Shown piece by piece: positions 1-31,138 of a stretch of DNA of 31,138 bases. Position 1 is the first letter of the stretch, and the number at the start of each line of letters is the position of its first letter. The notes beneath the pieces were generated by a model. It saw nothing but the letters and a program-made list of their open reading frames with translations, made no database searches and was not told where the DNA came from. The translations under genes and the position numbers were made by a program. The DNA lies in contig CAZPHJ010000003.1 of assembly GCA_964586755.1 (NCBI GenBank), positions 1 to 31,138 on the forward strand, written 5' to 3'. Source of the stretch: an uncultured Candidatus Saccharibacteria bacterium (lineage in GTDB: Bacteria > Patescibacteriota > Minisyncoccia > Phycocordibacterales > UBA9973).

Positions 1-128
1 CCTCGTGAACCCACCGTAAGATTGCGTTCGAAAGTAGCAGCCAATGCTGAACCAGCAGTGACGAGCATACTTGCTCCTGCAACCAATCCCAAACTCGCCT
101 TAACGAATTTTGATTTGAGTGTAGTCAT
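1..128 (-). CDS. 5' part of a secreted peptidoglycan-binding-domain / surface protein (truncated by window edge)
   Basis: Manual translation from ATG at 128: MTTLKSKFVKASLGLVAGASMLVTAGSALA-ATFERNLTVGSRG. This is a Sec signal peptide (K-rich N region, hydrophobic core, A-L-A cleavage) followed by F-x-R-N-L-x-x-G-S-x-G, the usual start of PG_binding_1 domains. Not in the ORF track. Confidence 0.72.
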   Translation of the reverse strand, partial: MTTLKSKFVKASLGLVAGASMLVTAGSALAATFERNLTVGSR

Positions 129-672
129 AGAAAAAATTTCTAATAAATTATGCACTTAATAATAAGCTCGACGATGAACACGAATGTTCATGATGCTCAT
201 TTTGTGTGCACATACTATATATAGTGTGCGTTTTATAACCGTCCACTATTTTGTTTCCTGCTTCAAAAGAATTATTGAAACAAGAAACGATTTGCTGCCG
301 TGTCGACATGGCATCTTCCGAGATTTGCGAGAGTATGATGAGAGGCAAAAAATTTGCACTCTAATTCGTGTCCCGCACTCCCCAAGAAGTAATACGTATC
401 GACATTGAAAACACATTCCTAAATTTTTTCTCGCCTATCGCGAAAAAATGTTGAGGTACATACGACCATTTTCATATGCCGTATGCTATGTAATTTTCAA
501 GGTTCGATCCGCGTGTACTCTCCGAGAGATGCGAATGGTACGAGAGGCCTATCCTCCGCCCCGCACTTCGGAAAAATACCTACTGACGCAAGAATCTCGT
601 ACGCAAAATGCGCACGATATAACTTGCTTACACATTATATTACCTATGCCGTATAACGACCAAATAATACCG

Positions 673-681
673 TGTGGATAA
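673..681 (-). promoter_or_regulatory. Single perfect DnaA box (TTATCCACA on minus strand)
   Basis: Plus strand reads TGTGGATAA at 673-681 in a non-coding region. Only one copy was found, so function is uncertain. Confidence 0.3.
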
Positions 682-824
682 CCTTCGATTTTTGACCGAA
701 AGCCATCAACCCGCATCATAACATTTTTTCCTTCAAAAAACAACTCTTTTCTTGTGTTGGATATAATCCGGCATCCATGCATTTTTCATGGATTCTAGAT
801 TTCAATCCAGAACAAAAAACTGGG

Positions 825-1646
825 CTAGGTAGCAACCTTGTACATACTCCAACGCTTCTCACCTTCCTTGATCAAGACCCCTTCCTGTACAAGTCCATGA
901 AGCTCACGCTGGATGGTTTTATCACCAATGTCTTTTAGAATTTCTGATATGTCCTTTATCGAAACTTTTCCTTTATTTCGGACGATACTAAGGACATCAT
1001 TTCTGCGAGCAATCTTACTTCCCAATTCACTTTTCTTTGAAACAGACATCAAAACCTCGCTAGCTTTTGCATCATTTTTATAAAAGACATTTTCTTGTTT
1101 TGTGTGTCCTTTAATAAAGTCATGTCCTTTATCAATCTGTTTGATTGTCTCTTGGTCTTTTTCAACTACAAACATTTCTTGATTCAAGAGTACATTTGAA
1201 AATCCAAATCGTGGAGCAACAAATAATTTCTTTTCTCCTGAATTTTCTCCGACTTGTGACTGTACTTTTTTAAGCTCGGTTTCCAAGATTTTTCCGTTCA
1301 TTTCTGAAACCAATCCGAGTGTTGTCGCCAACAAAAGAAAAGTCATCGTTTGATCAATAAGCGATATGCAATCGCTAGCCAAAACAGTGGGAATTTCGTT
1401 CGGGTTTTTTGGCAACTTTTGTGTAGTAGAAATCAAAGAAACCGCGAGCGTCCTTAATTCGATCTTGAGTGGCTCTGAGTCTGCAAGAAAGTCCGTTACC
1501 ATGTAAATTGCGGTCGCGATTCTTTCTGTCTTTTTGGCGATAAAAGACACAGTGGAAGCCTTCTGATAAAAGCTATTTACAGCTTGTCCTGTATGGATTT
1601 GTCCGTTATGGTCTGTATGTATTTGTTGTGTGTCTTTTAATTCCAT
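825..1646 (-). CDS. DNA-binding protein: N-terminal helical-bundle-like domain, low-complexity linker, C-terminal DeoR-like winged HTH
   Basis: 273 aa ORF. The C-terminus RRNDVLSIVRNKGKVSIKDISEILKDIGDKTIQRELHGLVQEGVLIKEGEKRWSMY is a typical winged-helix pattern. The N-terminus KTERIATAIYMVTDFL..EPLKIELRTLAVSL is helical. Confidence 0.8.
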   Translation of the reverse strand: MELKDTQQIHTDHNGQIHTGQAVNSFYQKASTVSFIAKKTERIATAIYMVTDFLADSEPLKIELRTLAVSLISTTQKLPKNPNEIPTVLASDCISLIDQTMTFLLLATTLGLVSEMNGKILETELKKVQSQVGENSGEKKLFVAPRFGFSNVLLNQEMFVVEKDQETIKQIDKGHDFIKGHTKQENVFYKNDAKASEVLMSVSKKSELGSKIARRNDVLSIVRNKGKVSIKDISEILKDIGDKTIQRELHGLVQEGVLIKEGEKRWSMYKVAT

Positions 1647-1700
1647 GTGAATTTTTTATACCAAAGATGGTGTCCTTATTAGGTAATTGTGTGTCCGTAA
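929..1700. repeat. Cluster of TGTCYTTTA 9-mers within and upstream of the HTH gene
   Basis: Exact matches on + at 929, 950, 1105, 1123 and 1631, and on - at 1081 and 1541. Near matches at 988(-), 1040(-), 1527, 1585, 1600, 1671 and 1692. Confidence 0.85.
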
Positions 1701-1707
1701 TAGCCGT

Positions 1708-1735
1708 ATTATACGCAGAGCACTTGAAAACGCAA
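1708..1735 (-). promoter_or_regulatory. Sigma70 promoter of the HTH gene
   Basis: Minus strand TTGCGT-N16-TATAAT; the -10 lies at 1713-1708. Confidence 0.55.
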
Positions 1736-1810
1736 ACCCTAAAATCCCAAGCATCAAACTCTAAAAAAGACATGGATTCATCTAGAATTTCGAATTTAGA
1801 TTTTGGAGTT
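1727..1810. repeat. Degenerate inverted heptamer arrays
   Basis: Left arm aaaacgc-aaaccct-aaaatcc-caagcat-caaactc (1727-1761). Right arm tagaatt-tcgaatt-tagattt-tggagtt (1783-1810) is the reverse-complement type. Confidence 0.6.
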
Positions 1811-1825
1811 TTCCACTTATTTTTA

Positions 1826-1834
1826 TGCTAAAAT
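1826..1834 (+). promoter_or_regulatory. Extended -10 promoter (TGcTAAAAT) of ftsK
   Basis: Exact TGn-TAAAAT 11 nt before ATG 1846, with no Shine-Dalgarno sequence. Confidence 0.6.
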
Positions 1835-1845
1835 AAGTGAACATT

Positions 1846-4080
1846 ATGGCAAAAAAAACTGAAGAAATTGAAGAGGAAGAAGATATTGAAGTTGAAGAAA
1901 AACCCGTCCGTAGAACGAGCTCCAAAAAGAAAAAAATTGATGAATCAAAGCGACTCAAAGATGAGACAAGACACACCGTAGTTGGAGTCATATTTCTCGC
2001 ACTCGCACTTTTTTTTGTAATGGCAGGATTCGGTTCTGGTGGACCCGTTGGAGCTGGTGTACACAGCGCTGGAAAGTATTTGTTCGGTGTTGGATATGTC
2101 CTCCTTCCGATCTTGTGTGCATTTCTTGGTATCACTTTTGTACGCACAGGACGACCCCACATCGCACTCACTCAAGGTGTAGGTTCGATACTATTTTTGA
2201 TGGGGACACTCGGCCTCATCGACATCGCAAGTAATCCAAATCATGCCGGTGGAGTCATCGGAAAATTTTTTGGATTCATCTTCGAACGACCGTTTGGAAC
2301 ACTTGGTGCGATTCTTTTTCTTGGAGCATTTCTCATCATTTCGCTCGTCGTACTTTTTGATACCCGTCCTACTCTTTCAATAGTCAACGGTCTTATCGAA
2401 AGATGGGAGGCGCGTCGCGATGCACGCAAAGCGCAAGCACTCGCCAACAAGCGCCTTGTGGTCAATGACAATACACAAGCTCCAGAACCACAACCTGTAC
2501 CAAAATCTCAACAAATTGATGATGAGGTAAGTCCATCAGGAAACGAATCATTGATGGATGAATTGGAAATCTTACCAAAGCAAAAAATCCGCAAAGCGTA
2601 TTCATCATATGTTCCACCACCACTCGATCTTCTCAAACGTGACTCCGGCAAGCCGAACGTGGGTGATGTCAAAGCTAACGCAAACATCATCAAACGCTCA
2701 CTTTCAAACTTCGGCATCGAAGTAGAAATGGACGAGGTAACGATTGGTCCGACGGTCACAAGATATGCACTCAAGCCTGCTGAGGGCGTCAAACTTTCTC
2801 GTATTGTCGGACTCCAAAACGACCTCTCTCTTGCACTCGCCGCCCACCCAATCCGTATCGAAGCACCGATTCCAGGCAAGAGCCTGGTAGGTATTGAAAT
2901 CCCGAATAAAGCGAAATCGATTGTAGGCATGGCTACACTTTTGTCTGATGATAAGTTTAAAAATTCAGAGAAGCCGCTCACTGTGGCGCTTGGACGAGGA
3001 ATCAACGGTATGGCGAATTTCGGAAATCTTGCCAAGATGCCTCACGTGCTGGTAGCCGGTGCAACTGGATCTGGAAAGTCCGTCACCATTCACTCTATTG
3101 TTGTATCCCTCCTCTATCGTAACGGACCTGACGAGATGCGCTTCATCATGATCGACCCGAAGCGAGTAGAGCTTACTTTGTATAAGAACATCCCTCATCT
3201 TCTCACTCCCGTCATCACTGATGCCAAAAAAGCCATCCTCGCTCTCAAATGGGCAGCCAAGGAAATGGATCGTCGATACGACATTCTCCAGGCCGAATCT
3301 GTGCGTGACATCGAAAGCTACCACAAGACTGTGGTAGGTGATACAAAAAAAGGCAAACCAGATGAAGTTACAGCTGATCCAATGCCATATATTGTCATCA
3401 TTATCGACGAATTGGCTGATATCATGCAGAGTTATCCGCGAGAACTCGAATCTGCGATTGTGCGCCTTGCTCAGATGTCGCGTGCGGTCGGTATCCACCT
3501 CCTCCTTTCGACACAGCGTCCGTCGGTAAACGTTATCACTGGTCTCATCAAAGCCAACGTGCCAGCTCGTATCGCCCTACAGGTGTCTTCTCAAATCGAT
3601 TCACGTACCATTCTTGATGCTGCAGGCGCCGAAAAACTCCTCGGTGCCGGAGACATGCTCTATGCGGCTGGAGACAAGCCACAACCGGAACGTCTGCAGA
3701 GTGCCTTTATTTCTGAAAGCGAAGTTAAGGAAATTGTAAAGTTTATTATTGAACACAATGAATCAGATGGTGCCGATGAAATTGTGCTTTCCGGCTCTGT
3801 TTCGGCCGACAAAACCATCTTTGACGCCAATCTTGATTCTGATGGCGATAATGACGACGAGCTCTACGAAGATGCTCGCATGACCGTCATTGAGGCTGGT
3901 AAAGCTTCCACTTCTTACCTGCAACGCAAGCTCGGTGTCGGATATGCACGTGCTGCTCGTCTCATCGACATGCTCGAAGAGCGCGGAGTTATCGGACCAG
4001 GAAGTGGTGCAAAACCACGCGAAGTGCTCATCAAACAAGGTGACGGAATTATGGATGTTCCTGCGGAAATGCAAAATTAA
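1846..4080 (+). CDS. ftsK: FtsK/SpoIIIE DNA translocase
   Basis: N-terminal 4-TM domain; Walker A GATGSGKS; IDPKRVEL; IIIDELAD; STQRPSVNVITG; gamma domain LQRKLGVGYARAARLID. ATG 1846 preferred over GTG 1837. Confidence 0.98.
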   Translation: MAKKTEEIEEEEDIEVEEKPVRRTSSKKKKIDESKRLKDETRHTVVGVIFLALALFFVMAGFGSGGPVGAGVHSAGKYLFGVGYVLLPILCAFLGITFVRTGRPHIALTQGVGSILFLMGTLGLIDIASNPNHAGGVIGKFFGFIFERPFGTLGAILFLGAFLIISLVVLFDTRPTLSIVNGLIERWEARRDARKAQALANKRLVVNDNTQAPEPQPVPKSQQIDDEVSPSGNESLMDELEILPKQKIRKAYSSYVPPPLDLLKRDSGKPNVGDVKANANIIKRSLSNFGIEVEMDEVTIGPTVTRYALKPAEGVKLSRIVGLQNDLSLALAAHPIRIEAPIPGKSLVGIEIPNKAKSIVGMATLLSDDKFKNSEKPLTVALGRGINGMANFGNLAKMPHVLVAGATGSGKSVTIHSIVVSLLYRNGPDEMRFIMIDPKRVELTLYKNIPHLLTPVITDAKKAILALKWAAKEMDRRYDILQAESVRDIESYHKTVVGDTKKGKPDEVTADPMPYIVIIIDELADIMQSYPRELESAIVRLAQMSRAVGIHLLLSTQRPSVNVITGLIKANVPARIALQVSSQIDSRTILDAAGAEKLLGAGDMLYAAGDKPQPERLQSAFISESEVKEIVKFIIEHNESDGADEIVLSGSVSADKTIFDANLDSDGDNDDELYEDARMTVIEAGKASTSYLQRKLGVGYARAARLIDMLEERGVIGPGSGAKPREVLIKQGDGIMDVPAEMQN

Positions 4081-4165
4081 AAGATAAAAATGAAAAATTA
4101 GTAACCCGAATTCCATGTTAGATTTTTAGTTGCCGTTTTGCTTTTTTCATTTTAATTTTTACATT
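4067..4165. repeat. Inverted heptamer arrays (AAAT type) filling the ftsK-downstream intergenic space
   Basis: Left arm aaatgca-aaattaa-aagataa-aaatgaa-aaattag (4067-4101) overlaps the ftsK stop. Right arm tgccgtt-ttgcttt-tttcatt-ttaattt-ttacatt (4131-4165) abuts the next ATG. Confidence 0.8.
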
Positions 4166-4522
4166 ATGGAACGCTTCAATCTTAAAAAAACACTTAGAGT
4201 AGGAGGTGCTATCACTAGTATCGTGCTCATTCTCGGATACGGAGTATGGATCGGACGAGATATATTGTTTGGCATTTCATTCTCTGTCGATGGAATACGC
4301 GACGGCATGTCTACAAACGAAGGCGTCCTCACCTATTCTGGCAACGCTCGACACGCAAACTTACTTGTCGTCAACGGCCATACCGTGTCTTTGGCTGAAG
4401 ACGGCACCTGGGAAGACACGCTTGCTCTATTGCCGGGAGAGAATACAATACAGATTGAGGTGACCGACCGATTCAAACGAACATCTGAGAAGATATATCG
4501 AATTTATTACAAAGTGCAGTAG
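4166..4522 (+). CDS. Membrane-anchored protein with a beta-sandwich (Ig-like) extracellular domain
   Basis: MERFNLKK, then one TM helix (VGGAITSIVLILGYGVWIG), then an Ig-like pattern (L.VNG..V....GTWE..L.L.PGEN.IQIEVTDRFKR). True start is ATG 4166; the upstream extension in the ORF track is repeat sequence. Confidence 0.85.
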   Translation: MERFNLKKTLRVGGAITSIVLILGYGVWIGRDILFGISFSVDGIRDGMSTNEGVLTYSGNARHANLLVVNGHTVSLAEDGTWEDTLALLPGENTIQIEVTDRFKRTSEKIYRIYYKVQ

Positions 4523-4562
4523 GTTTTTATTAATAGTGTAATCGCGTTTGTATTTTGGATTG

Positions 4563-4597
4563 CTAGTGCCTAGCGCCTAAAGCCTAACGCCTAAAAA
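4563..4597 (+). repeat. CTAnnGC heptamer tandem array directly before recA
   Basis: ctagtgc-ctagcgc-ctaaagc-ctaacgc-ctaaaaa, then a-ATG. Confidence 0.85.
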
Positions 4598-4598
4598 A

Positions 4599-5672
4599 AT
4601 GGCTGGATTTGCAAAAAAAGCGCCGAAAGAAAAGAAAGAAACTGGGATGGATATCATCGACACCATCAAATCAATCCAAACGAAGTTTGGAGAAGGTGCG
4701 ATTATGAAACTCGGAGACACTCCAAAAGTAGACGTTGATGTCATTCCATCAGGCTCTATGGGTCTTGATATGGCACTCGGCGTTGGAGGAATCCCCCGCG
4801 GACGCATCATCGAAATCTTTGGACCGGAATCATCTGGTAAAACTACGCTCGCCCTGCATATCGTAGCAGAAGCACAAAAAAAGGGCGGTATCTGCGCATT
4901 TATCGACGCCGAACACGCAATGGATCCAGTCTATGCCAAAAATCTTGGGGTGAATACCAACGAACTTCTCATCTCTCAACCGGACACCGGCGAGCAGGGT
5001 CTCGAAATTTGTGAATCACTTGTCCGATCAGGCAAAATTGCCGTCGTTGTAGTCGACTCTGTAGCAGCACTCACACCAAAAGATGAAATTGAGGGCGACA
5101 TGGGAGCGCAACACGTAGGCAAACAAGCTCGACTCATGTCACAAGCACTCCGCAAGCTCACGGCAATCGTTTCAAAATCAAACACCGTTGTTATATTCAT
5201 CAACCAGATCCGCATGCAAATCGGTGTCATGTTCGGCAATCCAGAAACAACTCCAGGTGGAAAGGCGCTCAAATTTTACACATCGATTCGTCTCGACATC
5301 CGTCGCATCGCTCAGATCAAAAAAGGAGAAGAGGTCGTCGGAGGTCGTACGCGTGTAAAAGTGGTCAAAAACAAGGTCGCTGCCCCATTCAAACAGACTG
5401 AGTTCGATATCATCTACGGTGAAGGTATCTCGTACGAAGGAGAACTTATGGCTCTCGGCGAAAAGATTGGCATCGTTGCCAAATCTTCCGGCGGGTCGTA
5501 CACCTATACTCCACAAAACAAAGATGGCAGCAAAGCTGAAGAAATCAAAATGGGTCGCGGGTATGACGCAACCCGTACCTTCCTGAAGCAAAACGCAAAA
5601 CTCGAAAAGGAAATGGAAAAGACTATCCGTTCACGCTTCAGCGAGATCCAAGTCGCAAGTGCAGGAGAGTAG
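4599..5672 (+). CDS. recA: RecA recombinase
   Basis: [52 protein letters not shown]. No intein or intron is visible. Confidence 0.99.
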
Positions 5673-5694
5673 AAGTAGCTTTTTAGCTTTAAAA

Positions 5695-5726
5695 AATCGC
5701 GTTCTGGGTTTACCCAGAACGCGATT
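5695..5726. terminator. Perfect 14-bp hairpin between convergent genes
   Basis: aatcgcgttctggg-ttta-cccagaacgcgatt, preceded by an A-run. Confidence 0.75.
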
Positions 5727-5733
5727 AACGCAA

Positions 5734-6171
5734 TTATAGTGTGGAAATATAATTCTTACATTCACCTTCATCCAGATTTAAGATTTCTGCCATACCTGAT
5801 ACATTACCTTTAAGGTACCTCAAATAAGAGGTACCCAACTCATTATTTTTACAAAAATAACTGTGGCTGGCATACGCAAGCTCATCGTTGTATTCCCATT
5901 CTCGAGGATGAACAGGAAAACTTCCATCAGTAGTATTATTTTCTAAAGATTTAACATATCCAGAAAATAATGCTACTACAAAATGAGCAACGTATACCCT
6001 TACTTCGTTCTCTGAAAGAGAATTAAGATTGATGTTTTGTTTTAGTATTATAAAAATACCATCAACCACGCCTTCAAAATCATGACGTTTAGGTATTTTT
6101 ATTCCATACAATATAATGGAATACTTTAAAATCGGCAATGCTAAGGTGCGGTTGTATTGAGATTTCTCCAT
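5734..6171 (-). CDS. Hypothetical protein, AT-rich accessory gene
   Basis: 145 aa ORF from ATG 6171 with its own promoter. No recognisable motif. Confidence 0.65.
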   Translation of the reverse strand: MEKSQYNRTLALPILKYSIILYGIKIPKRHDFEGVVDGIFIILKQNINLNSLSENEVRVYVAHFVVALFSGYVKSLENNTTDGSFPVHPREWEYNDELAYASHSYFCKNNELGTSYLRYLKGNVSGMAEILNLDEGECKNYISTL

Positions 6172-6189
6172 ATAAAACAATTTTTTCTT

Positions 6190-6218
6190 ATACTAATTGG
6201 ATTAAATAGATATGTCAA
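6190..6218 (-). promoter_or_regulatory. Sigma70 promoter of the 5734-6171 gene
   Basis: TTGACA-N17-TAGTAT on the minus strand. Confidence 0.65.
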
Positions 6219-6224
6219 TCAGGC

Positions 6225-6253
6225 TTGAAATTATGGGTTTTTTCGGTTAGAAT
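6225..6253 (+). promoter_or_regulatory. Sigma70 promoter of efp
   Basis: TTGAAA-N17-TAGAAT. Confidence 0.65.
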
Positions 6254-6283
6254 CCCCTTGTCTGACCTTATTATCCGTATCTG

Positions 6284-6321
6284 CTAGAGCCTAATTATCT
6301 AGCGCCTAATTATCTATTCCT
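6284..6321 (+). repeat. CTA-type 7/8-mer array directly before efp
   Basis: ctagagc-ctaattat-ctagcgc-ctaattat-ctattc-ct, then ATG. Confidence 0.8.
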
Positions 6322-6903
6322 ATGGCTAAACTCGAATACAACGAAATCCGCACCGGCAAAATCATCATTCATAATGACGAACCTTGTGAAGTGCTCGACA
6401 ACCATGTTGCCCGCACACAACAGCGCAAGCCTCAGAATGCGGTAAAACTCCGCTCACTCAAGAGTGGCAAGGCATACAACGAAGTCTTTCACGTATCTGA
6501 TTCTGCAGATGAAGCTGATCTCGAAAAGCGTGAGACCAAATTCTTGTTCGCAAACAAGGGCGAACTCTGGTTTGCCGATCCAAAAGATCCATCAAATCGC
6601 TTTAAACTTGATGAAAAGCTCATCGGCGACAAGGTCAAATTTTTGAAAGCAAACGAAATGGTCACTGCTCTCATTTGGACCAACGACGACGACGAAGAAG
6701 AGACAATTGGCGTACTCCTTCCTATCAAAGTCACCTTTGAAGTCAAAGAAGCTCCTCCTGCAGTCAAAGGCGACACTCGCACCGGCGGATCAAAACAAGT
6801 CGTTCTCGACAATGGCACGACAGTCAACACTCCTCTCTTCGTTGAAGCTGGCGACAAAATTGTGATAAACACAACTACAGGTGAATATGTCGAGAGAGCT
6901 TAG
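6322..6903 (+). CDS. efp: Elongation factor P with a non-canonical tip loop
   Basis: Three-domain EF-P pattern: VKLRSLKSG, APPAVKGDT, TPLFVEAGDKIVINTTTGEYVERA. Confidence 0.93.
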   Translation: MAKLEYNEIRTGKIIIHNDEPCEVLDNHVARTQQRKPQNAVKLRSLKSGKAYNEVFHVSDSADEADLEKRETKFLFANKGELWFADPKDPSNRFKLDEKLIGDKVKFLKANEMVTALIWTNDDDEEETIGVLLPIKVTFEVKEAPPAVKGDTRTGGSKQVVLDNGTTVNTPLFVEAGDKIVINTTTGEYVERA

Positions 6904-7046
6904 TTTTACTAAGGAAAACTAAGCTCTCGAAAACCTCGCGATTACGCGAGGCAAGAGCAACGCAAAAAGAAGGCCATCGATGCCTTCTTTTTGCGTTAAA
7001 TATAGAAATAGACAAAAAAAGTAAAGCCTCCAGTGCTGGAGGCTTT
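6894..7046. terminator. Four consecutive hairpins between convergent genes
   Basis: Stems at 6894-6928 (14 bp), 6934-6951 (7 bp), 6959-6997 (16 bp) and 7023-7046 (10 bp). The last two have A/T runs on both sides (bidirectional terminator type). Confidence 0.75.
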
Positions 7047-7072
7047 TTATGTAATATGAAAAAAATGTCTAT

Positions 7073-8005
7073 TTATTCTTTAACGATCCGTATTTTTTCC
7101 TGTATCCACGGTATGCCGGTTTCAGTTTTTACAACCAAGATATATATTCCGGTGACTGAAACAGCATCACGAACTTTGTCCATGTCTGATACATCCATAA
7201 AGTGATTAGCATAGATCAGCTTCCCTTCCAAGTTGTAAATCGAGACGTATCCCGAAAACTTACCGATTGGATCCATCACACCGGAAGTTACCCCGCCGTG
7301 GGTGCGACCTTTGTAGACTGCAGACGAATCCATTTTTTTACTGTTCCGTATATACACACGAAAACTGTAGGGAAAATTATTTACACCGACCGGAATTACC
7401 ATGGAACGTACTGTGGTTTGTACAGTTGTACCCAAGATTGGCAAAATCGTATCAATCACCGCTGGATGTGATTTTACCGGATTCTTAAAAGTAGTATCAC
7501 CATAAGAAACCACGACGGTCACCACGGCATCGTCGTATCCGGACATAAAAACCCCATCAAAATAGGCATTCATTGTGTCAGACTTATGGTTTTTAACAAC
7601 CTGCGTCGGATTGATAAAATACGGAGATAACCGTATTCCAGTATCATTTACCGCAAACGCAATGTCGATAATAGTACCGGTTGAATCAATCTCCATCACT
7701 GTGTCCGTAATGAAGTAAACATGCGGATACGGCACAGAAGTGCGTAATGTATCCACCCGGGTCGCTATTGGGCCGATAGCCACAAATGTGTCCCTCAACC
7801 CCGCCGTAGTAGCAGTATGGGTAATGTCATCATACATACGGATGTTCCGCACTATGGTATTCCCCGGTGTCATACCAGCCATAACGCTGGTCACCCTCAT
7901 GCCCATCTGGGCGTTGGTTTGACTCATGCTCACAGTGAGCTGAGCGTTAACTGAAAATGCGCCAATCAATATGGCCGCGACGAAGAGAATAGATACTTTT
8001 TTCAT
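7073..8005 (-). CDS. Secreted protein with T9SS type-A sorting-domain-like C-terminus
   Basis: Signal peptide MKKVSILFVAAILIGAFSVNA-Q. C-terminus VSIYNLEGKLIY...TGIYILVVKTETG...KIRIVKE matches the I-Y-x-L-x-G-K / G-x-Y-I-L / K-I CTD pattern, but YPNP is absent. Confidence 0.7.
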   Translation of the reverse strand: MKKVSILFVAAILIGAFSVNAQLTVSMSQTNAQMGMRVTSVMAGMTPGNTIVRNIRMYDDITHTATTAGLRDTFVAIGPIATRVDTLRTSVPYPHVYFITDTVMEIDSTGTIIDIAFAVNDTGIRLSPYFINPTQVVKNHKSDTMNAYFDGVFMSGYDDAVVTVVVSYGDTTFKNPVKSHPAVIDTILPILGTTVQTTVRSMVIPVGVNNFPYSFRVYIRNSKKMDSSAVYKGRTHGGVTSGVMDPIGKFSGYVSIYNLEGKLIYANHFMDVSDMDKVRDAVSVTGIYILVVKTETGIPWIQEKIRIVKE

Positions 8006-8063
8006 TTTTTTCTATTTTTTATTTTTGAGTTATGTAAAAGAGATTAGGGTTTTTATCGAACAC

Positions 8064-8092
8064 ACCCTAGCACATTTTAATGAAAAAGTCAA
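8064..8092 (-). promoter_or_regulatory. Sigma70 promoter of the T9SS-CTD gene
   Basis: TTGACT-N17 (ending TGc)-TAGGGT on the minus strand. Confidence 0.65.
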
Positions 8093-8101
8093 GACATAGT
8101 A

Positions 8102-8125
8102 AAAAGCACCCTTGCGGGTGCTTTT
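8102..8125 (-). terminator. Intrinsic terminator of the ABC exporter gene
   Basis: aaaagcaccc-ttgc-gggtgctttt, 5 nt after the stop. Confidence 0.85.
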
Positions 8126-8130
8126 AGATA

Positions 8131-9885
8131 TTAGATATGAAACTGTTTTTTCCAGAATGATGCATACGCACCATCTTTTTCGAGCAAGTCGCTGTGACTT
8201 CCCTGCTCTTCTACTGTTCCGTTTTTGAGAACAATAATTTCATCAAGATTAGAAACTGTGGTAAGCCGGTGAGCAATTACAATAAGTGTTTTGTCTTTCA
8301 TTGCCTTCAACACTCGTTCTATTGCTTCTTCTGTTTCAGAATCAAGCGCAGATGTTGGTTCATCAAGGATTAGGATTGGTGCATCTTTAAGAAAAGCTGC
8401 CGCAATCGCCAAACGTTGGCGCTCACCACCAGAGAGCTTAACTCCTCGTTCACCCACCTTTGTATCATATCCATGTTCTAGTCGATTAATAATAAAATCA
8501 TGACATGAGGCTTTTTTTGCAGCAGAGACAATTTCTTCTTCTCTTGCATTTGGTTTACCGAGAGCGATAATCTCACGAACAGTTCGAAATGGGAACGAAG
8601 GATCTTGTTGTACATAACTAATTAAGCTACGAATGTAATCTCGCGAAAGCTCACTTATTGAAGCTCCGCCGATAGTTATTTTTCCTTGACCATTTTCCAA
8701 TTCAAACTGGCGAAGCAGAAGTCTCGTAATTGTAGTCTTACCACTTCCGGTATGACCAACAAAACCATATCTTTTTCCAGAATGGAGATTAAAGCTAACG
8801 TTTGTGAGTACTGGCAATTCTCTTTTTGGATACCTGAACGATACATCTTGAAACAAAATCCCATGATCAACAATACTCACTGTTGAATCAAAGTGCTGTG
8901 TTCTTCTAACCTCTGGTTCCTTTTCAGAAATAATTTCTGCCATTTCGTGTGCGTCTGCAAATGATGATCGAAGCTTAAATACACTTCTCCCAAACATCCA
9001 CATATATCCCGAAACCGATGCTACAAAGAACTGAACTAGGACAACTGTTCCGACCGACACGACACCTGCCAAAGCTTGAGTAATAATGTAATACATCAAA
9101 ACAACTTCAAGCAAAACACTGAGTCCAGACTGTATAGCCCATTGACGATTACCATGCCACCATGAACGAAAACGAAATGAATGTTCACTCGCCGTCGTTT
9201 CAGCAAAATGAGCGTATTCCAAGTCTTCCCGAACATATGAATGTATCATGTGAGCACTTCCGATAATGTCACTGAGGTGTCCAGTCGTGTGCGTCTCAGC
9301 ATCTGCTGAAGCAAGATCGTGCGGTGTCCGAATGTCTGATAATTTCCAAGTAGTCAGGCCAAAGAGAACTGCCCATCCGAGCAAAATAAATCCAACAACC
9401 GGAACTGTAGAAAGTGCTACGAAAAAAACACCTGTAATCGTAATAACCACGCGAATCATTGTGAACGCAATCTCGTCAAACACAGACTCTGAGGCAATCG
9501 CAAATCTTCTGGATTTTGCACCAATAGAACCAGCAAAATTGTCTAAGAAAAAACTCGTGTCAAAACGTACAAGACGTTTGAGTGCGTAATCTCTCAAGTA
9601 CTTTATGATATGTGACTCAGTTTTTGTTAAACACCAGTCACCGAGGCGATCAATAAACCAACAAACGACCCCAATAATTGGTATAAGGGCAAATAACACC
9701 AACGGATTGTTTTTTTCCGTGAAGCTATCAATGATCCTTCGCCATATTGTCACCTTATACACGTCTCTGAGAAATGTGGTTATACCATATGACACGAGCG
9801 TGCCAACAACATACCAGCGATACTGGTAAAATGCGTGTTTCCAATGACGCCACACCGGAGCGAACAACTGTTTTTTCTTTTCCAT
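8131..9885 (-). CDS. ABC exporter, fused permease and ATPase (MsbA/multidrug half-transporter type)
   Basis: N-terminal multi-TM domain, Walker A GHTGSGKT, signature LSGGERQR, Walker B LILDEPTSALD, H-loop IAHRL. Confidence 0.96.
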   Translation of the reverse strand: MEKKKQLFAPVWRHWKHAFYQYRWYVVGTLVSYGITTFLRDVYKVTIWRRIIDSFTEKNNPLVLFALIPIIGVVCWFIDRLGDWCLTKTESHIIKYLRDYALKRLVRFDTSFFLDNFAGSIGAKSRRFAIASESVFDEIAFTMIRVVITITGVFFVALSTVPVVGFILLGWAVLFGLTTWKLSDIRTPHDLASADAETHTTGHLSDIIGSAHMIHSYVREDLEYAHFAETTASEHSFRFRSWWHGNRQWAIQSGLSVLLEVVLMYYIITQALAGVVSVGTVVLVQFFVASVSGYMWMFGRSVFKLRSSFADAHEMAEIISEKEPEVRRTQHFDSTVSIVDHGILFQDVSFRYPKRELPVLTNVSFNLHSGKRYGFVGHTGSGKTTITRLLLRQFELENGQGKITIGGASISELSRDYIRSLISYVQQDPSFPFRTVREIIALGKPNAREEEIVSAAKKASCHDFIINRLEHGYDTKVGERGVKLSGGERQRLAIAAAFLKDAPILILDEPTSALDSETEEAIERVLKAMKDKTLIVIAHRLTTVSNLDEIIVLKNGTVEEQGSHSDLLEKDGAYASFWKKQFHI

Positions 9886-9930
9886 TTTTTGAGTTTTTTT
9901 GGAGTGAGAAATTATTTTTATTGAGTTTTT

Positions 9931-10016
9931 AAAGAAAAAAGCATCCTATCATTCACAGATGACAGGATGTTTGAAACATTCACGTTGTTAGATTAAACAC
10001 TTACAACATCCTGCCA
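9931..10016 (-). promoter_or_regulatory. Transcription attenuator (mutually exclusive antiterminator and terminator)
   Basis: In the mRNA, A (10016-10005) UGGCAGGAUGUU pairs 12/12 with B (9971-9960) AACAUCCUGUCA, including one G-U. B also pairs with C (9951-9942) UGAUAGGAUG, which is followed by C-UUUUUU-C-UUU. Confidence 0.82.
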
Positions 10017-10118
10017 TAATTGGCATGTATTCCCCATGAGAGTAGAGCGCACAGCAAAAGAGCTGCCGATCCACGGCTTCTGGGAATAGGTATTAAGATG
10101 TTTGTATGTGTTTTTCAT
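9993..10118 (-). CDS. 41-aa leader peptide of the ABC exporter attenuator
   Basis: Manual translation MKNTYKHLNTYSQKPWIGSSFAVRSTLMGNTCQLWQDVVSV*. It starts 9 nt below a -10 element and its last codons overlap antiterminator strand A. Below the ORF-track cutoff. Confidence 0.68.
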   Translation of the reverse strand: MKNTYKHLNTYSQKPWIGSSFAVRSTLMGNTCQLWQDVVSV

Positions 10119-10127
10119 ACTAAATTC

Positions 10128-10155
10128 ACATTAGCATGTAAGAAATATTTGTCAA
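10128..10155 (-). promoter_or_regulatory. Sigma70 promoter of the leader/ABC unit
   Basis: TTGACA-N16 (ending TGc)-TAATGT on the minus strand. Confidence 0.7.
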
Positions 10156-10164
10156 TATAAACAA

Positions 10165-10191
10165 AAAAAACCACCCGACGGGTGGTTTTTT
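10165..10191 (-). terminator. Terminator of rpsF-ssb-rpsR
   Basis: aaaaaaccaccc-gac-gggtggtttttt, just after the rpsR stop. Confidence 0.88.
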
Positions 10192-10197
10192 CAGGAA

Positions 10198-10398
10198 TTA
10201 TTTCTGAACGTAAGGAATAAGTCCCATGAATCGAGCACGCTTCACAGCGAGAGCTACTTTGCGTTGATTTGCAGCTGAGAGGCCTGTGCGGCGTCCGCTC
10301 TGGATCTTGGCTGTAGGACCGAGGAATTTTTTCAAAACCTCAACATCCTTGTAGTCGATGTGTTTTATGTTATTTGATGAGAAAAAATCTTGTTTCAT
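10198..10398 (-). CDS. rpsR: 30S ribosomal protein S18 (no Zn-binding Cys)
   Basis: IDYKDVEVLKKFL, RRTG, QRKVALAVKRARFMGLIPY; third gene of rpsF-ssb-rpsR. Confidence 0.97.
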   Translation of the reverse strand: MKQDFFSSNNIKHIDYKDVEVLKKFLGPTAKIQSGRRTGLSAANQRKVALAVKRARFMGLIPYVQK

Positions 10399-10406
10399 TG
10401 TTTCAA

Positions 10407-10486
10407 CTAGTCATTAGACTCTAGATAATTAGGCGTTAGAATTTTTTGAATTCCTAAAGCCTAGAGCCTAATTTTCTAAATTACTG
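10407..10486. repeat. Inverted CTA-type arrays between ssb and rpsR
   Basis: The arm before rpsR reads ctaacgc-ctaattat-ctagagt-ctaatga-ctag on the minus strand. The opposite arm ctaaagc-ctagagc-ctaatttt-ctaaatta is on plus at 10454-10483. Shares an exact 14-mer, gcctaattatctag, with the efp upstream array. Confidence 0.8.
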
Positions 10487-10942
10487 TTAAAAAGGTATAT
10501 CTTCCGAATTGATATCCTCCATCGGATAATCAATAGTGTCTTCTTCCTTGTTTGATGGAGCGTTGCTCTGTGGATCATTTGATCCGGCAATTGTCGTACC
10601 TCCACCAACTGCTCCACTACGTGGACCAAATTGCACACGATCAGCTACGATTTCTGTGCGATAGTTTTTCTTACCATCTGCACCATCCCAACTGCGTGTC
10701 TGAATGCGTCCTTCAACCATAAGCATACTTCCCTTCTTTACATACTGAGCGACGGTTTCCGCTTGGCGACCAAACACTACAATGTTGTGAAAATCAGACT
10801 GCTCCTTTTTTGCACCGTTTGCATCTTTCCATACGCGATTTGTTGCGATCGAAAGCTGAGTAACTTTTGCACCAGAAGGCAATGCCTTCATTTCTGGATC
10901 ACGAGTCACATTACCGATGATGATTGCTTTGTTGAAAAACAT
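10487..10942 (-). CDS. ssb: Single-stranded DNA-binding protein
   Basis: NKAIIIGNVTRDPE, VEGRIQTRSW, acidic tail EDIPF. Start set to ATG 10942. Confidence 0.98.
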   Translation of the reverse strand: MFFNKAIIIGNVTRDPEMKALPSGAKVTQLSIATNRVWKDANGAKKEQSDFHNIVVFGRQAETVAQYVKKGSMLMVEGRIQTRSWDGADGKKNYRTEIVADRVQFGPRSGAVGGGTTIAGSNDPQSNAPSNKEEDTIDYPMEDINSEDIPF

Positions 10943-11028
10943 ATATTTTCGAGGAGTGATGGCTACGATACAAATCACCCCTATTATTAAACTATTAATC
11001 TCCCAGTGATTCTTAATTTAAAAAAGTA

Positions 11029-11526
11029 TTATGCTGTTACTTCTTTGTCGTCAACTAATGCCTCAATCTCTCGGTCGATTTGCTCCTTAGACATTTCAGG
11101 TTGACCTTCCTTTTCTTTACCTTCTTCCTTTCCTCCTGGACGTCGGCGAACTCCAAAGCCTTTCTTACTTGCAATTGTGTTCTCACGAACAGTCTTCACG
11201 AGCAAGTGGCGAACGAGATCAGTACGGAGACGAAGCGCAGCTTCGAGTCCTTCTACTTCACCACTGTCAAGTTCGAACTTAATCCATCCAAAGTATCCTT
11301 CGTTGAAGCGTTCGATCTTGTTGTTGATCGTACGTTCCATGGTGTATGCAAGCGTAATCAACTTTGGAAATTCTTCCGAAATTGCGATTGCTCCCATATC
11401 TAGGATAGCATTTTTAAGATTACCATAGACCTCAGGGAGCTTTTCCTCTGTGATTTCAGGTACGAGAAGAAACCCGACTTCGTATACTCCGTTGTCAGAT
11501 CCTCCAGTAGTCATCATTTCTTCCAT
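11029..11526 (-). CDS. rpsF: 30S ribosomal protein S6 with an extended C-terminal tail
   Basis: YEVGFLL..., LAYTMER, GYFGWIKF, LVRHLLVK; located upstream of ssb. Confidence 0.92.
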   Translation of the reverse strand: MEEMMTTGGSDNGVYEVGFLLVPEITEEKLPEVYGNLKNAILDMGAIAISEEFPKLITLAYTMERTINNKIERFNEGYFGWIKFELDSGEVEGLEAALRLRTDLVRHLLVKTVRENTIASKKGFGVRRRPGGKEEGKEKEGQPEMSKEQIDREIEALVDDKEVTA

Positions 11527-11581
11527 ATAATATGCGGTAAAACCGCTAGTAAACCTTGTAATATATGCTTAAAAAGCATTT

Positions 11582-11633
11582 TGTCTCATTTCGGACCTTG
11601 CGATAGGCGTTCAGTCACCTATCGAATAAGACA
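11582..11633 (-). ncRNA. S6:S18-binding autoregulatory leader (cis-regulatory RNA)
   Basis: Outer stem UGUCUUAUU / AAUGAGACA, inner hairpin CGAUAGGUG-ACUGAA-CGCCUAUCG, and a 3' asymmetric bulge CAAGGUCCGA containing CCG. It begins at the predicted start site of the rpsF promoter. Confidence 0.72.
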
Positions 11634-11638
11634 CGCAT

Positions 11639-11689
11639 ACACTATCAAAAAAACACGATTTTGACAAGGTTTATTTTTTCCTGTACTGT
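11639..11689. promoter_or_regulatory. Back-to-back divergent promoters with overlapping -35 elements
   Basis: Minus: TTGTCA (11667-11662)-N17-TAGTGT (11644-11639) for rpsF. Plus: TTGACA (11661-11666)-N17-TACTGT (11684-11689) for the STAS-like gene. Confidence 0.62.
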
Positions 11690-11704
11690 TGAGAAAAAAT
11701 ACAC

Positions 11705-12016
11705 ATGGAAAATAACACAATACCTGAGGTTGCGTTCAGAGAACCCAACGTAGATACGGAACTTACCTCGATAGAACAAGGTACGCAAATGCGCAAAAAA
11801 ATGGAAGAGTATTTTGGTAAAGTTGGAACAATACTCTGCGACTTTACTGGAATAGAAACGGTGTCCCGTGAGTTTGCAGAAGAATGTTTTGGAAAACTAT
11901 TCGAATCAAGAAAAAACGGTGATGTGAATACGAATATCCAATTCAGGAATGCTTCTACTCATATTACAAGGATAATCGCTGCAGCAGTGATGATAAGAAT
12001 GAGAACAATAACTTAA
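11705..12016 (+). CDS. STAS-like domain protein (DUF4325-type)
   Basis: 103 aa with L-T-S-x-x-x-G-x-x-x-R, ILCDFTGIETVSREFAEECFGKL, and a C-terminal helix; this is the DUF4325 pattern. Confidence 0.72.
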   Translation: MENNTIPEVAFREPNVDTELTSIEQGTQMRKKMEEYFGKVGTILCDFTGIETVSREFAEECFGKLFESRKNGDVNTNIQFRNASTHITRIIAAAVMIRMRTIT

Positions 12017-12042
12017 CCAAATTGAGGTTAAGTTATTTTTAT

Positions 12043-12861
12043 TTAAAACCCAAATACTCGTTTTGTATTCTCAAGAAGTTGCACTCGGACCACCTCTTCA
12101 TCAAGCTCTTTGATTCGAGCGATTGCTTTTACCACTTCCCGTACATGTATTGGTTCATTGCGTTGTCCTCGATACGGAGTTGGAGTGATGTATGGACAAT
12201 CAGTTTCAGAGAGAATCATATCAAGCGGAGTATTGCGTACTACTTCATCGTAGTCTTTTGTAAATGTAATTACACCGGTGAATGAGAGCGTGAATCCAAG
12301 ATCGAGAAACCACTGTGCCTCTTCCCATGTGCCGGCAAAAAAATGAATGTCCCCTTTTACTTTTGCGTGTTCACGCAAAATATCTGCCGCATCCCTATAG
12401 GCATTGCGAATATGACACATCAACGGCTTGCCAACCTTGTTGGCAATTTCAATATGTTGAATGAAAACTTTTTTCTGTATTTCTTTCGTATCTTCTTCTA
12501 GACGATAATAATCGAGGCCGCACTCGCCAATAGCTTTAACCTTTGGGTTTTCGGCGAGCTTCTCATAGAATGACGGATCGAATGTCTCTCCTCGGCTCGT
12601 AAAAGCCTTTGCCTCTTCACCAAGCTCTTTGGTGTCATGAAATGATGCCGCAGTATGAATCGGGTGCAAGGCTATCGCTGCATACACACCACTTTCATAT
12701 TTTTCAGCAAGACGAACCGCATCCATCGACGTATCTTGCTGAGTGCCCACATTCATCATAACCACCCCAGCTTCTCGCGCCCGCTCAATCACCGCCTCGC
12801 GATCTTCATCGTAGGATTTAAAATTTACATGCGCATGCACATCAACATATTTTAATTCCAT
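12043..12861 (-). CDS. tatD: TatD family nuclease
   Basis: DVHAHVN, LHP, IGECGLDY, CHIR, IHFF, SETDCPY. Confidence 0.97.
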   Translation of the reverse strand: MELKYVDVHAHVNFKSYDEDREAVIERAREAGVVMMNVGTQQDTSMDAVRLAEKYESGVYAAIALHPIHTAASFHDTKELGEEAKAFTSRGETFDPSFYEKLAENPKVKAIGECGLDYYRLEEDTKEIQKKVFIQHIEIANKVGKPLMCHIRNAYRDAADILREHAKVKGDIHFFAGTWEEAQWFLDLGFTLSFTGVITFTKDYDEVVRNTPLDMILSETDCPYITPTPYRGQRNEPIHVREVVKAIARIKELDEEVVRVQLLENTKRVFGF

Positions 12862-12865
12862 ATTC

Positions 12866-14308
12866 TTATTCCTTACGCATAAAGAGCGGAGTTTCTGGCT
12901 TTTTATTGTCTTTAATAAGCGCTTTTAATTTTGCGTTTGTTTCCGGCATGATTGGATTGAGCATTCTCGCAATAGTATACAAATCAAGAACCATTTCCGA
13001 AATGAGCTCCTTTCCTTTTACTTCATCCACTTTTACAACTTTGAAAGGTTCTGTTCTTTGGATTTTTTGGTCGAGTACTTGGATTTTTTCCCAAATGAGG
13101 GCTGTGGCCTTTTGAATATCAAATAATTCAAGCGTATCAAAAAACTCTTGGGGAATAGAACTCTCCGGCAACGGAGGGCACTCGGGGAGATATTTCTCGG
13201 ATAGTGTAAGTATTCGCGAAGCAAGATTTCCCAGCCCATTTGCAAGATGTGCATTGTATGATGCCTTAAATCTCTCCATCGTAAATGGACTATCTTCAAA
13301 AGAAGAGATTTCCTTTGCCAAGAAAAATCGCATTGCATCTGTCCCATACTCTGCAACCACATCCTTTGGGTCGACTCCATTACCGAGAGTCTTCGACATA
13401 CGTACACCGCCATCAGCAGTAATAAAGCCGTTGACTACGATTTGATGAGAATTGGGTACATTTGCGGCCATGAGCATTGCCTGCCACATTGCAGACTGAA
13501 ATCGAGTATTGTCTTTTCCACAATACTGGGTAGGAGCTCCATTTTTCCAATACGTTTCAAAATTACCGCCTTCGTTTGGCCAATCAAGGGTAGAAATATA
13601 ATTGGTTAAAGCATCAAACCAAACATACATCACATGCGCTTCATCCCCTGGCACTGGAATCCCCCACGACATCTTGGTCTTCAAACGAGATATGGAAAAG
13701 TCTTCAAGTCCACGCGCAACAAATGCTTTAATTTCGTTGTAGCGAAAATCTGGTACAACAAAATTTGGATTGGCCTCATAAAAAGCAGTGAGCTTCTCCG
13801 TAAATGCAGAATACTTAAAAAAATAATTTTCCTCCTCAATAATTTCTAGTGCTCGTCCTGGATGAACTGGGCATTCCCCGCTTACCAAATCAGAATCTGT
13901 TTTTACTTCCTCACAACCAACGCAATACTTTGCTTGGTAATTTTTTTTGTAAATATACCCATTCTGGTCACATCGTTTCCAAAATTCTTGAGCCGAAGCC
14001 TCGTGTCTTGCGTCAGTCGTTCGAGCGTAATGAAGAATACTTTCATCCAAGCCAAAAATTTTTACGGATTCAGTAAATCGGGCAAAGCTCTCATCCACAA
14101 ACTCTTGTGGAGTCTTTCCTAAAGACTGCGCTTTTTCATATATTTTCATTCCATGCTCGTCCGTTCCAGTATTAAAAAAAACGTCAAAACCGTTCAGTTT
14201 TTTATATCGAGCAATAATGTCTGCGCGTACAAACTCAAGCGCGTGACCCATGTGAAGGTCCGCATTTACATATGGAAGTGTGGTTGTAATATAAAATGGC
14301 TTTGACAT
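12866..14308 (-). CDS. metG: Methionyl-tRNA synthetase (short form, no C-terminal tRNA-binding domain)
   Basis: YITTTLPYVNADLHMGH, TGTDEHG, YVWFDAL, RMSKT (KMSKS equivalent), knuckle CxxC...CxxH. Confidence 0.98.
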   Translation of the reverse strand: MSKPFYITTTLPYVNADLHMGHALEFVRADIIARYKKLNGFDVFFNTGTDEHGMKIYEKAQSLGKTPQEFVDESFARFTESVKIFGLDESILHYARTTDARHEASAQEFWKRCDQNGYIYKKNYQAKYCVGCEEVKTDSDLVSGECPVHPGRALEIIEEENYFFKYSAFTEKLTAFYEANPNFVVPDFRYNEIKAFVARGLEDFSISRLKTKMSWGIPVPGDEAHVMYVWFDALTNYISTLDWPNEGGNFETYWKNGAPTQYCGKDNTRFQSAMWQAMLMAANVPNSHQIVVNGFITADGGVRMSKTLGNGVDPKDVVAEYGTDAMRFFLAKEISSFEDSPFTMERFKASYNAHLANGLGNLASRILTLSEKYLPECPPLPESSIPQEFFDTLELFDIQKATALIWEKIQVLDQKIQRTEPFKVVKVDEVKGKELISEMVLDLYTIARMLNPIMPETNAKLKALIKDNKKPETPLFMRKE

Positions 14309-14317
14309 AAAATAGTT

Positions 14318-14362
14318 AAAAGTTCATAAAGTTTGTAAAGTTCATAAAGTCATTCAAGTCTT
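14318..14362. repeat. 9-mer tandem arm downstream of the four-helix-bundle gene
   Basis: aaaagttca-taaagtttg-taaagttca-taaagtcat-tcaagtctt. Confidence 0.9.
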
Positions 14363-14707
14363 GAGTGTCTTAATAAACCCAGACAGTATTTTTGAAATTT
14401 CGCTTGCATGATCAGCAAGTACCAGATACTGTTGCTTGTTAATATACTCAAGATCTAGGGCAAGCGCCAGCATAGAACGAACTTCGCCCGATGAACCTTT
14501 GGCTATAAAAAGAAAATTTCTAAACTCCTTGTTCGTCTGCCTCTCGTACCCTTCTGCAATATTATTCATTATTGAAACAACTGCCCTCTCGATTTGGTTT
14601 TTGAATGAAAAATCTTTACATCCAACAAACGTTGAATAAATTATAAGCGAAAAAACTTTGGCTTTTTGCCAAGCAACAATATCTTCAAATTTTTGTATGG
14701 TCGTCAT
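14354..14707 (-). CDS. Four-helix-bundle protein (23S rRNA intervening-sequence protein / S23 family, Avd-related fold)
   Basis: FEDIVAWQKA...IY...FKNQIERAVVSIMNNIAEGYER...F..FL.IAKGSSGEVRSML..A.DL.YI...I..ILSGFIK is the family consensus pattern. Confidence 0.95.
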   Translation of the reverse strand: MTTIQKFEDIVAWQKAKVFSLIIYSTFVGCKDFSFKNQIERAVVSIMNNIAEGYERQTNKEFRNFLFIAKGSSGEVRSMLALALDLEYINKQQYLVLADHASEISKILSGFIKTLKT

Positions 14708-14713
14708 GGGTTT

Positions 14714-14758
14714 ACTTTATAAACTTGATGAACTTTACAAACTTTATGAACTAATACT
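14714..14758. repeat. 9-mer tandem arm upstream of the four-helix-bundle gene (inverted relative to 14318-14362)
   Basis: actttataa-acttgatga-actttacaa-actttatga-actaatact; overlaps the AI-2E gene stop. Confidence 0.9.
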
Positions 14759-15757
14759 AGCTTTTTTCTTTTTATCGAGATCATCAAAAAATTCCATGAC
14801 ACATACAGCCACGGGAATAGAAAGAATAACCCCCCAGAACCCAGCGAGCTCAATACCTACGAGCAAGGATAGGATTACCAAGAGAGATGAGATTCCAACT
14901 ACTTTTTTTACAATGAGTGGCTGAATCAGATTTGCTTCAAATTGCTGAATAACCACATAGAGACCAGCAACTTCGAGTGCTGTGGTTGTTCCACCACTTG
15001 AATACCCAGAGGCGATTGCCGGTATTGCCGCCAAAATAATACCGAATGGTATAAGTTCCATAATCGCAGCCGCTACAGCAAGTAGAAGTGCATATTGTAC
15101 ATTAAACAAAAGAAGACCTAGATAAATAAATACCCCCACCAAAAATCCAAGCAGGAGCTGCCCTTGAAACCAGAGGCCGATCTTGTGTTCAGTTCTTTTC
15201 CATAGTCCTACTACATACTCCTCACTACGATCAGGGGTAATAATGCGAAGAAAATTTTCAACTCCGTTTTTGTTGATTGAAAGATAAAAAGAAATAACCG
15301 CAAGCAAGACTACGTTGACAAGTCCGCCGAATATAAAGCTTGCTGCAGCAATAGCTTGAGGTCCTGTGTTTGTTGCCAAAGATTCGAACTTTCCAATAAT
15401 ATCCACAAACGGAACACCTTCCGAAGCATTCGTACCCGTAGTTGGTAAATAGGTGTGAATAAAATTGAAAAACTGAGCCATCTGTCCGAGGAATACTGGA
15501 ACAAAAAAATACAAAAACAATCCAAACAAAGCTATAACACAAAAATAAATAATAACTACAGAAAAACTCCTTCCGAGCTTACGCGCCACCAGTTTCTTTA
15601 CGCCGAATTCAACGAATGACGCAATTACAATCGATGTTAGAAAAACGTAGACCAAATCACGAAGATAGTACAGCCCAAAAATAAGCGCCAGGAGTGCAAT
15701 GGTGCTCCAAATAGTCTTTTGGCTTATCGTAATAACTTTCTCTCCTTGGGGGTTCAT
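14744..15757 (-). CDS. AI-2E family (PerM/UPF0118) transporter
   Basis: Multi-TM protein with WFQGQLLL, ELIPFG..LAAIPA, QQFEANLIQP, GFWGVILSIPVA. Confidence 0.93.
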   Translation of the reverse strand: MNPQGEKVITISQKTIWSTIALLALIFGLYYLRDLVYVFLTSIVIASFVEFGVKKLVARKLGRSFSVVIIYFCVIALFGLFLYFFVPVFLGQMAQFFNFIHTYLPTTGTNASEGVPFVDIIGKFESLATNTGPQAIAAASFIFGGLVNVVLLAVISFYLSINKNGVENFLRIITPDRSEEYVVGLWKRTEHKIGLWFQGQLLLGFLVGVFIYLGLLLFNVQYALLLAVAAAIMELIPFGIILAAIPAIASGYSSGGTTTALEVAGLYVVIQQFEANLIQPLIVKKVVGISSLLVILSLLVGIELAGFWGVILSIPVAVCVMEFFDDLDKKKKASISS

Positions 15758-15781
15758 ATGCCCATCATAGCACCTTTACGG

Positions 15782-17056
15782 CTAAGCTTTAAATGTGAGG
15801 ATTTTGGCGAATTCTGCCTTGCCTTCAAAGGGTCCAATGAGAGCAAGATTGAGGTGTTTATCGACAAATATCTCGCGCGCCACTTTCTGGATTTCTTGTG
15901 CTGTAACCTTTCGAATCTTCGCTTCAATTTCTTCTGGAGATTGGATTTTTTTGCGCATGACTTCTTGCCCACCGAAATAACTCGCCCATGCATCAGAACT
16001 TTCAAGCTCGAGCTTCATGTTGCCTATCAAATACTCTTTGGCTTTTTCAAGTTCAGCTTTTTCTACAAGCTCAGTTTTAAACCGAGCGCACTCTTTCAAA
16101 ATTTCTCCAATTACTTCCTGCACACGCGTATTTGAAACACCAGCAGAAATTTGAAATACTCCATGATCGGAATAAGTGTCGTTTCCAGCACGCACGTAGT
16201 ATGCCACACCGAGTTCTTCGCGCAGTCTTATAAAAAGTCGCGAACTCATTCCCCCGCCCAAGATTGTACCAAGCATCATAAGTGCCGGATTACGTTTGTC
16301 ATAGGTATCAAAACTACGCACTCCGAGCACGAGATGTGTTTGGTCAGATTGCTTATGTGAAATAAGCACGGCCGGTTTTGATTGTGTATCTTTCGTTTTT
16401 CCTTTTGTTGATTTTGCAGTCGATTTAAGTGAGCCAAACACTCGTTCTATTTCCTTTTCAACTTCCTTTTCAGAAACTTTGCCGGCCACAATCACTGTCG
16501 TTGCCCTTGGCACGTAATGCGCATTTTTATATTCCACAAAATCTTTGCGTGTCATTGCGCGAACATTCTCGCGAGTACCAGCAATATTCCAACCCGCCGG
16601 CTGATTGCCGTAGAGAAGTTCCATGAATACATCCTGTACATGACGCTGAGGCATGTCTTCATACATATTGATTTCTTCCACAATCACGCCTTTTTCCTTT
16701 TCGATTTCAGCTTCTGGAAACGTCGAATTCAGATAGACATCAGAAACAATGTCGAAGATTTGTTTAAAGTGTTTCGCATCGCTTTTCGCAAAATAGCCAG
16801 TATATTCCTGTCCGGTAAAAGCATTCGACTGACTTCCGAGCCCATCAAGCTCAGCCGAAATAGCATGCGCCGAGGGGCGTTTTTCCGTGCCTTTAAAGCA
16901 CATATGCTCCAGGAAATGAGATATACCATTCTTAGCCTTTGTCTCGTATTTTGAGCCCGTTTCGACAAGTACAAGGACTGTGACAGTCGGATTGTCTTTC
17001 ATTGGTACGGTAATCACTCGAAGTCCATTTTTAAGTTTGGTTTTGATGTATTGCAT
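15782..17056 (-). CDS. M16 family zinc peptidase (insulinase/pitrilysin-like)
   Basis: GISHFLEHMCFKGT (HXXEH), NAFT, EKEKGVIVEEI, GGGMSSRLF..LREELGVAY. Confidence 0.96.
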   Translation of the reverse strand: MQYIKTKLKNGLRVITVPMKDNPTVTVLVLVETGSKYETKAKNGISHFLEHMCFKGTEKRPSAHAISAELDGLGSQSNAFTGQEYTGYFAKSDAKHFKQIFDIVSDVYLNSTFPEAEIEKEKGVIVEEINMYEDMPQRHVQDVFMELLYGNQPAGWNIAGTRENVRAMTRKDFVEYKNAHYVPRATTVIVAGKVSEKEVEKEIERVFGSLKSTAKSTKGKTKDTQSKPAVLISHKQSDQTHLVLGVRSFDTYDKRNPALMMLGTILGGGMSSRLFIRLREELGVAYYVRAGNDTYSDHGVFQISAGVSNTRVQEVIGEILKECARFKTELVEKAELEKAKEYLIGNMKLELESSDAWASYFGGQEVMRKKIQSPEEIEAKIRKVTAQEIQKVAREIFVDKHLNLALIGPFEGKAEFAKILTFKA

Positions 17057-17191
17057 ATGGTTTATATTATCTCCTCCGGAGCGAGGATAAAATTAATAGA
17101 AATATCAACGGTTTTATCTATTTTATGGTATTAAAGATAAGTCAAAACCATATATCCAAAATATAAAATCTAAATACTTATCGTTAGTTTT

Positions 17192-17842
17192 TTATCTAAA
17201 AAAATTAAAGATTTTAGTAAAAAACCTACTAAAAGAATTCTTTTTAGGTATTGGTGTACGTATTTCTGAATCACCGTTATTAACTTCTGGAGAATAAACT
17301 GAAAGTTCAGAAGATTGTTTCTCATACTGATATGGTTTTATTTCTCTTAGTGTTTTTGTTCTATCATCAGTTGCATTTTTAATTTCTGATTTTTCTTTTA
17401 ATTCTCTATCTTTTATTATTTGGTCAGTTACACCCTTCATATACTGCACTAAATCCTGACTATTTTTATTTATTTCAAGAGTTTTTTGTTGAGCCCTTAA
17501 AATTTCTTCTTTTCTAATCAATTCGAGCTCTCGATCTAATAAAGCTTTTTCTTTTTGCCACAACTCCTCTCTTTTTTTAGAATCTTTCTCAAGTTCTATT
17601 TCTTTTAACTTTAACTGGTATTCTTTTTCCAGAGCATCTACTGATTGATAATAACTATCAAATGATTGGTTATAAAAATTATTTTGTTTATCTAAAATAT
17701 CTTGATACTGCTGTCTTTGACTTTCATTACCTATGTAATTATATATAGAACTTTTTAGTTCTATATCTGTGGGAACATATGCACTAACAAAACTTGGCAG
17801 AGACACCAAACCCAGTAGTGTTAAAATTAACTTATTTTTCAT
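17192..17842 (-). CDS. Secreted coiled-coil hypothetical protein, strongly AT-rich
   Basis: Signal peptide MKNKLILTLLGLVSLPSFVSA, K/E/Q-rich heptad region, amphipathic tail SFSRFFTKIFNFFR. Confidence 0.75.
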   Translation of the reverse strand: MKNKLILTLLGLVSLPSFVSAYVPTDIELKSSIYNYIGNESQRQQYQDILDKQNNFYNQSFDSYYQSVDALEKEYQLKLKEIELEKDSKKREELWQKEKALLDRELELIRKEEILRAQQKTLEINKNSQDLVQYMKGVTDQIIKDRELKEKSEIKNATDDRTKTLREIKPYQYEKQSSELSVYSPEVNNGDSEIRTPIPKKNSFSRFFTKIFNFFR

Positions 17843-17857
17843 AATAGTGCATTTTAA

Positions 17858-19207
17858 TTACAACTGCTCTTTGATTTTTGAAACCAAATCAGAAATTTTT
17901 ACGCGCTCTTGCACTCCTGTATCACGGTCGCGGATGGTGACTGTATCGAGATGATCTGGATTTTCGCCGAGTGTGTCAAAGTCGATCACGATACACCATG
18001 GTGTACCGATTTCATCTTGGCGACGGTAACGCTTTCCAATGTTTCCGTTGTCATCAAATGCGACGCGTCCAAATTCCTTTTTGAGCATCATGTATACCTC
18101 TCGTGCTTTTTCTACGAGTTCAGGCTTATTTTTGAGAAGTGGAGACACGGCACAAAGTACTGGTGCGATTGAAGGCTTGAGTTTGAGGTATGCGCGAGTG
18201 TCGTCCCCCATCTGATCTTCCGTGTATGCTTCCATAAGCGTAAAGAGTACGGCTCGGTCCACACCACCAGAACATTCGATATCCCATGGAATGCATCGCT
18301 CTTTGGTCTCCTCATCATAATACGAAAGGTCTACACCTGAGTATTCAGAGTGGCGTCGCAAATCCCAATCTCCACGATGGTGGATTCCCCACGCCTCTTT
18401 CCATCCAACACCTGGCATATTGTATTCAATATCCCATGCATCTTTTGCATAGTGAGCACGCTCATCTGCTTCATGCGCACGCAAGCGCAAACTTTCCTTT
18501 TTAAATCCGAGTCCGTAGTACCAATCAAGTGCGGCATTTTTCCAAAACTCAAATGCTTCCGCGCCAGTTTTTTCATCTGGCTTAATGTAATACTGAATTT
18601 CCATCTGCTCGAATTCGCGCTGACGAAATAGAAAATCGCGGGGCGTGATTTCGTTGCGAAAAGCTTTTCCAATCTGACCAACACCAAATGGGAGCTTCGG
18701 ATGCATCGAGTCGAGAATATTTTTAAAATTCACATGTACACCTTGGGTGATTTCTCCACGGAGATATACCTGTTGTGCAGTATCCTCTGAAGCGCCAAGT
18801 TTTGTTTCTACAAGAAGATTGAAAACGCGAGGCGTTGACCATTCCACTTTTTCCTTCGGGTGTGTCGCTTCATGATCAGAAATCGCTTCTGGCTGATCGG
18901 CACGCACACGGCCGTTACAGATTTTACATTCCACAAGCGGATCAGTAAAAAGCTCGGTATGACCTGAAGCTTCCCAGACTTTTGCCGGCATCAAGATTCC
19001 CGCACTGATTGGATAGATATCTTCCCTGTTTTTGATGAATGTCTCCCAAAAGTATTGTTTGATATTGTGGCGAAGTTCCACGCCAAGTGGACCGTAATCA
19101 AAGATTCCCGAAAGTCCTCCGTAGATTTCTGATCCCTGGAATATAAAGCCACGTCGCTTACAAAGCGACTGAATCTTTTCCATTACATTTTCCTGTTTAT
19201 TTTCCAT
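17858..19207 (-). CDS. glyQS: Glycyl-tRNA synthetase, alpha2 type
   Basis: DYGPLG, YLRGEIT, GKAFRNEITP, FRQREFEQME, anticodon domain GNIGKRYRRQDEIGTP. Confidence 0.97.
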   Translation of the reverse strand: MENKQENVMEKIQSLCKRRGFIFQGSEIYGGLSGIFDYGPLGVELRHNIKQYFWETFIKNREDIYPISAGILMPAKVWEASGHTELFTDPLVECKICNGRVRADQPEAISDHEATHPKEKVEWSTPRVFNLLVETKLGASEDTAQQVYLRGEITQGVHVNFKNILDSMHPKLPFGVGQIGKAFRNEITPRDFLFRQREFEQMEIQYYIKPDEKTGAEAFEFWKNAALDWYYGLGFKKESLRLRAHEADERAHYAKDAWDIEYNMPGVGWKEAWGIHHRGDWDLRRHSEYSGVDLSYYDEETKERCIPWDIECSGGVDRAVLFTLMEAYTEDQMGDDTRAYLKLKPSIAPVLCAVSPLLKNKPELVEKAREVYMMLKKEFGRVAFDDNGNIGKRYRRQDEIGTPWCIVIDFDTLGENPDHLDTVTIRDRDTGVQERVKISDLVSKIKEQL

Positions 19208-19309
19208 ACCCTTCTACACTAGCATTTTTTTAAATTAGACCAAAATACCCCCCTCACTCAGTAGAATGACTCTTGGGGTAAAGTGCAGAATAGAAGGAGG
19301 ATCGCATTG

Positions 19310-19345
19310 ACTTTACAAACTTTATAAAATTCATAATTTTCAACT
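19310..19345. repeat. Solo degenerate 9-mer arm at the stop of the 640-aa gene
   Basis: actttacaa-actttataa-aattcataa-ttttcaact. Confidence 0.65.
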
Positions 19346-21267
19346 TATTGAGTCACTGTTTGTCCATTTGGTGGGAACCCTGGCTCGTTACGAAGTTGGG
19401 TTGATGTTGCTCCTCGGCTCGTAGTGAGCATTACACCGGTAAATGTATCTTTTGCCGATACGGTCGTGTCTAAAACAAGTTTTGGAACACTACCCACTTG
19501 AGTTTCTGACGGATTGAGGCGTACCTGGAACGACACCTTACGAGGAGATCCGCTCGTACCAGCACCAGCAGGCACGGTTCCGATTTTCCATCGAATCGTA
19601 CTTGTTGTTGCGTCGTATTCTACAGACTCTCCAGATGGAGAAATCGTTCCAACCCAATCTACATATGTCGGCAAAAGAGCAGTAGCAAAACCGTCAGTGA
19701 GGGCATTTGCCGAATTGGTTACAGTCCAAGTAACAGTATACGTCGTAGGTTGATTGGCTTTCGGTGGAATTGGTCCAGTGTTTGAAAATGGTCCAGTATT
19801 ATATGAGGCATCCGGAGAAAAACCAAGATCAGAATTTATTACTGCAGTCTTTTCTTCGAAATCAGCAACCTCACTTACAGCTCCCCCTTGGTCTGGTTGT
19901 TTGCCTTTTATACTTACCGATACTTTTACAGAAGGTTTAGAAATTGTTCCCCCAGTAGACCACAGCGGCAAAACTTTGAATGAAAATTGTAAAATCCCCT
20001 GGTCTGATGGTTCAATCGAAGCAAGTTCGGCAACAGATGTCTTGTTCCAAGTTATCGTTTTGTCCAAAGAATTATAAAAACCTTTTTGCGCATCGACTGA
20101 TTTTCCATCGAGCGCATTCCCTGACAAATGAACAATCACTGAAGCGTCCGTTACGCGAGTTGGTAGATTGTTTGTGTAGTTTACAGTGACCGAAACATTT
20201 CCAGCACTACCGACTGGGGTTGGATCAGTCGTCGAGCTATTAATAGAAAGACGCGCAGCAAGAAATGGCTTAACGAGTGATACTGTTTGAAGCAGTGAGT
20301 TGTACGTCACACCAATTTTGGAATTATCAGTCGTACTTACTGCACCTGTGTACACATGAAAAGCTCTATCTTCCCCGTCCTGTCCATACACAGTACCAGT
20401 AATCACTACGTCGCGCTCCGCTCCAGGTGCAAAATCACCAAGGTTCCATACATTATTCGAAGCAGTTGCTTCTGGGACTGATTTTTCAAAATTAAATCCA
20501 GTTGGATATTCGACATGGAGCAGCATTCCAGAAAGCGTATTCTTACTATTTGAAACCGTCTTGACAGTAAAGGTCAATTTTTGATTTGGGGTTATACTTT
20601 TTGGACCCTCAACAGAAAGTGATACTGGTGCGGAATTGATAGTCACCACAAACGAAGATTTTTTTACAAAAATTGCGTTTGAGCCGCGGAGGCGATACTG
20701 CAATGTGAAGTCAACACTCTTTGTGCTCCCTTGTTCGCCGAACAACGTTACAAAAAGACTCTTGGTGGTATTTCCACCAGCAGGAATCGTGCCTAGTGAA
20801 TTCAATTCACGAACGTGTCCGACACTGTTGCTGGCAGTTCCACCATTATCATACTCGACAAAAAGATCGGCGAGTTCAAGCGCACTCGCGTTCTTGTTTG
20901 AAACTTCAACCTGCAAAGGAAGTTCCTCACCGCCAGCGGTAAATGAATTACCAAGAACATTAATTTCAATATTGGCATTCGAAACAGTATTTCCTCCTGT
21001 AAAAAACATTACTGTAGCAAAAAGTGCAGCAAGCACTGCAAATCCAAGTGAAAAATAAAAAAACTTCTTAAAAAAAGAGTGGTGAATTTGTGTTTTTTCT
21101 GGTTTTGATTTTGACATATCTGCTTCCCAGTCTTTCTTAACCGGTGTCGGATTCAAATGAAGACTGTCGATGCGTCGCATCACGCGTCCCGCAAGATCAC
21201 GCCGATACAGGCGTGCATTTACGTCATCTAAGTTATGCGGCTCGTTTGGATTTCCCTGGTCTGACAT
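19345..21267 (-). CDS. Single-pass membrane protein with several Ig/DUF11-like beta-sandwich domains
   Basis: Cytoplasmic N-terminus, one TM (FFYFSLGFAVLAALFATVMFF), repeated V.N....L / W.LG...PG / YT..W.V.N / ..W.IG motifs. Confidence 0.85.
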   Translation of the reverse strand: MSDQGNPNEPHNLDDVNARLYRRDLAGRVMRRIDSLHLNPTPVKKDWEADMSKSKPEKTQIHHSFFKKFFYFSLGFAVLAALFATVMFFTGGNTVSNANIEINVLGNSFTAGGEELPLQVEVSNKNASALELADLFVEYDNGGTASNSVGHVRELNSLGTIPAGGNTTKSLFVTLFGEQGSTKSVDFTLQYRLRGSNAIFVKKSSFVVTINSAPVSLSVEGPKSITPNQKLTFTVKTVSNSKNTLSGMLLHVEYPTGFNFEKSVPEATASNNVWNLGDFAPGAERDVVITGTVYGQDGEDRAFHVYTGAVSTTDNSKIGVTYNSLLQTVSLVKPFLAARLSINSSTTDPTPVGSAGNVSVTVNYTNNLPTRVTDASVIVHLSGNALDGKSVDAQKGFYNSLDKTITWNKTSVAELASIEPSDQGILQFSFKVLPLWSTGGTISKPSVKVSVSIKGKQPDQGGAVSEVADFEEKTAVINSDLGFSPDASYNTGPFSNTGPIPPKANQPTTYTVTWTVTNSANALTDGFATALLPTYVDWVGTISPSGESVEYDATTSTIRWKIGTVPAGAGTSGSPRKVSFQVRLNPSETQVGSVPKLVLDTTVSAKDTFTGVMLTTSRGATSTQLRNEPGFPPNGQTVTQ

Positions 21268-21297
21268 GCGCTCATTTTATCACATAAAATGAGAGTA

Positions 21298-21400
21298 AAA
21301 AGTTTATAAAGTTCATAAAGTTTTTAAAGTCATACAAAATCAATACATTTGGGTTCACTTGATGAACTTTACAAACTTTATGAACTTGACGAACTAATTA
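21298..21400. repeat. Empty copy of the four-helix-bundle flanking element (both 9-mer arms, 23-nt core)
   Basis: Left arm aaaagttta-taaagttca-taaagtttt-taaagtcat (21298-21333). Right arm acttgatga-actttacaa-actttatga-acttgacga-actaatta (21357-21400). The 30-mer acttgatgaactttacaaactttatgaact is identical to 14723-14752. Confidence 0.9.
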
Positions 21401-21985
21401 CAGATGACTCTCTGAAAGCGCCTGATTGATGTCGCGAATGAGACGATGTTGATATGCAATATCAGAAAATTCTTCTGGTATTTGCGCTTCTCCACCCAAA
21501 GTTACCGCTACGCCCGGAATCGCTCGAGAAAGATATCCGAGAGAAATAAGGATTCGCGCCACACAGAGAAGCTCAAGGGCTCGGAAATCCTCTGGCGATT
21601 TTCCGCCTGTTTCCAGCAAGGCATAGGTACGGACGAGAATTTGAAATATTTCTTCACTCGCCTCTTCTCCTGTCACCAAACGAATGATGAGTGATGAGAC
21701 GTGTGCAAGAATTCGTTCACTTTCCTTGATGTGCAATATGTGAGTGTATGAATGTAATGGCGAAGCAGTAGTCACGCGCCAAATTTCTTTACCTCGAACC
21801 AAATCCACTTGCGCACGCGAAAAATCCTGCAGTGTGAATCGCAACTTCGAAGAAATTTTACGAATACCTTGCGCATGTGCGTACACAAGTCCCAATTCGC
21901 GCGTATACAAAAAGAGGACCTTTGAATCCTCCCCTTTTGCCCGCGATCCGAGCACAAATGCTTCTGTGTGATGAATGTGGTGCAT
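21398..21985 (-). CDS. recO: DNA repair protein RecO
   Basis: TEAFVLG...GEDSKVL.LYTRELGLV.A.AQGIRKISSKLRF.LQ.F (N-terminal OB fold). Confidence 0.88.
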   Translation of the reverse strand: MHHIHHTEAFVLGSRAKGEDSKVLFLYTRELGLVYAHAQGIRKISSKLRFTLQDFSRAQVDLVRGKEIWRVTTASPLHSYTHILHIKESERILAHVSSLIIRLVTGEEASEEIFQILVRTYALLETGGKSPEDFRALELLCVARILISLGYLSRAIPGVAVTLGGEAQIPEEFSDIAYQHRLIRDINQALSESHL

Positions 21986-22022
21986 AGGACTAGGTGTAAG
22001 GTTTTAGGTTTTAGGTTTTAGC
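21986..22022 (-). repeat. CTA-type heptamer array spanning the hydrolase stop and abutting the recO start
   Basis: Minus strand: ctaaaac-ctaaaac-ctaaaac-cttacac-ctagtc-ct-ATG. It encodes the hydrolase C-terminus LKPKT*. Confidence 0.8.
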
Positions 22023-22570
22023 CAATTCATTAATGCAGTAAATGCCTCCGGAAGCTCGTACCAACCTGATGAGCCATTCAAATGCCCACCGTTTGGAATC
22101 GGAATAAGTTCGCACGTAAGTTCATGCGCAAATTTTTCTGCGTCAGAAAATGGAACGCCTGGATCATTATCACCGTGAATAATTGCAAAGTTTTTGCATG
22201 CGTTTTTTATGCGCACAAAATCATAATCTGGTTCAAAAAAACCTTGCAATATTTCGCGCTTACCTTTGTATGGACCAGAAACAAGTAGGGCGCCTCCAAT
22301 TTTTGACCCTTCTGGTAATACCTGCAAATACTGCAAAATTCCATTTACTCCGAGTGAGTGACCGACCAGAAAAATACTTTCATTCGGCTCAGGAATCTCA
22401 GATGCGATTTTCTTTATCCATTCTTCTTTTTTTGGAGTAGCTGGCGTAGGCATCGCCAAAGAACACGCAAATATATCCTCTCTTCCAAGTTTACCCATAA
22501 GCCATGGTCGCCATCCACCGTTAGGAACACCTTCAAATCCATGAATTAAAAATACTTTTGGTTCATTCAT
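22004..22570 (-). CDS. RBBP9/YdeN-family alpha/beta serine hydrolase
   Basis: VFLIHGF, nucleophile elbow GHSLG, HGDNDP, GGH triad positions. Confidence 0.92.
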   Translation of the reverse strand: MNEPKVFLIHGFEGVPNGGWRPWLMGKLGREDIFACSLAMPTPATPKKEEWIKKIASEIPEPNESIFLVGHSLGVNGILQYLQVLPEGSKIGGALLVSGPYKGKREILQGFFEPDYDFVRIKNACKNFAIIHGDNDPGVPFSDAEKFAHELTCELIPIPNGGHLNGSSGWYELPEAFTALMNWLKPKT

Positions 22571-22574
22571 ACAA

Positions 22575-23147
22575 TTACTTTTTCGCTTCCATTAGATCGA
22601 TATCAAGTCGTACGGCATATTCAGAAAGAGCGCGGGATGTTTCCATTGCCACATTCAATGCGTCACGATTGAAAAGAATATTACACTCTGTGTGTTCGGC
22701 GTCCAGATTTTGAGAATTGAATACATCGAATTCATAGCCTGCAGTCTTAATCGATTCATAGAGACGTTTTGCGGTTTCGGATACATCGGTCAAATTTTTG
22801 TGAGTGATATCTACTTCTTCAAGAAAAGTAATTTTTTGATCCTTGTTCATTTTCTCAAGTACACCTTCTTCCATAATCGTTCCAAAAAATGCCTCTGTAC
22901 AAATATGAAGCATTGCGCGCAAATCAGCAAAACTCATACCATCCGATAGTGGTGGAACGGCAATAATTGTAGCGGTCTCTTTGAATTCTCCGTGAATCAT
23001 TCCACCGGTAGCCTTCGCAGATAATGCGAGGTCACGTCGAAAACCCTTGAGTGCTCCCAAAAAAGCATCTGCCTCGGTTTTGATATACATGAGTTGGTCC
23101 TGCAAAATTTCTCGCCCTTCGTTTGTGCGATGTTCGATGTCTTCCAT
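22575..23147 (-). CDS. Hypothetical helical protein
   Basis: 190 aa from ATG 23147, with TACAAT 6 nt upstream. No motif recognised. Confidence 0.7.
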   Translation of the reverse strand: MEDIEHRTNEGREILQDQLMYIKTEADAFLGALKGFRRDLALSAKATGGMIHGEFKETATIIAVPPLSDGMSFADLRAMLHICTEAFFGTIMEEGVLEKMNKDQKITFLEEVDITHKNLTDVSETAKRLYESIKTAGYEFDVFNSQNLDAEHTECNILFNRDALNVAMETSRALSEYAVRLDIDLMEAKK

Positions 23148-23151
23148 AGCA

Positions 23152-23784
23152 CTATTGTACCGTATTTTCAAAAAAAGTTGCGATTGCTTGTTCGAGTTCT
23201 TGTACTGTATCTACTACTGAATATGGATTTACTGATAGCAGGCGCTCGCGTGAATGATTACCCCAAGAAACCCCAATACTTTGAACTTTGCATTCTCTCC
23301 CCTCATGAATATCACCTATAGTATCAGTAATAAATATCGCATGCGATGGAGAAATATTTCGCTCTTTCAAAATTTTATTAATTTTTACCACCTTACTATA
23401 CGCTACCTCCATTCCTAAAATCTCTGAGAAGTGGTGGAGAATATTCTCTTTCTTTAACTTCTGTTTAATATTTACACTATCCATCGAAGAGCATATTACG
23501 AGTTCATATTTTTGAGCAAGATCAACAACAAGCACATCAATGATGTCGTGAGTAGAAAGATTGAGGATGCCTGCATTATATTCCTCAAAAAAATTCCCAG
23601 GTCGAAGAAGCCTACCTTCAGTAATTTCTCTTTCGTAATTTTCTAGAAAGTTACCAACTGACAGATGGTCGAATTGCTCTCTCGTCAATGATGGATTTGT
23701 CTTATTATGAATTGAATACGACAGATCTATTGTGTTTACCAATACTCCGTCAAAATCAAAAATGATAAGTTTTTTATTTGTCAT
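23152..23784 (-). CDS. HAD-superfamily hydrolase (phosphoglycolate-phosphatase-like)
   Basis: IIFDFDGVL (motif I), ICSS, KVVK, FITDTIGDI (motif IV), GVSWG. Confidence 0.92.
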   Translation of the reverse strand: MTNKKLIIFDFDGVLVNTIDLSYSIHNKTNPSLTREQFDHLSVGNFLENYEREITEGRLLRPGNFFEEYNAGILNLSTHDIIDVLVVDLAQKYELVICSSMDSVNIKQKLKKENILHHFSEILGMEVAYSKVVKINKILKERNISPSHAIFITDTIGDIHEGRECKVQSIGVSWGNHSRERLLSVNPYSVVDTVQELEQAIATFFENTVQ

Positions 23785-23791
23785 ATGCGTA

Positions 23792-23869
23792 GTGTCATTC
23801 CGGACTTGATCCGGAATCCATTTAAATTTGAATACTCATGGATCCCGGATGAGTACTCCGGGATGACAC
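23792..23869. repeat. REP/REPIN-like palindromic element
   Basis: GTGTCATTCCGGA-CTTGA-TCCGGAATCCA ... TGGATCCCGGA-TGAGTAC-TCCGGGATGACAC: two hairpins in inverted arrangement with complementary ends GTGTCAT/ATGACAC. Confidence 0.85.
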
Positions 23870-23875
23870 AATAAG

Positions 23876-26800
23876 TTACACTTTTTCAATTACAATCTCA
23901 CTTCCGGCGAATGTAACACTCTCTGCAAGTACGGTTTTTTTCAAATCACCTTCGAATCCAGCGACTGTATCTTTGGCATTTTCTGGAAGTGTGAGGGTTA
24001 TGACATCGCTTGGAGTAAGTCCTTGTTTCTTTCGAGTGTCTTGAATTGCGCGCACAAGCTCACGATACTCCCCTTCACGCTTGAGCTCGGGAGTGATTTC
24101 CGTATCAAGTTCCACCTCACTTTCAATTGCAGCATCTTGAACTATTTCTTTAACATTCAATTCATCTTTCAAAATTTCATAGTATTCGACTTTCAACTTT
24201 TCACTTTTCACTTTCAACTTGTTTAGGGGTTGTCGCACAGCAAACTTTGCTTTCTGTCGAGCTTCCATTCCAAGCGTCACAGTTTCGCGAACTTTTTGCA
24301 TTTCTTCCAAGACTTTCTGACTTTCGACTTTTGACTCATATTCTGGCCAATTTTCAAAATACACGCTCTTCTCTCCTCCGAGTCGAAGCCAAATATCCTC
24401 TGCCGCAAATGGTGCAAATGGCGCCATGAGCTTCGCTGTAGTTTTCAATACAAAATACAATGTCCGCTTTGCTTCCGCATCGCCATCTTTCATACGATCA
24501 CGACTGCGTCGCACATACCAAGTCGAAAGATCATCAATGAACTCTCGAAGTGCGCGTACTGGTTCGAGCAGTTTGTAATTATCGAGATTCTCCGTCATCG
24601 TCATTGTAAGCTGGTTGAGACGAGCAACAATCCATTGATCGAGGATGTTTTCTGACTGAGCATATTCCCCACTTTCGAGCGCTGTGTCGCGATAGAGCTC
24701 ATAAAAAGCGAGTACGTTATAGAGCAAGTTGAATACTTTGTTGTGGAGTTCCGCAACAGTCTTCTCGTCGAAGTTTTTTGATTCACCTGGCTGGTTCACC
24801 GAGTACATCCACAAGCGAAGCGTATCTACTCCGTATTTTTCAATCATCTCCCACGGGTCAACAATGTTTCCAAGTGACTTACTCATCTTCTTTCCTTCTG
24901 CATCCAGAATGTGTCCGAGACAAACTACATTCTTATATGCGAGTCCGCGACCCATAAGCATTCCAATAGCGTGGAGTGTATAGAACCATCCGCGAGTTTG
25001 GTCGATTGCTTCACAAATAAAGTCTGCCGGATATGCAATCTCTTTTGTCGCAAATGGATAATGATCTTGTGCAAACGGCATCGCACCTGAGTCGAACCAG
25101 ACGTCCATCACTTCATTCACACGCTTCATCGGCTCGCCATTTTCAGAAACGAGTTCTACATGATCGATATATGGTCGATGTAGATCAAGTTCCCAATTGT
25201 GATTGTGCGGGAATGGTACATACGGAACCTCACGCACTTCGGCATTTTCAAAATAGTGAAAATCTTTTTTGTTCTCAATCATCTTGAGTGATTCCTCTGC
25301 GCCAAATCCTTGAATACCAGCCATAAGAAGCCAAGATGGTCCCCCATGACTCACGATAAGTACTTTGCGGTTCTGGAATTTGATCTCAACATCATGTATA
25401 AAATCCATCATCCAACCTTTTACCGTGTTGTATGATTCTCCTCCTTCTGGACCATTGTAAAAATTTTCTACCGTTTTTGGAAAATCTTCATGATATTTAC
25501 TCCATGGGCCTTTGTTATATATTCCAATATCCATCTCGCGAAGACGTTCGTCAAAAAGCATCTCCACTTCCCCGCCGAGTCCTTCGCGGATAATGTCCGC
25601 AGTCTCTCGAGTGCGAACGAATGGCGATGCGATTATGAGATCAATCCCCAATTCCTTGAGTTTTGAAATCTGGTCGGCGACTTGTTTACGACCAAGCTCG
25701 GTGAGGTGCACCGGCTCGTTTGGATCAGCACTCGCCATACCTTTTAGATTATGATCTGCTTCTCCGTGGCGAATAACATGGTATATATTACCAGATTTTT
25801 TGGCTTTCTTTTTCATTTCATCCAGCGAGCCAATCACTTCGATTTTTCCTGATTCTGTCATCCAGATTGGAAGTGGTGTTCCCCAGTATCGTTCACGAGA
25901 AATCGCCCAATCCTTAATATCTTTTAGCCAATCGCCAAAACGACCATCACGGATATATGATGGCTCCCAATTTATTTTTTTGTTTTCCTCGATGAGCCCC
26001 TCTTTAATCTTTGGATCACTCATGCGGATATACCAAGAATCTCGCGCGTAATAGATGAGCGGAGTCTTACAGCGCCAACAATGTGGGTATGAGTGTTCGT
26101 ACTTTTCTTTTTTAAACAAGAGTCCGCGATGTGCAAGGTCCTTGATGATGTCAATTGCAACATCCTCGTCTTTTACAAATCGTCCTTCGAGAAAATCTGT
26201 GCCAGCGATGAATGTTCCATCGAGCGCCACCATATGATGCTTCGGCAGTCCGAGCTTGGTTCCGAGTTCGAAGTCATCTGCACCGTACATTACGGCTGTA
26301 TGAACAACACCAGTTCCGTCAGTCGTAGTAACAAAATCTGCTGGATATACCTTGAATGCTTTTTCGAGTGAAGCTTGTCCTTCAATTTGAGTTTTGAGAT
26401 AAGGATAGAGCGGTTCGTATTCAAACCCGATAAGGTCCAAGCCTTTCATTTTTTCTACAATTTCAAAACCTTCTGGAAGCACACTAGCGCGCGCTTCGGC
26501 GAGAATCAAAAATTCTTCACCAACTTTTACTTTTACATATTCAATATCATTCCCCACTGCAAGCGCGACGTTGCCTGGCAATGTCCATGGAGTTGTCGTC
26601 CACGCAAGTATGTATGTATTTTCCGGACTTTCAACTTTCGACTTTATAACTTTGAACTTGGCCGTGACCGACAGGTCACGGTCGTCCTGATATCCCTGTG
26701 CAAGTTCGTGCGACGAAAGCGCAGTTCCACAGCGCGGACACCATGACACAATACGATAGTCTTTGTAGACGAGTCCTTGATCGTTTACTTTTTGCAACAC

Positions 26801-27286
26801 ATTCCACACAGACTCGATATATGAGTTGTGATACGTCACATACGGATTCTTTTGATCCACCCAATAGCCGATACGGTCGGTAAATTTTTCCCACAAATCT
26901 GTGTATTGCCAAACGCTTTCTTTACACTTGTCGTTGAACTTCGCGATACCATATTCTTCAATCGCTTTTTTGGAATTGAGGCCGAGCGCTTTTTCTACTT
27001 GGAGTTCCACTGGAAGTCCATGCGTATCCCATCCCCCTTTTCGACGAACATGGAATCCCTGCATAGTTTTATAGCGAGGAATCGCATCTTTGAATGCACG
27101 CGCTTCGAGATGGTGAATTCCTGGTTTACCATTCGCAGTTGGTGGACCTTCGAAGAATACAAACTCACCTTTTGGCGAATCTTTTTTGAGTGTCTCCTCA
27201 AAGACATTATTCTCCTTCCAAAAACCGAGAACTTTTTCTTCTCGTTCTGCTGCGGCTGATTTTGGCTTATTTTCAGGTGTTTCCAT
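23876..27286 (-). CDS. ileS: Isoleucyl-tRNA synthetase (type 2) with an inserted histidine-phosphatase domain
   Basis: EGPPTANGKPGIHH, GWDTHGLPVE, WTTTPWTLP, HSYPHCWRC, WAISRERYWGTP, DVWFDSG, EAIDQTRGWF, KMSKS. Insert approx. 25225-25790 carries RHG...SP..R..ET...E...SHG. Confidence 0.98.
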   Translation of the reverse strand: METPENKPKSAAAEREEKVLGFWKENNVFEETLKKDSPKGEFVFFEGPPTANGKPGIHHLEARAFKDAIPRYKTMQGFHVRRKGGWDTHGLPVELQVEKALGLNSKKAIEEYGIAKFNDKCKESVWQYTDLWEKFTDRIGYWVDQKNPYVTYHNSYIESVWNVLQKVNDQGLVYKDYRIVSWCPRCGTALSSHELAQGYQDDRDLSVTAKFKVIKSKVESPENTYILAWTTTPWTLPGNVALAVGNDIEYVKVKVGEEFLILAEARASVLPEGFEIVEKMKGLDLIGFEYEPLYPYLKTQIEGQASLEKAFKVYPADFVTTTDGTGVVHTAVMYGADDFELGTKLGLPKHHMVALDGTFIAGTDFLEGRFVKDEDVAIDIIKDLAHRGLLFKKEKYEHSYPHCWRCKTPLIYYARDSWYIRMSDPKIKEGLIEENKKINWEPSYIRDGRFGDWLKDIKDWAISRERYWGTPLPIWMTESGKIEVIGSLDEMKKKAKKSGNIYHVIRHGEADHNLKGMASADPNEPVHLTELGRKQVADQISKLKELGIDLIIASPFVRTRETADIIREGLGGEVEMLFDERLREMDIGIYNKGPWSKYHEDFPKTVENFYNGPEGGESYNTVKGWMMDFIHDVEIKFQNRKVLIVSHGGPSWLLMAGIQGFGAEESLKMIENKKDFHYFENAEVREVPYVPFPHNHNWELDLHRPYIDHVELVSENGEPMKRVNEVMDVWFDSGAMPFAQDHYPFATKEIAYPADFICEAIDQTRGWFYTLHAIGMLMGRGLAYKNVVCLGHILDAEGKKMSKSLGNIVDPWEMIEKYGVDTLRLWMYSVNQPGESKNFDEKTVAELHNKVFNLLYNVLAFYELYRDTALESGEYAQSENILDQWIVARLNQLTMTMTENLDNYKLLEPVRALREFIDDLSTWYVRRSRDRMKDGDAEAKRTLYFVLKTTAKLMAPFAPFAAEDIWLRLGGEKSVYFENWPEYESKVESQKVLEEMQKVRETVTLGMEARQKAKFAVRQPLNKLKVKSEKLKVEYYEILKDELNVKEIVQDAAIESEVELDTEITPELKREGEYRELVRAIQDTRKKQGLTPSDVITLTLPENAKDTVAGFEGDLKKTVLAESVTFAGSEIVIEKV
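24188..24222 (-). repeat. In-frame heptamer array inside ileS (encodes KLKVKSEKLKVE)
   Basis: Plus strand gactttc-aactttt-cactttt-cactttc-aacttgt. Confidence 0.85.
24311..24339 (-). repeat. In-frame 7/8-mer array inside ileS (encodes ESKVESQKV)
   Basis: Plus strand gactttct-gactttc-gactttt-gactcat. Confidence 0.75.
26626..26661 (-). repeat. In-frame 7/8-mer array inside ileS (encodes KFKVIKSKVES)
   Basis: Plus strand gactttc-aactttc-gactttat-aactttg-aacttgg. Confidence 0.8.
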
Positions 27287-27291
27287 GATAC

Positions 27292-27320
27292 TTGACTAAA
27301 TTATTAATAAGGTGTATAAT
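27292..27320 (+). promoter_or_regulatory. Near-consensus sigma70 promoter, antisense to the ileS leader
   Basis: TTGACT-N17-TATAAT, starting 6 nt from the ileS start codon. Confidence 0.8.
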
Positions 27321-27342
27321 AAGTAGAATTAAAACTTGTTTT

Positions 27343-27534
27343 ATGACAACAACTCAATTTTGGATACTGTTTTCTGTTTGCTGGACAGGCTTTGGCCTAA
27401 GTACACTTAAGTCATCAAAAGAATGGAAGTATCCGCCGCCCTGGCTCCTTGCCCGACTAACTGTTGTTGCATTATGGCCAATATTTGAATTTGAAATATA
27501 TGTTTTTTTGCCGAAAAATAATACGGAAAAATAA
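27343..27534 (+). CDS. 63-aa small hydrophobic (membrane) protein, antisense within the ileS leader
   Basis: MTTTQFWILFSVCWTGFGLSTLKSSKEWKYPPPWLLARLTVVALWPIFEFEIYVFLPKNNTEK*, with two hydrophobic segments, a promoter upstream and a terminator immediately downstream. Confidence 0.58.
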   Translation: MTTTQFWILFSVCWTGFGLSTLKSSKEWKYPPPWLLARLTVVALWPIFEFEIYVFLPKNNTEK

Positions 27535-27535
27535 C

Positions 27536-27716
27536 AAAAACCCGTCCTCGCATCACGACAAAAGTCATGATTGCAAGGACGGGTTTCTTTTTTATATAAG
27601 AAATCGTGGTACCACCTTCTTTCCCCTCTGGTATTCCTTCGGGCTTATTTATAGGGGTTCTAGGTGCTCTACAGCATTTCTTCCCCAAGCTCCAGGGTGA
27701 TAGCCCTTTCATCGCT
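27536..27716 (-). ncRNA. T-box riboswitch (Ile, AUC specifier) with ultrashort Stem I and a transcriptional terminator
   Basis: Stem I AGC-GAUGAA-AGGG-CU-AUC-A-CCCU-GGA-GCU (27716-27688). Stem II with S-turn GGGG-AAGAA-AUGC..GCAC-CUAGAA-CCCC (27686-27654). T-box AAGG-UGGU-ACC-ACG (27618-27605) pairs with CGU-CCUU (27581-27575). That strand also forms the terminator AAACCCGUCCU...AGGACGGGUUU followed by UUGUUAUUUU. Confidence 0.92.
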
Positions 27717-27872
27717 TCTATTCTCATAATACTAAAATTTGCATGTAAGTAAAGAGAGGTATAAAATTTTCTGCAAAGCTCCTCCCACCTTATATACTTC
27801 AACTTGAACATAAGCCATAACTATCTAGGTGCCAATTCGCCTCAATTGCCACCCACAACTTAAGAGCTTTTG

Positions 27873-27900
27873 AAGCTTCGATGACCCGTCACCGAAGCTT
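27873..27900. terminator. Hairpin downstream of argS
   Basis: aagcttcg-atgacccgtcac-cgaagctt, with a T-run on the plus side. Confidence 0.5.
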
Positions 27901-27933
27901 TTTTATTTGTATTTCTAAAACCAGTAAGAGAGT

Positions 27934-29640
27934 TTACATTTTCTCTGGTACTTCAATACCAAGAAGATACAGACCATTTTTCATAGTTTTGAGAAACGAT
28001 TCAACGAGTGCAAGTTTGTATGACGAAGCTTCATCAGTCTCGTCGATGATTTTTCCGGTTGCATACCAACTATTAAATAATTGTCCAAGTTCCACCAAAT
28101 AGCCCACAACGTGATGCGGTGCCCATTCGTTGATTGATACAGTTACAACATCTGGAAAACGAGAGATCATTCTTTCAAGGTTTGTTGTTATCCAACCGGA
28201 AGGAATATTTGCATTCGGATTCAATTGGACTTCTTTTGCTTTTTGTAAAATTGAATTTGCTCGAACAGCCGTGTACTGCAGATACGGACCTGAATCTCCT
28301 TCGAAAGAAAGTGATGTCTCTGGATCAAAGTTAATATTCTTTCCGGCTGTCGCACGAAGAATCGTGAATTTAAGCGCAGCGATAGCAATCGCATCTATCG
28401 TACCCTTGTCAGCTTCTTTATGAAGCGACTTTGATTGAAGAGCGACTTCTTCAACGAGAGTATCGACGATGGTCTGCGCGAGTGGAACGCCTCCAAGACG
28501 TGACGACATCTTTTGTCCTTTGAAACTCATGCGTCCGTGGGTTCGATGTACAGTCTTCTCCTTCCATTCACTATGAACTTTTCCAGCGGCAGTACTTACA
28601 ACCTTGAAATATTCTGTCTGTTCATGGTCGGTAATGAAAATTGAAAGATCAGGAGAATACTTTTTGAACTTGAGCGACATAAGGCCAACATCTTTGGCTT
28701 CATATGTCGGATACCCTTCTTTATTGATAAACACACGGGTATGCAGTCCATCCTGTTCCCCTTCATAAATGTATGCGCCTTCTGATTGTTTAAAAACTGT
28801 AGGCGTATTATCACGGATTATTTTCGCACCTTCGACACCTGCTTCGCTTTCAAAAATAAATGCGTCGAAATGCGAACCGAGGCGTGCCGTTATTTCTTGA
28901 AAATACGTAAGATTAATTATTTTTCCTTCTTCATAAACTTGGTATGCGATACTATCCACATCCTGATCGTATAATTGAGCAGTAATTGCTTTTATTTCTT
29001 TTGCAACTTCTGGATCTTCTTCGTATGCTTTTGTTCCACGAACATAACAATCTCCTAAATAAGCTAGCGCACTAAGCGTCGAATCAAATGATTTGATTTT
29101 TTCCACTCCGCCTTCCTGCAAAATAACCCAGACGGCCTTTGCAATACCCAAAGAGATATCGGATGGGTATGAAATAAGTGTCACCTCAGCACCCGAGTAT
29201 CGAGCAATTCGAGTAATTGATTCCCCGATCGCATTGTTCATCACATGCCCAATATGAAAAGGTTTGAACAGATTTGGGCTTGAGTGTTCAACAAGAATTT
29301 TTTTACCAGCGTAAGAATTATTTTTTCCCCAATTTGAATCTACCAAAACATTGGCAATTGCTTTTCCAAAAAATTCTTTCGAGAGATAGAAGTTAATAAA
29401 TCCTGGACCAGCGATTTCGATTTTTTCGATTTCGGTTGGTTTGTTCTTTTCAATCTCGGCGACGATTTTTTCAGCGAGAGCGCGAGGGCTTATCTGTGCA
29501 GCTTTGGCGTACGCCAAAGCTGCACTCGTTGAATAATCACCATTCGTAATTTCTGCCGGGTGCTCAAGCACAACATTCTCAGCTTCGATGCCGAGATTTT
29601 TGAGTGCATTTTTTACAATTTGTTCGAGTGTATCTTTCAT
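27934..29640 (-). CDS. argS: Arginyl-tRNA synthetase
   Basis: GDYST, IEIAGPGFINF, EHSSPNLFKPFHIGH, KMSSR, FEGDSGPYLQY..VRANSIL. Confidence 0.98.
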   Translation of the reverse strand: MKDTLEQIVKNALKNLGIEAENVVLEHPAEITNGDYSTSAALAYAKAAQISPRALAEKIVAEIEKNKPTEIEKIEIAGPGFINFYLSKEFFGKAIANVLVDSNWGKNNSYAGKKILVEHSSPNLFKPFHIGHVMNNAIGESITRIARYSGAEVTLISYPSDISLGIAKAVWVILQEGGVEKIKSFDSTLSALAYLGDCYVRGTKAYEEDPEVAKEIKAITAQLYDQDVDSIAYQVYEEGKIINLTYFQEITARLGSHFDAFIFESEAGVEGAKIIRDNTPTVFKQSEGAYIYEGEQDGLHTRVFINKEGYPTYEAKDVGLMSLKFKKYSPDLSIFITDHEQTEYFKVVSTAAGKVHSEWKEKTVHRTHGRMSFKGQKMSSRLGGVPLAQTIVDTLVEEVALQSKSLHKEADKGTIDAIAIAALKFTILRATAGKNINFDPETSLSFEGDSGPYLQYTAVRANSILQKAKEVQLNPNANIPSGWITTNLERMISRFPDVVTVSINEWAPHHVVGYLVELGQLFNSWYATGKIIDETDEASSYKLALVESFLKTMKNGLYLLGIEVPEKM

Positions 29641-30062
29641 TATTTCTTCCCTGTGCTCCCAAACCCTCCCGCTCCGCGTTCTGACTCACTCAGAGTATCA
29701 GTTTCTTCCAATTCTGCAATAACTACAGGATAAATAATGAGCTGAGCCACTTTGTCGCCTTCTTCCACTGTGTATGGTTCACCCGAGAGATTCACAAGGT
29801 GTGTGTTGTATTCTCCCCGATATCCGGCGTCAAAAACCCCGCCCATCGTGTGCAATCCTGCTTTCGAAATGCTCGATTTGTCTTTCACGATTGCCGCAAA
29901 TCCTTCATCGAATTCGAGCGCAAAGCCATGCCAAAAAATATGGTGACCACCAGGCTGAATTGTCACAGTCTCCATCGCATACATATCCATACCTACGTCC
30001 CCCGGTTTTGCATATGTCGGCAACTTTGCACCGTCTTTCATTTTTTTGATTTTAATTCGCAT
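29640..30062 (-). CDS. dut: Trimeric dUTPase
   Basis: GDVGMD, GGVFDAGYRGE, GDKVAQLII, ERGAGGFGSTG. Start set to ATG 30062 (MRIKIKK); TAATG coupling to argS. Confidence 0.95.
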   Translation of the reverse strand: MRIKIKKMKDGAKLPTYAKPGDVGMDMYAMETVTIQPGGHHIFWHGFALEFDEGFAAIVKDKSSISKAGLHTMGGVFDAGYRGEYNTHLVNLSGEPYTVEEGDKVAQLIIYPVVIAELEETDTLSESERGAGGFGSTGKK

Positions 30063-30552
30063 ATTCTTTGATCCTCTCAAGCGTATTATTAAAAGATGGA
30101 ATAAAATCTTCGGGTGATTTTGCATACCAAGCACTCAAATCATCGATAGAAATCCATCGAACTTCCACAACTTCGTCAACTTGTATAACAAAATCTTCAG
30201 CGGGCTTATCAACTAGGGCGATGTATACGGAAGTGAATCTTTGGGCATTGAAAGTTTTATAATAGTATTTTTTAAAAAATGTCACTGGGACACCAGTCAC
30301 ACCGATCTCCTCTTCCAATTCCTTAACCGCGTTAGAGTCATATGTCTCTCCTTCTTCAACAGTTCCAGCTACAGAAGGACCCCATTTCCCTGGATCTAAA
30401 GATTTAGTAAATTGACGTTGTGCAATAAGAAATTCTCCTTTCGAGTTAAAAACCAGCACGCAAGTAATCCGACAAGTATCTGTTGCCGTTCTATCTTTTC
30501 GGTCTATATATTTAATTATCTCGTCGTTCTCGTCGACTATCGGTATTCGCAT
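30052..30552 (-). CDS. NUDIX hydrolase (IDI-1/YfcD-like)
   Basis: VDENDEII...R, VFNSKGEFLIAQR..K...PGKW, Nudix box GTVEEGETYDSNAVKELEEEIGV. Confidence 0.9.
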   Translation of the reverse strand: MRIPIVDENDEIIKYIDRKDRTATDTCRITCVLVFNSKGEFLIAQRQFTKSLDPGKWGPSVAGTVEEGETYDSNAVKELEEEIGVTGVPVTFFKKYYYKTFNAQRFTSVYIALVDKPAEDFVIQVDEVVEVRWISIDDLSAWYAKSPEDFIPSFNNTLERIKEYAN

Positions 30553-30554
30553 AG

Positions 30555-31136
30555 TTATATCCCAAATTTATCCTTAAAATACTCCGCCCCATCTGTCTCG
30601 TAATCATACAGCCAATTGGTCTTTTCTTTCAATTTTCGATTGAATTCAAGCATGTCTATTGGGCTCCACATCGGAAGCATGAATTTGCGGCCAAGCTTGT
30701 GAAGTTTCTCTTTAGCTTCCTTCGTATCGTCCGGACCAACCGCCGAAATCACCGCATCATAATAGTACGATTCCCCGTCTGGGTCGTAGAGTGAAAAAAA
30801 TGCACCACCATATACACACGAGAATACTTCTCGTGCTTCCACGTTCGCCCTCTTATACCCGAGCTCAGCAAGCATTTGTACTGCATCAGAAAATGAATCG
30901 TGAGCGAGCTTGGTTTTGATTTCTTTCCGCTCGCCAATCTTACCCGTTTCAATACAAATCGTACCTACTCCATTTTTGTATTCGAGTCGCACGGCGCGAT
31001 TGTTGAACCCTCGATCGGTATATGAGACGACGACTTGATGTTCGACAAAAACACTTTCCCCTGCAGTAGAGAAAAGTTTTTTTACTTTGTCATATTCTTT
31101 TTTTGCCACTGGGCCACGAATTTCTACGTCAATCAT
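30555..31136 (-). CDS. CYTH-like (triphosphate tunnel) domain protein
   Basis: N-terminal D-V-E-I-R (ExExK-like), VRL.YK, E(I)K, L..LGY..., amphipathic tail. Confidence 0.6.
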   Translation of the reverse strand: MIDVEIRGPVAKKEYDKVKKLFSTAGESVFVEHQVVVSYTDRGFNNRAVRLEYKNGVGTICIETGKIGERKEIKTKLAHDSFSDAVQMLAELGYKRANVEAREVFSCVYGGAFFSLYDPDGESYYYDAVISAVGPDDTKEAKEKLHKLGRKFMLPMWSPIDMLEFNRKLKEKTNWLYDYETDGAEYFKDKFGI

Positions 31137-31138
31137 AT

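Follow-up and report, generated by a model that had tools for sequence, protein, structure and literature searches.

Why does a gene for a winged helix-turn-helix (wHTH) protein carry copies of one 9-bp DNA motif, TGTCYTTTA, throughout its own reading frame and promoter, and which factor reads them? We addressed this question in a stretch of 31,138 nucleotides, which is referred to as a whole as the window. Binding-site repeats inside the own gene are known from lambda O (the ori-lambda iterons) and from the RepA_N-type initiators (pAD1, pSK41). No relevant paper was found in a literature search.

Results

The Motif Forms One Dense Cluster in the Genome

The window contains seven exact copies of TGTCYTTTA, all of them inside positions 929-1639, and these are the seven that the original prediction had listed (+929, +950, +1105, +1123, +1631, -1081 and -1541). 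Dinucleotide shuffles of the window yielded 0.72 copies on average and three at most. The near matches that had been claimed are present as well: five copies within 929-1772 deviate at one position (967, 1527, 1585, 1600 and 1764), and the sites at 1671 and 1692 have two mismatches each with the GGACA core intact. Likewise, the pairs spaced by 21 bp (929/950 and 1671/1692) and the inverted pairs (1081/1105 and 1527/1541) are real. Altogether, the window holds about 12 sites (Table 1). On the gene strand the motif reads aTAAARGACA; it is asymmetric and 9-10 bp long. The sequence chosen to represent the main-family motif, with its GGACA and TAAA parts, is TATAAAGGACAT.

A genome-wide count, which the original prediction had asked for, showed that the motif is not uniformly common: TGTCYTTTA occurs 14 times in the 692-kb assembly, and half of these copies are found within 710 bp at the wHTH locus. 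A genome scan with a position weight matrix (PWM) gave 12 matches at 927-1762 and elsewhere never more than three per 400 bp, and an unbiased k-mer cluster scan placed the wHTH locus among its top few. The array is the sole dense cluster of the motif in the genome. The seven remaining exact sites do not exceed the chance expectation, five of them lie within ORFs, and no regulon was visible among them. Paralogous systems elsewhere in the same genome were not found.

Table 1. Features of the wHTH locus in the window. Sense and antisense refer to the wHTH gene; domain boundaries are given as nucleotide positions, with residues in the last column.
Feature	Position	Strand or orientation	Description
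Conserved leader of the downstream gene	156..694	-	Nucleotide conservation; metatranscriptome contigs over 1-694
Promoter directly downstream of the DnaA box	-35 658-663, -10 634-639	-	From sequence
Perfect DnaA box TTATCCACA	673..681	-	144 bp after the wHTH stop codon; outside the motif array
wHTH gene	825..1646	-	ORF; 273 aa
Helix and winged HTH	828-1034	-	Residues 205-273; AlphaFold2 model
Two sense sites, 21 bp apart	929-937, 950-958	-	Read L-K-D-I and I-K-D-I; wHTH-coding part
Weaker antisense-orientation site CTAAGGACA	988..996	+	PWM 10.3 bits; core 990-996
Disordered linker	1035-1241	-	Residues 136-204; AlphaFold2 model
Linker cluster, antisense-orientation site	1081-1089	antisense	Read N-V-F-Y
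Linker cluster, two sense sites	1105-1113, 1123-1131	sense	Read I-K-G-H and D-K-G-H
Four-helix bundle	1242-1586	-	Residues 21-135; AlphaFold2 model
Inverted pair, sense member AAAAAGACA	1527-1535	sense	Read K-K-T-E
Inverted pair, antisense member	1541-1549	antisense	Read V-S-F-I
Weak sense site TACAGGACA	1585..1593	-	One mismatch; PWM 10.0 bits
Sense site directly after start codon	1631..1639	-	Codons 3-6, L-K-D-T
Degenerate sense site TAATAAGGACA, 5' leader	1671-1681	-	PWM 11.6 bits
Degenerate sense site TTACGGACA, 5' leader	1692-1700	-	From sequence; 21 bp from TAATAAGGACA
Putative wHTH promoter	1708..1736	-	TATAAT 1708-1713, 17-nt spacer, -35-like TTTGCG 1731-1736
Intergenic site AAAAAGACA, pointing to ftsK	1764..1772	+	PWM 14.2 bits
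Divergent ftsK	1846..4080	+	4TM, alpha, motor and gamma domains (Pfam)

The Array Is Conserved With the Gene

The wHTH gene is single-copy; of 301 genomes sampled from one class (Paceibacteria), 171 have it. Orthologues had been proposed as a check for a clustered DNA motif, and such a motif was indeed found with the gene: the 9-mer is located in or just upstream of it in 79 of 80 other loci, and only two copies lie further out across approximately 6 kb of flanks of these loci. The median number of core sites per locus is nine, and the 7-mer core occurs 6.8 times per kb in the gene regions vs. 0.30 times per kb in the flanks (about 23 times denser). In an unbiased 8-mer enrichment, AAARGACA came top in the 300 bp upstream of the gene (57-147x) and again in the coding sequence (60-255x), and the weight matrix is identical for non-coding and coding copies. 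The array persists down to approximately 30% protein identity (range roughly 30-90%). In lineage G079, which has the helix EKTLQRD, no array was seen in the gene, and the feature is therefore not universal in the wider family.

Sites in the family cluster from -100 to +25, at about +100 and from +475 to +800, the last region corresponding to the parts coding for linker and wHTH. They are mostly arranged head to tail, with favoured spacings of 11, 21 and 31 bp, and form a direct-repeat array of 9-12 sites in the own gene, as is typical for iterons. Sense copies outnumber antisense copies 139:21 upstream and 410:90 in the coding sequence (about 85% sense). The antisense copies are approximately 6-9 times enriched and conserved in position; one such site in the linker is conserved in 22 loci, where it is read in two frames (NV[FL]Y or MSF[TM]). 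The divergent neighbour named in the original prediction is a full-length FtsK according to Pfam, and ftsK occupies this place in 78 of 81 loci.

Selection Acts on the Nucleotide Sequence

The copies had been attributed to selection on the DNA with the argument that they are read in different frames. This conclusion holds, but the argument alone is insufficient, because every one of the seven exact copies in the window coincides with conserved family residues (xKDT, VSF, KGH/KGQ, NVFY, IKDI and LKD). This conservation favours an explanation in which conserved peptides (KD[TI], KGH/KGQ, KKTE), together with codon usage, give rise to the copies as a by-product with no function at the nucleotide level. 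Synonymous reshuffling of the wHTH gene led us to reject this explanation as extremely improbable: over 20,000 trials it gave 0.55 copies on average and four at most, short of the seven observed. Across the family, core sites number 6.14 per coding sequence, with 1.83 expected.

A by-product of the peptides would also not explain the strong synonymous bias, which is confined to motif codons. In the aligned I-K-D column, which contains the core motif in 39 loci, isoleucine is encoded by ATA in 63 of 77 cases vs. a background of 21% (P=3e-30) and aspartate by GAC in 63 of 75 vs. a background of 41%. The KKTE column (core in 44 loci) uses AAG in 60 of 76 and ACA in 45 of 51 cases, and the N-terminal xKD[TI] column (core in 39 loci) GAC in 47 of 49. 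The invariant control residues Q246 and G262 showed no comparable bias. Furthermore, the frame differs between lineages at one position, since in the linker region of the orthologues the motif is read in frame 0 (KGQ/KGH), frame 2 (IKD[KTN]) or frame 1 (KRT). In all, the motif is written in three frames and both orientations and also in non-coding promoter DNA. Codon bias, frame switching between orthologues and non-coding copies together prove that selection acts on the nucleotide sequence and not on the protein alone.

The Protein Combines a Four-Helix Bundle and a Winged Helix

None of 89 homologues of about 273 aa has a functional name; most are unnamed, few are called "hypothetical protein" and a single one bears an automatic ArsR-family label. 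The domain boundaries in Table 1 were taken from an AlphaFold2 model (mean pLDDT 79.6). As modelled, the protein has a four-helix bundle similar to Avd/S23, which a disordered linker joins to a DeoR-like winged helix. Foldseek searches against the PDB showed that the N-terminal domain resembles 2gsc (E=4.8e-3, TM by target 0.69-0.78), 2rld (TM 0.77-0.81) and Avd (4dwl, TM 0.82), all of which can be superposed on it, as expected for the Avd/S23 (PF05635-like) fold. At the level of sequence profiles this domain had no Pfam match at E<=1, and hhalign found no link to the stand-alone 117-aa four-helix-bundle protein of the window (14354-14707; probability 0.8%). The C-terminal domain resembles the BlaI/MecI-type wHTH. 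A DGR ribonucleoprotein and Zalpha are also among the Foldseek matches, and the AFDB matches listed are "bAvd-like", "four helix bundle protein" and "HTH deoR-type domain-containing protein".

HTH_DeoR (PF08220) gave a sub-threshold match to residues 214-260 (20.0 bits, gathering cut-off 21, E=5.8e-4), and a precomputed match to this family is present in some homologues. The architecture is not that of DeoR: the HTH is C-terminal, the four-helix bundle N-terminal, and a DeoR_C match is absent. Sequence searches of NCBIfam and PDB returned weak, generic wHTH matches only. The four-helix bundle is probably an oligomerisation module; that the oligomer might be a pentamer is taken from the fold likeness to the pentameric Avd/S23 proteins alone (Foldseek E ~5e-3).

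Motif and Protein Change Together

Subfamilies that differ in recognition helix or wing have an array of another motif in their own gene. Group A (helix EKTVQRE, wing WRRY) has TATCGGACA, with 19 copies in eight of eight gene regions vs. two in the flanks. The SERTLRYDLQKL subfamily has aATnCGGCAAt, with 166 copies spread over all 29 gene regions vs. 26 in the flanks; these copies use all frames, and most of them lie in the linker. In each of the two subfamilies, the motif of the other is not enriched. The array thus changes with the recognition helix or the wing, which points to self-binding, and on these sequence grounds the motif is most likely bound by the protein that the gene encodes. 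The co-variation covers three subfamilies only. Two divergent groups, B and C, comprise three loci each, too few for a motif to be defined. A phylum-wide search with the protein of locus L102 retrieved two relatives only and was then repeated within the order of genome G293. Repeats at loci L094 and L101 were set aside as generic genome repeats, as they are present in the flanks too. The site sequence predicted for the SERTLRYDL-type protein is AATCCGGCAAT.

That a different DNA-binding protein recognises the motif and controls the gene, for instance a conserved regulator encoded elsewhere or the gamma domain of FtsK, is in our view quite improbable. In support of it, none of the computed results ties the wHTH protein physically to the motif, and the divergent neighbour conserved in the main family is ftsK, whose product has a gamma wHTH domain. 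A separate binder would, however, leave it unexplained that the motif shifts with the recognition helix or wing of the wHTH protein in three subfamilies, and, there being no second cluster in the genome, it would serve one gene alone. The FtsK recognition words of E. coli and B. subtilis are spread over the genome and skewed in orientation, unlike the motif described here; orienting words of the KOPS type were rejected, because the motif lacks a genome-wide distribution.

Sites Overlap the Core Promoter

The predicted TATAAT on the minus strand (1713-1708) is present, and the sites at 1671-1700 follow just downstream of this -10 box. A simple consensus scan missed this promoter because its -35 element is weak. 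Operator positions near the -10 box turned out to be a family feature: in about 30 orthologous loci with a common TTGCAT/TTTGCA-17-TATAAT layout, a site reading TATAATGGACA straddles the -10 box and +1, and the order is TATAATGGACA, TTAAAGACA and then AAAAAGACA-nATG. Some family sites lie upstream of the -35 element. Putative cognate sites overlap the own core promoter and transcription start, as is found in autoregulated repressors, and this overlap with the -10 box suggests cooperative autorepression by the wHTH protein. Metatranscriptome contigs cover 1-694 and are absent from 695-2400 and hence from the wHTH gene, which is weakly consistent with tight repression.

We propose the following model. 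The winged helix would recognise the asymmetric 9-10-bp aTAAARGACA and would find its targets at high density in the promoter, the 5' leader and the coding sequence of its own gene. With spacings of 11, 21 and 31 bp, neighbouring sites would lie on the same side of the DNA helix, where multivalent oligomers could bind cooperatively and bridge the promoter and the intragenic clusters. The bridged complex would shut off transcription of the gene itself, and the flanking promoters (ftsK and the leader with the DnaA box) may be affected too. Cooperative self-shutoff appears to be the most likely outcome because sites cover -10/+1 and the translation start and because the spacings are helically phased. 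The binding protein, its oligomerisation, the repression and any output beyond self-control are what we infer in this model; taken as a whole, an oligomeric wHTH protein that binds the array in its own gene and represses itself is probable, with considerable room for doubt. Several points count against it: the co-variation spans three subfamilies, lineage G079 shows no array, the pentamer idea lacks sequence similarity to Avd/S23, a regulator that densely targets only its own gene has no obvious output, and the roughly 85% of copies on the sense strand are also predicted if the motif acts in RNA.

In the latter case UAAARGACA repeats in leader and ORF, bound by the wHTH protein or by another factor, would serve translational autoregulation or the control of RNA stability. 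Besides the sense bias, one copy directly before the ATG, in the place of a Shine-Dalgarno sequence, and others over the first codons agree with this, and Avd-type bundles as well as some winged helices bind nucleic acids other than B-DNA. An action in mRNA is nevertheless very doubtful: antisense copies are enriched too, including the one conserved in two frames, half of the conserved TATAATGGACA site lies outside any transcript, and some sites are situated upstream of -35. The sense bias has a plausible coding explanation, and the wHTH is of the DeoR/BlaI type, which binds DNA. A Shine-Dalgarno-like or CsrA-like RNA motif is unlikely, since half of the motif copies read AAAAGACA and have no GGA.

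The Locus Is Neither Origin, Centromere nor Terminus

The original prediction had considered a role in replication or segregation, and neither an origin nor a centromere was borne out; the system might have a part in organising the nucleoid or in segregation. In the genome analysed, dnaA with a cluster of DnaA boxes (TGTGAATAA x4) is located on another contig (C2) and parB on a third (C33). In two relatives assembled as single contigs (G018 and G079), 135 kb and about 173 kb separate the gene from dnaA. It sits in mid-replichore, where the cumulative GC skew runs monotonically, and away from the extremes; in G079 the skew minimum falls at dnaA. An origin of replication is rejected on the basis of the dnaA cluster and the GC skew, which does not switch at the gene, and plasmid or phage homologues of the wHTH protein were not found. 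A parS centromere is rejected because a canonical parB is encoded elsewhere and the motif is not palindromic; the wHTH protein contains no ParB domain, and its gene is not ori-proximal. The locus is neither oriC nor parS nor the terminus.

Downstream of the wHTH gene a perfect DnaA box precedes the next promoter. DnaA boxes occur about once per locus, with 62 perfect ones counted across 81 loci in the first 300 bp beyond the stop codon, and abut the -35 element at a fixed spacing. The downstream gene encodes a secreted peptidoglycan-binding protein, starts at 155 and runs off the contig. Its leader of approximately 470 nucleotides is conserved and apparently transcribed, with the DnaA-box promoter in front; leader nucleotides are conserved even where the wHTH proteins of the loci compared share just 47% identity. 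Rfam gave no match on the whole window or on 1-900, the leader included, and tRNA or tmRNA genes were not found in the window.

These surroundings bear on a reading in which the array is an iteron-like assembly site, so that a nucleoprotein complex marks or organises the locus and autoregulation is a by-product. Such a site might serve segregation or anchoring, be a secondary or regulatory replication element, or act as a platform together with the DnaA box and FtsK; we regard the reading as unlikely. Its anatomy is that of lambda O and RepA_N-type replicons, with direct repeats in linker-coding DNA, phased spacings and a multivalent architecture, and it is in line with the conserved perfect DnaA box 0-300 bp downstream, with the conserved synteny with ftsK and the cell-wall gene and with the lack of a visible regulon elsewhere in the genome. 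It is opposed by the position of dnaA, its box cluster and parB elsewhere, by the mid-replichore location in two single-contig genomes and by the lack of plasmid or phage relatives among those found. In addition, a single DnaA box per locus that abuts -35 at a fixed spacing is what a transcriptional site would look like, and sites overlapping the -10 box fit repression.

Discussion

The wHTH gene carries an array that is unique in its genome, conserved, under selection at the nucleotide level and co-varying with the protein subfamily. The comparison with the lambda O iterons made in the original prediction is apt in anatomy: as in lambda O and RepA_N, direct repeats of a putative own site lie in the own ORF, largely in DNA coding for an interdomain linker, the protein is predicted to be multivalent and a DnaA box is nearby. 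Unlike those genes, the wHTH gene is chromosomal, single-copy and class-wide, has no plasmid or phage relatives that could be found and is located away from the GC-skew extremes; its sites also extend over the promoter, the N-terminus and the wHTH-coding part, and the protein is related to O or RepA_N neither in sequence nor in fold. The parS sites in parB/spo0J genes are likewise sites for the own product within a coding sequence and conserved across species, as is putatively the case here. However, parS is a 16-bp palindrome, usually one per gene and ori-proximal, whereas the wHTH gene has 9-12 copies of an asymmetric word of 9-10 bp, and the wHTH protein has no ParB fold, with a canonical parB elsewhere in the genome.

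Putative operators at the promoter and further ones inside transcribed DNA are shared with lac O2, gal OI and the three operators of DeoR. Cooperative binding of an oligomer to several sites is the likely mode here as well, and the HTH is DeoR-like. In contrast to these systems, the wHTH gene has far more sites, which are dual-coded in its own ORF and kept down to about 30% identity, and its protein has no ligand-binding domain and no visible regulon. The Avd/S23 proteins (4dwl, 2gsc, 2rld) share the four-helix-bundle fold (TM by target 0.7-0.8) and are themselves pentamers that bind nucleic acid. They differ in that sequence similarity is lacking and that the bundle of the wHTH protein is joined to a wHTH via a 70-residue linker.

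The gene might also be a self-nucleating chromosomal element, with the disordered linker kept mainly as a DNA scaffold for the protein's own sites and the complex as the functional product. We consider this rather unlikely. If it were true, linker and sites would form a genuine dual code, and the multivalent complex could be a mark of the locus or a switch by which FtsK, a structured RNA under DnaA control and a protein of the cell wall are tied to the cell cycle; in these bacteria most of the known regulators of division are missing.

The overlap of protein and DNA codes at this locus is unusually clean, with a 9-bp word kept in three frames and at synonymous sites. The family could serve as a model for the joint evolution of binding-site arrays and disordered linkers and is a natural data set for the specificity of winged helices. 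It also provides a testable predicted pairing of protein and site from organisms that cannot be cultured alone. CPR bacteria (Patescibacteria) have very small genomes with few recognisable regulators, and the control of their division and cell wall is almost unknown; the synteny of the wHTH gene with ftsK and the gene for a peptidoglycan-binding protein makes it of interest for both.

A motif array at the wHTH locus

The winged-HTH (wHTH) gene is divergent from a long ORF that Pfam assigns to ftsK; the encoded FtsK is full-length, comprising 4TM, alpha, motor and gamma domains. The original prediction of a seven-copy TGTCYTTTA cluster was confirmed: the 31-kb window contains seven exact copies, all at 929-1639 and each where it had originally been placed, compared with a mean of 0.72 and a maximum of 3 in dinucleotide-preserving shuffles of the window. 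The word is rare in the assembly (692 kb in 81 contigs, 41.6% G+C), where just 14 copies are present, 7 of them at the wHTH locus. Since the word had been picked post hoc, two unbiased cluster tests were run. When all 7-9-mers of the genome were scanned for local clusters, the wHTH locus came within the top few, and a weight matrix derived solely from loci of other genomes gave 12 matches at 927-1762 and at most three per 400 bp elsewhere. The k-mer scan also returned short-word clusters on two other contigs, five copies of AAAAAGGCA on C9 (3903-4507) and five of AGTTCATAAA on C35 (2071-2907).

Features of the wHTH locus and parts of the predicted wHTH protein
Feature	Position	Strand	Remarks
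wHTH ORF	825-1646	minus	273 aa; divergent from long ORF starting at 1846
Perfect DnaA box TTATCCACA	673-681	minus	144 bp past wHTH stop codon
Leader	156-694	minus	~470 nt, ahead of peptidoglycan-binding protein gene
Four-helix bundle	residues 21-135		AlphaFold2, confident
Linker	residues 136-204		AlphaFold2, disordered
Helix, then winged HTH	residues 205-271		AlphaFold2

A total of 89 close homologues, each about 273 amino acids long, were identified. None is functionally named: most lack any name, a few read "hypothetical protein" and one has an automatic ArsR-family label. Scanning one genome per prokaryotic species yielded at least 559 loci, nearly all from MAGs labelled Patescibacteria or Parcubacteria-type, with one contig filed under Bacteroides; 80 loci with flanks were retained. 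The clustered motif is present in these orthologues: 79 of the 80 have the 9-mer in or just upstream of the wHTH gene, and just 2 copies lie farther out in the ~6 kb flanks. De novo enrichment against the flanks returned AAARGACA as the top 8-mer both in the upstream 300 bp (57-147-fold) and in the coding sequence (60-255-fold). Gene regions (97.7 kb) contain 665 copies of the 7-mer core and flanks (392.7 kb) contain 117, a 23-fold difference in density, with a median of nine core sites per locus. The family weight matrix reads aTAAARGACA on the gene strand, has zero information beyond these 10 positions and is identical for coding and non-coding copies. Across loci the sites group at three places, from -100 to +25, near +100 and from +475 to +800, with preferred spacings of 11, 21 and 31 bp.

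Selection acts on the nucleotides

Selection on DNA had been proposed because the copies are read in different frames. All seven exact copies coincide with family-conserved residues, therefore this argument alone is not enough, but its conclusion stands: selection on the nucleotides is settled by frame use, codon bias, synonymous reshuffling and promoter copies. All three reading frames are used at conserved columns of the 81-locus alignment: KGQ/KGH is the frame-0 reading of the core, KKTE/EKTI/KRT the frame-1 and xKD[TI] the frame-2 reading. Within the variable linker, one position is read in different frames by different lineages, and the codons at an antisense hot spot give NV[FL]Y or MSF[TM]. 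Relative to usage in the flanking ORFs, codons at motif positions are strongly biased: Ile230 is ATA in 63 of 77 cases (background 0.21), GAC (background 0.41) encodes Asp232 in 63 of 75 cases and the Asp near the N terminus in 47 of 49, Lys39 is AAG in 60 of 76 and Thr40 is ACA in 45 of 51. Q246 and G262, equally invariant and outside the motif, show no synonymous bias. The binomial P values (3e-30 for Ile230) are overstated because the loci are related, yet synonymous sites are saturated at ~30% protein identity. When synonymous codons were redrawn for the window protein in 20,000 trials, a mean of 0.55 and a maximum of 4 copies were obtained versus the 7 observed; family-wide, the expectation is 1.83 core sites per coding sequence and 6.14 are observed, an excess shared by 79 of 81 loci. 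Non-coding promoter DNA is filled with the same aTAAARGACA word. Reshuffling, codon bias, frame switching and these non-coding copies exclude a pure by-product of coding.

About 85% of the motif copies lie on the sense strand, which would suit a motif acting at the RNA level. This bias is, however, explicable by coding: an in-frame TAA is a stop codon, so that frame-1 sites start with A and not T. Moreover, antisense copies are 6-9 times over the per-strand background, and one antisense linker position is retained in 22 loci, in two frames. The promoter has the layout TTGCAT-17-TATAATGGACA in about 30 loci; TAATGGACA matches the motif with one mismatch and has the -10 hexamer as its 5' half, so the whole site is presented by duplex DNA only. 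Some loci have sites upstream of the -35 box or inverted half-sites bracketing the -10 box. With these observations against it, an RNA-level role seems very improbable.

The wHTH protein is the predicted binder

The AlphaFold2 model (mean pLDDT 79.6, 70-sequence alignment) has three parts. By Foldseek, the bundle resembles pentameric S23/Avd proteins (2gsc, 2rld, 4dwl; TM by target 0.7-0.8, E about 5e-3), and the C-terminal domain resembles winged helices of the BlaI/MecI, AspA and Zalpha type. AFDB clusters contained solely uncharacterised CPR proteins of the same architecture, and sequence-level matches were thin (sub-threshold DeoR-HTH, weak BlaI and weak NCBIfam). The window also encodes a stand-alone S23/Avd-like four-helix-bundle protein of 117 aa (14354-14707, minus strand), to which the wHTH bundle has no profile similarity (hhalign probability 0.8%). 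If the protein forms a multivalent oligomer, its wHTH domains on long tethers would suit an array of phased sites.

Divergent family members were collected by whole-genome searches and de novo enrichment was redone per subgroup. Enrichment in group A (8 loci; recognition helix EKTVQRE, WRRY wing) was highest for TATCGGACA, which has 19 copies in 8/8 gene regions versus 2 in the flanks. The SERTLRYDLQKL subfamily (29 loci, another order) has CGGCAAT as top word, with 166 copies in 29/29 gene regions versus 26 in the flanks; the weight matrix is aATnCGGCAAt, and its sites occupy all three frames (85/58/50), mainly in the linker-coding part. AARGACA is not enriched in these 29 loci, nor CGGCAA in the main family. 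The GGACA half is kept where the EKT[IV]QRE helix is kept and altered where the helix is altered. This co-variation is the best computational evidence for the wHTH protein as predicted binder of the motif. The array was not found in the lineage of the single-contig relative G079 (helix EKTLQRD); the feature is therefore widespread, not universal. Upstream of its wHTH homologue (~416,900-417,100), G079 carries long perfect palindromes, GGCGGACTCAATTGAGTCCGC and GTGCAGAACCGAGTTCTG...CAGAACTCGGTTCTGCAC, and the palindrome CTCTTTTATAAAAGAG lies inside the gene.

Binding of the motif by another factor is unlikely, as the motif changes with the recognition helix or wing of the wHTH protein. The window's genome has neither a paralogue of the wHTH gene nor a second motif cluster, so any other binder would necessarily be dedicated to this one gene.

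DnaA box and leader downstream of the wHTH gene

Gene order is conserved: a small membrane protein gene, ftsK on the opposite strand, the wHTH gene, a spacer of 190-1150 bp and the gene for a secreted protein of ~750 aa with a PG_binding_1 domain. The latter is still downstream in most divergent loci examined, namely both other array-bearing subfamilies and two of three group B loci. The array does not reach into the spacer. Within 300 bp past the stop codon, 62 perfect DnaA boxes were found in 81 loci, about one per locus. The box always lies directly upstream of a promoter (box-n6-9-TTTGCA/TTGGTC-17/18-TATAAT, including TTATCCACA-n6-9-TTTGCA-17-TATAAT; window 634-681 and loci L001-L080). DnaA may therefore be a transcription factor for the cell-wall gene downstream.

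The leader is conserved at the nucleotide level between loci with wHTH proteins just 47% identical. Its conserved blocks include GTGCGGGGCGGAGGATAGGCCTCTCG, GATCATTGAAAA and GCCATGTCGACACGGCAG; compensatory changes occur in a stem at the 5' end, and one hairpin is invariant. Rfam gave no match at E<=1. The leader is a candidate novel structured RNA or riboswitch-like element. In three metatranscriptome runs, contigs span window positions 1-694 (word depth 9-23) and leave 695-2400 empty. Transcription thus appears to cover the leader and the gene after it, whereas neither the wHTH gene nor the ftsK 5' end was assembled, which is weakly consistent with tight repression of the wHTH gene. At 256-285 the RNA-run contigs carry 61 other letters in place of 28 nt of the leader, so related strains differ by an insertion or deletion.

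Replication, segregation and autorepression

The original prediction of a replication or segregation locus was not borne out for an origin, terminus or canonical centromere. In the window's genome, parB is on contig C33 and dnaA on C2, beside four TGTGAATAA words (DnaA-box variants) within 80 bp (~6180-6256), shortly past the dnaA motor-domain match (5104-5595); this cluster is likely oriC. G079 (837 kb) has dnaA (551.5 kb) at its cumulative GC-skew minimum (550 kb); its wHTH homologue, at 416 kb, falls on the limb that joins this minimum to the maximum at 100 kb. In the single-contig relative G018 (652 kb), the wHTH gene (553 kb) is off any skew extreme. Homologues were absent from phage and plasmid collections. 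These roles are therefore unsupported. G018 also has three perfect DnaA boxes within 30 bp (412,782-412,811; L153 and neighbouring loci), ~20-30 kb beyond its skew maximum (380-395 kb) and distant from dnaA (74.5 kb); its skew curve is flat at 65-185 kb.

We consider it reasonably probable that the wHTH protein binds aTAAARGACA, with dense targets in its own promoter, leader and ORF, and that cooperative multivalent binding would repress the wHTH gene and possibly influence both flanking promoters. In the main rival, self-binding is kept and the product is the complex, which would mark the locus in an iteron-like manner with DnaA and FtsK; this reading is doubtful, though less so than another binder or an RNA role.

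Lambda O, RepA_N plasmids and parS in parB provide known cases of a protein's sites lying within the gene that encodes it, and autorepression with auxiliary operators is classical. The wHTH gene shares own-gene sites, here putative, with these systems. No published description of such an own-gene array family was found in the literature searched. In contrast to the known systems, the wHTH family is chromosomal and class-wide; also new are the density of the sites and their dual coding in three frames throughout the ORF of the protein itself, and a motif that co-varies with the recognition helix or wing.

Follow-up and report, generated by a model that had tools for sequence, protein, structure and literature searches.

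[quoted passage not shown] The window that was analysed, a stretch of 31,138 nucleotides from an uncultured Candidatus Saccharibacteria bacterium, is the complete contig C3 of the bin G000 (692 kb in 81 contigs, 87.6% completeness, 0.77% contamination), in which no 16S gene was found; genomes of the order are 0.4-1.3 Mb in size. A first-pass annotation of the window had taken the genome to be a CPR genome, and this is borne out by the GTDB genus that it shares with G013, a Candidatus Saccharibacteria genome, by its size at the given completeness and by the fact that no Omp85 was found in it. The same annotation had picked out three marks of T9SS cargo in one gene, namely a Sec signal, a Gln at position +1 and a type-A-like C-terminal domain (CTD), all of which are present. 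It went on to propose that the gene had either been transferred from a Bacteroidota host or neighbour, or that it encodes an effector built to be displayed by the T9SS of the host, and that either would point to the identity of that host; these proposals have fared less well. On balance we favour a third explanation, that the gene probably encodes a resident secreted surface or adhesin-like protein, with a tail that derives from the T9SS type A domain but has been trimmed, can be exchanged and has taken on another use.

The gene and its neighbourhood

The gene lies on the minus strand at 7073..8005, stop codon included, and its 310-aa ORF has orthologues at 62-90% identity with the same arrangement of neighbouring genes, in agreement with the earlier claim that these positions encode a secreted protein. 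Its upstream neighbour is an ABC exporter gene (8131-9885, minus strand), its other neighbour is efp (6322-6903, plus strand), and the wider neighbourhood is made up of housekeeping genes such as ftsK, recA, metG, ileS, a proS-like gene and one for an M16 peptidase. As read from the sequence, a terminator-like hairpin 3' of the ABC exporter gene (8099..8123, minus strand, AAAAGCACCCGCAAGGGTGCTTTTT) would divide two transcription units, and it is followed by a candidate promoter (8064..8092, minus strand) made up of TTGACT, 17 nt and TGc-TAGGGT, the last being an extended -10. A candidate promoter of like build (TTGACT, 17 nt, TGc-TAATGT) stands 5' of the gene at L051, an orthologous locus, and a consensus promoter scan of the window picked out a different, weak candidate at 8103-8074. 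On the other side of the gene a strong intrinsic terminator (7013..7046, minus strand) has a 10-bp stem with 5 GC pairs and a T run after it, and both this hairpin and the 3' flank are kept in the loci L005, L009 and L051. Given the hairpin after the ABC gene, the candidate promoter and the terminator after the stop, the 310-aa gene looks monocistronic.

Four further assemblies, which come from different samples, share the order of ABC exporter, gene and efp, with proteins that are 62-81% identical, and so does G013, where the orthologue is 90% identical and lies on a 91-kb contig (CAYVZI010000003.1, uncultured Candidatus Saccharibacteria bacterium). In an alignment of contigs from independent runs to positions 5600-10000, the stretch 6757-10000 is spanned at ~99% identity by a single contig (4946 nt) from an independent study, and each of two further runs has a contig across one of the junctions, with efp in one case and with the ABC exporter gene in the other. 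Because of these bridging contigs and of the gene order common to other assemblies a chimera is ruled out, and the doubt over the assembly raised in the first-pass annotation can be laid to rest: the contig is non-chimeric. A recent import from Bacteroidota, or an artefact of assembly or binning, would fit the Bacteroidota-like design of the protein; against it stand the two bridged junctions, a gene order kept at 62-90% identity, dS values that are saturated or nearly so when the more distant orthologues are compared, and a native GC content (0.43 in the gene region versus 0.41-0.42 in the large contigs of G000).

There is strain-level variability at either end of the gene. In a contig from two other runs 75 nt of the gene (window 7873-7949, residues ~19-44), which encode the end of the signal peptide and the first strand, are replaced by 78 other letters, and the 116-nt spacer after efp (window 6899-7016) is replaced by 217 letters. 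The stretch occurs in wastewater and freshwater metagenomes from several studies. Elsewhere in the window, the isoleucyl-tRNA synthetase encoded at 23876-27286 (minus strand) has a complete histidine-phosphatase domain inserted at residues 504-666 (PF00300, 109.7 bits), and a DUF11 protein of 640 aa (PF01345; 19345-21267, minus strand) is probably another surface protein.

Signal peptide, body and tail

The N-terminus of the protein, MKKVSILFVAAILIGAFSVNA followed by QLTV, is a typical signal for Sec and signal peptidase I. The signal peptide itself would comprise residues 1-21 (MKKVSILFVAAILIGAFSVNA; 7943..8005, minus strand), with cleavage predicted before Gln22 (VNA/Q), as in the first-pass annotation, on the basis of a heuristic signal-peptide scan and of conservation: A21 and Q22 are invariant among the orthologues, Q22 is also invariant in a nine-sequence alignment (A2), and Gln22 is kept across the family defined by the N-terminal domain (the N-domain family) down to 21-30% identity. 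In having a Gln immediately after the predicted cleavage site the protein is like the substrates of the Q-rule of Bacteroidetes, in which the Gln at +1 of signal peptidase I substrates is cyclised by a glutaminyl cyclase (PMC5837995, PMC10653852). It has been reported that Gln at +1 makes up a mean share of 71% in Bacteroidetes and between 2 and 77% outside them, and that it is no generic sorting signal (PMC5837995). Unlike in Bacteroidetes, the share in G000 is about a quarter (~8-10 of some 33 clean signal peptides, by a rough heuristic), and a search of the bin for cyclases of the Glu_cyclase_2 type (PF05096), which was positive in control genomes, found none.

Gln at +1 in G000 is not confined to proteins with a T9SS-type tail, since a T4SS-pilin-like protein (G000:C4:14653-15042, L042; PF18895, 38.6 bits) has a signal peptide ending LAFA/Q. 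Further A/Q signal peptides are found in G000 on small secreted proteins with no Pfam family (C5:16487-16987, C5:2820-3206, C6:955-1944, C7:12975-13826, C49:1326-1904 and C60:2226-2831; L043-L049), and those of C49 and C60 look like paralogues. Among the complete CTD-bearing ORFs of the order the residue is present in 8 of 11, as it is in most members of the N-domain family, and this enrichment in CPR proteins with CTDs, which would not be explained by a plain structural module, hints at a functional link.

The mature protein is predicted to begin with an N-terminal module (residues 22-234; 7304..7942, minus strand) of two FN3/Ig-like beta-sandwiches (~24-126 and 134-234), modelled by AlphaFold2 (AF2) with a pLDDT of >90, and to continue through a linker (residues 235-247; 7265..7303, minus strand) into the tail. 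The whole model has a pLDDT of 85.8 with an alignment of 24 sequences (A8), from which isolated CTD pieces were left out. The TSGV linker noticed earlier is placed at residues 240-243, within the sole low-confidence stretch of the model (240-247, pLDDT <50), and it is in the linker that DNA similarity to L051 stops. The N-terminal module matches no Pfam family and contains no recognised enzyme domain, and searches of the whole model against the PDB with Foldseek were set aside as a clue to function, as they returned nothing more specific than tandem FN3/Ig arrays and the stalks of bacterial adhesins. The protein is like the stalks of fibrillar adhesins (Gram-positive FN3/Ig arrays, PDB 5u6f, 4mkm and 7c7u) in being secreted, in its tandem beta-sandwiches and in having no enzyme domain, but it differs from them in having two stalk-like domains only, no recognised adhesive head and no LPXTG signal or sortase.

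Neighbours among predicted structures (AFDB and ESM Atlas) are mostly the C-terminal ends of Bacteroidota proteins with the arrangement FN3-FN3-Por_Secre_tail, the best having a TM score of 0.47 and a Foldseek E of 1e-7 to 1e-8 and being aligned to the C-terminus of the match. The ESM Atlas neighbours are clusters in which 75-99% of the members carry PF18962, and those in AFDB are proteins named as T9SS type A sorting domain-containing. The likeness to these small Bacteroidota proteins would lie in the overall design of two beta-sandwiches and a tail; unlike them, however, the window protein has a body with no detectable sequence similarity to theirs, and the TM score is <0.5.

The tail itself (residues 248-310; 7076..7264, minus strand) is recognised as a shortened T9SS type-A-like CTD from its match to TIGR04183, from the AF2 model and from hhalign. 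In the model it has strands at 252-257, 263-269, 286-294 and 299-307 and a short helix at 276-281 (pLDDT 75-88). A GxY motif (G286-I-Y288) is nearly invariant in the alignment A6 and the C-terminal EKIRIVKE is present, and YPNP is absent. The claim that the last ~65 aa follow the type A pattern holds as far as the TIGR04183-type pattern itself is concerned and fails on its extent: only positions ~20-63 of the 72 in the model are matched, with 1-19 unmatched, so that ~57 aa, and not the 65-75 of a full domain, lie within the pattern and its first, YPNP strand is missing. The match, which stops 13 residues short of the stop codon of a protein with a signal peptide at residues 1-21, scores 21.9 bits with the whole protein, 23.9 in a six-frame search of the genome and 25.0 with the tail alone against a cut-off of 23 (E-values 1.3e-4 to 1.3e-5), and PF18962 reaches 14-17 bits, under its cut-off of 27, so the suggested hmmsearch straddles the cut-off with one family and falls short with the other.

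In common with the type A CTDs of Bacteroidota (RgpB, HBP35, PorZ, mirolase) the tail is C-terminal, stands after a flexible linker and belongs to a protein with a predicted Sec signal and Gln at +1, and it resembles the second half of TIGR04183 and PF18962 in its v.iYdl.Gk.v strand pair, its GxY motif and its basic C-terminal strand. It differs from them in being ~57 aa rather than 70-80 aa long, in the missing YPNP strand, in scores that lie at or below the curated cut-offs and in having, in the AF2 prediction, a short helix at the place of beta5. The complete seven-stranded 3+4 sandwich of T9SS domains (PMC11285876) is absent from the predicted structure, in which four strands and the helix occupy residues 252-307.

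It might be argued that the likeness is due to chance and that the tail is no more than a small beta domain of a common kind in which a GxY motif happens to occur, for the Pfam match is under its cut-off, hhalign against the canonical CTDs of the family gives a probability of 37% over 40 columns (E 3.7e-4), and no solved structure was matched by a profile of the short tails. Eight diverged tails of the short type, with mutual identities of 18-95%, were however each compared independently, and all eight have TIGR04183 as their best family, their few other matches being nearly all to T9SS signal families; moreover canonical CTDs occur at the same junction in the same family and even at the same locus, as described below, and we regard chance as very unlikely. 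From these eight matches, the hhalign result, the canonical CTDs in the family and the one at the L051 junction, common descent follows, and on such comparisons the tail is shown to descend from a T9SS type A sorting domain and confirmed as a borderline but genuine relative, apparently a trimmed one, of the type A CTD. MAFFT alignments in which long and short members were mixed, or to which isolated CTD pieces were added, misplaced the short tail and were left out of the conclusions on the tail. A possible second CTD in G000 (C2:37199-37360, 17.8 bits) was rejected as an internal beta-sandwich, which in an ORF of 1125 aa stands ~200 residues short of the C-terminus.

The N-domain family and the exchange of its tail

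With the full protein as query only 4 close relatives were found among 5.8 billion clusters, and a profile of the N-terminal 245 residues found 21 clusters among 1.84 billion representatives. Most members of this N-domain family are 430-750 aa long, have an A/Q signal peptide, carry additional domains in the middle and end in a canonical CTD of full length (TIGR04183, 37-49 bits). The contig of one long member, L033, encodes a SecA 67% identical to that of G000, near dnaE and the gene for a large surface protein with FN3 domains; another family member lies on an NCBI contig of 127 kb that carries SecA, RNase J, SBP_bac_5 and a PilC-type gene; and further family contigs carry SecG with RNase J, SecA with dnaE, and ftsZ, ftsA and mreB. 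All of the readable contexts look Saccharibacteria-like, and none of those among the 21 clusters is a Bacteroidota context. Next to long members, at L033:6235-7857 and L036:6711-9287, large proteins rich in FN3 domains are encoded, which begin with a signal peptide and have a membrane helix at the C-terminus. Such a helix is the usual anchor of CPR surface proteins, and the tailed proteins are without one; in this the window protein is unlike the CPR surface proteins that neighbour its relatives.

In a maximum-likelihood tree of the N-domain, the eight proteins with short tails (252-310 aa) and a ninth, P0005 (326 aa), form one clade (100/99), which is nested among long members with canonical CTDs, and from this nested position it follows that the loss of the middle domains and the shortening of the tail are both derived. 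P0005 has an N-domain 66% identical to that of the window protein and falls inside the short-tail clade (97/98), but its C-terminus is a canonical CTD (VLIYPNPVQNQFTIQ...). When its contig, L051:1-1192 (1192 nt), was compared with window 6850-8250, a 69% match to the window locus was found from the 5' flank to ~codon 240 and one of 73-84% over the 3' flank and terminator, with the tail region between them unmatched. As both flanks and the N-domain match the window locus, a chimeric origin of P0005 is ruled out, and the comparison shows that only the tail module has been exchanged at an orthologous locus, the tail being in this sense an exchangeable cassette.

Pairwise Nei-Gojobori estimates between orthologues give a dN/dS of 0.06-0.15 for the N-domain and of 0.11-0.22 for the tail, the more distant pairs having a dS that is close to or at saturation. 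With low values in each part, both the N-domain and the tail are maintained, and the tail is under purifying selection.

Tails of this type are not restricted to the N-domain family. TIGR04183 matches above cut-off were found in 19 of 151 genomes of the order (13%), and a phylum-wide sample of 301 genomes has 16 with such matches (5%), among them a single-contig genome of 1.0 Mb with 4 copies and a three-contig genome with 2; several of the matches adjoin lepA, pgk or ftsH. The N-domain profile has no match in the loci of the other CTD proteins of the order (L013-L031), which excludes these as relatives and means that the tail is borne by varied and unrelated cargo. Two apparently closed Patescibacteria genomes from outside the class of the window, G397 (single contig, 1.0 Mb) and G477 (contig C1), have 4 and 2 full-length TIGR04183 tails respectively, at 44-47 bits. 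In G081 (L013, L031) there are 10 TIGR04183 matches, clustered on a small number of contigs with a lower GC content (0.38-0.40), where small genes that combine Gln at +1 and a CTD stand in tandem; these represent either a real expansion or mis-binned Bacteroidota contigs, and some of the matches on short contigs of odd GC, those of G081 included, may be mis-binned.

Matches on such short contigs in related MAGs, for example in G081, are a further observation that would favour a recent import or a binning artefact at the window locus as well. Added to the evidence from the neighbourhood of the gene, the failure to find a homologue in a Bacteroidota context, among the readable contexts from 1.84 billion representatives, leaves that explanation largely refuted, and both an artefact and the transfer from a Bacteroidota host or neighbour that had been proposed must be considered extremely improbable.

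The tail in a cell without a detectable T9SS

HMM searches of G000 for SprA_N, PorV and Omp85 found none in this 87.6% complete MAG, as the first-pass annotation would have led one to expect of a CPR cell, and no PorV, Omp85 or SprA was found in four near-complete relatives with tails above cut-off or in G013 (97-100% complete), the last of which has an orthologue with the short tail and is a genome of the same genus with 100% completeness. Candidate partners in the processing of the tail were also sought in G000, and sortase, Glu_cyclase_2 and Peptidase_C25 were not found there; Peptidase_C25 was likewise not found in four of these five relatives. The 14 control genomes recovered PorV, Omp85, Glu_cyclase_2 and sortase, and SprA and C25 were searched without a positive control. 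The producer would thus appear to be a CPR cell with no detectable outer-membrane or T9SS genes and, unlike the producers of T9SS cargo in Bacteroidota, with no detectable Omp85 or PorU-type peptidase, in which the tail would be unable to act as a T9SS export signal.

The effector hypothesis avoids this difficulty by having the protein enter the periplasm of a Bacteroidota host, there to be exported and displayed by the T9SS of the host. It finds some encouragement in the cargo-like combination of signal peptide, Gln at +1 and CTD, and in the wastewater and freshwater habitats, which are rich in Bacteroidota. Cultivated Saccharibacteria, however, live on Actinomycetota, the N-domain family is old and diverse within Saccharibacteria, and a protein secreted by an epibiont must first reach the periplasm of its host, for which we know of no route. 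The tail is also poorly suited to such a task, as both TIGR04183 and AF2 indicate that it is without the first strands of the 3+4 sandwich. That sandwich is reported as essential; its integrity, the motif at the C-terminus and the beta3-beta4 loop are all of importance to the T9SS, and one CTD does not replace another even within the Bacteroidota, a CTD taken from a second species not being properly secreted by P. gingivalis (PMC11285876). It is thus most improbable that the protein was built for the T9SS of a host. As neither this reading nor transfer is supported, the tail is uninformative on host identity, contrary to what had been hoped of it.

It is also conceivable that Patescibacteria read CTDs of the T9SS type, often together with an N-terminal Gln, by means of a machinery of their own that is independent of an outer membrane and serves in sorting, anchoring, hand-over or the targeting of a partner. 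In keeping with this, tails of the kind turn up on unrelated proteins in 13% of genomes in the order and 5% in the phylum, closed-looking ones included, the tail of the window protein is under purifying selection and is swapped as a cassette at a fixed junction, and Gln at +1 is found in 8/11 of the CTD ORFs and most family members as against roughly a quarter of signal peptides in G000. No candidate for a partner has come to light among C25/PorU-like peptidases, sortases and PorV, however, the tail is absent from most genomes of the order, and the loss of a third of the domain would hardly be tolerated by a strict recognition signal. A dedicated machinery of this kind seems to us unlikely, if less far-fetched than use of a foreign T9SS. 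Were it to exist, the tail would be a working signal and more than a fold, and its exchange at this locus would switch the protein between two forms of that signal.

The explanation that we prefer, a resident surface or adhesin-like protein with a repurposed tail, would run as follows. Sec would carry the protein across the membrane and signal peptidase I would cleave it ahead of Gln22, and the mature form would have the two FN3/Ig-like beta-sandwiches first, then the flexible linker and last a small beta domain at the C-terminus. Within the genus this last domain would have lost its first strands, including the part with YPNP, and gained a short helix, and it would have been kept by purifying selection in cells with neither an outer membrane nor a T9SS. 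Most likely it serves as a folded end-module, which may act in retention on the cell's own surface, in self-association or in contact with the surface of a partner; a role in adhesion or surface retention is suggested by the fold and by the absence of enzyme domains only. The cargo-like design of Gln at +1, FN3-like body and CTD is best read as an old inheritance of a gene or module from an FCB-type ancestor, with no recent import.

No description of T9SS-type CTDs in Saccharibacteria or the CPR was found in the literature, and what is new here is the series from full to trimmed tails within one family, the swap of a tail in situ, the selection figures and the frequencies in the order and phylum. 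There is also a warning for annotation, in that the label "T9SS type A sorting domain-containing protein" implies neither a T9SS, nor a Bacteroidota origin of the contig, nor a Bacteroidota host. A T9SS sorting domain that is under selection in single-membrane bacteria with no T9SS would have a second life outside type IX secretion, and here it is carried by a protein family that appears private to Saccharibacteria. It may provide a handle on how CPR epibionts build and decorate their surfaces, which is central to their attachment to a host.

Follow-up and report, generated by a model that had tools for sequence, protein, structure and literature searches.

Introduction

The described system that comes closest in function to the element reported here is bmrB (yheJ), the leader of Bacillus subtilis bmrBCD (Reilman et al. 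2014, PMC4191407). For bmrB-bmrCD it has been shown experimentally that lincomycin, chloramphenicol and erythromycin act as inducers via translation of the leader (PMC4191407). At our locus, as in B. subtilis, a short leader ORF (41 amino acids here, 53 in bmrB) precedes a type-IV ABC exporter, the RNA can be folded into terminator, antiterminator and anti-antiterminator alternatives, codon runs are lacking and the ribosome is the presumptive sensor. However, all three bmrB structures are located inside the ORF (nucleotides 60–162; PMC4191407), whereas in our leader only the first of three alternating strands (A) is coding, the other two (B and C) follow the stop codon, and the stop codon itself is part of the antiterminator. 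Moreover, bmrB has a 5'UTR and a GTG start where the present leader is leaderless, bmrCD encodes a heterodimer where we found a single half-transporter gene, and the host is a Firmicute there but a CPR bacterium here. The likeness to bmrB-bmrCD that had been drawn in a preliminary description of this locus holds for the mechanism but not as homology, since the downstream position of B and C is that of trpL.

With Escherichia coli trpL the locus shares the four-segment logic (1:2, 2:3, 3:4), a stop codon next to segment 2, at which a ribosome blocks 2:3 pairing and allows the 3:4 terminator, and the position of the terminator downstream of the leader ORF. Unlike trpL, it lacks tandem regulatory codons and a match in Rfam, it precedes an exporter gene instead of a biosynthetic operon, its leader ORF is about three times longer and its segment 1 pairing is confined to a close clade. 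By this comparison, the element works like bmrB-bmrCD, is built like trpL and is a member of neither family.

Other leaders resemble it more remotely. In the msrD leader MsrDL (PMC10314930), the ermC and cat-86 leaders (PMC4191407) and the E. coli uORF toiL (PMC12121999), the ribosome on an upstream ORF senses translation inhibition and switches the RNA to induce a protective gene, and E. coli uORFs sensing several antibiotic classes are known (PMC12121999). In contrast to our leader, most of these peptides are much shorter, several carry defined drug-dependent arrest motifs and several systems act on translation or Rho and not on an intrinsic terminator; the likeness is functional only. The leaderless polycysteine short ORFs of mycobacteria (bioRxiv 10.1101/834739) also have their AUG at or next to the 5' end and control a downstream operon, but they sense cysteine by runs of Cys codons, which are absent here, and phylum, regulated genes and RNA structures are different.

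For Patescibacteria/CPR, a 2024 perspective rated gene regulation as virtually unknown and inducible expression systems as wanted (PMC11665869), and in the literature on this group we found no description of attenuators or leader peptides. Here, we analyzed a contig (CAZPHJ010000003.1) of such a bacterium; the stretch of 31,138 nucleotides that was examined as a whole is called the window.

Results

Organization of the locus

The preliminary description had proposed a promoter, a near-leaderless 41-aa ORF and three pairing segments A, B and C in front of an ABC exporter gene. We located each of these elements in the sequence, all of them on the minus strand. The genes upstream of the leader are rpsF (S6), ssb and rpsR, and their intrinsic terminator (10164..10192, minus strand), for which a terminator scan indicated a 13-bp stem and T8, insulates the leader promoter from upstream read-through. 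The promoter (10128..10155, minus strand) consists of the −35 box TTGACA (10155..10150), a 16-nt spacer and the extended −10 box TG-n-TAATGT (10136..10128). It was not called by a consensus promoter scan because TAATGT fits only three of the six consensus positions. When the 13 orthologous leaders described below were compared, TTGAC, TG and TA...T were invariant, and the same promoter layout was present in most of the seven divergent family members. The whole switch, i.e. promoter, leaderless mini-ORF and terminator/antiterminator pair, occupies about 220 nt.

The putatively regulated gene (8131..9885, minus strand) encodes a fused TMD-NBD ABC exporter of 584 amino acids, which matches Pfam ABC_membrane and ABC_tran and, weakly over the NBD, SMC_N. 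Reading the translation, we found Walker A, Q-loop, LSGGE signature, Walker B-Glu and H-loop all intact. The protein is a half-transporter and presumably acts as a homodimer. MsbA-related and multidrug-type NCBIfam models matched it below their cut-offs, and the nearest solved structures by sequence were ABCB1, ABCB19 and Sav1866. The terminator hairpin of the leader ends about 55 nt upstream of the exporter ATG, and because of this distance translational masking of the exporter start by B:C pairing was rejected.

The host assembly comprises 0.69 Mb in 81 contigs and those of its relatives 0.5–1.3 Mb. The proteins orthologous to the exporter are labeled, e.g., Candidatus Pacebacteria or Patescibacteria group, and the host genome is of the CPR/Patescibacteria type. 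The DNA runs containing the window are wastewater metagenomes. One wastewater metatranscriptome contained an exact 144-nt piece of the ABC gene, but only fragments of the leaders of relatives, and the search of RNA runs for the leader listed none.

Properties of the leader ORF

The leader ORF (9993..10118, minus strand) consists of 41 codons and a TAA stop codon (9995..9993), and its product is MKNTYKHLNTYSQKPWIGSSFAVRSTLMGNTCQLWQDVVSV. The ATG at 10118 follows the −10 box by 9 nt, and the leader mRNA is effectively leaderless or nearly so. In nearly all members of the family the start codon is located 8–11 nt after the −10 box, as it is in many ordinary genes of the genome. When we analyzed 414 long ORFs of the genome, TGnTAnnnT piled up 6–9 nt before the ATG (48 genes vs. 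about one at other spacings), and a Shine-Dalgarno peak was not detected. This accumulation makes a leaderless start of the leader ORF credible; leaderless initiation seems to be common in the host genome and the leader ORF to use the same mode.

The reading frame was open in all of the 20 sequences compared. The 838 codons that the ATG-initiated frame comprises in these family members include not a single stop, compared with 57 and 38 stops in the other two frames. For seven close orthologues we calculated dN/dS values of 0.33–0.42, which include codons 11–33, the part of the ORF outside the conserved helices, and synonymous differences were observed among the orthologues at the conserved positions F21, A22, R24, G29 and T31. 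Judged by these substitution patterns, the leader ORF is under purifying selection, and open frame, dN/dS and start context together identify it as a probable short translated 5' leader ORF.

The encoded peptide is moderately conserved within the orthologues and weakly across the wider family, in which neither a universally conserved peptide motif nor, in any member, a run of regulatory codons was found. The preliminary description had put forward a candidate arrest peptide containing ...KPWIG.... This motif is kept only in the three closest relatives, and the more widely conserved part of the peptide is G19-x-F21-A22-x-R24 together with G29. A loose (R/D)-x-(Y/F/L)-(S/G)-(V/L)-(V/M/C) stretch of uncertain significance recurs about 12–20 residues before the C-terminus.

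In most of the 20 sequences the stop codon falls on the columns of the upper antiterminator helix described below. In L013, L040 and L043 the frame closes 8–9 nt earlier, but the nucleotide sequence of strand A is kept. On this comparison, it is the RNA and not the peptide that is constrained where the ORF ends. This observation also bears on the view that the product of the small ORF is itself functional, for example as a bacteriocin-like substrate of the pump or as its partner, with the hairpins serving as a mere inter-cistronic terminator. Purifying selection with a dN/dS of about 0.3–0.4, the constant adjacency of the ORF to an ABC exporter gene and its annotation by gene callers in several contigs would agree with such a peptide. 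Nevertheless, we consider it very improbable: the RNA helices persist across subfamilies whose peptides can barely be aligned, strand A dictates the C-terminal residues, and a plain terminator needs no conserved, covarying alternative helix. In addition, Pfam searches detected no Peptidase_C39 domain in the exporter and no family matching the leader peptides, and no double-glycine motif was seen in the peptides; a bacteriocin or RiPP precursor was rejected because both the C39 domain and the GG motif are lacking.

Alternative RNA structures of the leader

Strand A, the 5' strand of the antiterminator (AUGGCAGGAUGUU; 10005..10017, minus strand), is encoded by codons 34–38 (last base of codon 34 plus W35-Q36-D37-V38), which agrees with its earlier assignment to the last leader codons W-Q-D-V. 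The shared strand B (9959..9971, minus strand) has two possible partners, A in the antiterminator and C in the terminator, and these two structures are mutually exclusive since both use the same strand. Strand C and the U-tract, which form the 3' half of the terminator, are located at 9935..9952 (minus strand), with C at 9952..9942, one C residue at 9941 and U6 at 9940..9935. The complementarities had been recognized before with lengths of 12 and 10 bp, but these must be corrected to 13 bp for A:B and 11 bp for B:C (stem 9969..9942 plus U6), each including one G.U pair. Positions 4–12 of B pair with both A and C. A terminator scan also called 9969..9942 with its T-tract, and this intrinsic terminator lies between the leader ORF and the exporter gene.

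The antiterminator extends into an upper helix with an apical loop (9974..10002, minus strand), in which 10002..9994 pairs with 9982..9974 (AAG.GUUUA with UGAAU.UUU). The RNAalifold consensus of the full alignment was this antiterminator, and three of the eight upper-helix pairs showed covariation. The stop codon UAA (9995..9993) is part of this structure. Thus, the leader stop is indeed found between A and B, but inside a conserved helix and not in an open loop as previously assumed.

The whole leader was predicted to fold at −58.7 kcal/mol (z = −4.6), and none of 200 shuffled sequences folded as well. For the antiterminator alone we obtained −18.3 kcal/mol (z = −3.4) and for the terminator alone −14.9 kcal/mol (z = −4.6). 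Two further pairings appeared in the whole-leader minimum free energy (MFE) fold. The first one involves segment 1 (10096..10113, minus strand; codons 2–8), a candidate anti-antiterminator strand that pairs with 10011..9995, i.e. the 3' part of A and the bases that come after it. In eight close orthologues 119 of 128 cells of this helix were paired, and two C-G to U-A double changes were seen in L028; in five more distant orthologues only about half of the cells were paired. A universal anti-antiterminator was therefore rejected, since the segment 1:A pairing holds in the close clade only. The second one is the local hairpin UGCCA-AUUA-UGGCA (10012..10025, minus strand), which had already been noticed within the ORF and which overlaps the 5' part of A; in RNA free of ribosomes it would sequester the 5' half of A. 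Most orthologues carry an equivalent GCC(A)...(U)GGC or CCGG...CCGG hairpin, as judged by eye. In the predicted MFE folds of the untranslated RNA the terminator was contained in 12 of 13 orthologous leaders, and A would be tied up by the UGCCA/UGGCA hairpin and, in the close clade, additionally by codons 2–8.

Covariation of antiterminator and terminator

To evaluate the helices we used an alignment (A3) of 18 distinct sequences. In the antiterminator 93.4% of the cells were standard pairs, and nine of 21 pairs were changed on both sides (25 cells). For the terminator the corresponding figures were 90.7% and nine of 14 pairs; here one sequence (L020), which is misaligned in the C arm, was counted as broken and thus the terminator figures are conservative. 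In neither case did any of 500 shuffles reach an equal value. Since the sequences are related, these shuffle counts should not be read as probabilities; the slid-partner controls, in which at most 48% (antiterminator) and 58% (terminator) of the cells were paired, and the distinct pair types are free of this problem.

A table of the partners of each B position showed that changes in B are matched in both A and C. For instance, column 64 of the alignment, which belongs to B, forms G-C, A-U and U-A pairs with A, and C-G, U-A, A-U and G-C pairs with C. This is the covariation signature expected of two functional and mutually exclusive helices. The earlier proposal that B alternates between A and C, for which covariation across homologous leaders had been suggested as a check, was borne out: A/B/C complementarity is preserved and both helices contain compensatory changes.

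Conservation upstream of orthologous exporters

The same layout was present in 19 other distinct sequences, 12 of which precede orthologous exporters while seven were identified by a covariance model. The 12 orthologous exporters, which stem from metagenome assemblies and represent at least four genomic contexts, share 52–69% identity with the exporter of the window. All orthologue contigs with enough upstream sequence had the same gap of about 320 nt, which holds the promoter, an ATG 8–11 nt after the −10 box, an ORF of 38–52 codons and strands A, B and C. The upstream neighbor varied: several contigs have rpsR in this position, L013 has a gene for a PHO4 transporter, L015 a divergently oriented msrB and L016 yet another gene. 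Since different neighbors are combined with the same leader, the leader travels with the exporter and not with the locus. In relatives efp adjoins the exporter gene, but sensing of EF-P or polyproline was rejected since the peptide lacks PP motifs, and the adjacency looks like plain synteny.

A search of 400 sampled genomes of the class yielded no exporter orthologue at E <= 1e-140. When a collection of genome contigs was scanned with a protein pattern for the exporter, only unrelated ABC proteins (30–43% identity) were retrieved, and the paralogous exporters L002–L006 (36–42% identity) are not preceded by such a leader. Two matches of the metagenome pattern scan (L023, L027) were located inside a repeat-protein gene and were discarded as false positives; duplicates were also dropped.

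In all 13 distinct orthologous leaders both structures were predicted, with −10.5 to −19.7 kcal/mol for the terminator and −18.7 to −28.2 kcal/mol for the antiterminator, which was the more stable structure in each of them. Among the family members, L018, L020 and L044 have short or interrupted U-tracts, and for this reason termination may be weak in these leaders.

The stability of the antiterminator in all 13 orthologues, taken together with an untranslated MFE fold that has segment 1:A pairing and the terminator, could suggest that the same RNA anatomy reports translation competence instead of ribosome stalling. Here, translation would melt segment 1:A, the ribosome would leave quickly, and A:B pairing would switch the exporter on, while in an untranslated leader the anti-antiterminator and the terminator would form and keep it off. 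Against this stands the stop codon, which is placed within the antiterminator in 20 of 20 sequences and would let a terminating ribosome block A:B; segment 1:A is not kept outside the close clade, and the experimentally studied leaders of like geometry, trpL and bmrB, work in the opposite way. On balance, we regard this reading as improbable.

Distribution of the RNA family

The covariance model, which was built from A through the terminator, identified one copy in the window's own genome. Further copies were detected in the same family (G475) and in other families of the order (G481, G592, G537, G557, G551; seven of 151 sampled genomes, a figure that includes the window's own genome and one false positive). 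A second model (R2) matched in a further two orders of the class (G195, G124), but gave no match in 150 sampled genomes that belong mostly to other classes of the phylum. The false positive (L041) lies in a tandem repeat within what appears to be coding sequence, and echoes of the hairpin on the reverse strand were discarded as well.

Every real match had the same order of elements: an ORF of 33–46 codons ending in the antiterminator, the terminator and a gene for a fused TMD-NBD ABC exporter. Apart from the one false positive, the covariance model matched exclusively upstream of such genes. One of these exporters (L034) was compared directly and was 21% identical to that of the window. Thus, the element accompanies ABC exporters in several families and orders of a single CPR class.

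In Rfam 15 no family reached its gathering threshold anywhere in the window, and at relaxed E-values only sub-threshold chance matches were obtained. With no match in Rfam or Pfam, the RNA family is new and uncatalogued. The only amino acid leader among these chance matches was Phe_leader; its two matches, one on the opposite strand (27.5 bits) and one on the rpsR terminator (20.7 bits), stayed well short of its threshold of 55 bits. Neither a model match at threshold nor the tandem codons that characterize the Trp, His, Leu, Thr and Phe leaders of Rfam were found, and these results bear on the question of whether the leader is a charged-tRNA starvation attenuator for one amino acid, e.g. Asn or Thr. 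Such an attenuator would be in line with the trpL-like four-segment layout, the recurrence of Asn and Thr codons at codons 3–10 of many members and the dependence of CPR bacteria on imported amino acids (PMC11665869). However, classical amino acid starvation sensing is unlikely because no member has a run of identical regulatory codons. Furthermore, the A/T-rich K/N/T codons at the 5' end are equally well explained by an unstructured leaderless start, and the regulated gene is always an exporter gene and never a gene of biosynthesis or uptake. Taken together, we assign very little probability to this explanation.

Much the same holds for a riboswitch or attenuator that binds a ligand or a protein and in which the ORF would be incidental. 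A terminator/antiterminator expression platform is also typical of riboswitches and the interior of the ORF contains further hairpins, but between segment 1 and A both length and sequence vary and no aptamer-like core is conserved, all 20 sequences keep the ORF open and have its start and stop at fixed positions, and no Rfam family reached threshold. We consider this explanation hardly probable.

Discussion

Our data indicate that the element upstream of the exporter gene is probably a ribosome-mediated (leader-peptide) transcription attenuator. The attenuator logic of the preliminary description gains support from the two exclusive helices, the ORF that is open in 20 of 20 sequences and ends in the antiterminator, and the association with ABC exporters. 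Since the ORF always ends inside the antiterminator, the position of the ribosome can decide which structure is formed, and we infer termination, read-through and their control by ribosome position from the sequence elements and their conservation.

The proposed sequence of events is as follows. Transcription would start a few bases before the AUG of the 41-codon leader ORF, whose last codons form strand A and whose stop codon belongs to the helix that directly follows A. An unhindered ribosome that reaches the stop codon would sit on the upper helix and the 3' half of A at the time when RNA polymerase synthesizes B and C. With the stop codon in its A-site such a ribosome is expected to protect approximately 10010..9983, a footprint that runs from the middle of A across the 5' strand of the upper helix and the loop. 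The B:C hairpin with its U-tract would then end the transcript near 9935, before the exporter gene. In contrast, a ribosome that is slowed or arrested when its P-site has come no further than about codon 29 (10034 or more upstream) would leave A free, A could pair with B as soon as B emerges to form the structure that is more stable than the terminator, and the exporter gene would be transcribed. When the leader is not translated at all, segment 1 and the local hairpin are predicted to tie up A and termination would result. According to the folding energies the off state would depend on kinetics, the antiterminator being the more stable structure.

As to the signal, we infer that the natural inducer is something that slows translation. 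The gene downstream of the leader is in every case one for an ABC exporter of the multidrug type. By analogy with bmrB-bmrCD, induction by agents that slow the ribosome stands about an even chance of being correct, and our favored guess, which follows the example of bmrCD, is that the inducers may be ribosome-targeting compounds exported by the pump. A more specific scenario is that the leader serves as a sequence-specific nascent-peptide sensor, in which G-x-F-A-x-R-(Y/S)-(S/T)-x-x-G arrests the unusual CPR ribosome on a small molecule of the host or the community and the pump exports this molecule. With the P-site near codon 29 the conserved stretch would be in the exit tunnel and A would just be left free. 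G19-x-F-A-x-R...G29 would then occupy the upper part of the exit tunnel, a location that would fit a pause assisted by the peptide, but we rate the sensor itself as rather unlikely.

The mechanism of the attenuator is textbook, and the advance consists in a new family and a new host lineage and not in a new principle. For the biology of these bacteria our findings suggest that reduced CPR genomes keep ribosome-coupled attenuation and that slowed translation is worth sensing for an epibiont living among antibiotic producers. The leader also supports leaderless initiation as a normal mode in the host genome. As a compact and portable cis-acting element it lends itself to reporter tests and to use as a genetic tool, and if the nascent-peptide sensor were true, it would be the first native inducible gene switch known for Patescibacteria.

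Metatranscriptome matches to the leader and the exporter gene

When we compared the leader and the exporter gene with a wastewater metatranscriptome (X20), we found a 144-nt contig that was identical to a stretch of the ABC exporter gene (window 9249..9392). For the leader itself, only partial matches were detected (window 9907..9940 and 9994..10028), and these involved 151-nt contigs, one of which continues into a sequence resembling the leader of a relative (L029-like). These data hint that leaders of this type are transcribed, with carry-over of DNA as a possible source of the contigs.

Within the leader open reading frame, a hairpin (GGCAGC-UCUUUU-GCUGUGC) can be formed at positions 10040..10075 of the minus strand. 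It overlaps the codons of the conserved Gly-x-Phe-Ala, and hairpins of differing sequence are present at the equivalent position in relatives, for instance CCACUC...GAGUGG in the related sequence L021. This structure may serve to pause RNA polymerase, or it may simply follow from the codons present there.

Gene environment of the exporter

Between the stop of the exporter gene (8131) and the following gene, no terminator was found, and the first terminator beyond this stop is located at 7046..7023. The following gene (7073..8005, minus strand) encodes a 310-aa protein with a weak match to a T9SS C-terminal sorting domain and may be co-transcribed with the exporter. Since efp directly follows the exporter in relatives, this gene looks like an insertion. 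In one relative, L015, a further ABC exporter gene (585 aa) lies on the opposite strand about 2 kb downstream of the putatively leader-controlled one (sites L015:6356-6755 and L015:2294-2419).

Ribosomal protein S6 (11029..11526, minus strand) comprises 165 aa, and its match to the S6 model of 95 positions is restricted to residues 15-112. The methionine-tRNA ligase (12866..14308, minus strand; 480 aa) appears to lack its C-terminal part, because its match is confined to the first ~477 of the 648 MetRS model positions.

Translation starts

Among 414 long open reading frames of the whole genome to which the window belongs (G000), the extended -10 motif TGnTAnnnT was concentrated 6-9 nt 5' of the ATG (48 genes vs. 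about one at other spacings). Examples in the window, all on the minus strand, are the genes at 17858..19207, 19345..21267 and 14744..15757. A Shine-Dalgarno peak was absent, and a GGAG-like word was present upstream of just 5 of the 28 window genes. Judged from these start regions, expression from leaderless mRNAs seems to be common in this genome.

Follow-up and report, generated by a model that had tools for sequence, protein, structure and literature searches.

A PF05635 gene within inverted arrays of short tandem units, and related gene-less hairpins dispersed through a small CPR genome

We know of no function assigned since the 1990s to PF05635 (S23p, 'four helix bundle protein'), a very large family for which our own search returned 3407 proteins at E <= 1e-20. 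To our knowledge only one relative has been characterised, namely Avd, which binds RNA and works with DGR reverse transcriptases (RTs). What, then, is a PF05635 gene doing between an AI-2E transporter gene and metG, enclosed by inverted arrays of a 9-nt unit, in the window studied here (the whole 31,138-nt stretch of DNA that was analysed)? The host genome, hereafter G000, is Paceibacterota-like, measures 692 kb and holds three true PF05635 genes. Our preferred answer, to which we give a probability of about 0.6, is an IVS-type cassette, that is, a selfish or commensal family comprising a gene-bearing form and gene-less derivatives, which would be transcribed by read-through, would form a stem cut by RNase III and would encode a protein that binds its arms.

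Table 1. Repeat features of the window and the gene enclosed by the filled cassette
Feature	Position	Strand	Remark
Left arm of filled cassette	14317..14359	+	4-5 tandem units AAAGTT(C/T)(A/G)T
PF05635 gene (23S rRNA IVS protein / S23p, Avd-like four-helix bundle), 117 aa	14354..14707	-	Pfam E 5.6e-32
Right arm of filled cassette	14714..14756	+	Inverted array
Gene-less hairpin, left arm	21295..21334	+	Between recO and DUF11 gene
Gene-less hairpin, loop	21335..21356	+	22-26 nt, depending on chosen arm end
Gene-less hairpin, right arm	21357..21401	+	Ends at recO stop codon
Solo arm, AAAGT family	19310..19339	+	5 nt past DUF11 gene stop on transcribed strand
Gene-less hairpin, CTA-type	10413..10478		Family's gene-bearing copy on contig C1, same genome
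Solo array, CTA-type	6284..6316		Two 15-nt units
GCCTAAN heptamer array	4563..4595		Immediately 5' of start codon at 4599
TAGGTTT heptamer array, 4.4 copies	21991..22021		Immediately upstream of recO

The filled cassette spans 440 bp (14317-14756) and has the PF05635 gene as its sole ORF, inside terminal inverted repeats (Table 1). Both arms are period-9 tandem arrays, and over 39 nt each (14321-14359 and 14714-14752, with 354 nt between) they are 87% complementary. The gene lies on the strand of both its neighbours. On this transcribed minus strand the left arm is downstream of the gene and 8 nt from the metG start codon (14308), and the AI-2E transporter gene, which lies upstream, has its TAA stop (14744-14746) within the outermost unit of the right arm. 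The window has 10 occurrences of the motif AAAGTN4AAAGT, where shuffles give an expectation of 0.24 and 0 of 100 reach that count, and an Rfam scan of the window matched no known RNA family. The initial annotation had described the gene as flanked by inverted AAAGTT(C/T)(A/G) arrays and had pointed to a gene-less pair and a solo arm at 19310; repeat search and Pfam confirmed all of these. Two further candidates in the window were rejected. Arrays internal to ileS, considered as recent insertions, encode peptide segments conserved in the relatives G013 and G004 and partly in G001, and are therefore ordinary coding sequence, and another 117-aa ORF (3763-4116), which has no Pfam match and overlaps a longer ORF (1837-4080), is probably spurious.

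At the RNA level, folding z-scores were -6.0 for the filled and -5.7 for the gene-less copy, and in both the MFE and the centroid fold of the filled copy the arm stem closes around the ORF. The arms showed neither a promoter of their own nor an intrinsic terminator, and promoter-like sites of the region did not exceed those of shuffles. By sequence comparison the 117-aa protein matches PDB entries 2GSC and 2RLD, and its predicted structure (pLDDT 95.7) aligned in Foldseek to the same entries at TM 0.83-0.89, followed by Avd (4DWL, TM 0.77) and the DGR RNP entries 8UB7 and 8UB8. The likeness to Avd is thus one of four-helix-bundle fold, whereas sequence identity is ~10% and the gene here has neither an adjacent RT nor template/variable repeats. 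Solved homologues have five chains in their crystals and the arms here have 3-5 units each; the PF05635 protein is probably a pentamer. Avd itself is a pentameric, positively charged barrel for which a defined binding RNA element has been reported (bioRxiv 10.1101/2023.10.23.563531).

The architecture resembles that of the ORF-bearing 23S rRNA IVSs of Coxiella burnetii (helix-45) and Leptospira in its S23p/PF05635 protein, in its overall size (440 nt here, 428-444 nt in Coxiella), in terminal inverted repeats that pair into a long stem around the ORF, in the reliance on host transcription without an own promoter, and in a sporadic distribution that suggests horizontal movement (PMC4990558). 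The Coxiella stem has 28 bp and is cleaved by RNase III; the S23p protein of that species is reportedly not produced in vivo (PMC4990558). Unlike these elements, which occupy helix 25 or 45, the present cassette lies between protein genes, its arms are tandem arrays of 7-9-nt units specific to the protein clade, and dozens of dispersed gene-less hairpins and solo arms are built of the cassette units. The initial view of the system as undescribed must therefore be narrowed: ORF-bearing 23S rRNA IVSs have the same gene-in-hairpin architecture (PMC4990558), whereas dispersed gene-less families and the pairing of paralogue to unit were not found in the literature, and a full-text search returned no paper linking PF05635 with dispersed repeat families. 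The same literature holds one mention of CRISPR association, in a figure legend only.

By analogy with the rRNA elements, the arms would pair into a ~40-bp stem around the promoter-less PF05635 gene, the cassette would be transcribed by read-through, and the stem may be a substrate for RNase III, as in 23S rRNA IVSs; the genome encodes two RNase III genes. Cleavage of the stem would free the PF05635 mRNA and part the flanking cistrons, and the Avd-like, probably pentameric protein may then bind the array of its cognate unit.

Whether arms and protein belong together was assessed across paralogues. All three true PF05635 genes of G000 are bracketed, each by its own repeat unit, with inverted-repeat scores of 27, 20 and 15 (625 control genes: median 7, 95th percentile 10), and among 16 related genomes 38 of 53 PF05635 genes are bracketed (score >=14). 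The earlier conjecture of one repeat type per paralogue is supported beyond G000, since among relatives arm type tracks protein clade. Arm type correlates with protein distance (Mantel r 0.36, reached by 0 of 2000 permutations, with flank words that reach 20 nt into each ORF end and may inflate r), and a maximum-likelihood tree groups the genes by arm type, not by species. Relatives with 65-77% identity lie between pheS and pheT, between secY and adk, and 5' of prgI, all with AAAGT-type arms. One protein clade keeps these arms at four unrelated boundaries in different lineages; the gene and its arms are passed on or relocated together. Cassettes also share the orientation of their surroundings, the gene being on the neighbours' strand in 43 of the 44 cases whose two neighbours share a strand, and within one genus the number of PF05635 genes per genome ranges patchily from 0 to 10. 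The protein identical to the 117-aa product occurs only between the AI-2E transporter gene and metG, and P0101 lies between secY and adk in every occurrence found, so gene-bearing copies move rarely; recent transposition of the exact gene was rejected on the first of these grounds.

The gene-less hairpin beside recO carries the same ends as the filled copy. Its arms (21295-21330 and 21366-21401, 36 nt each) are 83% complementary, its right arm shares a 100% identical 30-mer with that of the filled copy (21357-21386 and 14723-14752), and in both copies taaagtcat ends the left arm and GGGTT precedes the right arm. In the family census, loops have ACCCA..ATAC on one side and a TTGAATG-like motif on the other, both of them motifs that the filled cassette has at its inner ends. 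Gene-less loops also contain ATACAAAA, which matches codons 4-6 of the PF05635 ORF and so points to deletion of the gene rather than to an unoccupied target. The reverse order of events, in which AT-rich arrays or hairpins arise alone (by slippage or as RNA processing sites) and a selfish ORF homes into preferred loops, would agree with gene-less hairpins far outnumbering filled ones and with the many array families of G000 that have no gene, and the motifs on either side of the gene might just as well be the halves of one split loop. This codon match nevertheless speaks against it, as do the arms that accompany the protein clade to its four sites; moreover, G019 and G033 offer no landing pads, since their AAAGT arrays occur only beside the gene, as its arms, and at metG every relative examined has nothing or a solo arm, never a gene-less hairpin. 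We regard such homing as quite improbable.

Comparison of strains shows that the copies come and go. In G000 the metG junction is filled; G008 and G004 have a solo arm there, and in 10 other genomes, among them the closest relative, G013, the site is empty. In wastewater metagenomes we found a ~97%-identical strain that lacks the whole cassette (14302 joined to 14760, with 29 nt between), and both alleles coexist in one sample (run X4; depth 29 for the filled piece, 20 for the absent joint and 50-56 for the flanks). Polymorphism at metG, suspected at the outset, is thus seen in sister genomes and in reads, as filled, solo-arm and absent states. Metagenome assemblies were broken by arrays at element borders. 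G000 and G004 share a hairpin between rplD and rplW that G013 lacks, and dispersed copies in general vary in presence among relatives 85-97% identical. The initial annotation had likened gene-less copies to MITEs, and this comparison agrees with what we see: they look like internal-deletion derivatives of the cassette, and gains and losses of them separate close relatives. G004 further contains a frameshifted, truncated PF05635 gene copy between AAAGT arms.

At copies present in G000 and lacking in G013, the last codons of the upstream gene are replaced and the stop codon is supplied by the copy. When filled alleles were set against absent ones, at metG as well as at rplD-rplW, neither a target-site duplication nor a clean insertion boundary was seen, both gains being replacements with diverged junctions. 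Terminal inverted repeats, short gene-less derivatives keeping the ends of the longer element and strain-level presence/absence polymorphism are shared with IS/MITE pairs, whereas the cassette has no transposase and no target-site duplication, and its gains look like replacements in which the upstream gene has its 3' end overwritten. New copies may come from recombination between arms, or from replacement at gene boundaries, rather than from classical transposition.

Gene-less hairpins or solo arms occupy ~30 gene boundaries of G000 for the AAAGT type and ~20 for the CTA type. Strict AAAGT arrays number 28 in G000, 41 in G004 and 20 in G013 (control hits 0-1), and 0 in every searched relative without a PF05635 match above the Pfam cut-off; CTA-type matches number 23, 19 and 14 in the same three genomes, 4 in G015 and <=2 in others. 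This co-occurrence of repeat and gene is partly phylogenetic, because the PF05635-positive, repeat-rich genomes are relatives, and G008 has seven PF05635 genes and few arrays. In G013 the AAAGT and CTA types, and in G004 and G002 the GTATAC type, persist although the cognate gene is missing, so the gene is not needed for repeat persistence. The two arms of a hairpin pair with each other no better than with arms taken from other copies (mean 16.8 for own arms vs 20.1). They thus show no trace of selection for a perfect stem, and hairpin-specific compensatory pairing (co-evolving stems) was rejected.

Six of the eight array sites of the window are occupied in G013 too, five of them by a different unit, often the arm unit of a PF05635 gene resident in G013. 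There, the site of the AAAGT solo arm holds an array of another, AATTAGGAAT-type unit, that of the CTA-type hairpin a AGAAAGTAG-type hairpin, and that of the GCCTAAN array a CCTAGAA-type array; at the site upstream of recO, relatives have arrays built of other units. Solo arms read AAAGT just 3' of stop codons and ACTTT just 5' of start codons. This rule, proposed initially for all arms, stands for 13 of the solo arms genome-wide and is satisfied trivially by complete hairpins, because both strands read alike.

Such regularities could instead be those of host regulons, not mobile DNA, in which arrays would be cis sites on mRNA or DNA and PF05635 paralogues trans-acting, ring-shaped binders. 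Much as TRAP binds tandem triplets, each paralogue would regulate the genes that carry its unit, and its own gene via the flanking arrays. The positional rule of solo arms and the re-occupied sites of G013, with units that often match a resident gene, are as expected from regulons, as is the conservation of unit identity and not of exact arm complementarity; five-chain crystals beside 3-5 units per arm, and the defined RNA element bound by Avd, also suit such binders. Regulons sit poorly, however, with 0-10 genes within one genus and close relatives that do without any gene or array, with families that persist where no cognate gene is present, with the decaying gene copy and with gains that overwrite the 3' ends of upstream genes. 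Arrays also sit between consecutive ribosomal protein genes, where a regulatory logic is not obvious, and on balance we find this explanation unlikely.

The fold similarity to Avd also raises the possibility of retroelement-driven synthesis, in which an Avd-like protein and a DGR-type RT would copy tandem units from an RNA template into gene boundaries. The initial statement that RT, transposase and recombinase genes are absent held for the Pfam-scanned genes at 12866-22570 but failed genome-wide, where two RT genes were matched, on contigs C2 and C26. The array-rich G000, G004 and G013 have 2-3 RT genes each, and tandem 7-9-nt units might resemble repeated copying of a short template. The DGR-like RT on C26, however, adjoins a separate, weak Avd-like ORF, RT genes having their own, far more divergent Avd-like partners, and co-occurrence with RTs breaks down in five genomes that have bracketed PF05635 genes and no RT match, including G039 (100% completeness), so RT dependence was rejected. 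G002, rich in GTATAC-type arrays, likewise has no RT match, and an informal look noticed no template/variable repeat pair or adenine-specific variation. We therefore hold an RT-driven origin to be very improbable. Two genes on C5 and C58, with palindromes of their own, look IS200/RAYT-like in sequence.

For the IVS-type cassette that we favour, the family logic may be compared to that of IS/MITE or RAYT/REPIN, with no known transposase involved. Like REPIN-RAYT systems (Bertels and Rainey, 2011, PMC3116915; PMC3337134), it combines a low-copy gene flanked by an inverted cognate repeat, a repeat family for each gene lineage, hairpin-forming gene-less doublets scattered through intergenic space, and repeat populations that outlast the gene for a time. 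It differs in encoding a small four-helix bundle without a known catalytic motif rather than an HUH Y1 (IS200-like) transposase, in having tandem unit arrays rather than single REP palindromes, and in its patchy gene copy number of 0-10 per genome. A bolder and doubtful extension is that non-catalytic, probably pentameric, Avd-like PF05635 clades would specifically bind their own 7-9-nt arrays and thereby drive the spread, replacement and homogenisation of hairpins at gene boundaries.

Clade-specific arrays that travel with the gene, are lineage-specific and are polymorphic between strains turn the 'function unknown' of PF05635 into a testable proposal, namely a ring-shaped oligomer that binds tandem units sequence-specifically. 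They also recast the rRNA IVS, until now an oddity of rRNA genes, as a general cassette lodged in operons, and show that dynamic repeat families are present even in 0.7-Mb CPR genomes, where they reach the ribosomal protein operon. We would expect such arrays to be mistaken for CRISPR-like repeats. If true, binding-driven spread would explain why orthologous sites in sister genomes carry differing units that match resident genes; the elements, selfish or domesticated, would then form a new class, and the S23p/IVS protein family as a whole would gain a function.

The 117-aa ORF is a clear member of PF05635, the S23p family of Avd-like four-helix bundles, and lies between inverted arrays of short units whose arms measure 39 nt and are 87% complementary. 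The source genome (G000) is a 692-kb assembly of 81 contigs, about 88% complete, with the window as its contig C3; the names that its close protein relatives bear in the databases put it among Paceibacterota/Nomurabacteria-like CPR bacteria. The same two arms recur 6.6 kb away, near recO, enclosing only a short spacer, and the right-arm 30-mer is identical in this gene-less hairpin and in the filled cassette. A solo arm is also present, and the window contains 10 occurrences of the two-unit AAAGT pattern where 0.24 are expected. The gene, its arms, the gene-less pair and the solo arm had been described in the initial annotation; our analysis confirmed this observation, and the AAAT type of repeat named there exists as well: an AAATGAA-type inverted pair (4072-4168; 26-nt arms, 81% complementary) stands just past ORF 1837-4080, and an AATGAAA array on contig C44 resembles it. 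AAAGT-like runs in ileS (24188-24222, 24311-24339 and 26626-26661) were rejected as recent insertions, since the closest relative, G013, and the same-genus relative G004 conserve the encoded peptides, as does G001 in part; the runs have the appearance of normal Lys/Val/Ser/Glu coding sequence.

AAAGT-type features of the window
Feature	Position	Strand	Description
PF05635 gene, 117 aa	14354-14707	minus	Pfam E 5.6e-32
Left arm of filled cassette	14317-14359		Period-9 array of AAAGTT(C/T)(A/G)T units
Right arm of filled cassette	14714-14756		Inverted array
Gene-less hairpin	21295-21401		Same two arms in same order around 22-26 nt
Solo arm	19310

Four-helix-bundle genes proved to be enriched for flanking arrays well beyond this locus. 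G000 encodes three real PF05635 genes, and a generic inverted-repeat scan found all three tightly enclosed, with loops of 365, 372 and 371 nt and bracketing scores of 27, 15 and 20 (median 7 and 95th percentile 10 among 625 control genes). As had been suggested, each paralogue has its own repeat type: AAAGTTCAT nonamers on C3, GAAAGTC heptamers on C26 and CTAGAGCCTAATTATCTA-type units on C1. The family is patchy across 40 related genomes, ranging from 0 to 10 copies inside the same genus; there, 38 of the 53 PF05635 genes examined scored at least 14, with arms built from many different 7-9-nt units. The bracket is thus a rule for PF05635 genes and not an accident.

G000 also contains a weak Avd-like match next to an RT. 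This is a divergent ORF adjoining, on the opposite strand, a 361-aa ORF that matches RVT_1. The two (C26, L106:963-2358) are probably an RT of DGR type and the Avd that belongs to it, 1.3 kb away from an AAAGT hairpin and 2.1 kb away from the C26 cassette. A second cassette with a small gene inside a hairpin (C20:8394-8751) holds a 110-aa ORF, GIY-YIG-like by reading of its sequence, within a 32-nt, 94% inverted repeat of another kind that has no unit array. Two further genes (C5:4696-5364 and C58:1548-2291) look IS200/RAYT-like from their YHIYNRG... and NHFH motifs, and each is enclosed by its own GC-rich palindrome, so the genome may also house a classical REP/RAYT-type pair beside its array families.

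The arm type tracks the protein clade. Protein identity and flank 6-mer similarity were correlated (Mantel r 0.36, reached by 0 of 2000 permutations), a value that may be inflated because the flank words reach 20 nt into the ORF at either end. Clades in the ML tree were set by arm type, with genera and families mixed and each genome drawing from several clades. Proteins 65-77% identical to that of the window are encoded at quite different sites (pheS|pheT, secY|adk and upstream of a prgI/traC-like operon), in each case between AAAGT-type arms, and in two related genomes, G019 and G033, AAAGT arrays were found only as arms of a PF05635 gene. Arms and gene are one unit. Where the two neighbours are co-stranded, the gene lies on their strand in 43 of 44 cassettes; since the arms contain no promoter-like or terminator-like signal, the cassette appears, judging from sequence, to depend on read-through transcription.

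Polymorphism at metG was found both in sister genomes and in metagenomic reads. The junction between the AI-2E transporter gene and metG is filled in G000, has a solo arm immediately 5' of the metG start in G008 and G004, and is empty in 10 other same-genus genomes, including G013 (MetG 96% identical). Contigs from two wastewater metagenome runs, X4 and X5, contain a strain with approximately 97% identical flanks in which 29 nt separate 14302 from 14760. The filled piece in X4 is identical to the window and has a depth of 29, against 20 for the absent joint and 50-56 for the shared flanks; coexistence of the two alleles would give such values. These depths are approximate and derive, like the X5 evidence, from assembler contigs. 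Some of the sequence is present in a further run, X20, as well. The same strain has 121 nt in place of window 17057-17894 (216-aa ORF 17192-17842, no Pfam match), which has no match in G013 either; window 8093-10199 (584-aa ORF 8131-9885) likewise has no BLAST match in the syntenic G013 region.

Gene-less copies are also variable: a hairpin at rplD|rplW occurs in G000 and G004 and is absent from G013 and six others, while one at rplW|rplB is common to G000 and G013. Where G000 has a copy and G013 none, the upstream ORF lacks its last codons, and the first arm unit supplies its ending, AGT TCA TAA. Most arm types, read inward, contain TAA or TAG, so an incoming copy could terminate any truncated upstream frame.

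The AAAGT family of G000 comprises 13 complete hairpins without the gene and some 16 solo arms, and the C1 gene's CTA-type arm recurs at about 20 intergenic loci. Overall, 109 short-unit arrays are intergenic (11.5% of the genome) versus 70 coding, a density roughly 12-fold higher in intergenic DNA. At their start, gene-less loops resemble the 5' inner end of the cassette (ACCCA..ATAC); they contain ATACAAAA, which matches ORF codons 4-6, and finish like the cassette's 3' inner end (TTGAATG). Retention of both inner ends is the pattern expected from internal deletion of the gene, and a frameshifted, 3'-truncated gene copy between AAAGT arms in G004 looks like an intermediate. Arrays of GAAAGTN heptamers also lie in frame within PheT (C28, L105:2336-2361 and 3334-3352). 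The first encodes a KVESGKSK insertion common only to G000 and G004; the second site is hypervariable, with a similar array-like peptide in G004.

Of the eight array sites of the window, G013 has arrays at six, five of which belong to a different unit family; two more sites in the S10 operon show the same pattern. Several of these units in G013 correspond to the arms of that genome's own PF05635 genes (AGAAAGTAG, AATTAGGAAT and AAGCTTT types). Such unit switching may possibly reflect insertion hot spots at gene boundaries, between-strain allele replacement by recombination, or homogenisation towards resident families. The complementarity between the two arms of a hairpin did not exceed that between arms of different copies, so the unit sequence is kept and not a perfect stem. 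In the S10 operon of G000 (C29, L107:959-3401), hairpin elements occupy several successive junctions, including both sides of an rplW-like gene; of the corresponding G013 sites, two have hairpins of other unit families and a third has none.

Arrays and gene are also associated at the genome level. Strict AAAGT arrays number 28 in G000, 41 in G004 and 20 in G013, with single matches in five other PF05635-positive genomes and none in any searched genome lacking a PF05635 match above the Pfam cut-off. CTA-type matches (G000 23, G004 19, G013 14, G015 4) are at noise level elsewhere. At housekeeping loci not selected for the gene, arrays per kb of non-coding DNA reached 1.46 in PF05635-positive versus 0.37 in negative genomes, a difference driven by G004 and G013. 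The array-rich genomes are related to one another, G008 has seven PF05635 genes and few arrays, and several array families persist without a cognate gene.

The AlphaFold model of the window protein is a confident four-helix bundle (pLDDT 95.7), and no catalytic motif was recognised by eye in the alignment. Foldseek ranked 2GSC and 2RLD highest (TM 0.83-0.89), both solved with five chains, followed by Avd (4DWL, TM 0.77) and Avd in DGR ribonucleoprotein structures. Avd is described as an S23-like, pentameric, positively charged barrel, and the RNA element that binds it has been defined (bioRxiv 10.1101/2023.10.23.563531). The cassette resembles ORF-bearing 23S rRNA intervening sequences (IVS) in architecture and size: the Coxiella IVS spans 428-444 nt and encodes S23p, RNase III cuts its 28-bp terminal stem, and it has long been suspected of being a mobile element with an ORF that aids mobility (PMC4990558). 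Unlike the IVS, the G000 cassette sits between protein genes and has unit-array arms, clade-specific units and dispersed gene-less families. RAYT/REPIN systems (PMC3116915) follow a similar logic, but the cassette has no transposase. In its predicted RNA fold, the arm stem closes the ORF, and the region of the start codon is buried (z -6.0). G000 has two RNase III genes; one (C26, L106:3801-4187) lies, perhaps by coincidence, immediately 5' of the heptamer-armed C26 cassette, whose 3' neighbour is smc-like from its first residues.

The interpretation offered in the initial annotation is thus partly supported. The existence of a cassette family with a separate unit for every protein clade, its gene-less derivatives and its strain-level presence/absence are firm; recognition, stem processing and mode of spread we infer. 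The PF05635 protein would recognise its arms, RNase III may, by analogy, process the stem, and the cassettes may spread via recombination.

Follow-up and report, generated by a model that had tools for sequence, protein, structure and literature searches.

Background

Heptameric simple sequence repeats (SSRs) are found in excess in many bacterial genomes, an excess for which slippage of the polymerase is a proposed cause. The heptanucleotide repeats named in PMC4692102, which cites Mrazek et al. 2007 on both points, are the cyanobacterial STRR, the Xanthomonas GGGAATC and the Nostoc GGGGAYT repeats. The palindromic elements of Rickettsia (RPEs), presented as 'selfish DNA in protein-coding genes' in PMC10969869 and PMC1779305, have a length of about 100-150 bp and are inserted whole. 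The tandem repeats of Borgs occur both in intergenic DNA and in open reading frames (ORFs); in the latter, the units are perfect, often long and a multiple of 3 in length, and they produce disordered regions (PMC9879509). An initial literature search for in-frame repeats in Patescibacteria found nothing.

Here we examine short arrays of the word AAAGT that are read in frame in the essential gene for isoleucyl-tRNA synthetase (IleRS), ileS, of a genome comprising 692 kb in 81 contigs with an estimated completeness of 87.6% (G000 in comparisons with related genomes). The window, which is the whole stretch of DNA that was analysed, has a length of 31,138 nt. An earlier note on the window had drawn attention to these arrays and to their resemblance to repeats in intergenic DNA, and its proposals are taken up below together with the results that bear on them.

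Results

Three AAAGT arrays in ileS

The gene and the arrays within it have the following positions.

23876..27286, minus strand: ileS, encoding a class I IleRS of 1136 aa (ORF and translation)
26627..26659, minus strand: array A, five (A)AAGT units with spacings of 7, 8, 7 and 7; peptide K210-S220, KFKVIKSKVES
24312..24331, minus strand: array B1, three AAAGT units with spacings of 7 and 8; K986-V992 within ESKVESQKV (E984-V992)
24189..24220, minus strand: array B2, five (A)AAGT units with an exact 7-nt period (7, 7, 7, 7); peptide K1023-V1033, KLKVKSEKLKV

The encoded protein matches the Pfam families tRNA-synt_1 (3.5e-117), His_Phos_1 (1.9e-31), Anticodon_1 (2.2e-31) and DUF5915 (6.6e-14), with the histidine-phosphatase domain (His_Phos_1) inserted at aa 504-666, and its nearest solved structure is the IleRS 8c8w (E 6.8e-237). 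The earlier note had placed three arrays on the sense strand of ileS, and all three were confirmed at the coordinates listed here. Extended to K1023-E1034, the B2 peptide reads KLKVKSEKLKVE. TRF reported a period of 7 at array A, B1 and B2, and in each of them the unit runs head to tail in at least 3 copies, as in a heptanucleotide repeat.

The two-unit pattern AAAGTNGAAAGT has 4 matches in the 31-kb window, every one inside ileS, against an expectation of 0.06 from dinucleotide-preserving shuffles, and none of 100 shuffles reached 4. In a second control, the IleRS protein was held fixed and its codons were redrawn from the usage of ileS itself in 5000 trials; three arrays were obtained in 1 of the 5000 synonymous-codon shuffles. 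In these shuffles the observed AAGT count had a probability of 0.013 at A, 0.0002 at B2 and 0.18 at B1, so that array B1 alone is not significant given its peptide. The proposal that a period out of phase with the codons marks a repeat at the DNA level was borne out by the 7-8 nt period, by the rarity of such arrays among the synonymous shuffles and by antisense copies in other genes that encode different peptides.

The AAAGT family in the genome

A ranking of all 5-mers in the 692-kb genome places AAAGT first at both periods, with 10 arrays of period 7 and 19 of period 9. The dominant unit in the sub-clade is (G)AAAGTN(N), and a weaker second family in the genome is built from AAAGCT units. 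The heptamer as such is not clade-specific, because a search for AAAGTNN x4 in one genome per species gave, among the matches listed, hits in many phyla, mostly perfect intergenic runs. Arrays of period 9 (AAAGTTYAT) form inverted arms in intergenic DNA. This form was not found inside any recognised gene, though two of the three sense frames of the arm are open; a few copies lie in short unverified ORFs. Two hairpins of this kind are present in the window.

14319..14359, plus strand: AAAGT arm, period 9, of hairpin I1, which brackets a PF05635 gene; the arms are 39 nt long and 87% complementary
14354..14707, minus strand: PF05635 gene (23S-rRNA-intervening-sequence protein, four-helix bundle), 117 aa, between the arms of I1; Pfam 5.6e-32
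14714..14752, plus strand: ACTTT partner arm of I1, which pairs with the arm at 14319..14359
21295..21401, no strand assigned: gene-less hairpin I2 between two genes, with period-9 AAAGT/ACTTT arms of 36 nt, 83% complementary, and a loop of 35 nt

Cassettes in which inverted arms bracket a PF05635 gene of 115-117 aa are located at 14319-14752 and on contig C26. In many intergenic arms a single 7-nt unit stands among 9-nt units, and the arms of the C26 cassette consist of 7/8-nt units. With AAAGT as the top word at both periods, these mixed arms and the C26 cassette substantiate the view that the arrays of ileS and the intergenic arms are written in the same word. The arrays in genes and the arms between genes thus have the word and the set of genomes in common, but not the period or the architecture. 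Only AAAGT-sense units were present on the sense strand of ileS and no ACTTT array was found there, and a comparison of the flanks of 15 arrays revealed no shared ends and no duplications.

Arrays in other genes

Period-7 arrays were also identified within the ORFs of L22, TrmD, PheT, an RNase H protein and a 279-aa protein. The array in the tail of ribosomal protein L22 encodes KVIKSKVES and agrees with site A of ileS in 27 of 28 nt of its DNA; that of TrmD encodes ESRKSKVKSKV, and PheT has both a sense array (KVESGKSKV) and an antisense copy read as LLSTFNF. With three arrays in 0.5% of a genome carrying ~13 of them, ileS is enriched for such arrays, in line with the suggestion of a hotspot.

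The related genome G004 has sense arrays in a ValRS-type synthetase, a helicase, LeuRS, PheT (two sites), LepA, TrmD and L22. Compared with G000, its in-frame arrays are indels or same-length rewrites and amount to +12 aa in the ValRS-type synthetase, +5 in the helicase, +3 in LeuRS and +9 in PheT, and a 29-nt string is common to the ValRS and helicase inserts. Array length differs between species by 2 aa in TrmD and 9 aa in PheT. Antisense arrays of G004, which yield LSTFNF-type peptides, are located in the ArgRS gene adjoining ileS, the RNase HII gene, an RsmE-like gene and the ValRS tail. One PheT site has arrays of opposite orientation in the two genomes, sense in G004 but antisense in G000; at the site in the RsmE-like gene it is the unit that differs, being AAAGCT in G000 and AAAGT in G004. 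Over both genomes there are ~14 distinct sense sites and ~5 distinct antisense sites. Because some of the arrays are antisense and encode quite different peptides (LSTFNF), the DNA and not the peptide is their common factor.

Comparison of the ileS sites with relatives

IleRS orthologues were present in 30 of the 30 related genomes searched. The arrays had been assigned to variable segments of the protein, and their positions are indeed indel-prone in the IleRS alignment. The alignment also separates insertion from replacement site by site. At site A an insertion of 15 nt (5 residues) is found only in G000, G013 (93% identity) and G004 (81%); it is missing from G015 (79% identity), from all other relatives and from the solved 8c8w. 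Of the 31 genomes, just three contain period-9 AAAGT arrays, namely G000 (28 matches), G004 (41) and G013 (20), and the site A insertion therefore has the same taxonomic range as the repeat family. Triple-heptamer matches number 14 in G000, 55 in G004 and 4 in G013, with a few elsewhere in this set of 31.

Array B1 is confined to G000 and G013. The corresponding segments of G004 and G005 read LGSSGKV and LGSSEKV, of equal length, and that of 8c8w is the K-rich TKVNEKL. At the place of B2, a 7-periodic AAAGT array is also present in G004, and G013 has AAAGCT-like units. Since length is unchanged, B1 and B2 are rewrites or overprints and not insertions. In the alignment, B1 reads as a young, same-length rewrite of the loop after the anticodon-binding domain; B2 overprints, without an indel, a Lys-rich stretch of the C-terminal domain that comprises a strand, a turn and the beginning of a helix. 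The idea that the arrays create new peptide holds in this respect for site A, with its 15 nt and 5 residues, and not for B1 and B2. It had also been suggested that relatives with the same peptides, encoded by synonymous codons that break the 7-nt period, would speak against a DNA-level repeat. At site A the period is kept in both G013 and G004, and at B2 the distant G023 provides a weak instance of such recoding, as it has the peptide KLKVKNEKLK with partly different codons. Other short units are found in a further IleRS loop (aa 868-880), which contains GATACAA in G004, ACTAGAA in G015 and an 8-mer in G005.

The arrays of TrmD, PheT site 1 and L22 are present in G000 and G004 and missing in the closer G013, which looks ancestral at these places. 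This sharing between G000 and G004 without G013 requires parallel origin or recombination. Sliding identity along ileS, trmD, pheT and L22 was too noisy to define recombination tracts, except at PheT aa 146-195, where a tract of raised G000-G004 identity hints at recombination in a mosaic-looking pheT.

Predicted structural context

An AF2 model of IleRS obtained from 14 orthologues was only moderate (mean pLDDT 72.7, pTM 0.53), and for this reason only its secondary structure was used. Site A is predicted to cover the end of strand 200-215 and the turn 216-223, a beta-hairpin tip leading into the editing domain, with WTTTPW following the hairpin at aa 229-234. B1 is modelled where the coil that follows the anticodon-binding helices ends and helix 987-1012 makes its first turn. 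For B2 the model has a strand (1021-1026), a loop (1027-1032) and the first part of helix 1033-1043. The earlier note had expected variable linkers and suggested mapping the arrays on an AlphaFold model; the predicted context favours short, indel-prone surface elements and not long disordered linkers.

Conservation of the AAAGT cores

In ileS, codons for identical residues are the same in 54% of cases between G000 and G004 and in 62% between G000 and G013. Against this synonymous background, the arrays identified in G000 in ileS, L22, trmD and pheT were compared with G004, using codon-specific expectations conditioned on the G000 codon; B1, which is missing in G004, contributes few identical-residue codons. 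Core codons, i.e. those for identical residues with the third base in an AAAGT core, were identical in 27 of 29 cases against 17.6 expected (Poisson-binomial P = 5.4e-5). Spacer codons were identical in 5 of 14 cases against 5.8 expected, which corresponds to neutral drift. The rare codon AAG was kept at 7 of 7 core positions, and identity over all nucleotides between the two genomes was 91% in cores, 65% in spacers and 74% in the genes overall. The arrays were chosen in G000, and with regard to this ascertainment the core result holds with the codon-specific background, while the simple Fisher test (P = 5e-6) carries that caveat. Between G013 and G000, changes at sites A and B1 are restricted to the spacers, plus one flanking amino-acid change per site. 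The arrays are therefore more than decaying relics: their spacers drift, but the AAAGT cores persist at the level of the DNA.

Core maintenance is not universal, since B1 has core-breaking substitutions in closely related strains: contigs of two other metagenomes, ~3% diverged, span B1 and B2 without gaps and have substitutions at 24312 and 24328 (V to A, V to I) that break two B1 cores. No indels or copy-number variation were found at the ileS arrays in contigs of four other metagenomes, although contigs hide rare variants. Phase variation was considered and rejected, because it does not fit an essential gene with imperfect repeat units and because length variants were not observed.

Discussion

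Origin of the arrays

We consider it probable that the arrays are in-frame members of a lineage-wide class of 7-8 nt tandem arrays in tolerant loops, with a local origin at Lys/Val codon seeds and a filter of length and tolerance. At AAAG-rich Lys/Val codons, such arrays could arise through replication slippage or through template switching over short distances; an example of such a seed is the AAG TTT AAA GT of the conserved KFKV at site A. Fixation would be possible only if the lengths gained and lost add up to a multiple of three (7 + 8 = 15 nt at A, zero at B1 and B2), and would also require that no stop codon is created and that the product is tolerated by the protein. Since a 7-nt unit shifts the frame with every copy, the same rotating K-V-E-S-x-K-x results whichever frame is entered. 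The sense peptide is hydrophilic and would suit surface hairpin tips and loops, whereas the antisense product L-S-T-F-x-F is hydrophobic and is rarer in genes. The rotating frame, the absence of stops from units with C/G spacers and the hydrophilic sense product would together explain why the heptamer form fits ORFs and why sense arrays outnumber antisense ones. The AAAGT cores may later have been held by selection on the word or by some homogenising process.

Several further observations concern this mechanism. Fresh slippage gives perfect copies, against which the units of the arrays are imperfect, and the contigs of the four other metagenomes show no sign that slippage is ongoing. The near-identical strings in unrelated genes (site A and L22 at 27/28 nt, ValRS and helicase at 29 nt) also fit the copying of preformed sequence, and the arrays of TrmD, PheT site 1 and L22 skip the closer genome G013; both weigh against a purely local origin.

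The earlier note had attributed the coding arrays to a repeat-depositing process that acts on genes with a piece of the intergenic element, in which case they would be single arms or decayed halves of a mobile AAAGT hairpin that survive, as in a selfish RPE-like insertion, where the frame is kept. The coding arrays do match the hairpin family in word and genome set, the C26 cassette has arms of 7/8 nt like theirs, and the opposite orientations seen at a PheT site could stem from the two halves of a single hairpin. Copying of this kind would also account for the close match between site A and L22 and for the string common to ValRS and helicase in G004, but low-complexity strings are occasionally identical by chance. 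Moreover, ileS has no partner arm, conserved termini or target duplication, B1 and B2 involve no length change, and the abundant period-9 arm was found in no recognised gene despite its two open sense frames. Other heptamer units, finally, fill the same IleRS loops in relatives. We regard deposition of hairpin pieces as unlikely, and a local origin is preferred because two of the three sites are length-neutral, ends and partner arms are lacking and other units occur in the same loops.

The conserved cores lend some weight to the possibility that AAAGT runs are cis-elements in DNA or mRNA for a lineage-specific factor, conceivably the PF05635 protein, which selection would keep in ORFs even at synonymous sites. 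The 27 of 29 conserved core codons beside neutral spacers, the retention of rare AAG at all seven core positions and the limitation of G013 changes to the spacers at A and B1 all agree with it. The distribution of the arrays is patchy, however: G013 lacks those of TrmD, PheT and L22 and has 4 triple-heptamers against 14 in G000 and 55 in G004. As B1 cores are broken in near strains, the unit at the same site differs between related genomes, and the factor is hypothetical with the PF05635 protein as a candidate only, we hold a functional word of this kind to be rather improbable. Least credible is that the arrays are a by-product of linkers rich in Lys, Val, Glu and Ser combined with A-rich codon usage. 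Distant IleRS proteins are K-rich at B2 (KLKVKNEKLK, G023) and at B1 (TKVNEKL, 8c8w), and the B1 count of AAGT is reached in 18% of synonymous shuffles. At the level of the whole gene, the synonymous-codon shuffles reject this explanation (three arrays in 1/5000, P = 0.0002 for B2), and it is further contradicted by antisense arrays with unrelated peptides and by the 4 matches of AAAGTNGAAAGT where dinucleotide shuffles predict 0.06.

Implications

The comparison shows gene by gene how essential enzymes can acquire new peptide from a non-triplet repeat of 7 nt and remain intact, and the rotating frame makes the product identical whichever frame was entered. This repeat habit is clade-wide in bacteria with tiny genomes, in which loops of ribosomal proteins and tRNA synthetases are reshaped by it. 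Simple decay does not account for the conserved cores. What is new here is the conservation of the repeat word at synonymous sites while the spacers drift, which makes the question of junk or signal directly testable and links the coding arrays to the PF05635 hairpin cassettes. For annotation and phylogenetics, array segments are DNA-driven and should not be taken as protein-level homology.

Comparison with known repeat systems

Parallels with RPEs and Borg repeats, which had been put forward for these arrays, proved to be loose, since RPEs are whole palindromes and the ORF units of Borgs are multiples of 3. RPEs resemble the AAAGT arrays in being DNA repeats that are also intergenic, that lie in frame in housekeeping genes and that add surface peptide while function is kept. 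Unlike RPEs, the ileS runs have a single orientation and a length of 20-35 nt, without a palindrome or defined ends, and two of the three are length-neutral; ileS contains neither an ACTTT partner nor the conserved flanks of a whole palindrome, and in-frame residues added at a tolerated surface are found at site A only (+5, hairpin tip). Borg repeats are similar in giving rise to new peptide segments, in their fast evolution and in their independent origin at different sites (PMC9879509). In contrast to the near-perfect, three-divisible Borg units, the AAAGT units are 7-8 nt long with varying spacers and a rotating frame, and form few imperfect copies in short structured surface elements. DNA uptake sequences (USS/DUS) consist of one fixed word at high density over the genome that biases uptake, and the array density of ~1 per 17 kb is far below that of the known USS/DUS.

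Within the same genomes, the PF05635 hairpin cassettes share with the ileS arrays the AAAGT word, the same set of three genomes and arms that mix 7- and 9-nt units, with 7/8-nt units in one cassette. The cassettes have a pair of inverted arms located at gene boundaries and built mostly with period 9, while the ileS arrays have one orientation, a period of 7/8 and no inverted pairing partner.

The bacterial heptanucleotide SSRs (PMC4692102) resemble the ileS arrays in having a 7-nt unit head to tail and a unit of its own in each lineage, and resemble the AAAGT family as a whole in their inverted stem-loop arrangements and in a strong turnover of length and sequence between close relatives. Correspondingly, the AAAGT arrays are over-represented against chance with a lineage-specific unit, and their counts differ sharply between relatives. 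The SSRs described there are mostly intergenic and near-perfect, whereas the ileS arrays are short (3-5 units), with an imperfect spacer around a strict 5-nt core. Relative to those described SSRs, arrays of the ileS type are distinguished by being read in frame in essential genes, with cores that are conserved at synonymous sites.

Array turnover among related genomes

The number of AAAGT arrays shifts rapidly inside the genus, as triple-heptamer matches number 55 in the related genome G004 (loci L021-L040), 14 in G000, the genome containing the window, and four in its closest relative, G013, so that the load of G004 is approximately four times that of G000. The array peptide of LepA in G004 is QKSKVESGKY; the lepA region of G000 (contig C5, ~23898-24326) is partly N, either withheld or masked.

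The repeat units themselves also vary. The IleRS loop at aa 868-880 contains period-7/8 arrays built from three distinct units among the relatives (loci L003, L004 and L011), and has no array in G000.

Array units at IleRS aa 868-880
G004: GATACAA
G015: ACTAGAA
G005: AGAGCAAN

A second family with the same period of 7/8, based on the word AAAGCT, is present in G000, where most of its arrays are intergenic or hairpin-forming. An RsmE-like gene of G000 carries one antisense AAAGCT copy at the exact position occupied by an AAAGT array in G004.

AAAGCT arrays in G000 (among others)
Contig C7, 10944-11015
Contig C12, 11669-11704
Contig C21, 6583-6618

Orientation and possible mosaicism in pheT

A single loop of PheT carries the AAAGT array in opposite directions in G000 and G004.

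Arrays in the PheT loop
G000, contig C28, 3334-3352: antisense, peptide LLSTFNF
G004, locus L034, 2801-2826: sense, peptide KVESAKSKV

The array could have been inverted where it stands, the two copies could each be half of a single hairpin, or they could have arisen independently. Around the array, at pheT aa 146-195 and only in that tract, nucleotide identity between G000 and G004 far exceeds that between G000 and either G013 or G015 (contig C28; loci L175, L177 and L174), which suggests a recombination mosaic.

A phosphatase domain within IleRS

IleRS also contains an inserted domain.

Window 25289-25777, minus strand (aa 504-666): His_Phos_1 insertion, histidine-phosphatase, 1.9e-31

This insertion is old and conserved, since IleRS is ~1140-1200 aa long in all order-level relatives. 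Its RHG motif (R506, H507 and G508) and second histidine (H647) are invariant across 14 IleRS orthologues.

Follow-up and report, generated by a model that had tools for sequence, protein, structure and literature searches.

The window analysed here is a stretch of 31,138 nucleotides from an uncultured Candidatus Saccharibacteria bacterium (contig CAZPHJ010000003.1 of assembly GCA_964586755.1). The source genome, G000, comprises 0.69 Mb in 81 contigs, and DNA of the window was recovered in wastewater and activated-sludge sequencing runs. The single-copy ileS gene lies on the minus strand behind an isoleucine T-box leader, and the spacer between the two, which extends for 254 nt beyond the terminator stem up to the ileS ATG, is occupied by a small gene on the opposite strand, here called the mini-gene. 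The initial annotation had placed in this spacer a plus-strand TTGACT-17-TATAAT promoter, a 63-aa ORF and a T-box terminator facing both ways, and each of these was found where it had been described. The features of the locus are as follows.

23876-27286, minus strand: ileS, encoding IleRS of 1136 aa (ORF list; Pfam tRNA-synt_1 and Anticodon_1)
27287-27322, plus strand: conserved block with the mini-gene promoter (-35 box TTGACT at 27292-27297, -10 box TATAAT at 27315-27320)
27343-27534, plus strand: mini-gene of 63 aa plus stop codon, a member of the (Y/W)xGxG...LWP family with two predicted helices
27538-27586, both strands: two-way intrinsic terminator, identical to the T-box terminator hairpin (folding against shuffles)
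27584-27595, plus strand: U-tract of the mini-gene, which on the minus strand is the A-run of the antiterminator apical loop
27528-27721, minus strand: Ile T-box leader with an ultrashort Stem I (specifier 27701-27699, T-box motif 27617-27606)
27540-27528, minus strand: U-tract of the T-box terminator, at the end of the leader
27726-27753, minus strand: likely promoter of the T-box and ileS, TTTACT-16-TATTAT (9/12 match)
27934-29640: argS

The leader scored 27.8 bits against the Rfam T-box model (RF00230, gathering threshold 93), the low score being due to an ultrashort Stem I in which 76 model positions are replaced by 6 nt. Its T-box motif, GGUGGUACCACG, with the UGGNACC bulge, is the only one in the whole genome. 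The apical loop of Stem I presents an AUC specifier followed by A, a purine, and this Ile codon fits the downstream ileS; the segment CGUCCUU is common to the antiterminator and terminator folds. In the actinobacterial ileS T-boxes (Sherwood et al. 2015, cited in PMC7583486), ileS is likewise controlled through a short Stem I without a distal platform whose apical loop carries the Ile specifier, but these T-boxes act on translation by hiding the Shine-Dalgarno sequence. The present leader instead forms canonical terminator and antiterminator folds, with an A-run that enlarges the antiterminator loop and functions for the opposite strand. Relatives carry TTTACA-17-TATTAT or TAATAT promoters ahead of their T-boxes. 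The metatranscriptome evidence comprised a single unstranded 180-nt contig from one run, which covered 27583-27762 and was identical to the window, and no contig over the mini-gene. Since the contig reaches some 40 nt further upstream than the predicted T-box start, either the true start or the strand of that RNA is uncertain.

On the far side of the leader, a second hairpin at 27873-27906, right after the argS stop codon, is followed on the plus strand by a T-run (TTTTTTATTTG), and the argS strand lacks a U-tract. The hairpin has the appearance of another plus-strand terminator, protecting argS against antisense transcription.

Coding status and protein family of the mini-gene

An ATG-initiated ORF of this length arose in 0.4% of 5000 dinucleotide shuffles of the window spacer. 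For the spacers of G000, G013 and G004, which are mutually unalignable and each filled by an antisense ATG-ORF, the corresponding shuffle probabilities were 0.004, 0.001 and 0.005. An exhaustive HMMER search of 1.8 billion representatives with the 63-aa protein (P0001) returned one true homologue (P0002), a protein of 57 aa with 49% identity (E value of 3E-6), encoded on a 1-kb metagenome contig with the same order of T-box, terminator, ORF, promoter and ileS. The two reading frames were 57, 71 and 35% identical at the first, second and third codon positions, respectively. Profile searches of whole genomes then added members in three genera of the window's family and two genera of a second family belonging to the same taxonomic order, again with the same arrangement of elements. 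The resulting protein family consists of two-helix proteins of 55 to 65 aa from at least 10 Saccharibacteria genomes of the two families, every member being located in the slot between T-box and ileS. M1, G16, G18 and W45-P46 are invariant, with a (Y/W)xGxG motif closing helix 1 and an LWP motif inside helix 2.

The initial annotation had suggested the dN/dS of the ORF as a check, and this could be obtained from a congeneric pair (G502/G453). The mini-genes of this pair were 66, 89 and 52% identical at the three codon positions, with a dN of 0.23 and a dS of 1.7, a pattern which shows purifying selection on the mini-gene. For ileS in the same two genomes, dN was 0.025 and dS 0.47; by the comparison of dN values the mini-protein is thus constrained, yet evolves about 10 times faster than IleRS. 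On the strength of these comparisons the 63-aa ORF is assigned as a real gene. The opposite reading, that it is a chance open frame and that only an antisense RNA, or nothing, matters at this site, could draw on a public gene-position index that holds no gene with exactly the 63-aa product and on a word-index protein search that returned nothing for P0001 or for the ORF of G013. The shuffle tests, the homologues with invariant residues and the third-position bias of the substitutions bring it close to refuted.

AlphaFold models consisted of two helices with a kink at the WP motif (pLDDT about 66), and the loop between the helices is basic in most family members. The 63-aa protein is probably a membrane hairpin, with the basic loop predicted to be cytoplasmic. 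Pfam, NCBIfam and PADLOC gave no family match for any of nine members, an alignment-based search from P0001 and P0002 recovered only P0002, a search of the Atlas returned only unnamed clusters, and no paralogues of the mini-gene were found in G000. Several candidates were rejected. The second HMMER match, P0003, is a 499-aa repetitive protein, and an order-wide match in G117 has an internal stop and no nearby T-box. Family membership was not demonstrable for the ORFs of G013 (hhalign probability 4.7%, shuffle z 0.9) and G004 (hhalign probability 1%, shuffle z 3.4). An origin of the mini-gene as a decayed or inverted SemiSWEET gene (PF03083) was likewise discarded, with no Pfam match and an hhalign probability of 7%, and the spacers gave no sense-strand tblastn signal of a SemiSWEET remnant.

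Elsewhere in G000, contigs C7 (promoter at 20275, minus strand) and C45 (promoter at 3401, plus strand) carry other ORFs of 62 to 63 aa, unrelated in sequence to P0001, each with two hydrophobic segments and a promoter matching 11 or 12 of the 12 consensus positions.

A conserved slot with a two-way terminator

The hairpin at 27538-27586 folds on the plus strand with -28.6 kcal/mol (z -8.3) and is followed by TTTCTTTTTT at 27584-27593; on the minus strand it folds with -39.4 kcal/mol (z -10.6) and is followed by the U-tract of the T-box. None of 200 shuffles folded as well. In all slot-bearing T-boxes, the antiterminator loop was enlarged and contained 8 to 9 A residues in the 10 nt preceding the terminator stem on its 5' side, whereas relatives with the T-box abutting ileS had short loops with 4 to 6 A, the exceptions being G012 and G010 with 8 A.

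The A-run alone was then used as a blind predictor in a sample of 101 genomes of the family, 72 of which had a T-box motif and 13 of these the A-run. All seven A-run genomes that had not been examined previously proved to have a gap of 209 to 269 nt containing a convergent ORF of 50 to 70 aa with the same promoter. No convergent ORF was found in any of the nine controls in which the ileS start was resolvable; four more controls were left out because the ileS start was unresolved inside the fetched stretch. Relatives with the T-box directly adjoining ileS, which the initial annotation had recommended looking for, do exist, since the gap was 0 to 57 nt in seven of the nine controls; in one of the other two it was 145 nt without an antisense ORF, and one carried a sense-strand SemiSWEET gene. 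Overall, A-run and convergent gene occurred together in 17/17 slot-bearing genomes and 0/9 controls, among genomes that are related rather than independent and are spread over several genera in two families. This comparison shows the T-box terminator to be co-adapted to serve both strands via the A-run in the antiterminator loop.

The promoter of the slot is similarly uniform. In the window, TTGACT-17-TATAAT matches the consensus at 11/12 positions and was the top promoter in a 2-kb scan, and its -35 box is 5 nt from the ileS ATG. Throughout the slot members the -35 hexamer, TTGACA or TTGACT, is 1 to 5 nt from the ileS start codon, the -10 box is TATAAT-like, and the 16- to 17-nt spacer varies in sequence, so that hexamers and spacing are what is kept in all slot-bearing genomes. 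The ORF begins 15 to 38 nt after the -10 box, and the reverse complement of the T-box motif follows 73 to 110 nt past its stop codon. Between G000 and G013, the promoter block (35 nt) and the 3' half of the T-box with the terminator (about 120 nt) were both 100% identical, while the fourfold-degenerate sites of ileS were only 61 to 68% identical. By this measure the T-box is under strong purifying selection. The convergent layout of T-box and gene recurs in 17 genomes and one metagenome contig; the slot, comprising promoter, mini-gene and two-way terminator, is what has been conserved as a unit.

Replacement, gain and loss of the cargo

Between their identical blocks, the inserts of G000 and G013 were no more similar than shuffles (z 0.6 for DNA, z 0.9 for protein). 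Identical flanks around an interior of shuffle-level similarity indicate that the insert was replaced and did not drift. Different cargo was also found in other relatives, with another ORF, of 56 aa, in G004, an ORF of 70 aa and two helices in G485 and G494, and ORFs of 53 and 50 aa in G470 and G478, respectively. In G441 (L320:545-727) and G479 (L321:539-730), which belong to two other genera, the slot encodes a soluble cysteine-containing protein of 61 to 64 aa; the two versions were 60% identical, with codon-position identities of 73, 71 and 38%, a coding signature. In another sequencing run, a 3' end of the G013 type was found next to the same terminator. Since relatives keep the slot filled with exchangeable mini-genes, the arrangement is retained and not accidental.

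Among the 72 genomes with a T-box in the family sample, 13 had the slot, and so did 2 of 401 genomes sampled across the order. In G012, the TTGACT-17-TATAAT promoter and the terminator have been retained, but they enclose no ORF. In a different sample, a DNA contig with flanks about 98% identical to the window carries 133 nt in place of 391 nt (27264-27654), and therefore represents a near-identical strain without the insert. Being so easily lost, the slot cannot be essential for the control of ileS. In G261 (L300:6589-7967), the ileS start and the antisense promoter are present twice, on the two copies (95% identical, 1306 nt apart) of a 73-nt direct repeat; the interval contains a 118-aa plus-strand ORF and a Bro-N gene in fusion with roughly the first 10 codons of ileS. 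T-box read-through in G261 would need to cross two antisense genes.

In L269 (G008), L274 (G006) and L333 (G440), the junction is occupied by a sense-strand SemiSWEET gene of 84 to 86 aa (Pfam MtN3_slv, E value of 5E-9). Its position between the Ile T-box and ileS places it under T-box(Ile) control, and it may encode an isoleucine-related transporter. Inverted or direct repeats around the insert were limited to short AT-rich matches of doubtful meaning, and the IleRS N-termini were too short for a tree that resolves gains and losses. A pattern for Firmicutes T-boxes in general, run against metagenome and genome contigs, returned almost nothing useful.

Relation of the slot to ileS expression

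A consensus scan of the spacer found no minus-strand promoter, although a weak ileS-proximal promoter could escape such a scan, and no -10 box before ileS was conserved across the slot-bearing genomes. In G000, 6% of the starts have a Shine-Dalgarno sequence compared with a background of 7%, and a T/A/T signal is seen at -12, -11 and -7, which suggests that many mRNAs of this genome are leaderless. In a genome that does not use Shine-Dalgarno sequences, their absence before ileS or the mini-gene means nothing. Because the T-box is under purifying selection and no promoter was found close to ileS, the ileS mRNA is probably made by T-box read-through across the mini-gene and its promoter, in antisense orientation. 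The initial annotation had alternatively suggested that the insert uncoupled ileS from its T-box. In such a case, ileS would have its own promoter in or beside the insert, and the T-box would be a relic or solely the terminator of the mini-gene. A leader of about 430 nt is indeed unusually long, the many apparently leaderless genes with TAnnnT at -12 to -7 imply that promoters close to start codons are common, and the T-box of G004 (L263) has about 150 nt of GGGGAGG/CCCCTCC repeats inserted after the Stem II region, ahead of the T-box motif. Uncoupling is nonetheless unlikely, and by our estimate very much so, given the perfect conservation of the T-box 3' half where neutral sites have diverged by more than 30%, together with the two negative promoter results above.

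Our working model, which we consider moderately probable, is that an independently transcribed two-helix membrane-protein gene occupies a conserved slot in the ileS leader and that the two transcription units interfere with each other. The near-consensus sigma-70 promoter, pointing away from ileS, would drive a mini-gene of 50 to 70 codons up to the T-box terminator. With charged tRNA-Ile, both transcripts would end at the common hairpin, their overlap would be limited to that hairpin, and the mini-gene would be freely expressed. Uncharged tRNA-Ile would stabilise the antiterminator, so that polymerase from the T-box crosses about 250 nt antisense to the mini-gene and its promoter before entering ileS; the overlap would then be full, and the read-through ileS mRNA would double as an RNA antisense to the entire mini-gene. 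Collision of polymerases, occlusion of the promoter and cleavage of the duplex by RNase III, for which the genome has two homologues (PF14622) above the cut-off, would make the two outputs reciprocal. Expression of the mini-gene would thus fall during isoleucine starvation, and its strong convergent promoter would exact a toll on the induction of ileS. The excludon-like character proposed in the initial annotation is supported by anatomy and evolution, namely by the mini-gene lying between the T-box terminator and the ileS ATG with no intervening minus-strand promoter found, by the recurrence of gene, promoter and co-adapted terminator in two families, and by purifying selection on the T-box.

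Two other accounts give the mini-gene a different standing. It may be a passenger, in that the junction between the conserved T-box 3' half and the ileS start is a permissive, recombinogenic spot where small accessory genes are swapped by homologous recombination and borrow the terminator, while their expression has no link of any consequence to the regulation of ileS or to isoleucine. The slot is shared by at least six unrelated types of cargo, and interchangeable cargo that includes a soluble type suits a parking place as well as it suits a regulator. The sharp edges of the G000/G013 replacement, the variable presence of the insert between near-identical strains, the duplicated slot of G261 with its Bro-N insertion and the SemiSWEET genes at the same junction all favour this account, and in a published survey 107 of 15,851 T-boxes were placed so as to act in antisense, which was not an enrichment, some of them being attributed to insertions (PMC9943018). 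Against a mere passenger, the promoter-bearing cassettes are without exception convergent, with the -35 box always 1 to 5 nt from the ileS ATG, the terminator is specifically adapted for both directions, and read-through over a strong convergent promoter could hardly be without effect. We regard this account as possible but not probable. The type I toxin-antitoxin logic which the initial annotation had also raised fared less well, and we think it rather improbable. Here the small membrane protein would be toxic, and the convergent T-box RNA would restrain its mRNA. As in par/Fst of pAD1, the terminated leader would pair with this mRNA through the complementary loops of the terminator, and the read-through RNA would pair with it over its full length, so that toxin output would be tied to tRNA-Ile charging. 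The layout of convergent promoters with a common two-way terminator is that of par(pAD1) (PMC7472228), with the T-box leader in the place of a dedicated antitoxin sRNA, and the protein is small, hydrophobic, fast-evolving, patchy and easily lost; the nearest Pfam-bearing Atlas cluster was GhoT/OrtT at 0.82, too low to count as a match and a lead only. Nevertheless, none of the nine members matched a toxin family in Pfam, NCBIfam or PADLOC, the protein has two helices with conserved GxG and WP motifs and not a single helix, the 5' end of its mRNA (first 94 nt) was no more structured than shuffles (z +0.82), the genome holds no paralogues, there is no dedicated antitoxin promoter, and G441 and G479 have a soluble protein in the same slot.

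More speculatively, and with less confidence than we give the passenger account, the leader could be a cassette-exchange platform without an integrase, in which cargo is swapped by homologous recombination between a fixed promoter and the T-box terminator, expressed when tRNA-Ile is charged and silenced by read-through. Besides being the on-switch of ileS, the T-box would then be a starvation off-switch for rotating micro-proteins, or the antitoxin RNA of a new type I-like class of toxins.

Riboswitch-controlled antisense RNAs, excludons and noncontiguous operons are already established (PMC7154746, PMC11034616), and our literature search found no paper joining T-box riboswitches and Saccharibacteria. 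The closest parallels are the B12 riboswitch/AspocR pair of Listeria monocytogenes and the S-box antisense RNA of the Clostridium acetobutylicum ubiG operon, in which a terminator-type riboswitch likewise faces a convergent gene (PMC7154746; PMC9943018) and ligand-controlled read-through yields an RNA antisense to it, as proposed here. In our case, the read-through RNA would also be the mRNA of the normal target of the switch, ileS; furthermore, tRNA-Ile is sensed by a T-box, the convergent gene is an exchangeable mini-gene, and the terminator is two-way and shared. In noncontiguous operons and excludons such as menE-menC-MW1733-ytkD of Staphylococcus aureus, an opposite-strand gene is likewise embedded in a transcription unit (PMC7154746, PMC11034616, PMC12288877), the long transcript is both coding mRNA and antisense RNA, and mutual exclusion via interference and RNase III is expected. 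There, the embedded gene lies between coding genes, whereas here it is flanked, within the 5' leader, by a riboswitch and the one gene of that riboswitch, read-through would be conditional, and the arrangement recurs with different cargo. The par locus of pAD1 (Fst RNA I/RNA II) likewise combines convergent promoters, a two-way terminator, complementary stem-loops and a small hydrophobic peptide (PMC7472228), but the mini-gene has no sequence relation to it, no direct repeats, no 5' sequestering structure and two helices instead of one, and its partner RNA is a T-box leader with a job of its own. SraG, likewise encoded on the opposite strand within a housekeeping gene's regulatory leader (rpsO-pnp of Escherichia coli), affects that gene by direct antisense pairing (PMC5029454); it is treated as a non-coding antisense sRNA, whereas the unit described here encodes a conserved protein and the overlap would be gated by a riboswitch. 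The present case differs from these systems in the proposed dual role of the read-through RNA as mRNA and antisense RNA, the recurrence across families with a co-adapted terminator, the rotating cargo, and the combination of an ultrashort Stem I of the actinobacterial type (PMC7583486) with a transcription terminator.

Riboswitch leaders are usually viewed as private to their gene, but in these genomes a backwards gene with a promoter of its own repeatedly separates the tRNA-sensing switch from its essential synthetase gene, and the antiterminator loop of the T-box has been reshaped so as to terminate the gene on the opposite strand. If the reciprocity proposed above holds, a single T-box would turn one signal into two opposite decisions, switching ileS on and the micro-protein off. 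As a simple sequence rule, an A-run on the 5' side of the terminator stem predicts a hidden convergent small gene, which gene callers may overlook. The slot also adds an uncatalogued micro-protein family and a recombination hot spot to Saccharibacteria (CPR), a lineage in which gene regulation is almost unstudied.

IleRS itself varies in these genomes. In the genus of L261-L274, its N-termini are of two types, GPPTANGKPGIHH and GPPFATGLPHYGH, which are about 50% identical. Both stand behind the same kind of Ile T-box, which suggests that the gene was replaced downstream of a retained leader. Residues 504-666 of the window's IleRS (25289-25777, minus strand) form an inserted histidine-phosphatase domain (Pfam His_Phos_1, E value of 2E-31), and the IleRS of G261, a genome of a different family, has the same His_Phos_1 insertion.

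Follow-up and report, generated by a model that had tools for sequence, protein, structure and literature searches.

We analysed a stretch of 31,138 nt (the window) from an uncultured Candidatus Saccharibacteria bacterium, whose Patescibacteria genome is ~0.7 Mb in size (692-kb assembly, 42% G+C, 87.6% complete). The window contains the genes argS (27934..29640) and ileS (23876..27286, minus strand), both identified by Pfam, and a T-box leader that is located between them on the minus strand (27716..27527). The product of ileS, the gene that the leader is predicted to regulate, has 1136 aa and matches the domains tRNA-synt_1 (3.5e-117), Anticodon_1 (2.2e-31) and His_Phos_1 (1.9e-31); the histidine-phosphatase domain is inserted into the synthetase at residues 504-666. 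Two open reading frames overlap the T-box (27407..27811, minus strand; 27464..27700, plus strand); neither matches a Pfam family, and the RNA accounts for both of them. The leader sequence is also present in wastewater metagenomes.

The elements of the leader were placed by reading the reverse complement and by scripted location. A promoter-like sequence lies just upstream on the minus strand (27726..27753; TTTACT, 16-nt spacer, TATTAT) and matches the consensus at 9 of 12 positions. The predicted transcript start is at ~27721, immediately before the K-turn. Across at least 116 related loci, a -10-like hexamer was observed at the corresponding position in 85, compared to 30 in a control window further upstream.

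Stem I comprises 29 nt (27716..27688, minus strand) and consists of a K-turn, a helix of 4-5 bp and the apical loop CUAUCA. The K-turn at its base is composed of AGC, a GAU bulge, GA opposite GA, and GCU; the GA dinucleotides are nearly invariant in an alignment of 25 leaders from related genomes (alignment A1). The hexanucleotide apical loop holds the specifier, as do the penta- or hexanucleotide apical loops of Class III T-boxes. This specifier, AUC (27701..27699, minus strand), is followed by a conserved purine (A, 27698) and would pair with the anticodon GAU of tRNA-Ile. Stem I is capped by the specifier loop, and we found no distal platform for the tRNA elbow in it. Furthermore, we did not find the elements AGAGA and GGUGNAA upstream of the window leader, in contrast to the Firmicutes leaders and low-G+C actinobacterial leaders that we inspected.

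Stem II (27686..27654, minus strand) contains a base helix (GGGG/CCCC), an S-turn region, an upper helix (UGCU/AGCA) and a GUAG loop. In the S-turn region, GAAGAA stands opposite CUAGAA, which is a variant of the family consensus of GAAGAA opposite AGUAGA. Judged by its sequence, this region presumably adopts the S-turn geometry. The CUAGA variant also occurs in the leaders L002 and L010 and in the actinobacterial leaders L154 and L157. In a genome of the same genus (G013), the upper helix of Stem II is entirely different, yet the hairpin is kept. Stem II is connected to Stem III only by a single-stranded linker of 10 nt (UAUAAAUAAG; 27653..27644, minus strand), which occupies the position of the Stem IIA/B pseudoknot; no such pseudoknot was found in the window leader. 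Stem III (27643..27624, minus strand) pairs CCC with GGG, includes an inserted mini-hairpin (GG AAUA CC) and is followed by conserved purines. It is common to the genomes G013, G009 and G012, of which G009 and G012 differ from the window at several positions. As a possible model, Stem III could stack directly on Stem II in place of the pseudoknot.

The T-box sequence AAGGUGGUACCACG forms the 5' strand of the antiterminator (27618..27605, minus strand) and contains the bulge UGGUACC (27614..27608), in which UGGU could pair with the 3'-terminal ACCA of uncharged tRNA-Ile. The pattern GGUGG.ACC is invariant across alignment A1. The antiterminator loop carries an insertion of 23 nt (27604..27582, minus strand) that could form a small hairpin of its own (UUUCUU ... 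AAGAAA); it is missing from most relatives and present in G013, which also has the insertion in Stem III. The switching sequence CGUCCUU (27581..27575, minus strand) has two roles: it provides the 3' strand of the antiterminator, and it is included in the 5' arm of an intrinsic terminator hairpin. This hairpin has a length of 49 nt and a folding energy of -36.4 kcal/mol (27586..27538, minus strand) and is followed by the U-tract UUUUUGUUAUUUUU, which extends to 27527. In computed folds, antiterminator and terminator are mutually exclusive via CGUCCUU. The fold of the leader (201 nt) reaches -71.8 kcal/mol with the terminator formed (z = -6.1 compared to shuffles). When the leader is cut before the 3' arm of the terminator, its fold is no better than that of shuffles (z = -0.8), as expected from a weak antiterminator (~-6.6 to -7 kcal/mol). 

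Most of this anatomy had been described in the original prediction, which was made by reading the window's sequence. It had claimed a 29-nt Stem I with a K-turn and an apical AUC, an S-turn Stem II, and a UGGU-ACC bulge whose 3' strand is shared between the antiterminator and a terminator of roughly 50 nt. The features described above agree with each of these points and with the coordinates given, the S-turn being of the variant type. Two further claims held as well: a recognisable Stem IIA/B pseudoknot is absent, its place being taken by the linker, and the Ile specifier fits the gene downstream.

At gathering thresholds, Rfam detects no match in the window. In a relaxed search, we found a match to the T-box model RF00230 at 27572..27721 (minus strand), which is unique in the 692-kb genome (E 7.6e-5 genome-wide). 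RF00230 had been suggested as a check of the original prediction; the match has an E of 3.8e-4 for 801 nt searched, and its score of 27.8 bits is below the gathering score of 93. The alignment covers the K-turn, the T-box sequence and the antiterminator and deletes 76 positions of Stem I from the model, which expects a long Stem I. Standard annotation thus misses the T-box in the window, as the score is below the Rfam cut-off. The same holds for its relatives: in 61 related genomes we observed 51 matches to RF00230, all of them below the gathering score (21-70 bits), and within the family of the window's genome, 30 of 36 other members have weak matches, which are 120-170 nt long. The relaxed Rfam search also returned the rnk leader, the Phe leader, RefA9 and Yfr17; these models matched only the terminator hairpin and were dismissed.

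The cognate tRNA was then sought with ARAGORN, which identified 30 tRNAs in the assembly, including tRNA-Ile(UAU). Neither ARAGORN nor a pattern search found tRNA-Ile(GAU) in this 87.6%-complete assembly. In G013, the only pattern match to tRNA-Ile(GAU) is cut by the end of a contig; thus, the gene may have been lost in the assembly here too. Two other genomes of the genus (G009 and G001) encode tRNA-Ile(GAU) with the discriminator A73 and without an encoded CCA. Its anticodon GAU is complementary to the specifier AUC, and A73 is complementary to the U of UGGU.

Next, we compared the leader to its relatives. The leaders that we extracted from related genomes have the same ultrashort Stem I, terminator and U-tract; in most cases, the ATG of an IleRS-like N-terminus is found only tens of bases further downstream. 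On alignment A1, RNAalifold detects compensatory changes that support Stem I, the base of Stem II and both antiterminator helices. We built the covariance model R1 from A1; it models 16 pairs only. For the K-turn stem, the upper part of Stem II and Stem III, we relied on visual inspection of the alignments. A search with R1 resulted in 101 matches in 100 sources, which form alignment A2 with 96 distinct sequences. In A2, the 16 modelled pairs are paired in 97.8% of cases, and when partners are slid by 1-3 columns at most 57% pair. Changes on both sides of a pair were found in 258 cells compared to 69 ± 9.5 in shuffles; since A2 was fitted to R1, these counts lean towards the structure, and the margin is nevertheless large. 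For the individual helices, Stem I is paired in 96.8% of cases with all 3 pairs changed on both sides, the base helix of Stem II is paired in 97.8% and covaries, and the antiterminator helices are paired in 98% across the 96 sequences.

The specifier is conserved together with the gene downstream. All 21 leaders of A1 that precede IleRS-like starts have an AUCA loop, and the remaining 4 leaders, of Asp type, have a GACA loop; two of the latter (L017 and L031) precede ORF starts that resemble AspRS, as judged by eye. In addition, the fourth base of the bulge is U in all Ile leaders of A1 (UGGU) and C in all Asp leaders (UGGC). The bulge base thus follows the specifier, as is expected if it pairs with A73 of tRNA-Ile and with G73 of tRNA-Asp, respectively. 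Specifiers other than those for Ile and Asp are also found with the same architecture in related genomes.

The Stem IIA/B pseudoknot is variable among the relatives. Using a rough motif match (CGGG..CCCG..AUAGC), which may misclassify a few rows either way, we detected it in 48 of the 93 scorable leaders of A2, and it is absent from 45. The difference is visible even within the genus, where G012 has the pseudoknot and G013, G009 and G005 lack it. Some leaders of A2 that lack the pseudoknot also lack Stem III and have a total length of 115-120 nt.

To describe the distribution of the leaders, we used R1 and a strict DNA pattern. Matches to R1 are present in 49 of 151 genomes sampled from the order. 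For a sample of the whole phylum, the result was likewise 49 of 151, and a single genome had as many as 7 matches. The strict pattern, which combines an ultrashort Ile Stem I with the T-box sequence, was applied to species-representative genomes and found at least 116 loci. Nearly all of the matches listed are from Patescibacteria (Nomurabacteria, Paceibacterota, Moraniibacteriota, Saccharibacteria, Minisyncoccia). At 95 of 116 loci (at least 116 in all), the nearest long ORF beyond the leader encodes an IleRS homologue. Among the matches listed, 88 of 116 loci combine a complementary ultrashort Stem I with a U-tract and a hairpin of -12 kcal/mol or lower (median -27). Seven other listed loci have a weaker terminator call, and five are cut by the end of the locus. 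A terminator is absent at 5 listed loci, which comprise 4 Actinobacteria (Rothia, Nesterenkonia and two more) and 1 false positive.

Several apparent occurrences outside of Patescibacteria were rejected. Seven listed Firmicutes loci seemed to combine an ultrashort Stem I with a terminator; the canonical elements AGAGA and GGUGNAA are present upstream, and these are therefore leaders with a long Stem I (Erysipelotrichaceae, including Solobacterium and Copranaerobaculum; a 'Staphylococcaceae' MAG; Acidaminobacter). Spread to Proteobacteria was suggested by genomes labelled Pseudomonadales or Bdellovibrionales, which are 0.8-1.0 Mb in size and are probably mislabelled CPR genomes. The loci in Solirubrobacterales, Hylemonella and two more lack a complementary Stem I and thus match the pattern by chance.

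The original prediction had held that T-boxes are not a standard feature of this phylum. This view has to be revised, considering the weak RF00230 matches in most genomes of the family and the R1 matches in about a third of the genomes sampled from the phylum. A survey of ileS leaders in CPR genomes, which had been proposed alongside, supports the predicted hybrid: the ultrashort Stem I occurs with a strong terminator at the 88 loci given above.

When comparing the window leader to known T-boxes, we find that its parts are shared with different classes. Four classes have been defined, of which Classes III and IV 'mostly' regulate translation (PMC10482949). With Class I, represented by Bacillus subtilis tyrS and RF00230, the leader shares the specifier, K-turn, Stem II, Stem III and T-box sequence as well as the competition between antiterminator and terminator, and for the window we predict the same control of the synthetase gene by read-through. 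It differs from Class I in the length of Stem I, which is 29 nt compared to ~80-100 nt, in the lack of both elements by which Class I docks the tRNA elbow (AG bulge and distal loop), and in the position of the specifier, which is in the terminal loop instead of an internal loop. Class III comprises the ileS T-boxes with an ultrashort Stem I of Nocardia farcinica, Mycobacterium tuberculosis and M. smegmatis (Sherwood 2015, to the extent that it is cited in PMC7583486 and PMC10482949). The window leader resembles these actinobacterial elements in its K-turn, its short Stem I with AUC in an apical loop of 5-6 nt, the lack of the double T-loop that binds the elbow, the S-turn in Stem II, Stem III, the T-box bulge and the control of ileS. 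In line with this, R1, although built from Patescibacteria, scores the actinobacterial members L074, L095, L128 and L138 at 76-90 bits. With Class IV, which has an intermediate Stem I (Actinomyces odontolyticus; PMC10482949), it shares the missing elbow platform, the dependence on Stem II and the position before ileS; the family relatives L003 and L011 resemble Class IV, whereas the window leader does not. Further T-box literature was included in the comparison (PMC11297988, PMC7778990).

The window leader differs from actinobacterial Class III in several respects. First, its platform is an intrinsic terminator and not a Shine-Dalgarno sequestrator: we found no such sequestrator in the window leader, where the terminator and U-tract are present instead. 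Second, it lacks the Stem IIA/B pseudoknot of N. farcinica. In N. farcinica, this pseudoknot is reported to be needed for tRNA binding (PMC7583486). The RNA binds tRNA with a reported Kd of ~24 nM (PMC7583486, PMC10482949). Deletion of the pseudoknot cost ~1200-fold in binding, of which 200-fold was recovered when a simple hairpin was put in its place. Third, the host is a Patescibacteria bacterium with a small genome (~0.7 Mb, 42% G+C), and in related genomes this architecture also serves Asp and other specifiers.

We then asked how the elements are combined in Actinomycetota by sampling 151 genomes in a phylum-level search centred on a Rothia genome; 26 of these have R1 matches. In the matches from high-G+C Actinomycetota (L148-L157), Stem I is ultrashort and a terminator with a U-tract is absent; several of them have an ATG ~40-80 nt further on. 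In the Rothia leader, CGUCCUUG could pair with a CAAGGGCG just before the ATG (judged by eye), as in the described translational class. Terminators are found in the matches from low-G+C Actinomycetota, together with the canonical elements of a long Stem I. Thus, an ultrashort Stem I and a terminator are never combined in the 151 Actinomycetota genomes sampled and are combined as a rule in Patescibacteria. We conclude that the combination in the window is really different from the described actinobacterial class, and the claim of a hybrid between a Class III Stem I and an intrinsic terminator is upheld by this sample.

The platform is not uniform within Patescibacteria either. In one G+C-rich family (L192, L206, L207, L210), the same aptamer is linked to an apparent Shine-Dalgarno sequestrator, and the U-tract is missing. 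As the same aptamer is found with a terminator or with a sequestrator, the platform seems to be interchangeable and not fixed. This looks like modular swapping rather than a frozen intermediate; the original prediction had considered a possible intermediate in T-box evolution.

Each individual part of the window leader is known. In our literature search, we found no description of their combination, of the additional reductions or of T-boxes in this host phylum. A full-text search found no paper that describes the class in Patescibacteria, and Sherwood 2015 and Vitreschak 2008 may mention a few such leaders. The TBDB ran its Class II (translational) model in Actinobacteria and otherwise only on truncated Stem I elements that had been detected as Class I, and its text and supplements do not mention candidate phyla.

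Taken together, these features indicate that the window leader very probably works as a T-box riboswitch and regulates ileS through transcription attenuation. The upstream promoter would start the transcript at ~27721. By analogy to the solved Class III complexes (PMC7583486, PMC10482949), the nascent K-turn, the 29-nt Stem I and the S-turn of Stem II would clamp the anticodon stem-loop of tRNA-Ile(GAU) via AUC, with no contact to the elbow. If the tRNA is uncharged, its ACCA end would pair with UGGU and stabilise the antiterminator; CGUCCUU would be sequestered, and the polymerase would cross 250 nt into ileS. If the tRNA is charged, the antiterminator would remain unstabilised, CGUCCUU would join the -36 kcal/mol terminator, and transcription would stop at the U-tract near 27535. 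Both tRNA binding and read-through are predicted here from the sequence.

The region between the terminator and ileS adds a complication. The spacer has a length of 240 nt (27287..27526, minus strand), such that ~250 nt separate the terminator from the ileS ATG, which in most relatives comes right after the terminator. A convergent promoter lies within the spacer on the plus strand (27292..27320; TTGACT, 17-nt spacer, TATAAT) with 11 of 12 consensus matches, and it precedes an ORF of 63 aa that runs into the T-box terminator (27343..27534, plus strand). A T-run is also present on the plus-strand side of the terminator, which is thus able to serve both directions. Alternatively, the hairpin might mainly terminate this convergent gene, with ileS transcribed from a promoter of its own in the spacer and the T-box being a relic or acting only by antisense or interference. 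The strong plus-strand promoter and the ORF that ends at a hairpin with T-runs on both sides fit this explanation, as does a comparison to a close strain, in which the inserted spacer is absent: in the DNA run X4, 391 nt (27264..27654) are replaced by 133 nt and there is no spacer. In addition, convergent small ORFs are found behind the T-box terminators of about nine other genomes. However, most relatives have the same terminator right before the ileS ATG and no convergent gene, which argues that, of the two arrangements, the linkage of the terminator to the T-box came first. G013 has a near-identical T-box and terminator and shares the 45 nt that precede the ATG, although the body of the spacer, including the ORF (~190 bp), is unrelated. 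Furthermore, we found no promoter-like site on the minus strand within the spacer; we therefore assume that ileS relies on read-through, with which the convergent promoter may interfere. We thus consider the convergent-gene explanation improbable compared to transcription attenuation of ileS, whose regulation may be more complex here than in the relatives due to the distant ATG and the convergent promoter into the leader. Two further genomes have a membrane ORF of ~85 aa on the sense strand at the position of the spacer.

A somewhat smaller probability still is given to the explanation that the T-box acts on translation or mRNA stability, in which case the hairpin would be a processing or stability element. 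The Class III type of aptamer is described as mostly translational (PMC10482949, PMC7583486), and the G+C-rich Patescibacteria family with its apparent sequestrator shows that such a platform may exist in this phylum. In the window, however, the start codon of ileS lies ~250 nt past the switching sequence, so that CGUCCUU is unable to sequester the ribosome-binding site of ileS. The G+C-rich 49-nt hairpin with its immediate U-tract is the signature of an intrinsic terminator, and the actinobacterial members sampled do not have such a U-tract. Chance occurrence of T-box-like words in an A+T-rich intergenic region is practically negligible: the Rfam score below threshold and the spurious 134-aa ORF that overlaps the region would be in line with it, but the same multi-part architecture occurs with compensatory changes before ileS in ~100 other genomes, and specifier, discriminator-pairing base and downstream gene all agree.

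Transcript data touch on the attenuation reading at one point. A wastewater metatranscriptome (X20) includes one contig of 180 nt, with a depth of ~3, that is identical to 27583..27762; nothing identical was found in X20 on argS, the spacer or ileS. The contig is compatible with an abundant terminated leader and is weak evidence. Its first base lies 40 nt upstream of the predicted start, and its other end coincides with the end of a contig from a DNA run (27583); thus, it shows neither the transcript start nor termination.

Beyond the single locus, our results raise the prospect of a large undescribed T-box class in Patescibacteria, in which an aptamer of Class III type is coupled to an intrinsic terminator, the elbow platform is missing and about half of the members lack the pseudoknot; we see the case for such a class as evenly balanced. 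If these leaders are functional, co-transcriptional sensing of tRNA requires much less RNA than is assumed in current models, and the rule that a short Stem I is translational would reflect the sampling of Actinobacteria and not a mechanistic constraint. Reviews of T-boxes tie the long Stem I and its elbow contact to the speed of transcriptional switches and describe the ultrashort Stem I as belonging to the slower translational switches of Actinobacteria. A phylum that routinely couples an ultrashort aptamer to a terminator would put this kinetic argument for the long Stem I to the test. The pseudoknot is regarded as necessary for binding, and many Patescibacteria leaders lack it. The leaders would be naturally minimal tRNA-sensing modules of ~105-150 nt that could be used in structural and synthetic work. 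For genome annotation, our results show that approaches based on Rfam miss a main form of synthetase regulation in the reduced genomes of Patescibacteria. Patescibacteria with reduced genomes import their amino acids; thus, the sensing of tRNA charging may be among the few regulatory inputs that they have kept.

The ultrashort-Stem-I T-box is found in further-reduced forms elsewhere in the Patescibacteria. Five ileS T-boxes of this phylum (loci L092, L049, L064, L069 and L094) contain neither the Stem IIA/B pseudoknot nor Stem III, and their T-box matches are 115–119 nt long. In these leaders a purine-rich linker of ~20 nt (AAAUGAGAAGUAAGCAA) connects Stem II to the T-box sequence, and a strong terminator is still present downstream. 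Four leaders from a single G+C-rich Patescibacteria family (L192, L206, L207 and L210) combine the ultrashort-Stem-I Ile aptamer with a helix, CCUCGC ... GCGAGG, that covers a GAGG ~7 nt upstream of the ATG; these leaders have no U-tract. Judged from the sequence, this helix is a putative translational platform, which occurs in the same phylum as the terminator-type T-boxes.

T-boxes of the CPR (candidate phyla radiation) type also occur in metagenome-assembled genomes labelled 'uncultured Pseudomonadales' or 'Bdellovibrionales' (L033, L086, L061, L071 and L088). These labels seem to be wrong because the four genomes that were sized (those of L033, L086, L061 and L071) have only 0.8–1.0 Mb. 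Within the phylum sample, the ultrashort T-box model finds seven matches in a single 1.1-Mb Patescibacteria genome, G344, and the specifiers GAC, AAC and GUC occur in leaders of other genomes. T-boxes may therefore be a main regulatory device in some lineages.

In the window, the T-box terminator is separated from ileS by a variable small-gene slot (27287–27590). The slot includes a promoter (27292..27320, plus strand) and an ORF encoding a 63-aa two-helix-like protein (27343..27534, plus strand), both of which converge on the T-box terminator. At the corresponding locus of the same-genus genome G013 (L043), the flanks of the slot are identical to those in the window and the ORF body is unrelated; the entire segment is absent from a close strain (run X4). 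Convergent small ORFs occupy the same position at seven further loci (L075, L079, L115, L099, L103, L113 and L147), and those of the first three encode proteins of 61–65 aa that are alike in appearance. At L107 and L050, a sense-strand ORF of ~85 aa is placed between the T-box terminator and ileS. Its several hydrophobic stretches look like those of a membrane protein, possibly a SemiSWEET/PQ-loop-like candidate, and its position would allow co-regulation by the charging of tRNA-Ile.

Regarding the tRNA complement, no tRNA-Ile(GAU) was found in the window's own assembly (G000). ARAGORN called a tRNA with anticodon UUA, which it labelled 'Stop' and which would read UAA, and a tRNA-Ile(UAU) (G000:C2:26510-26583 and G000:C27:5813-5887). 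The IleRS encoded in the window carries an inserted histidine-phosphatase domain at residues 504–666 (25289-25777, minus strand; Pfam His_Phos_1, E 1.9e-31), which splits the Pfam tRNA-synt_1 match. The protein has 1136 aa, compared to ~890–990 aa at other loci, considering only ORFs that are uncut by the locus end.
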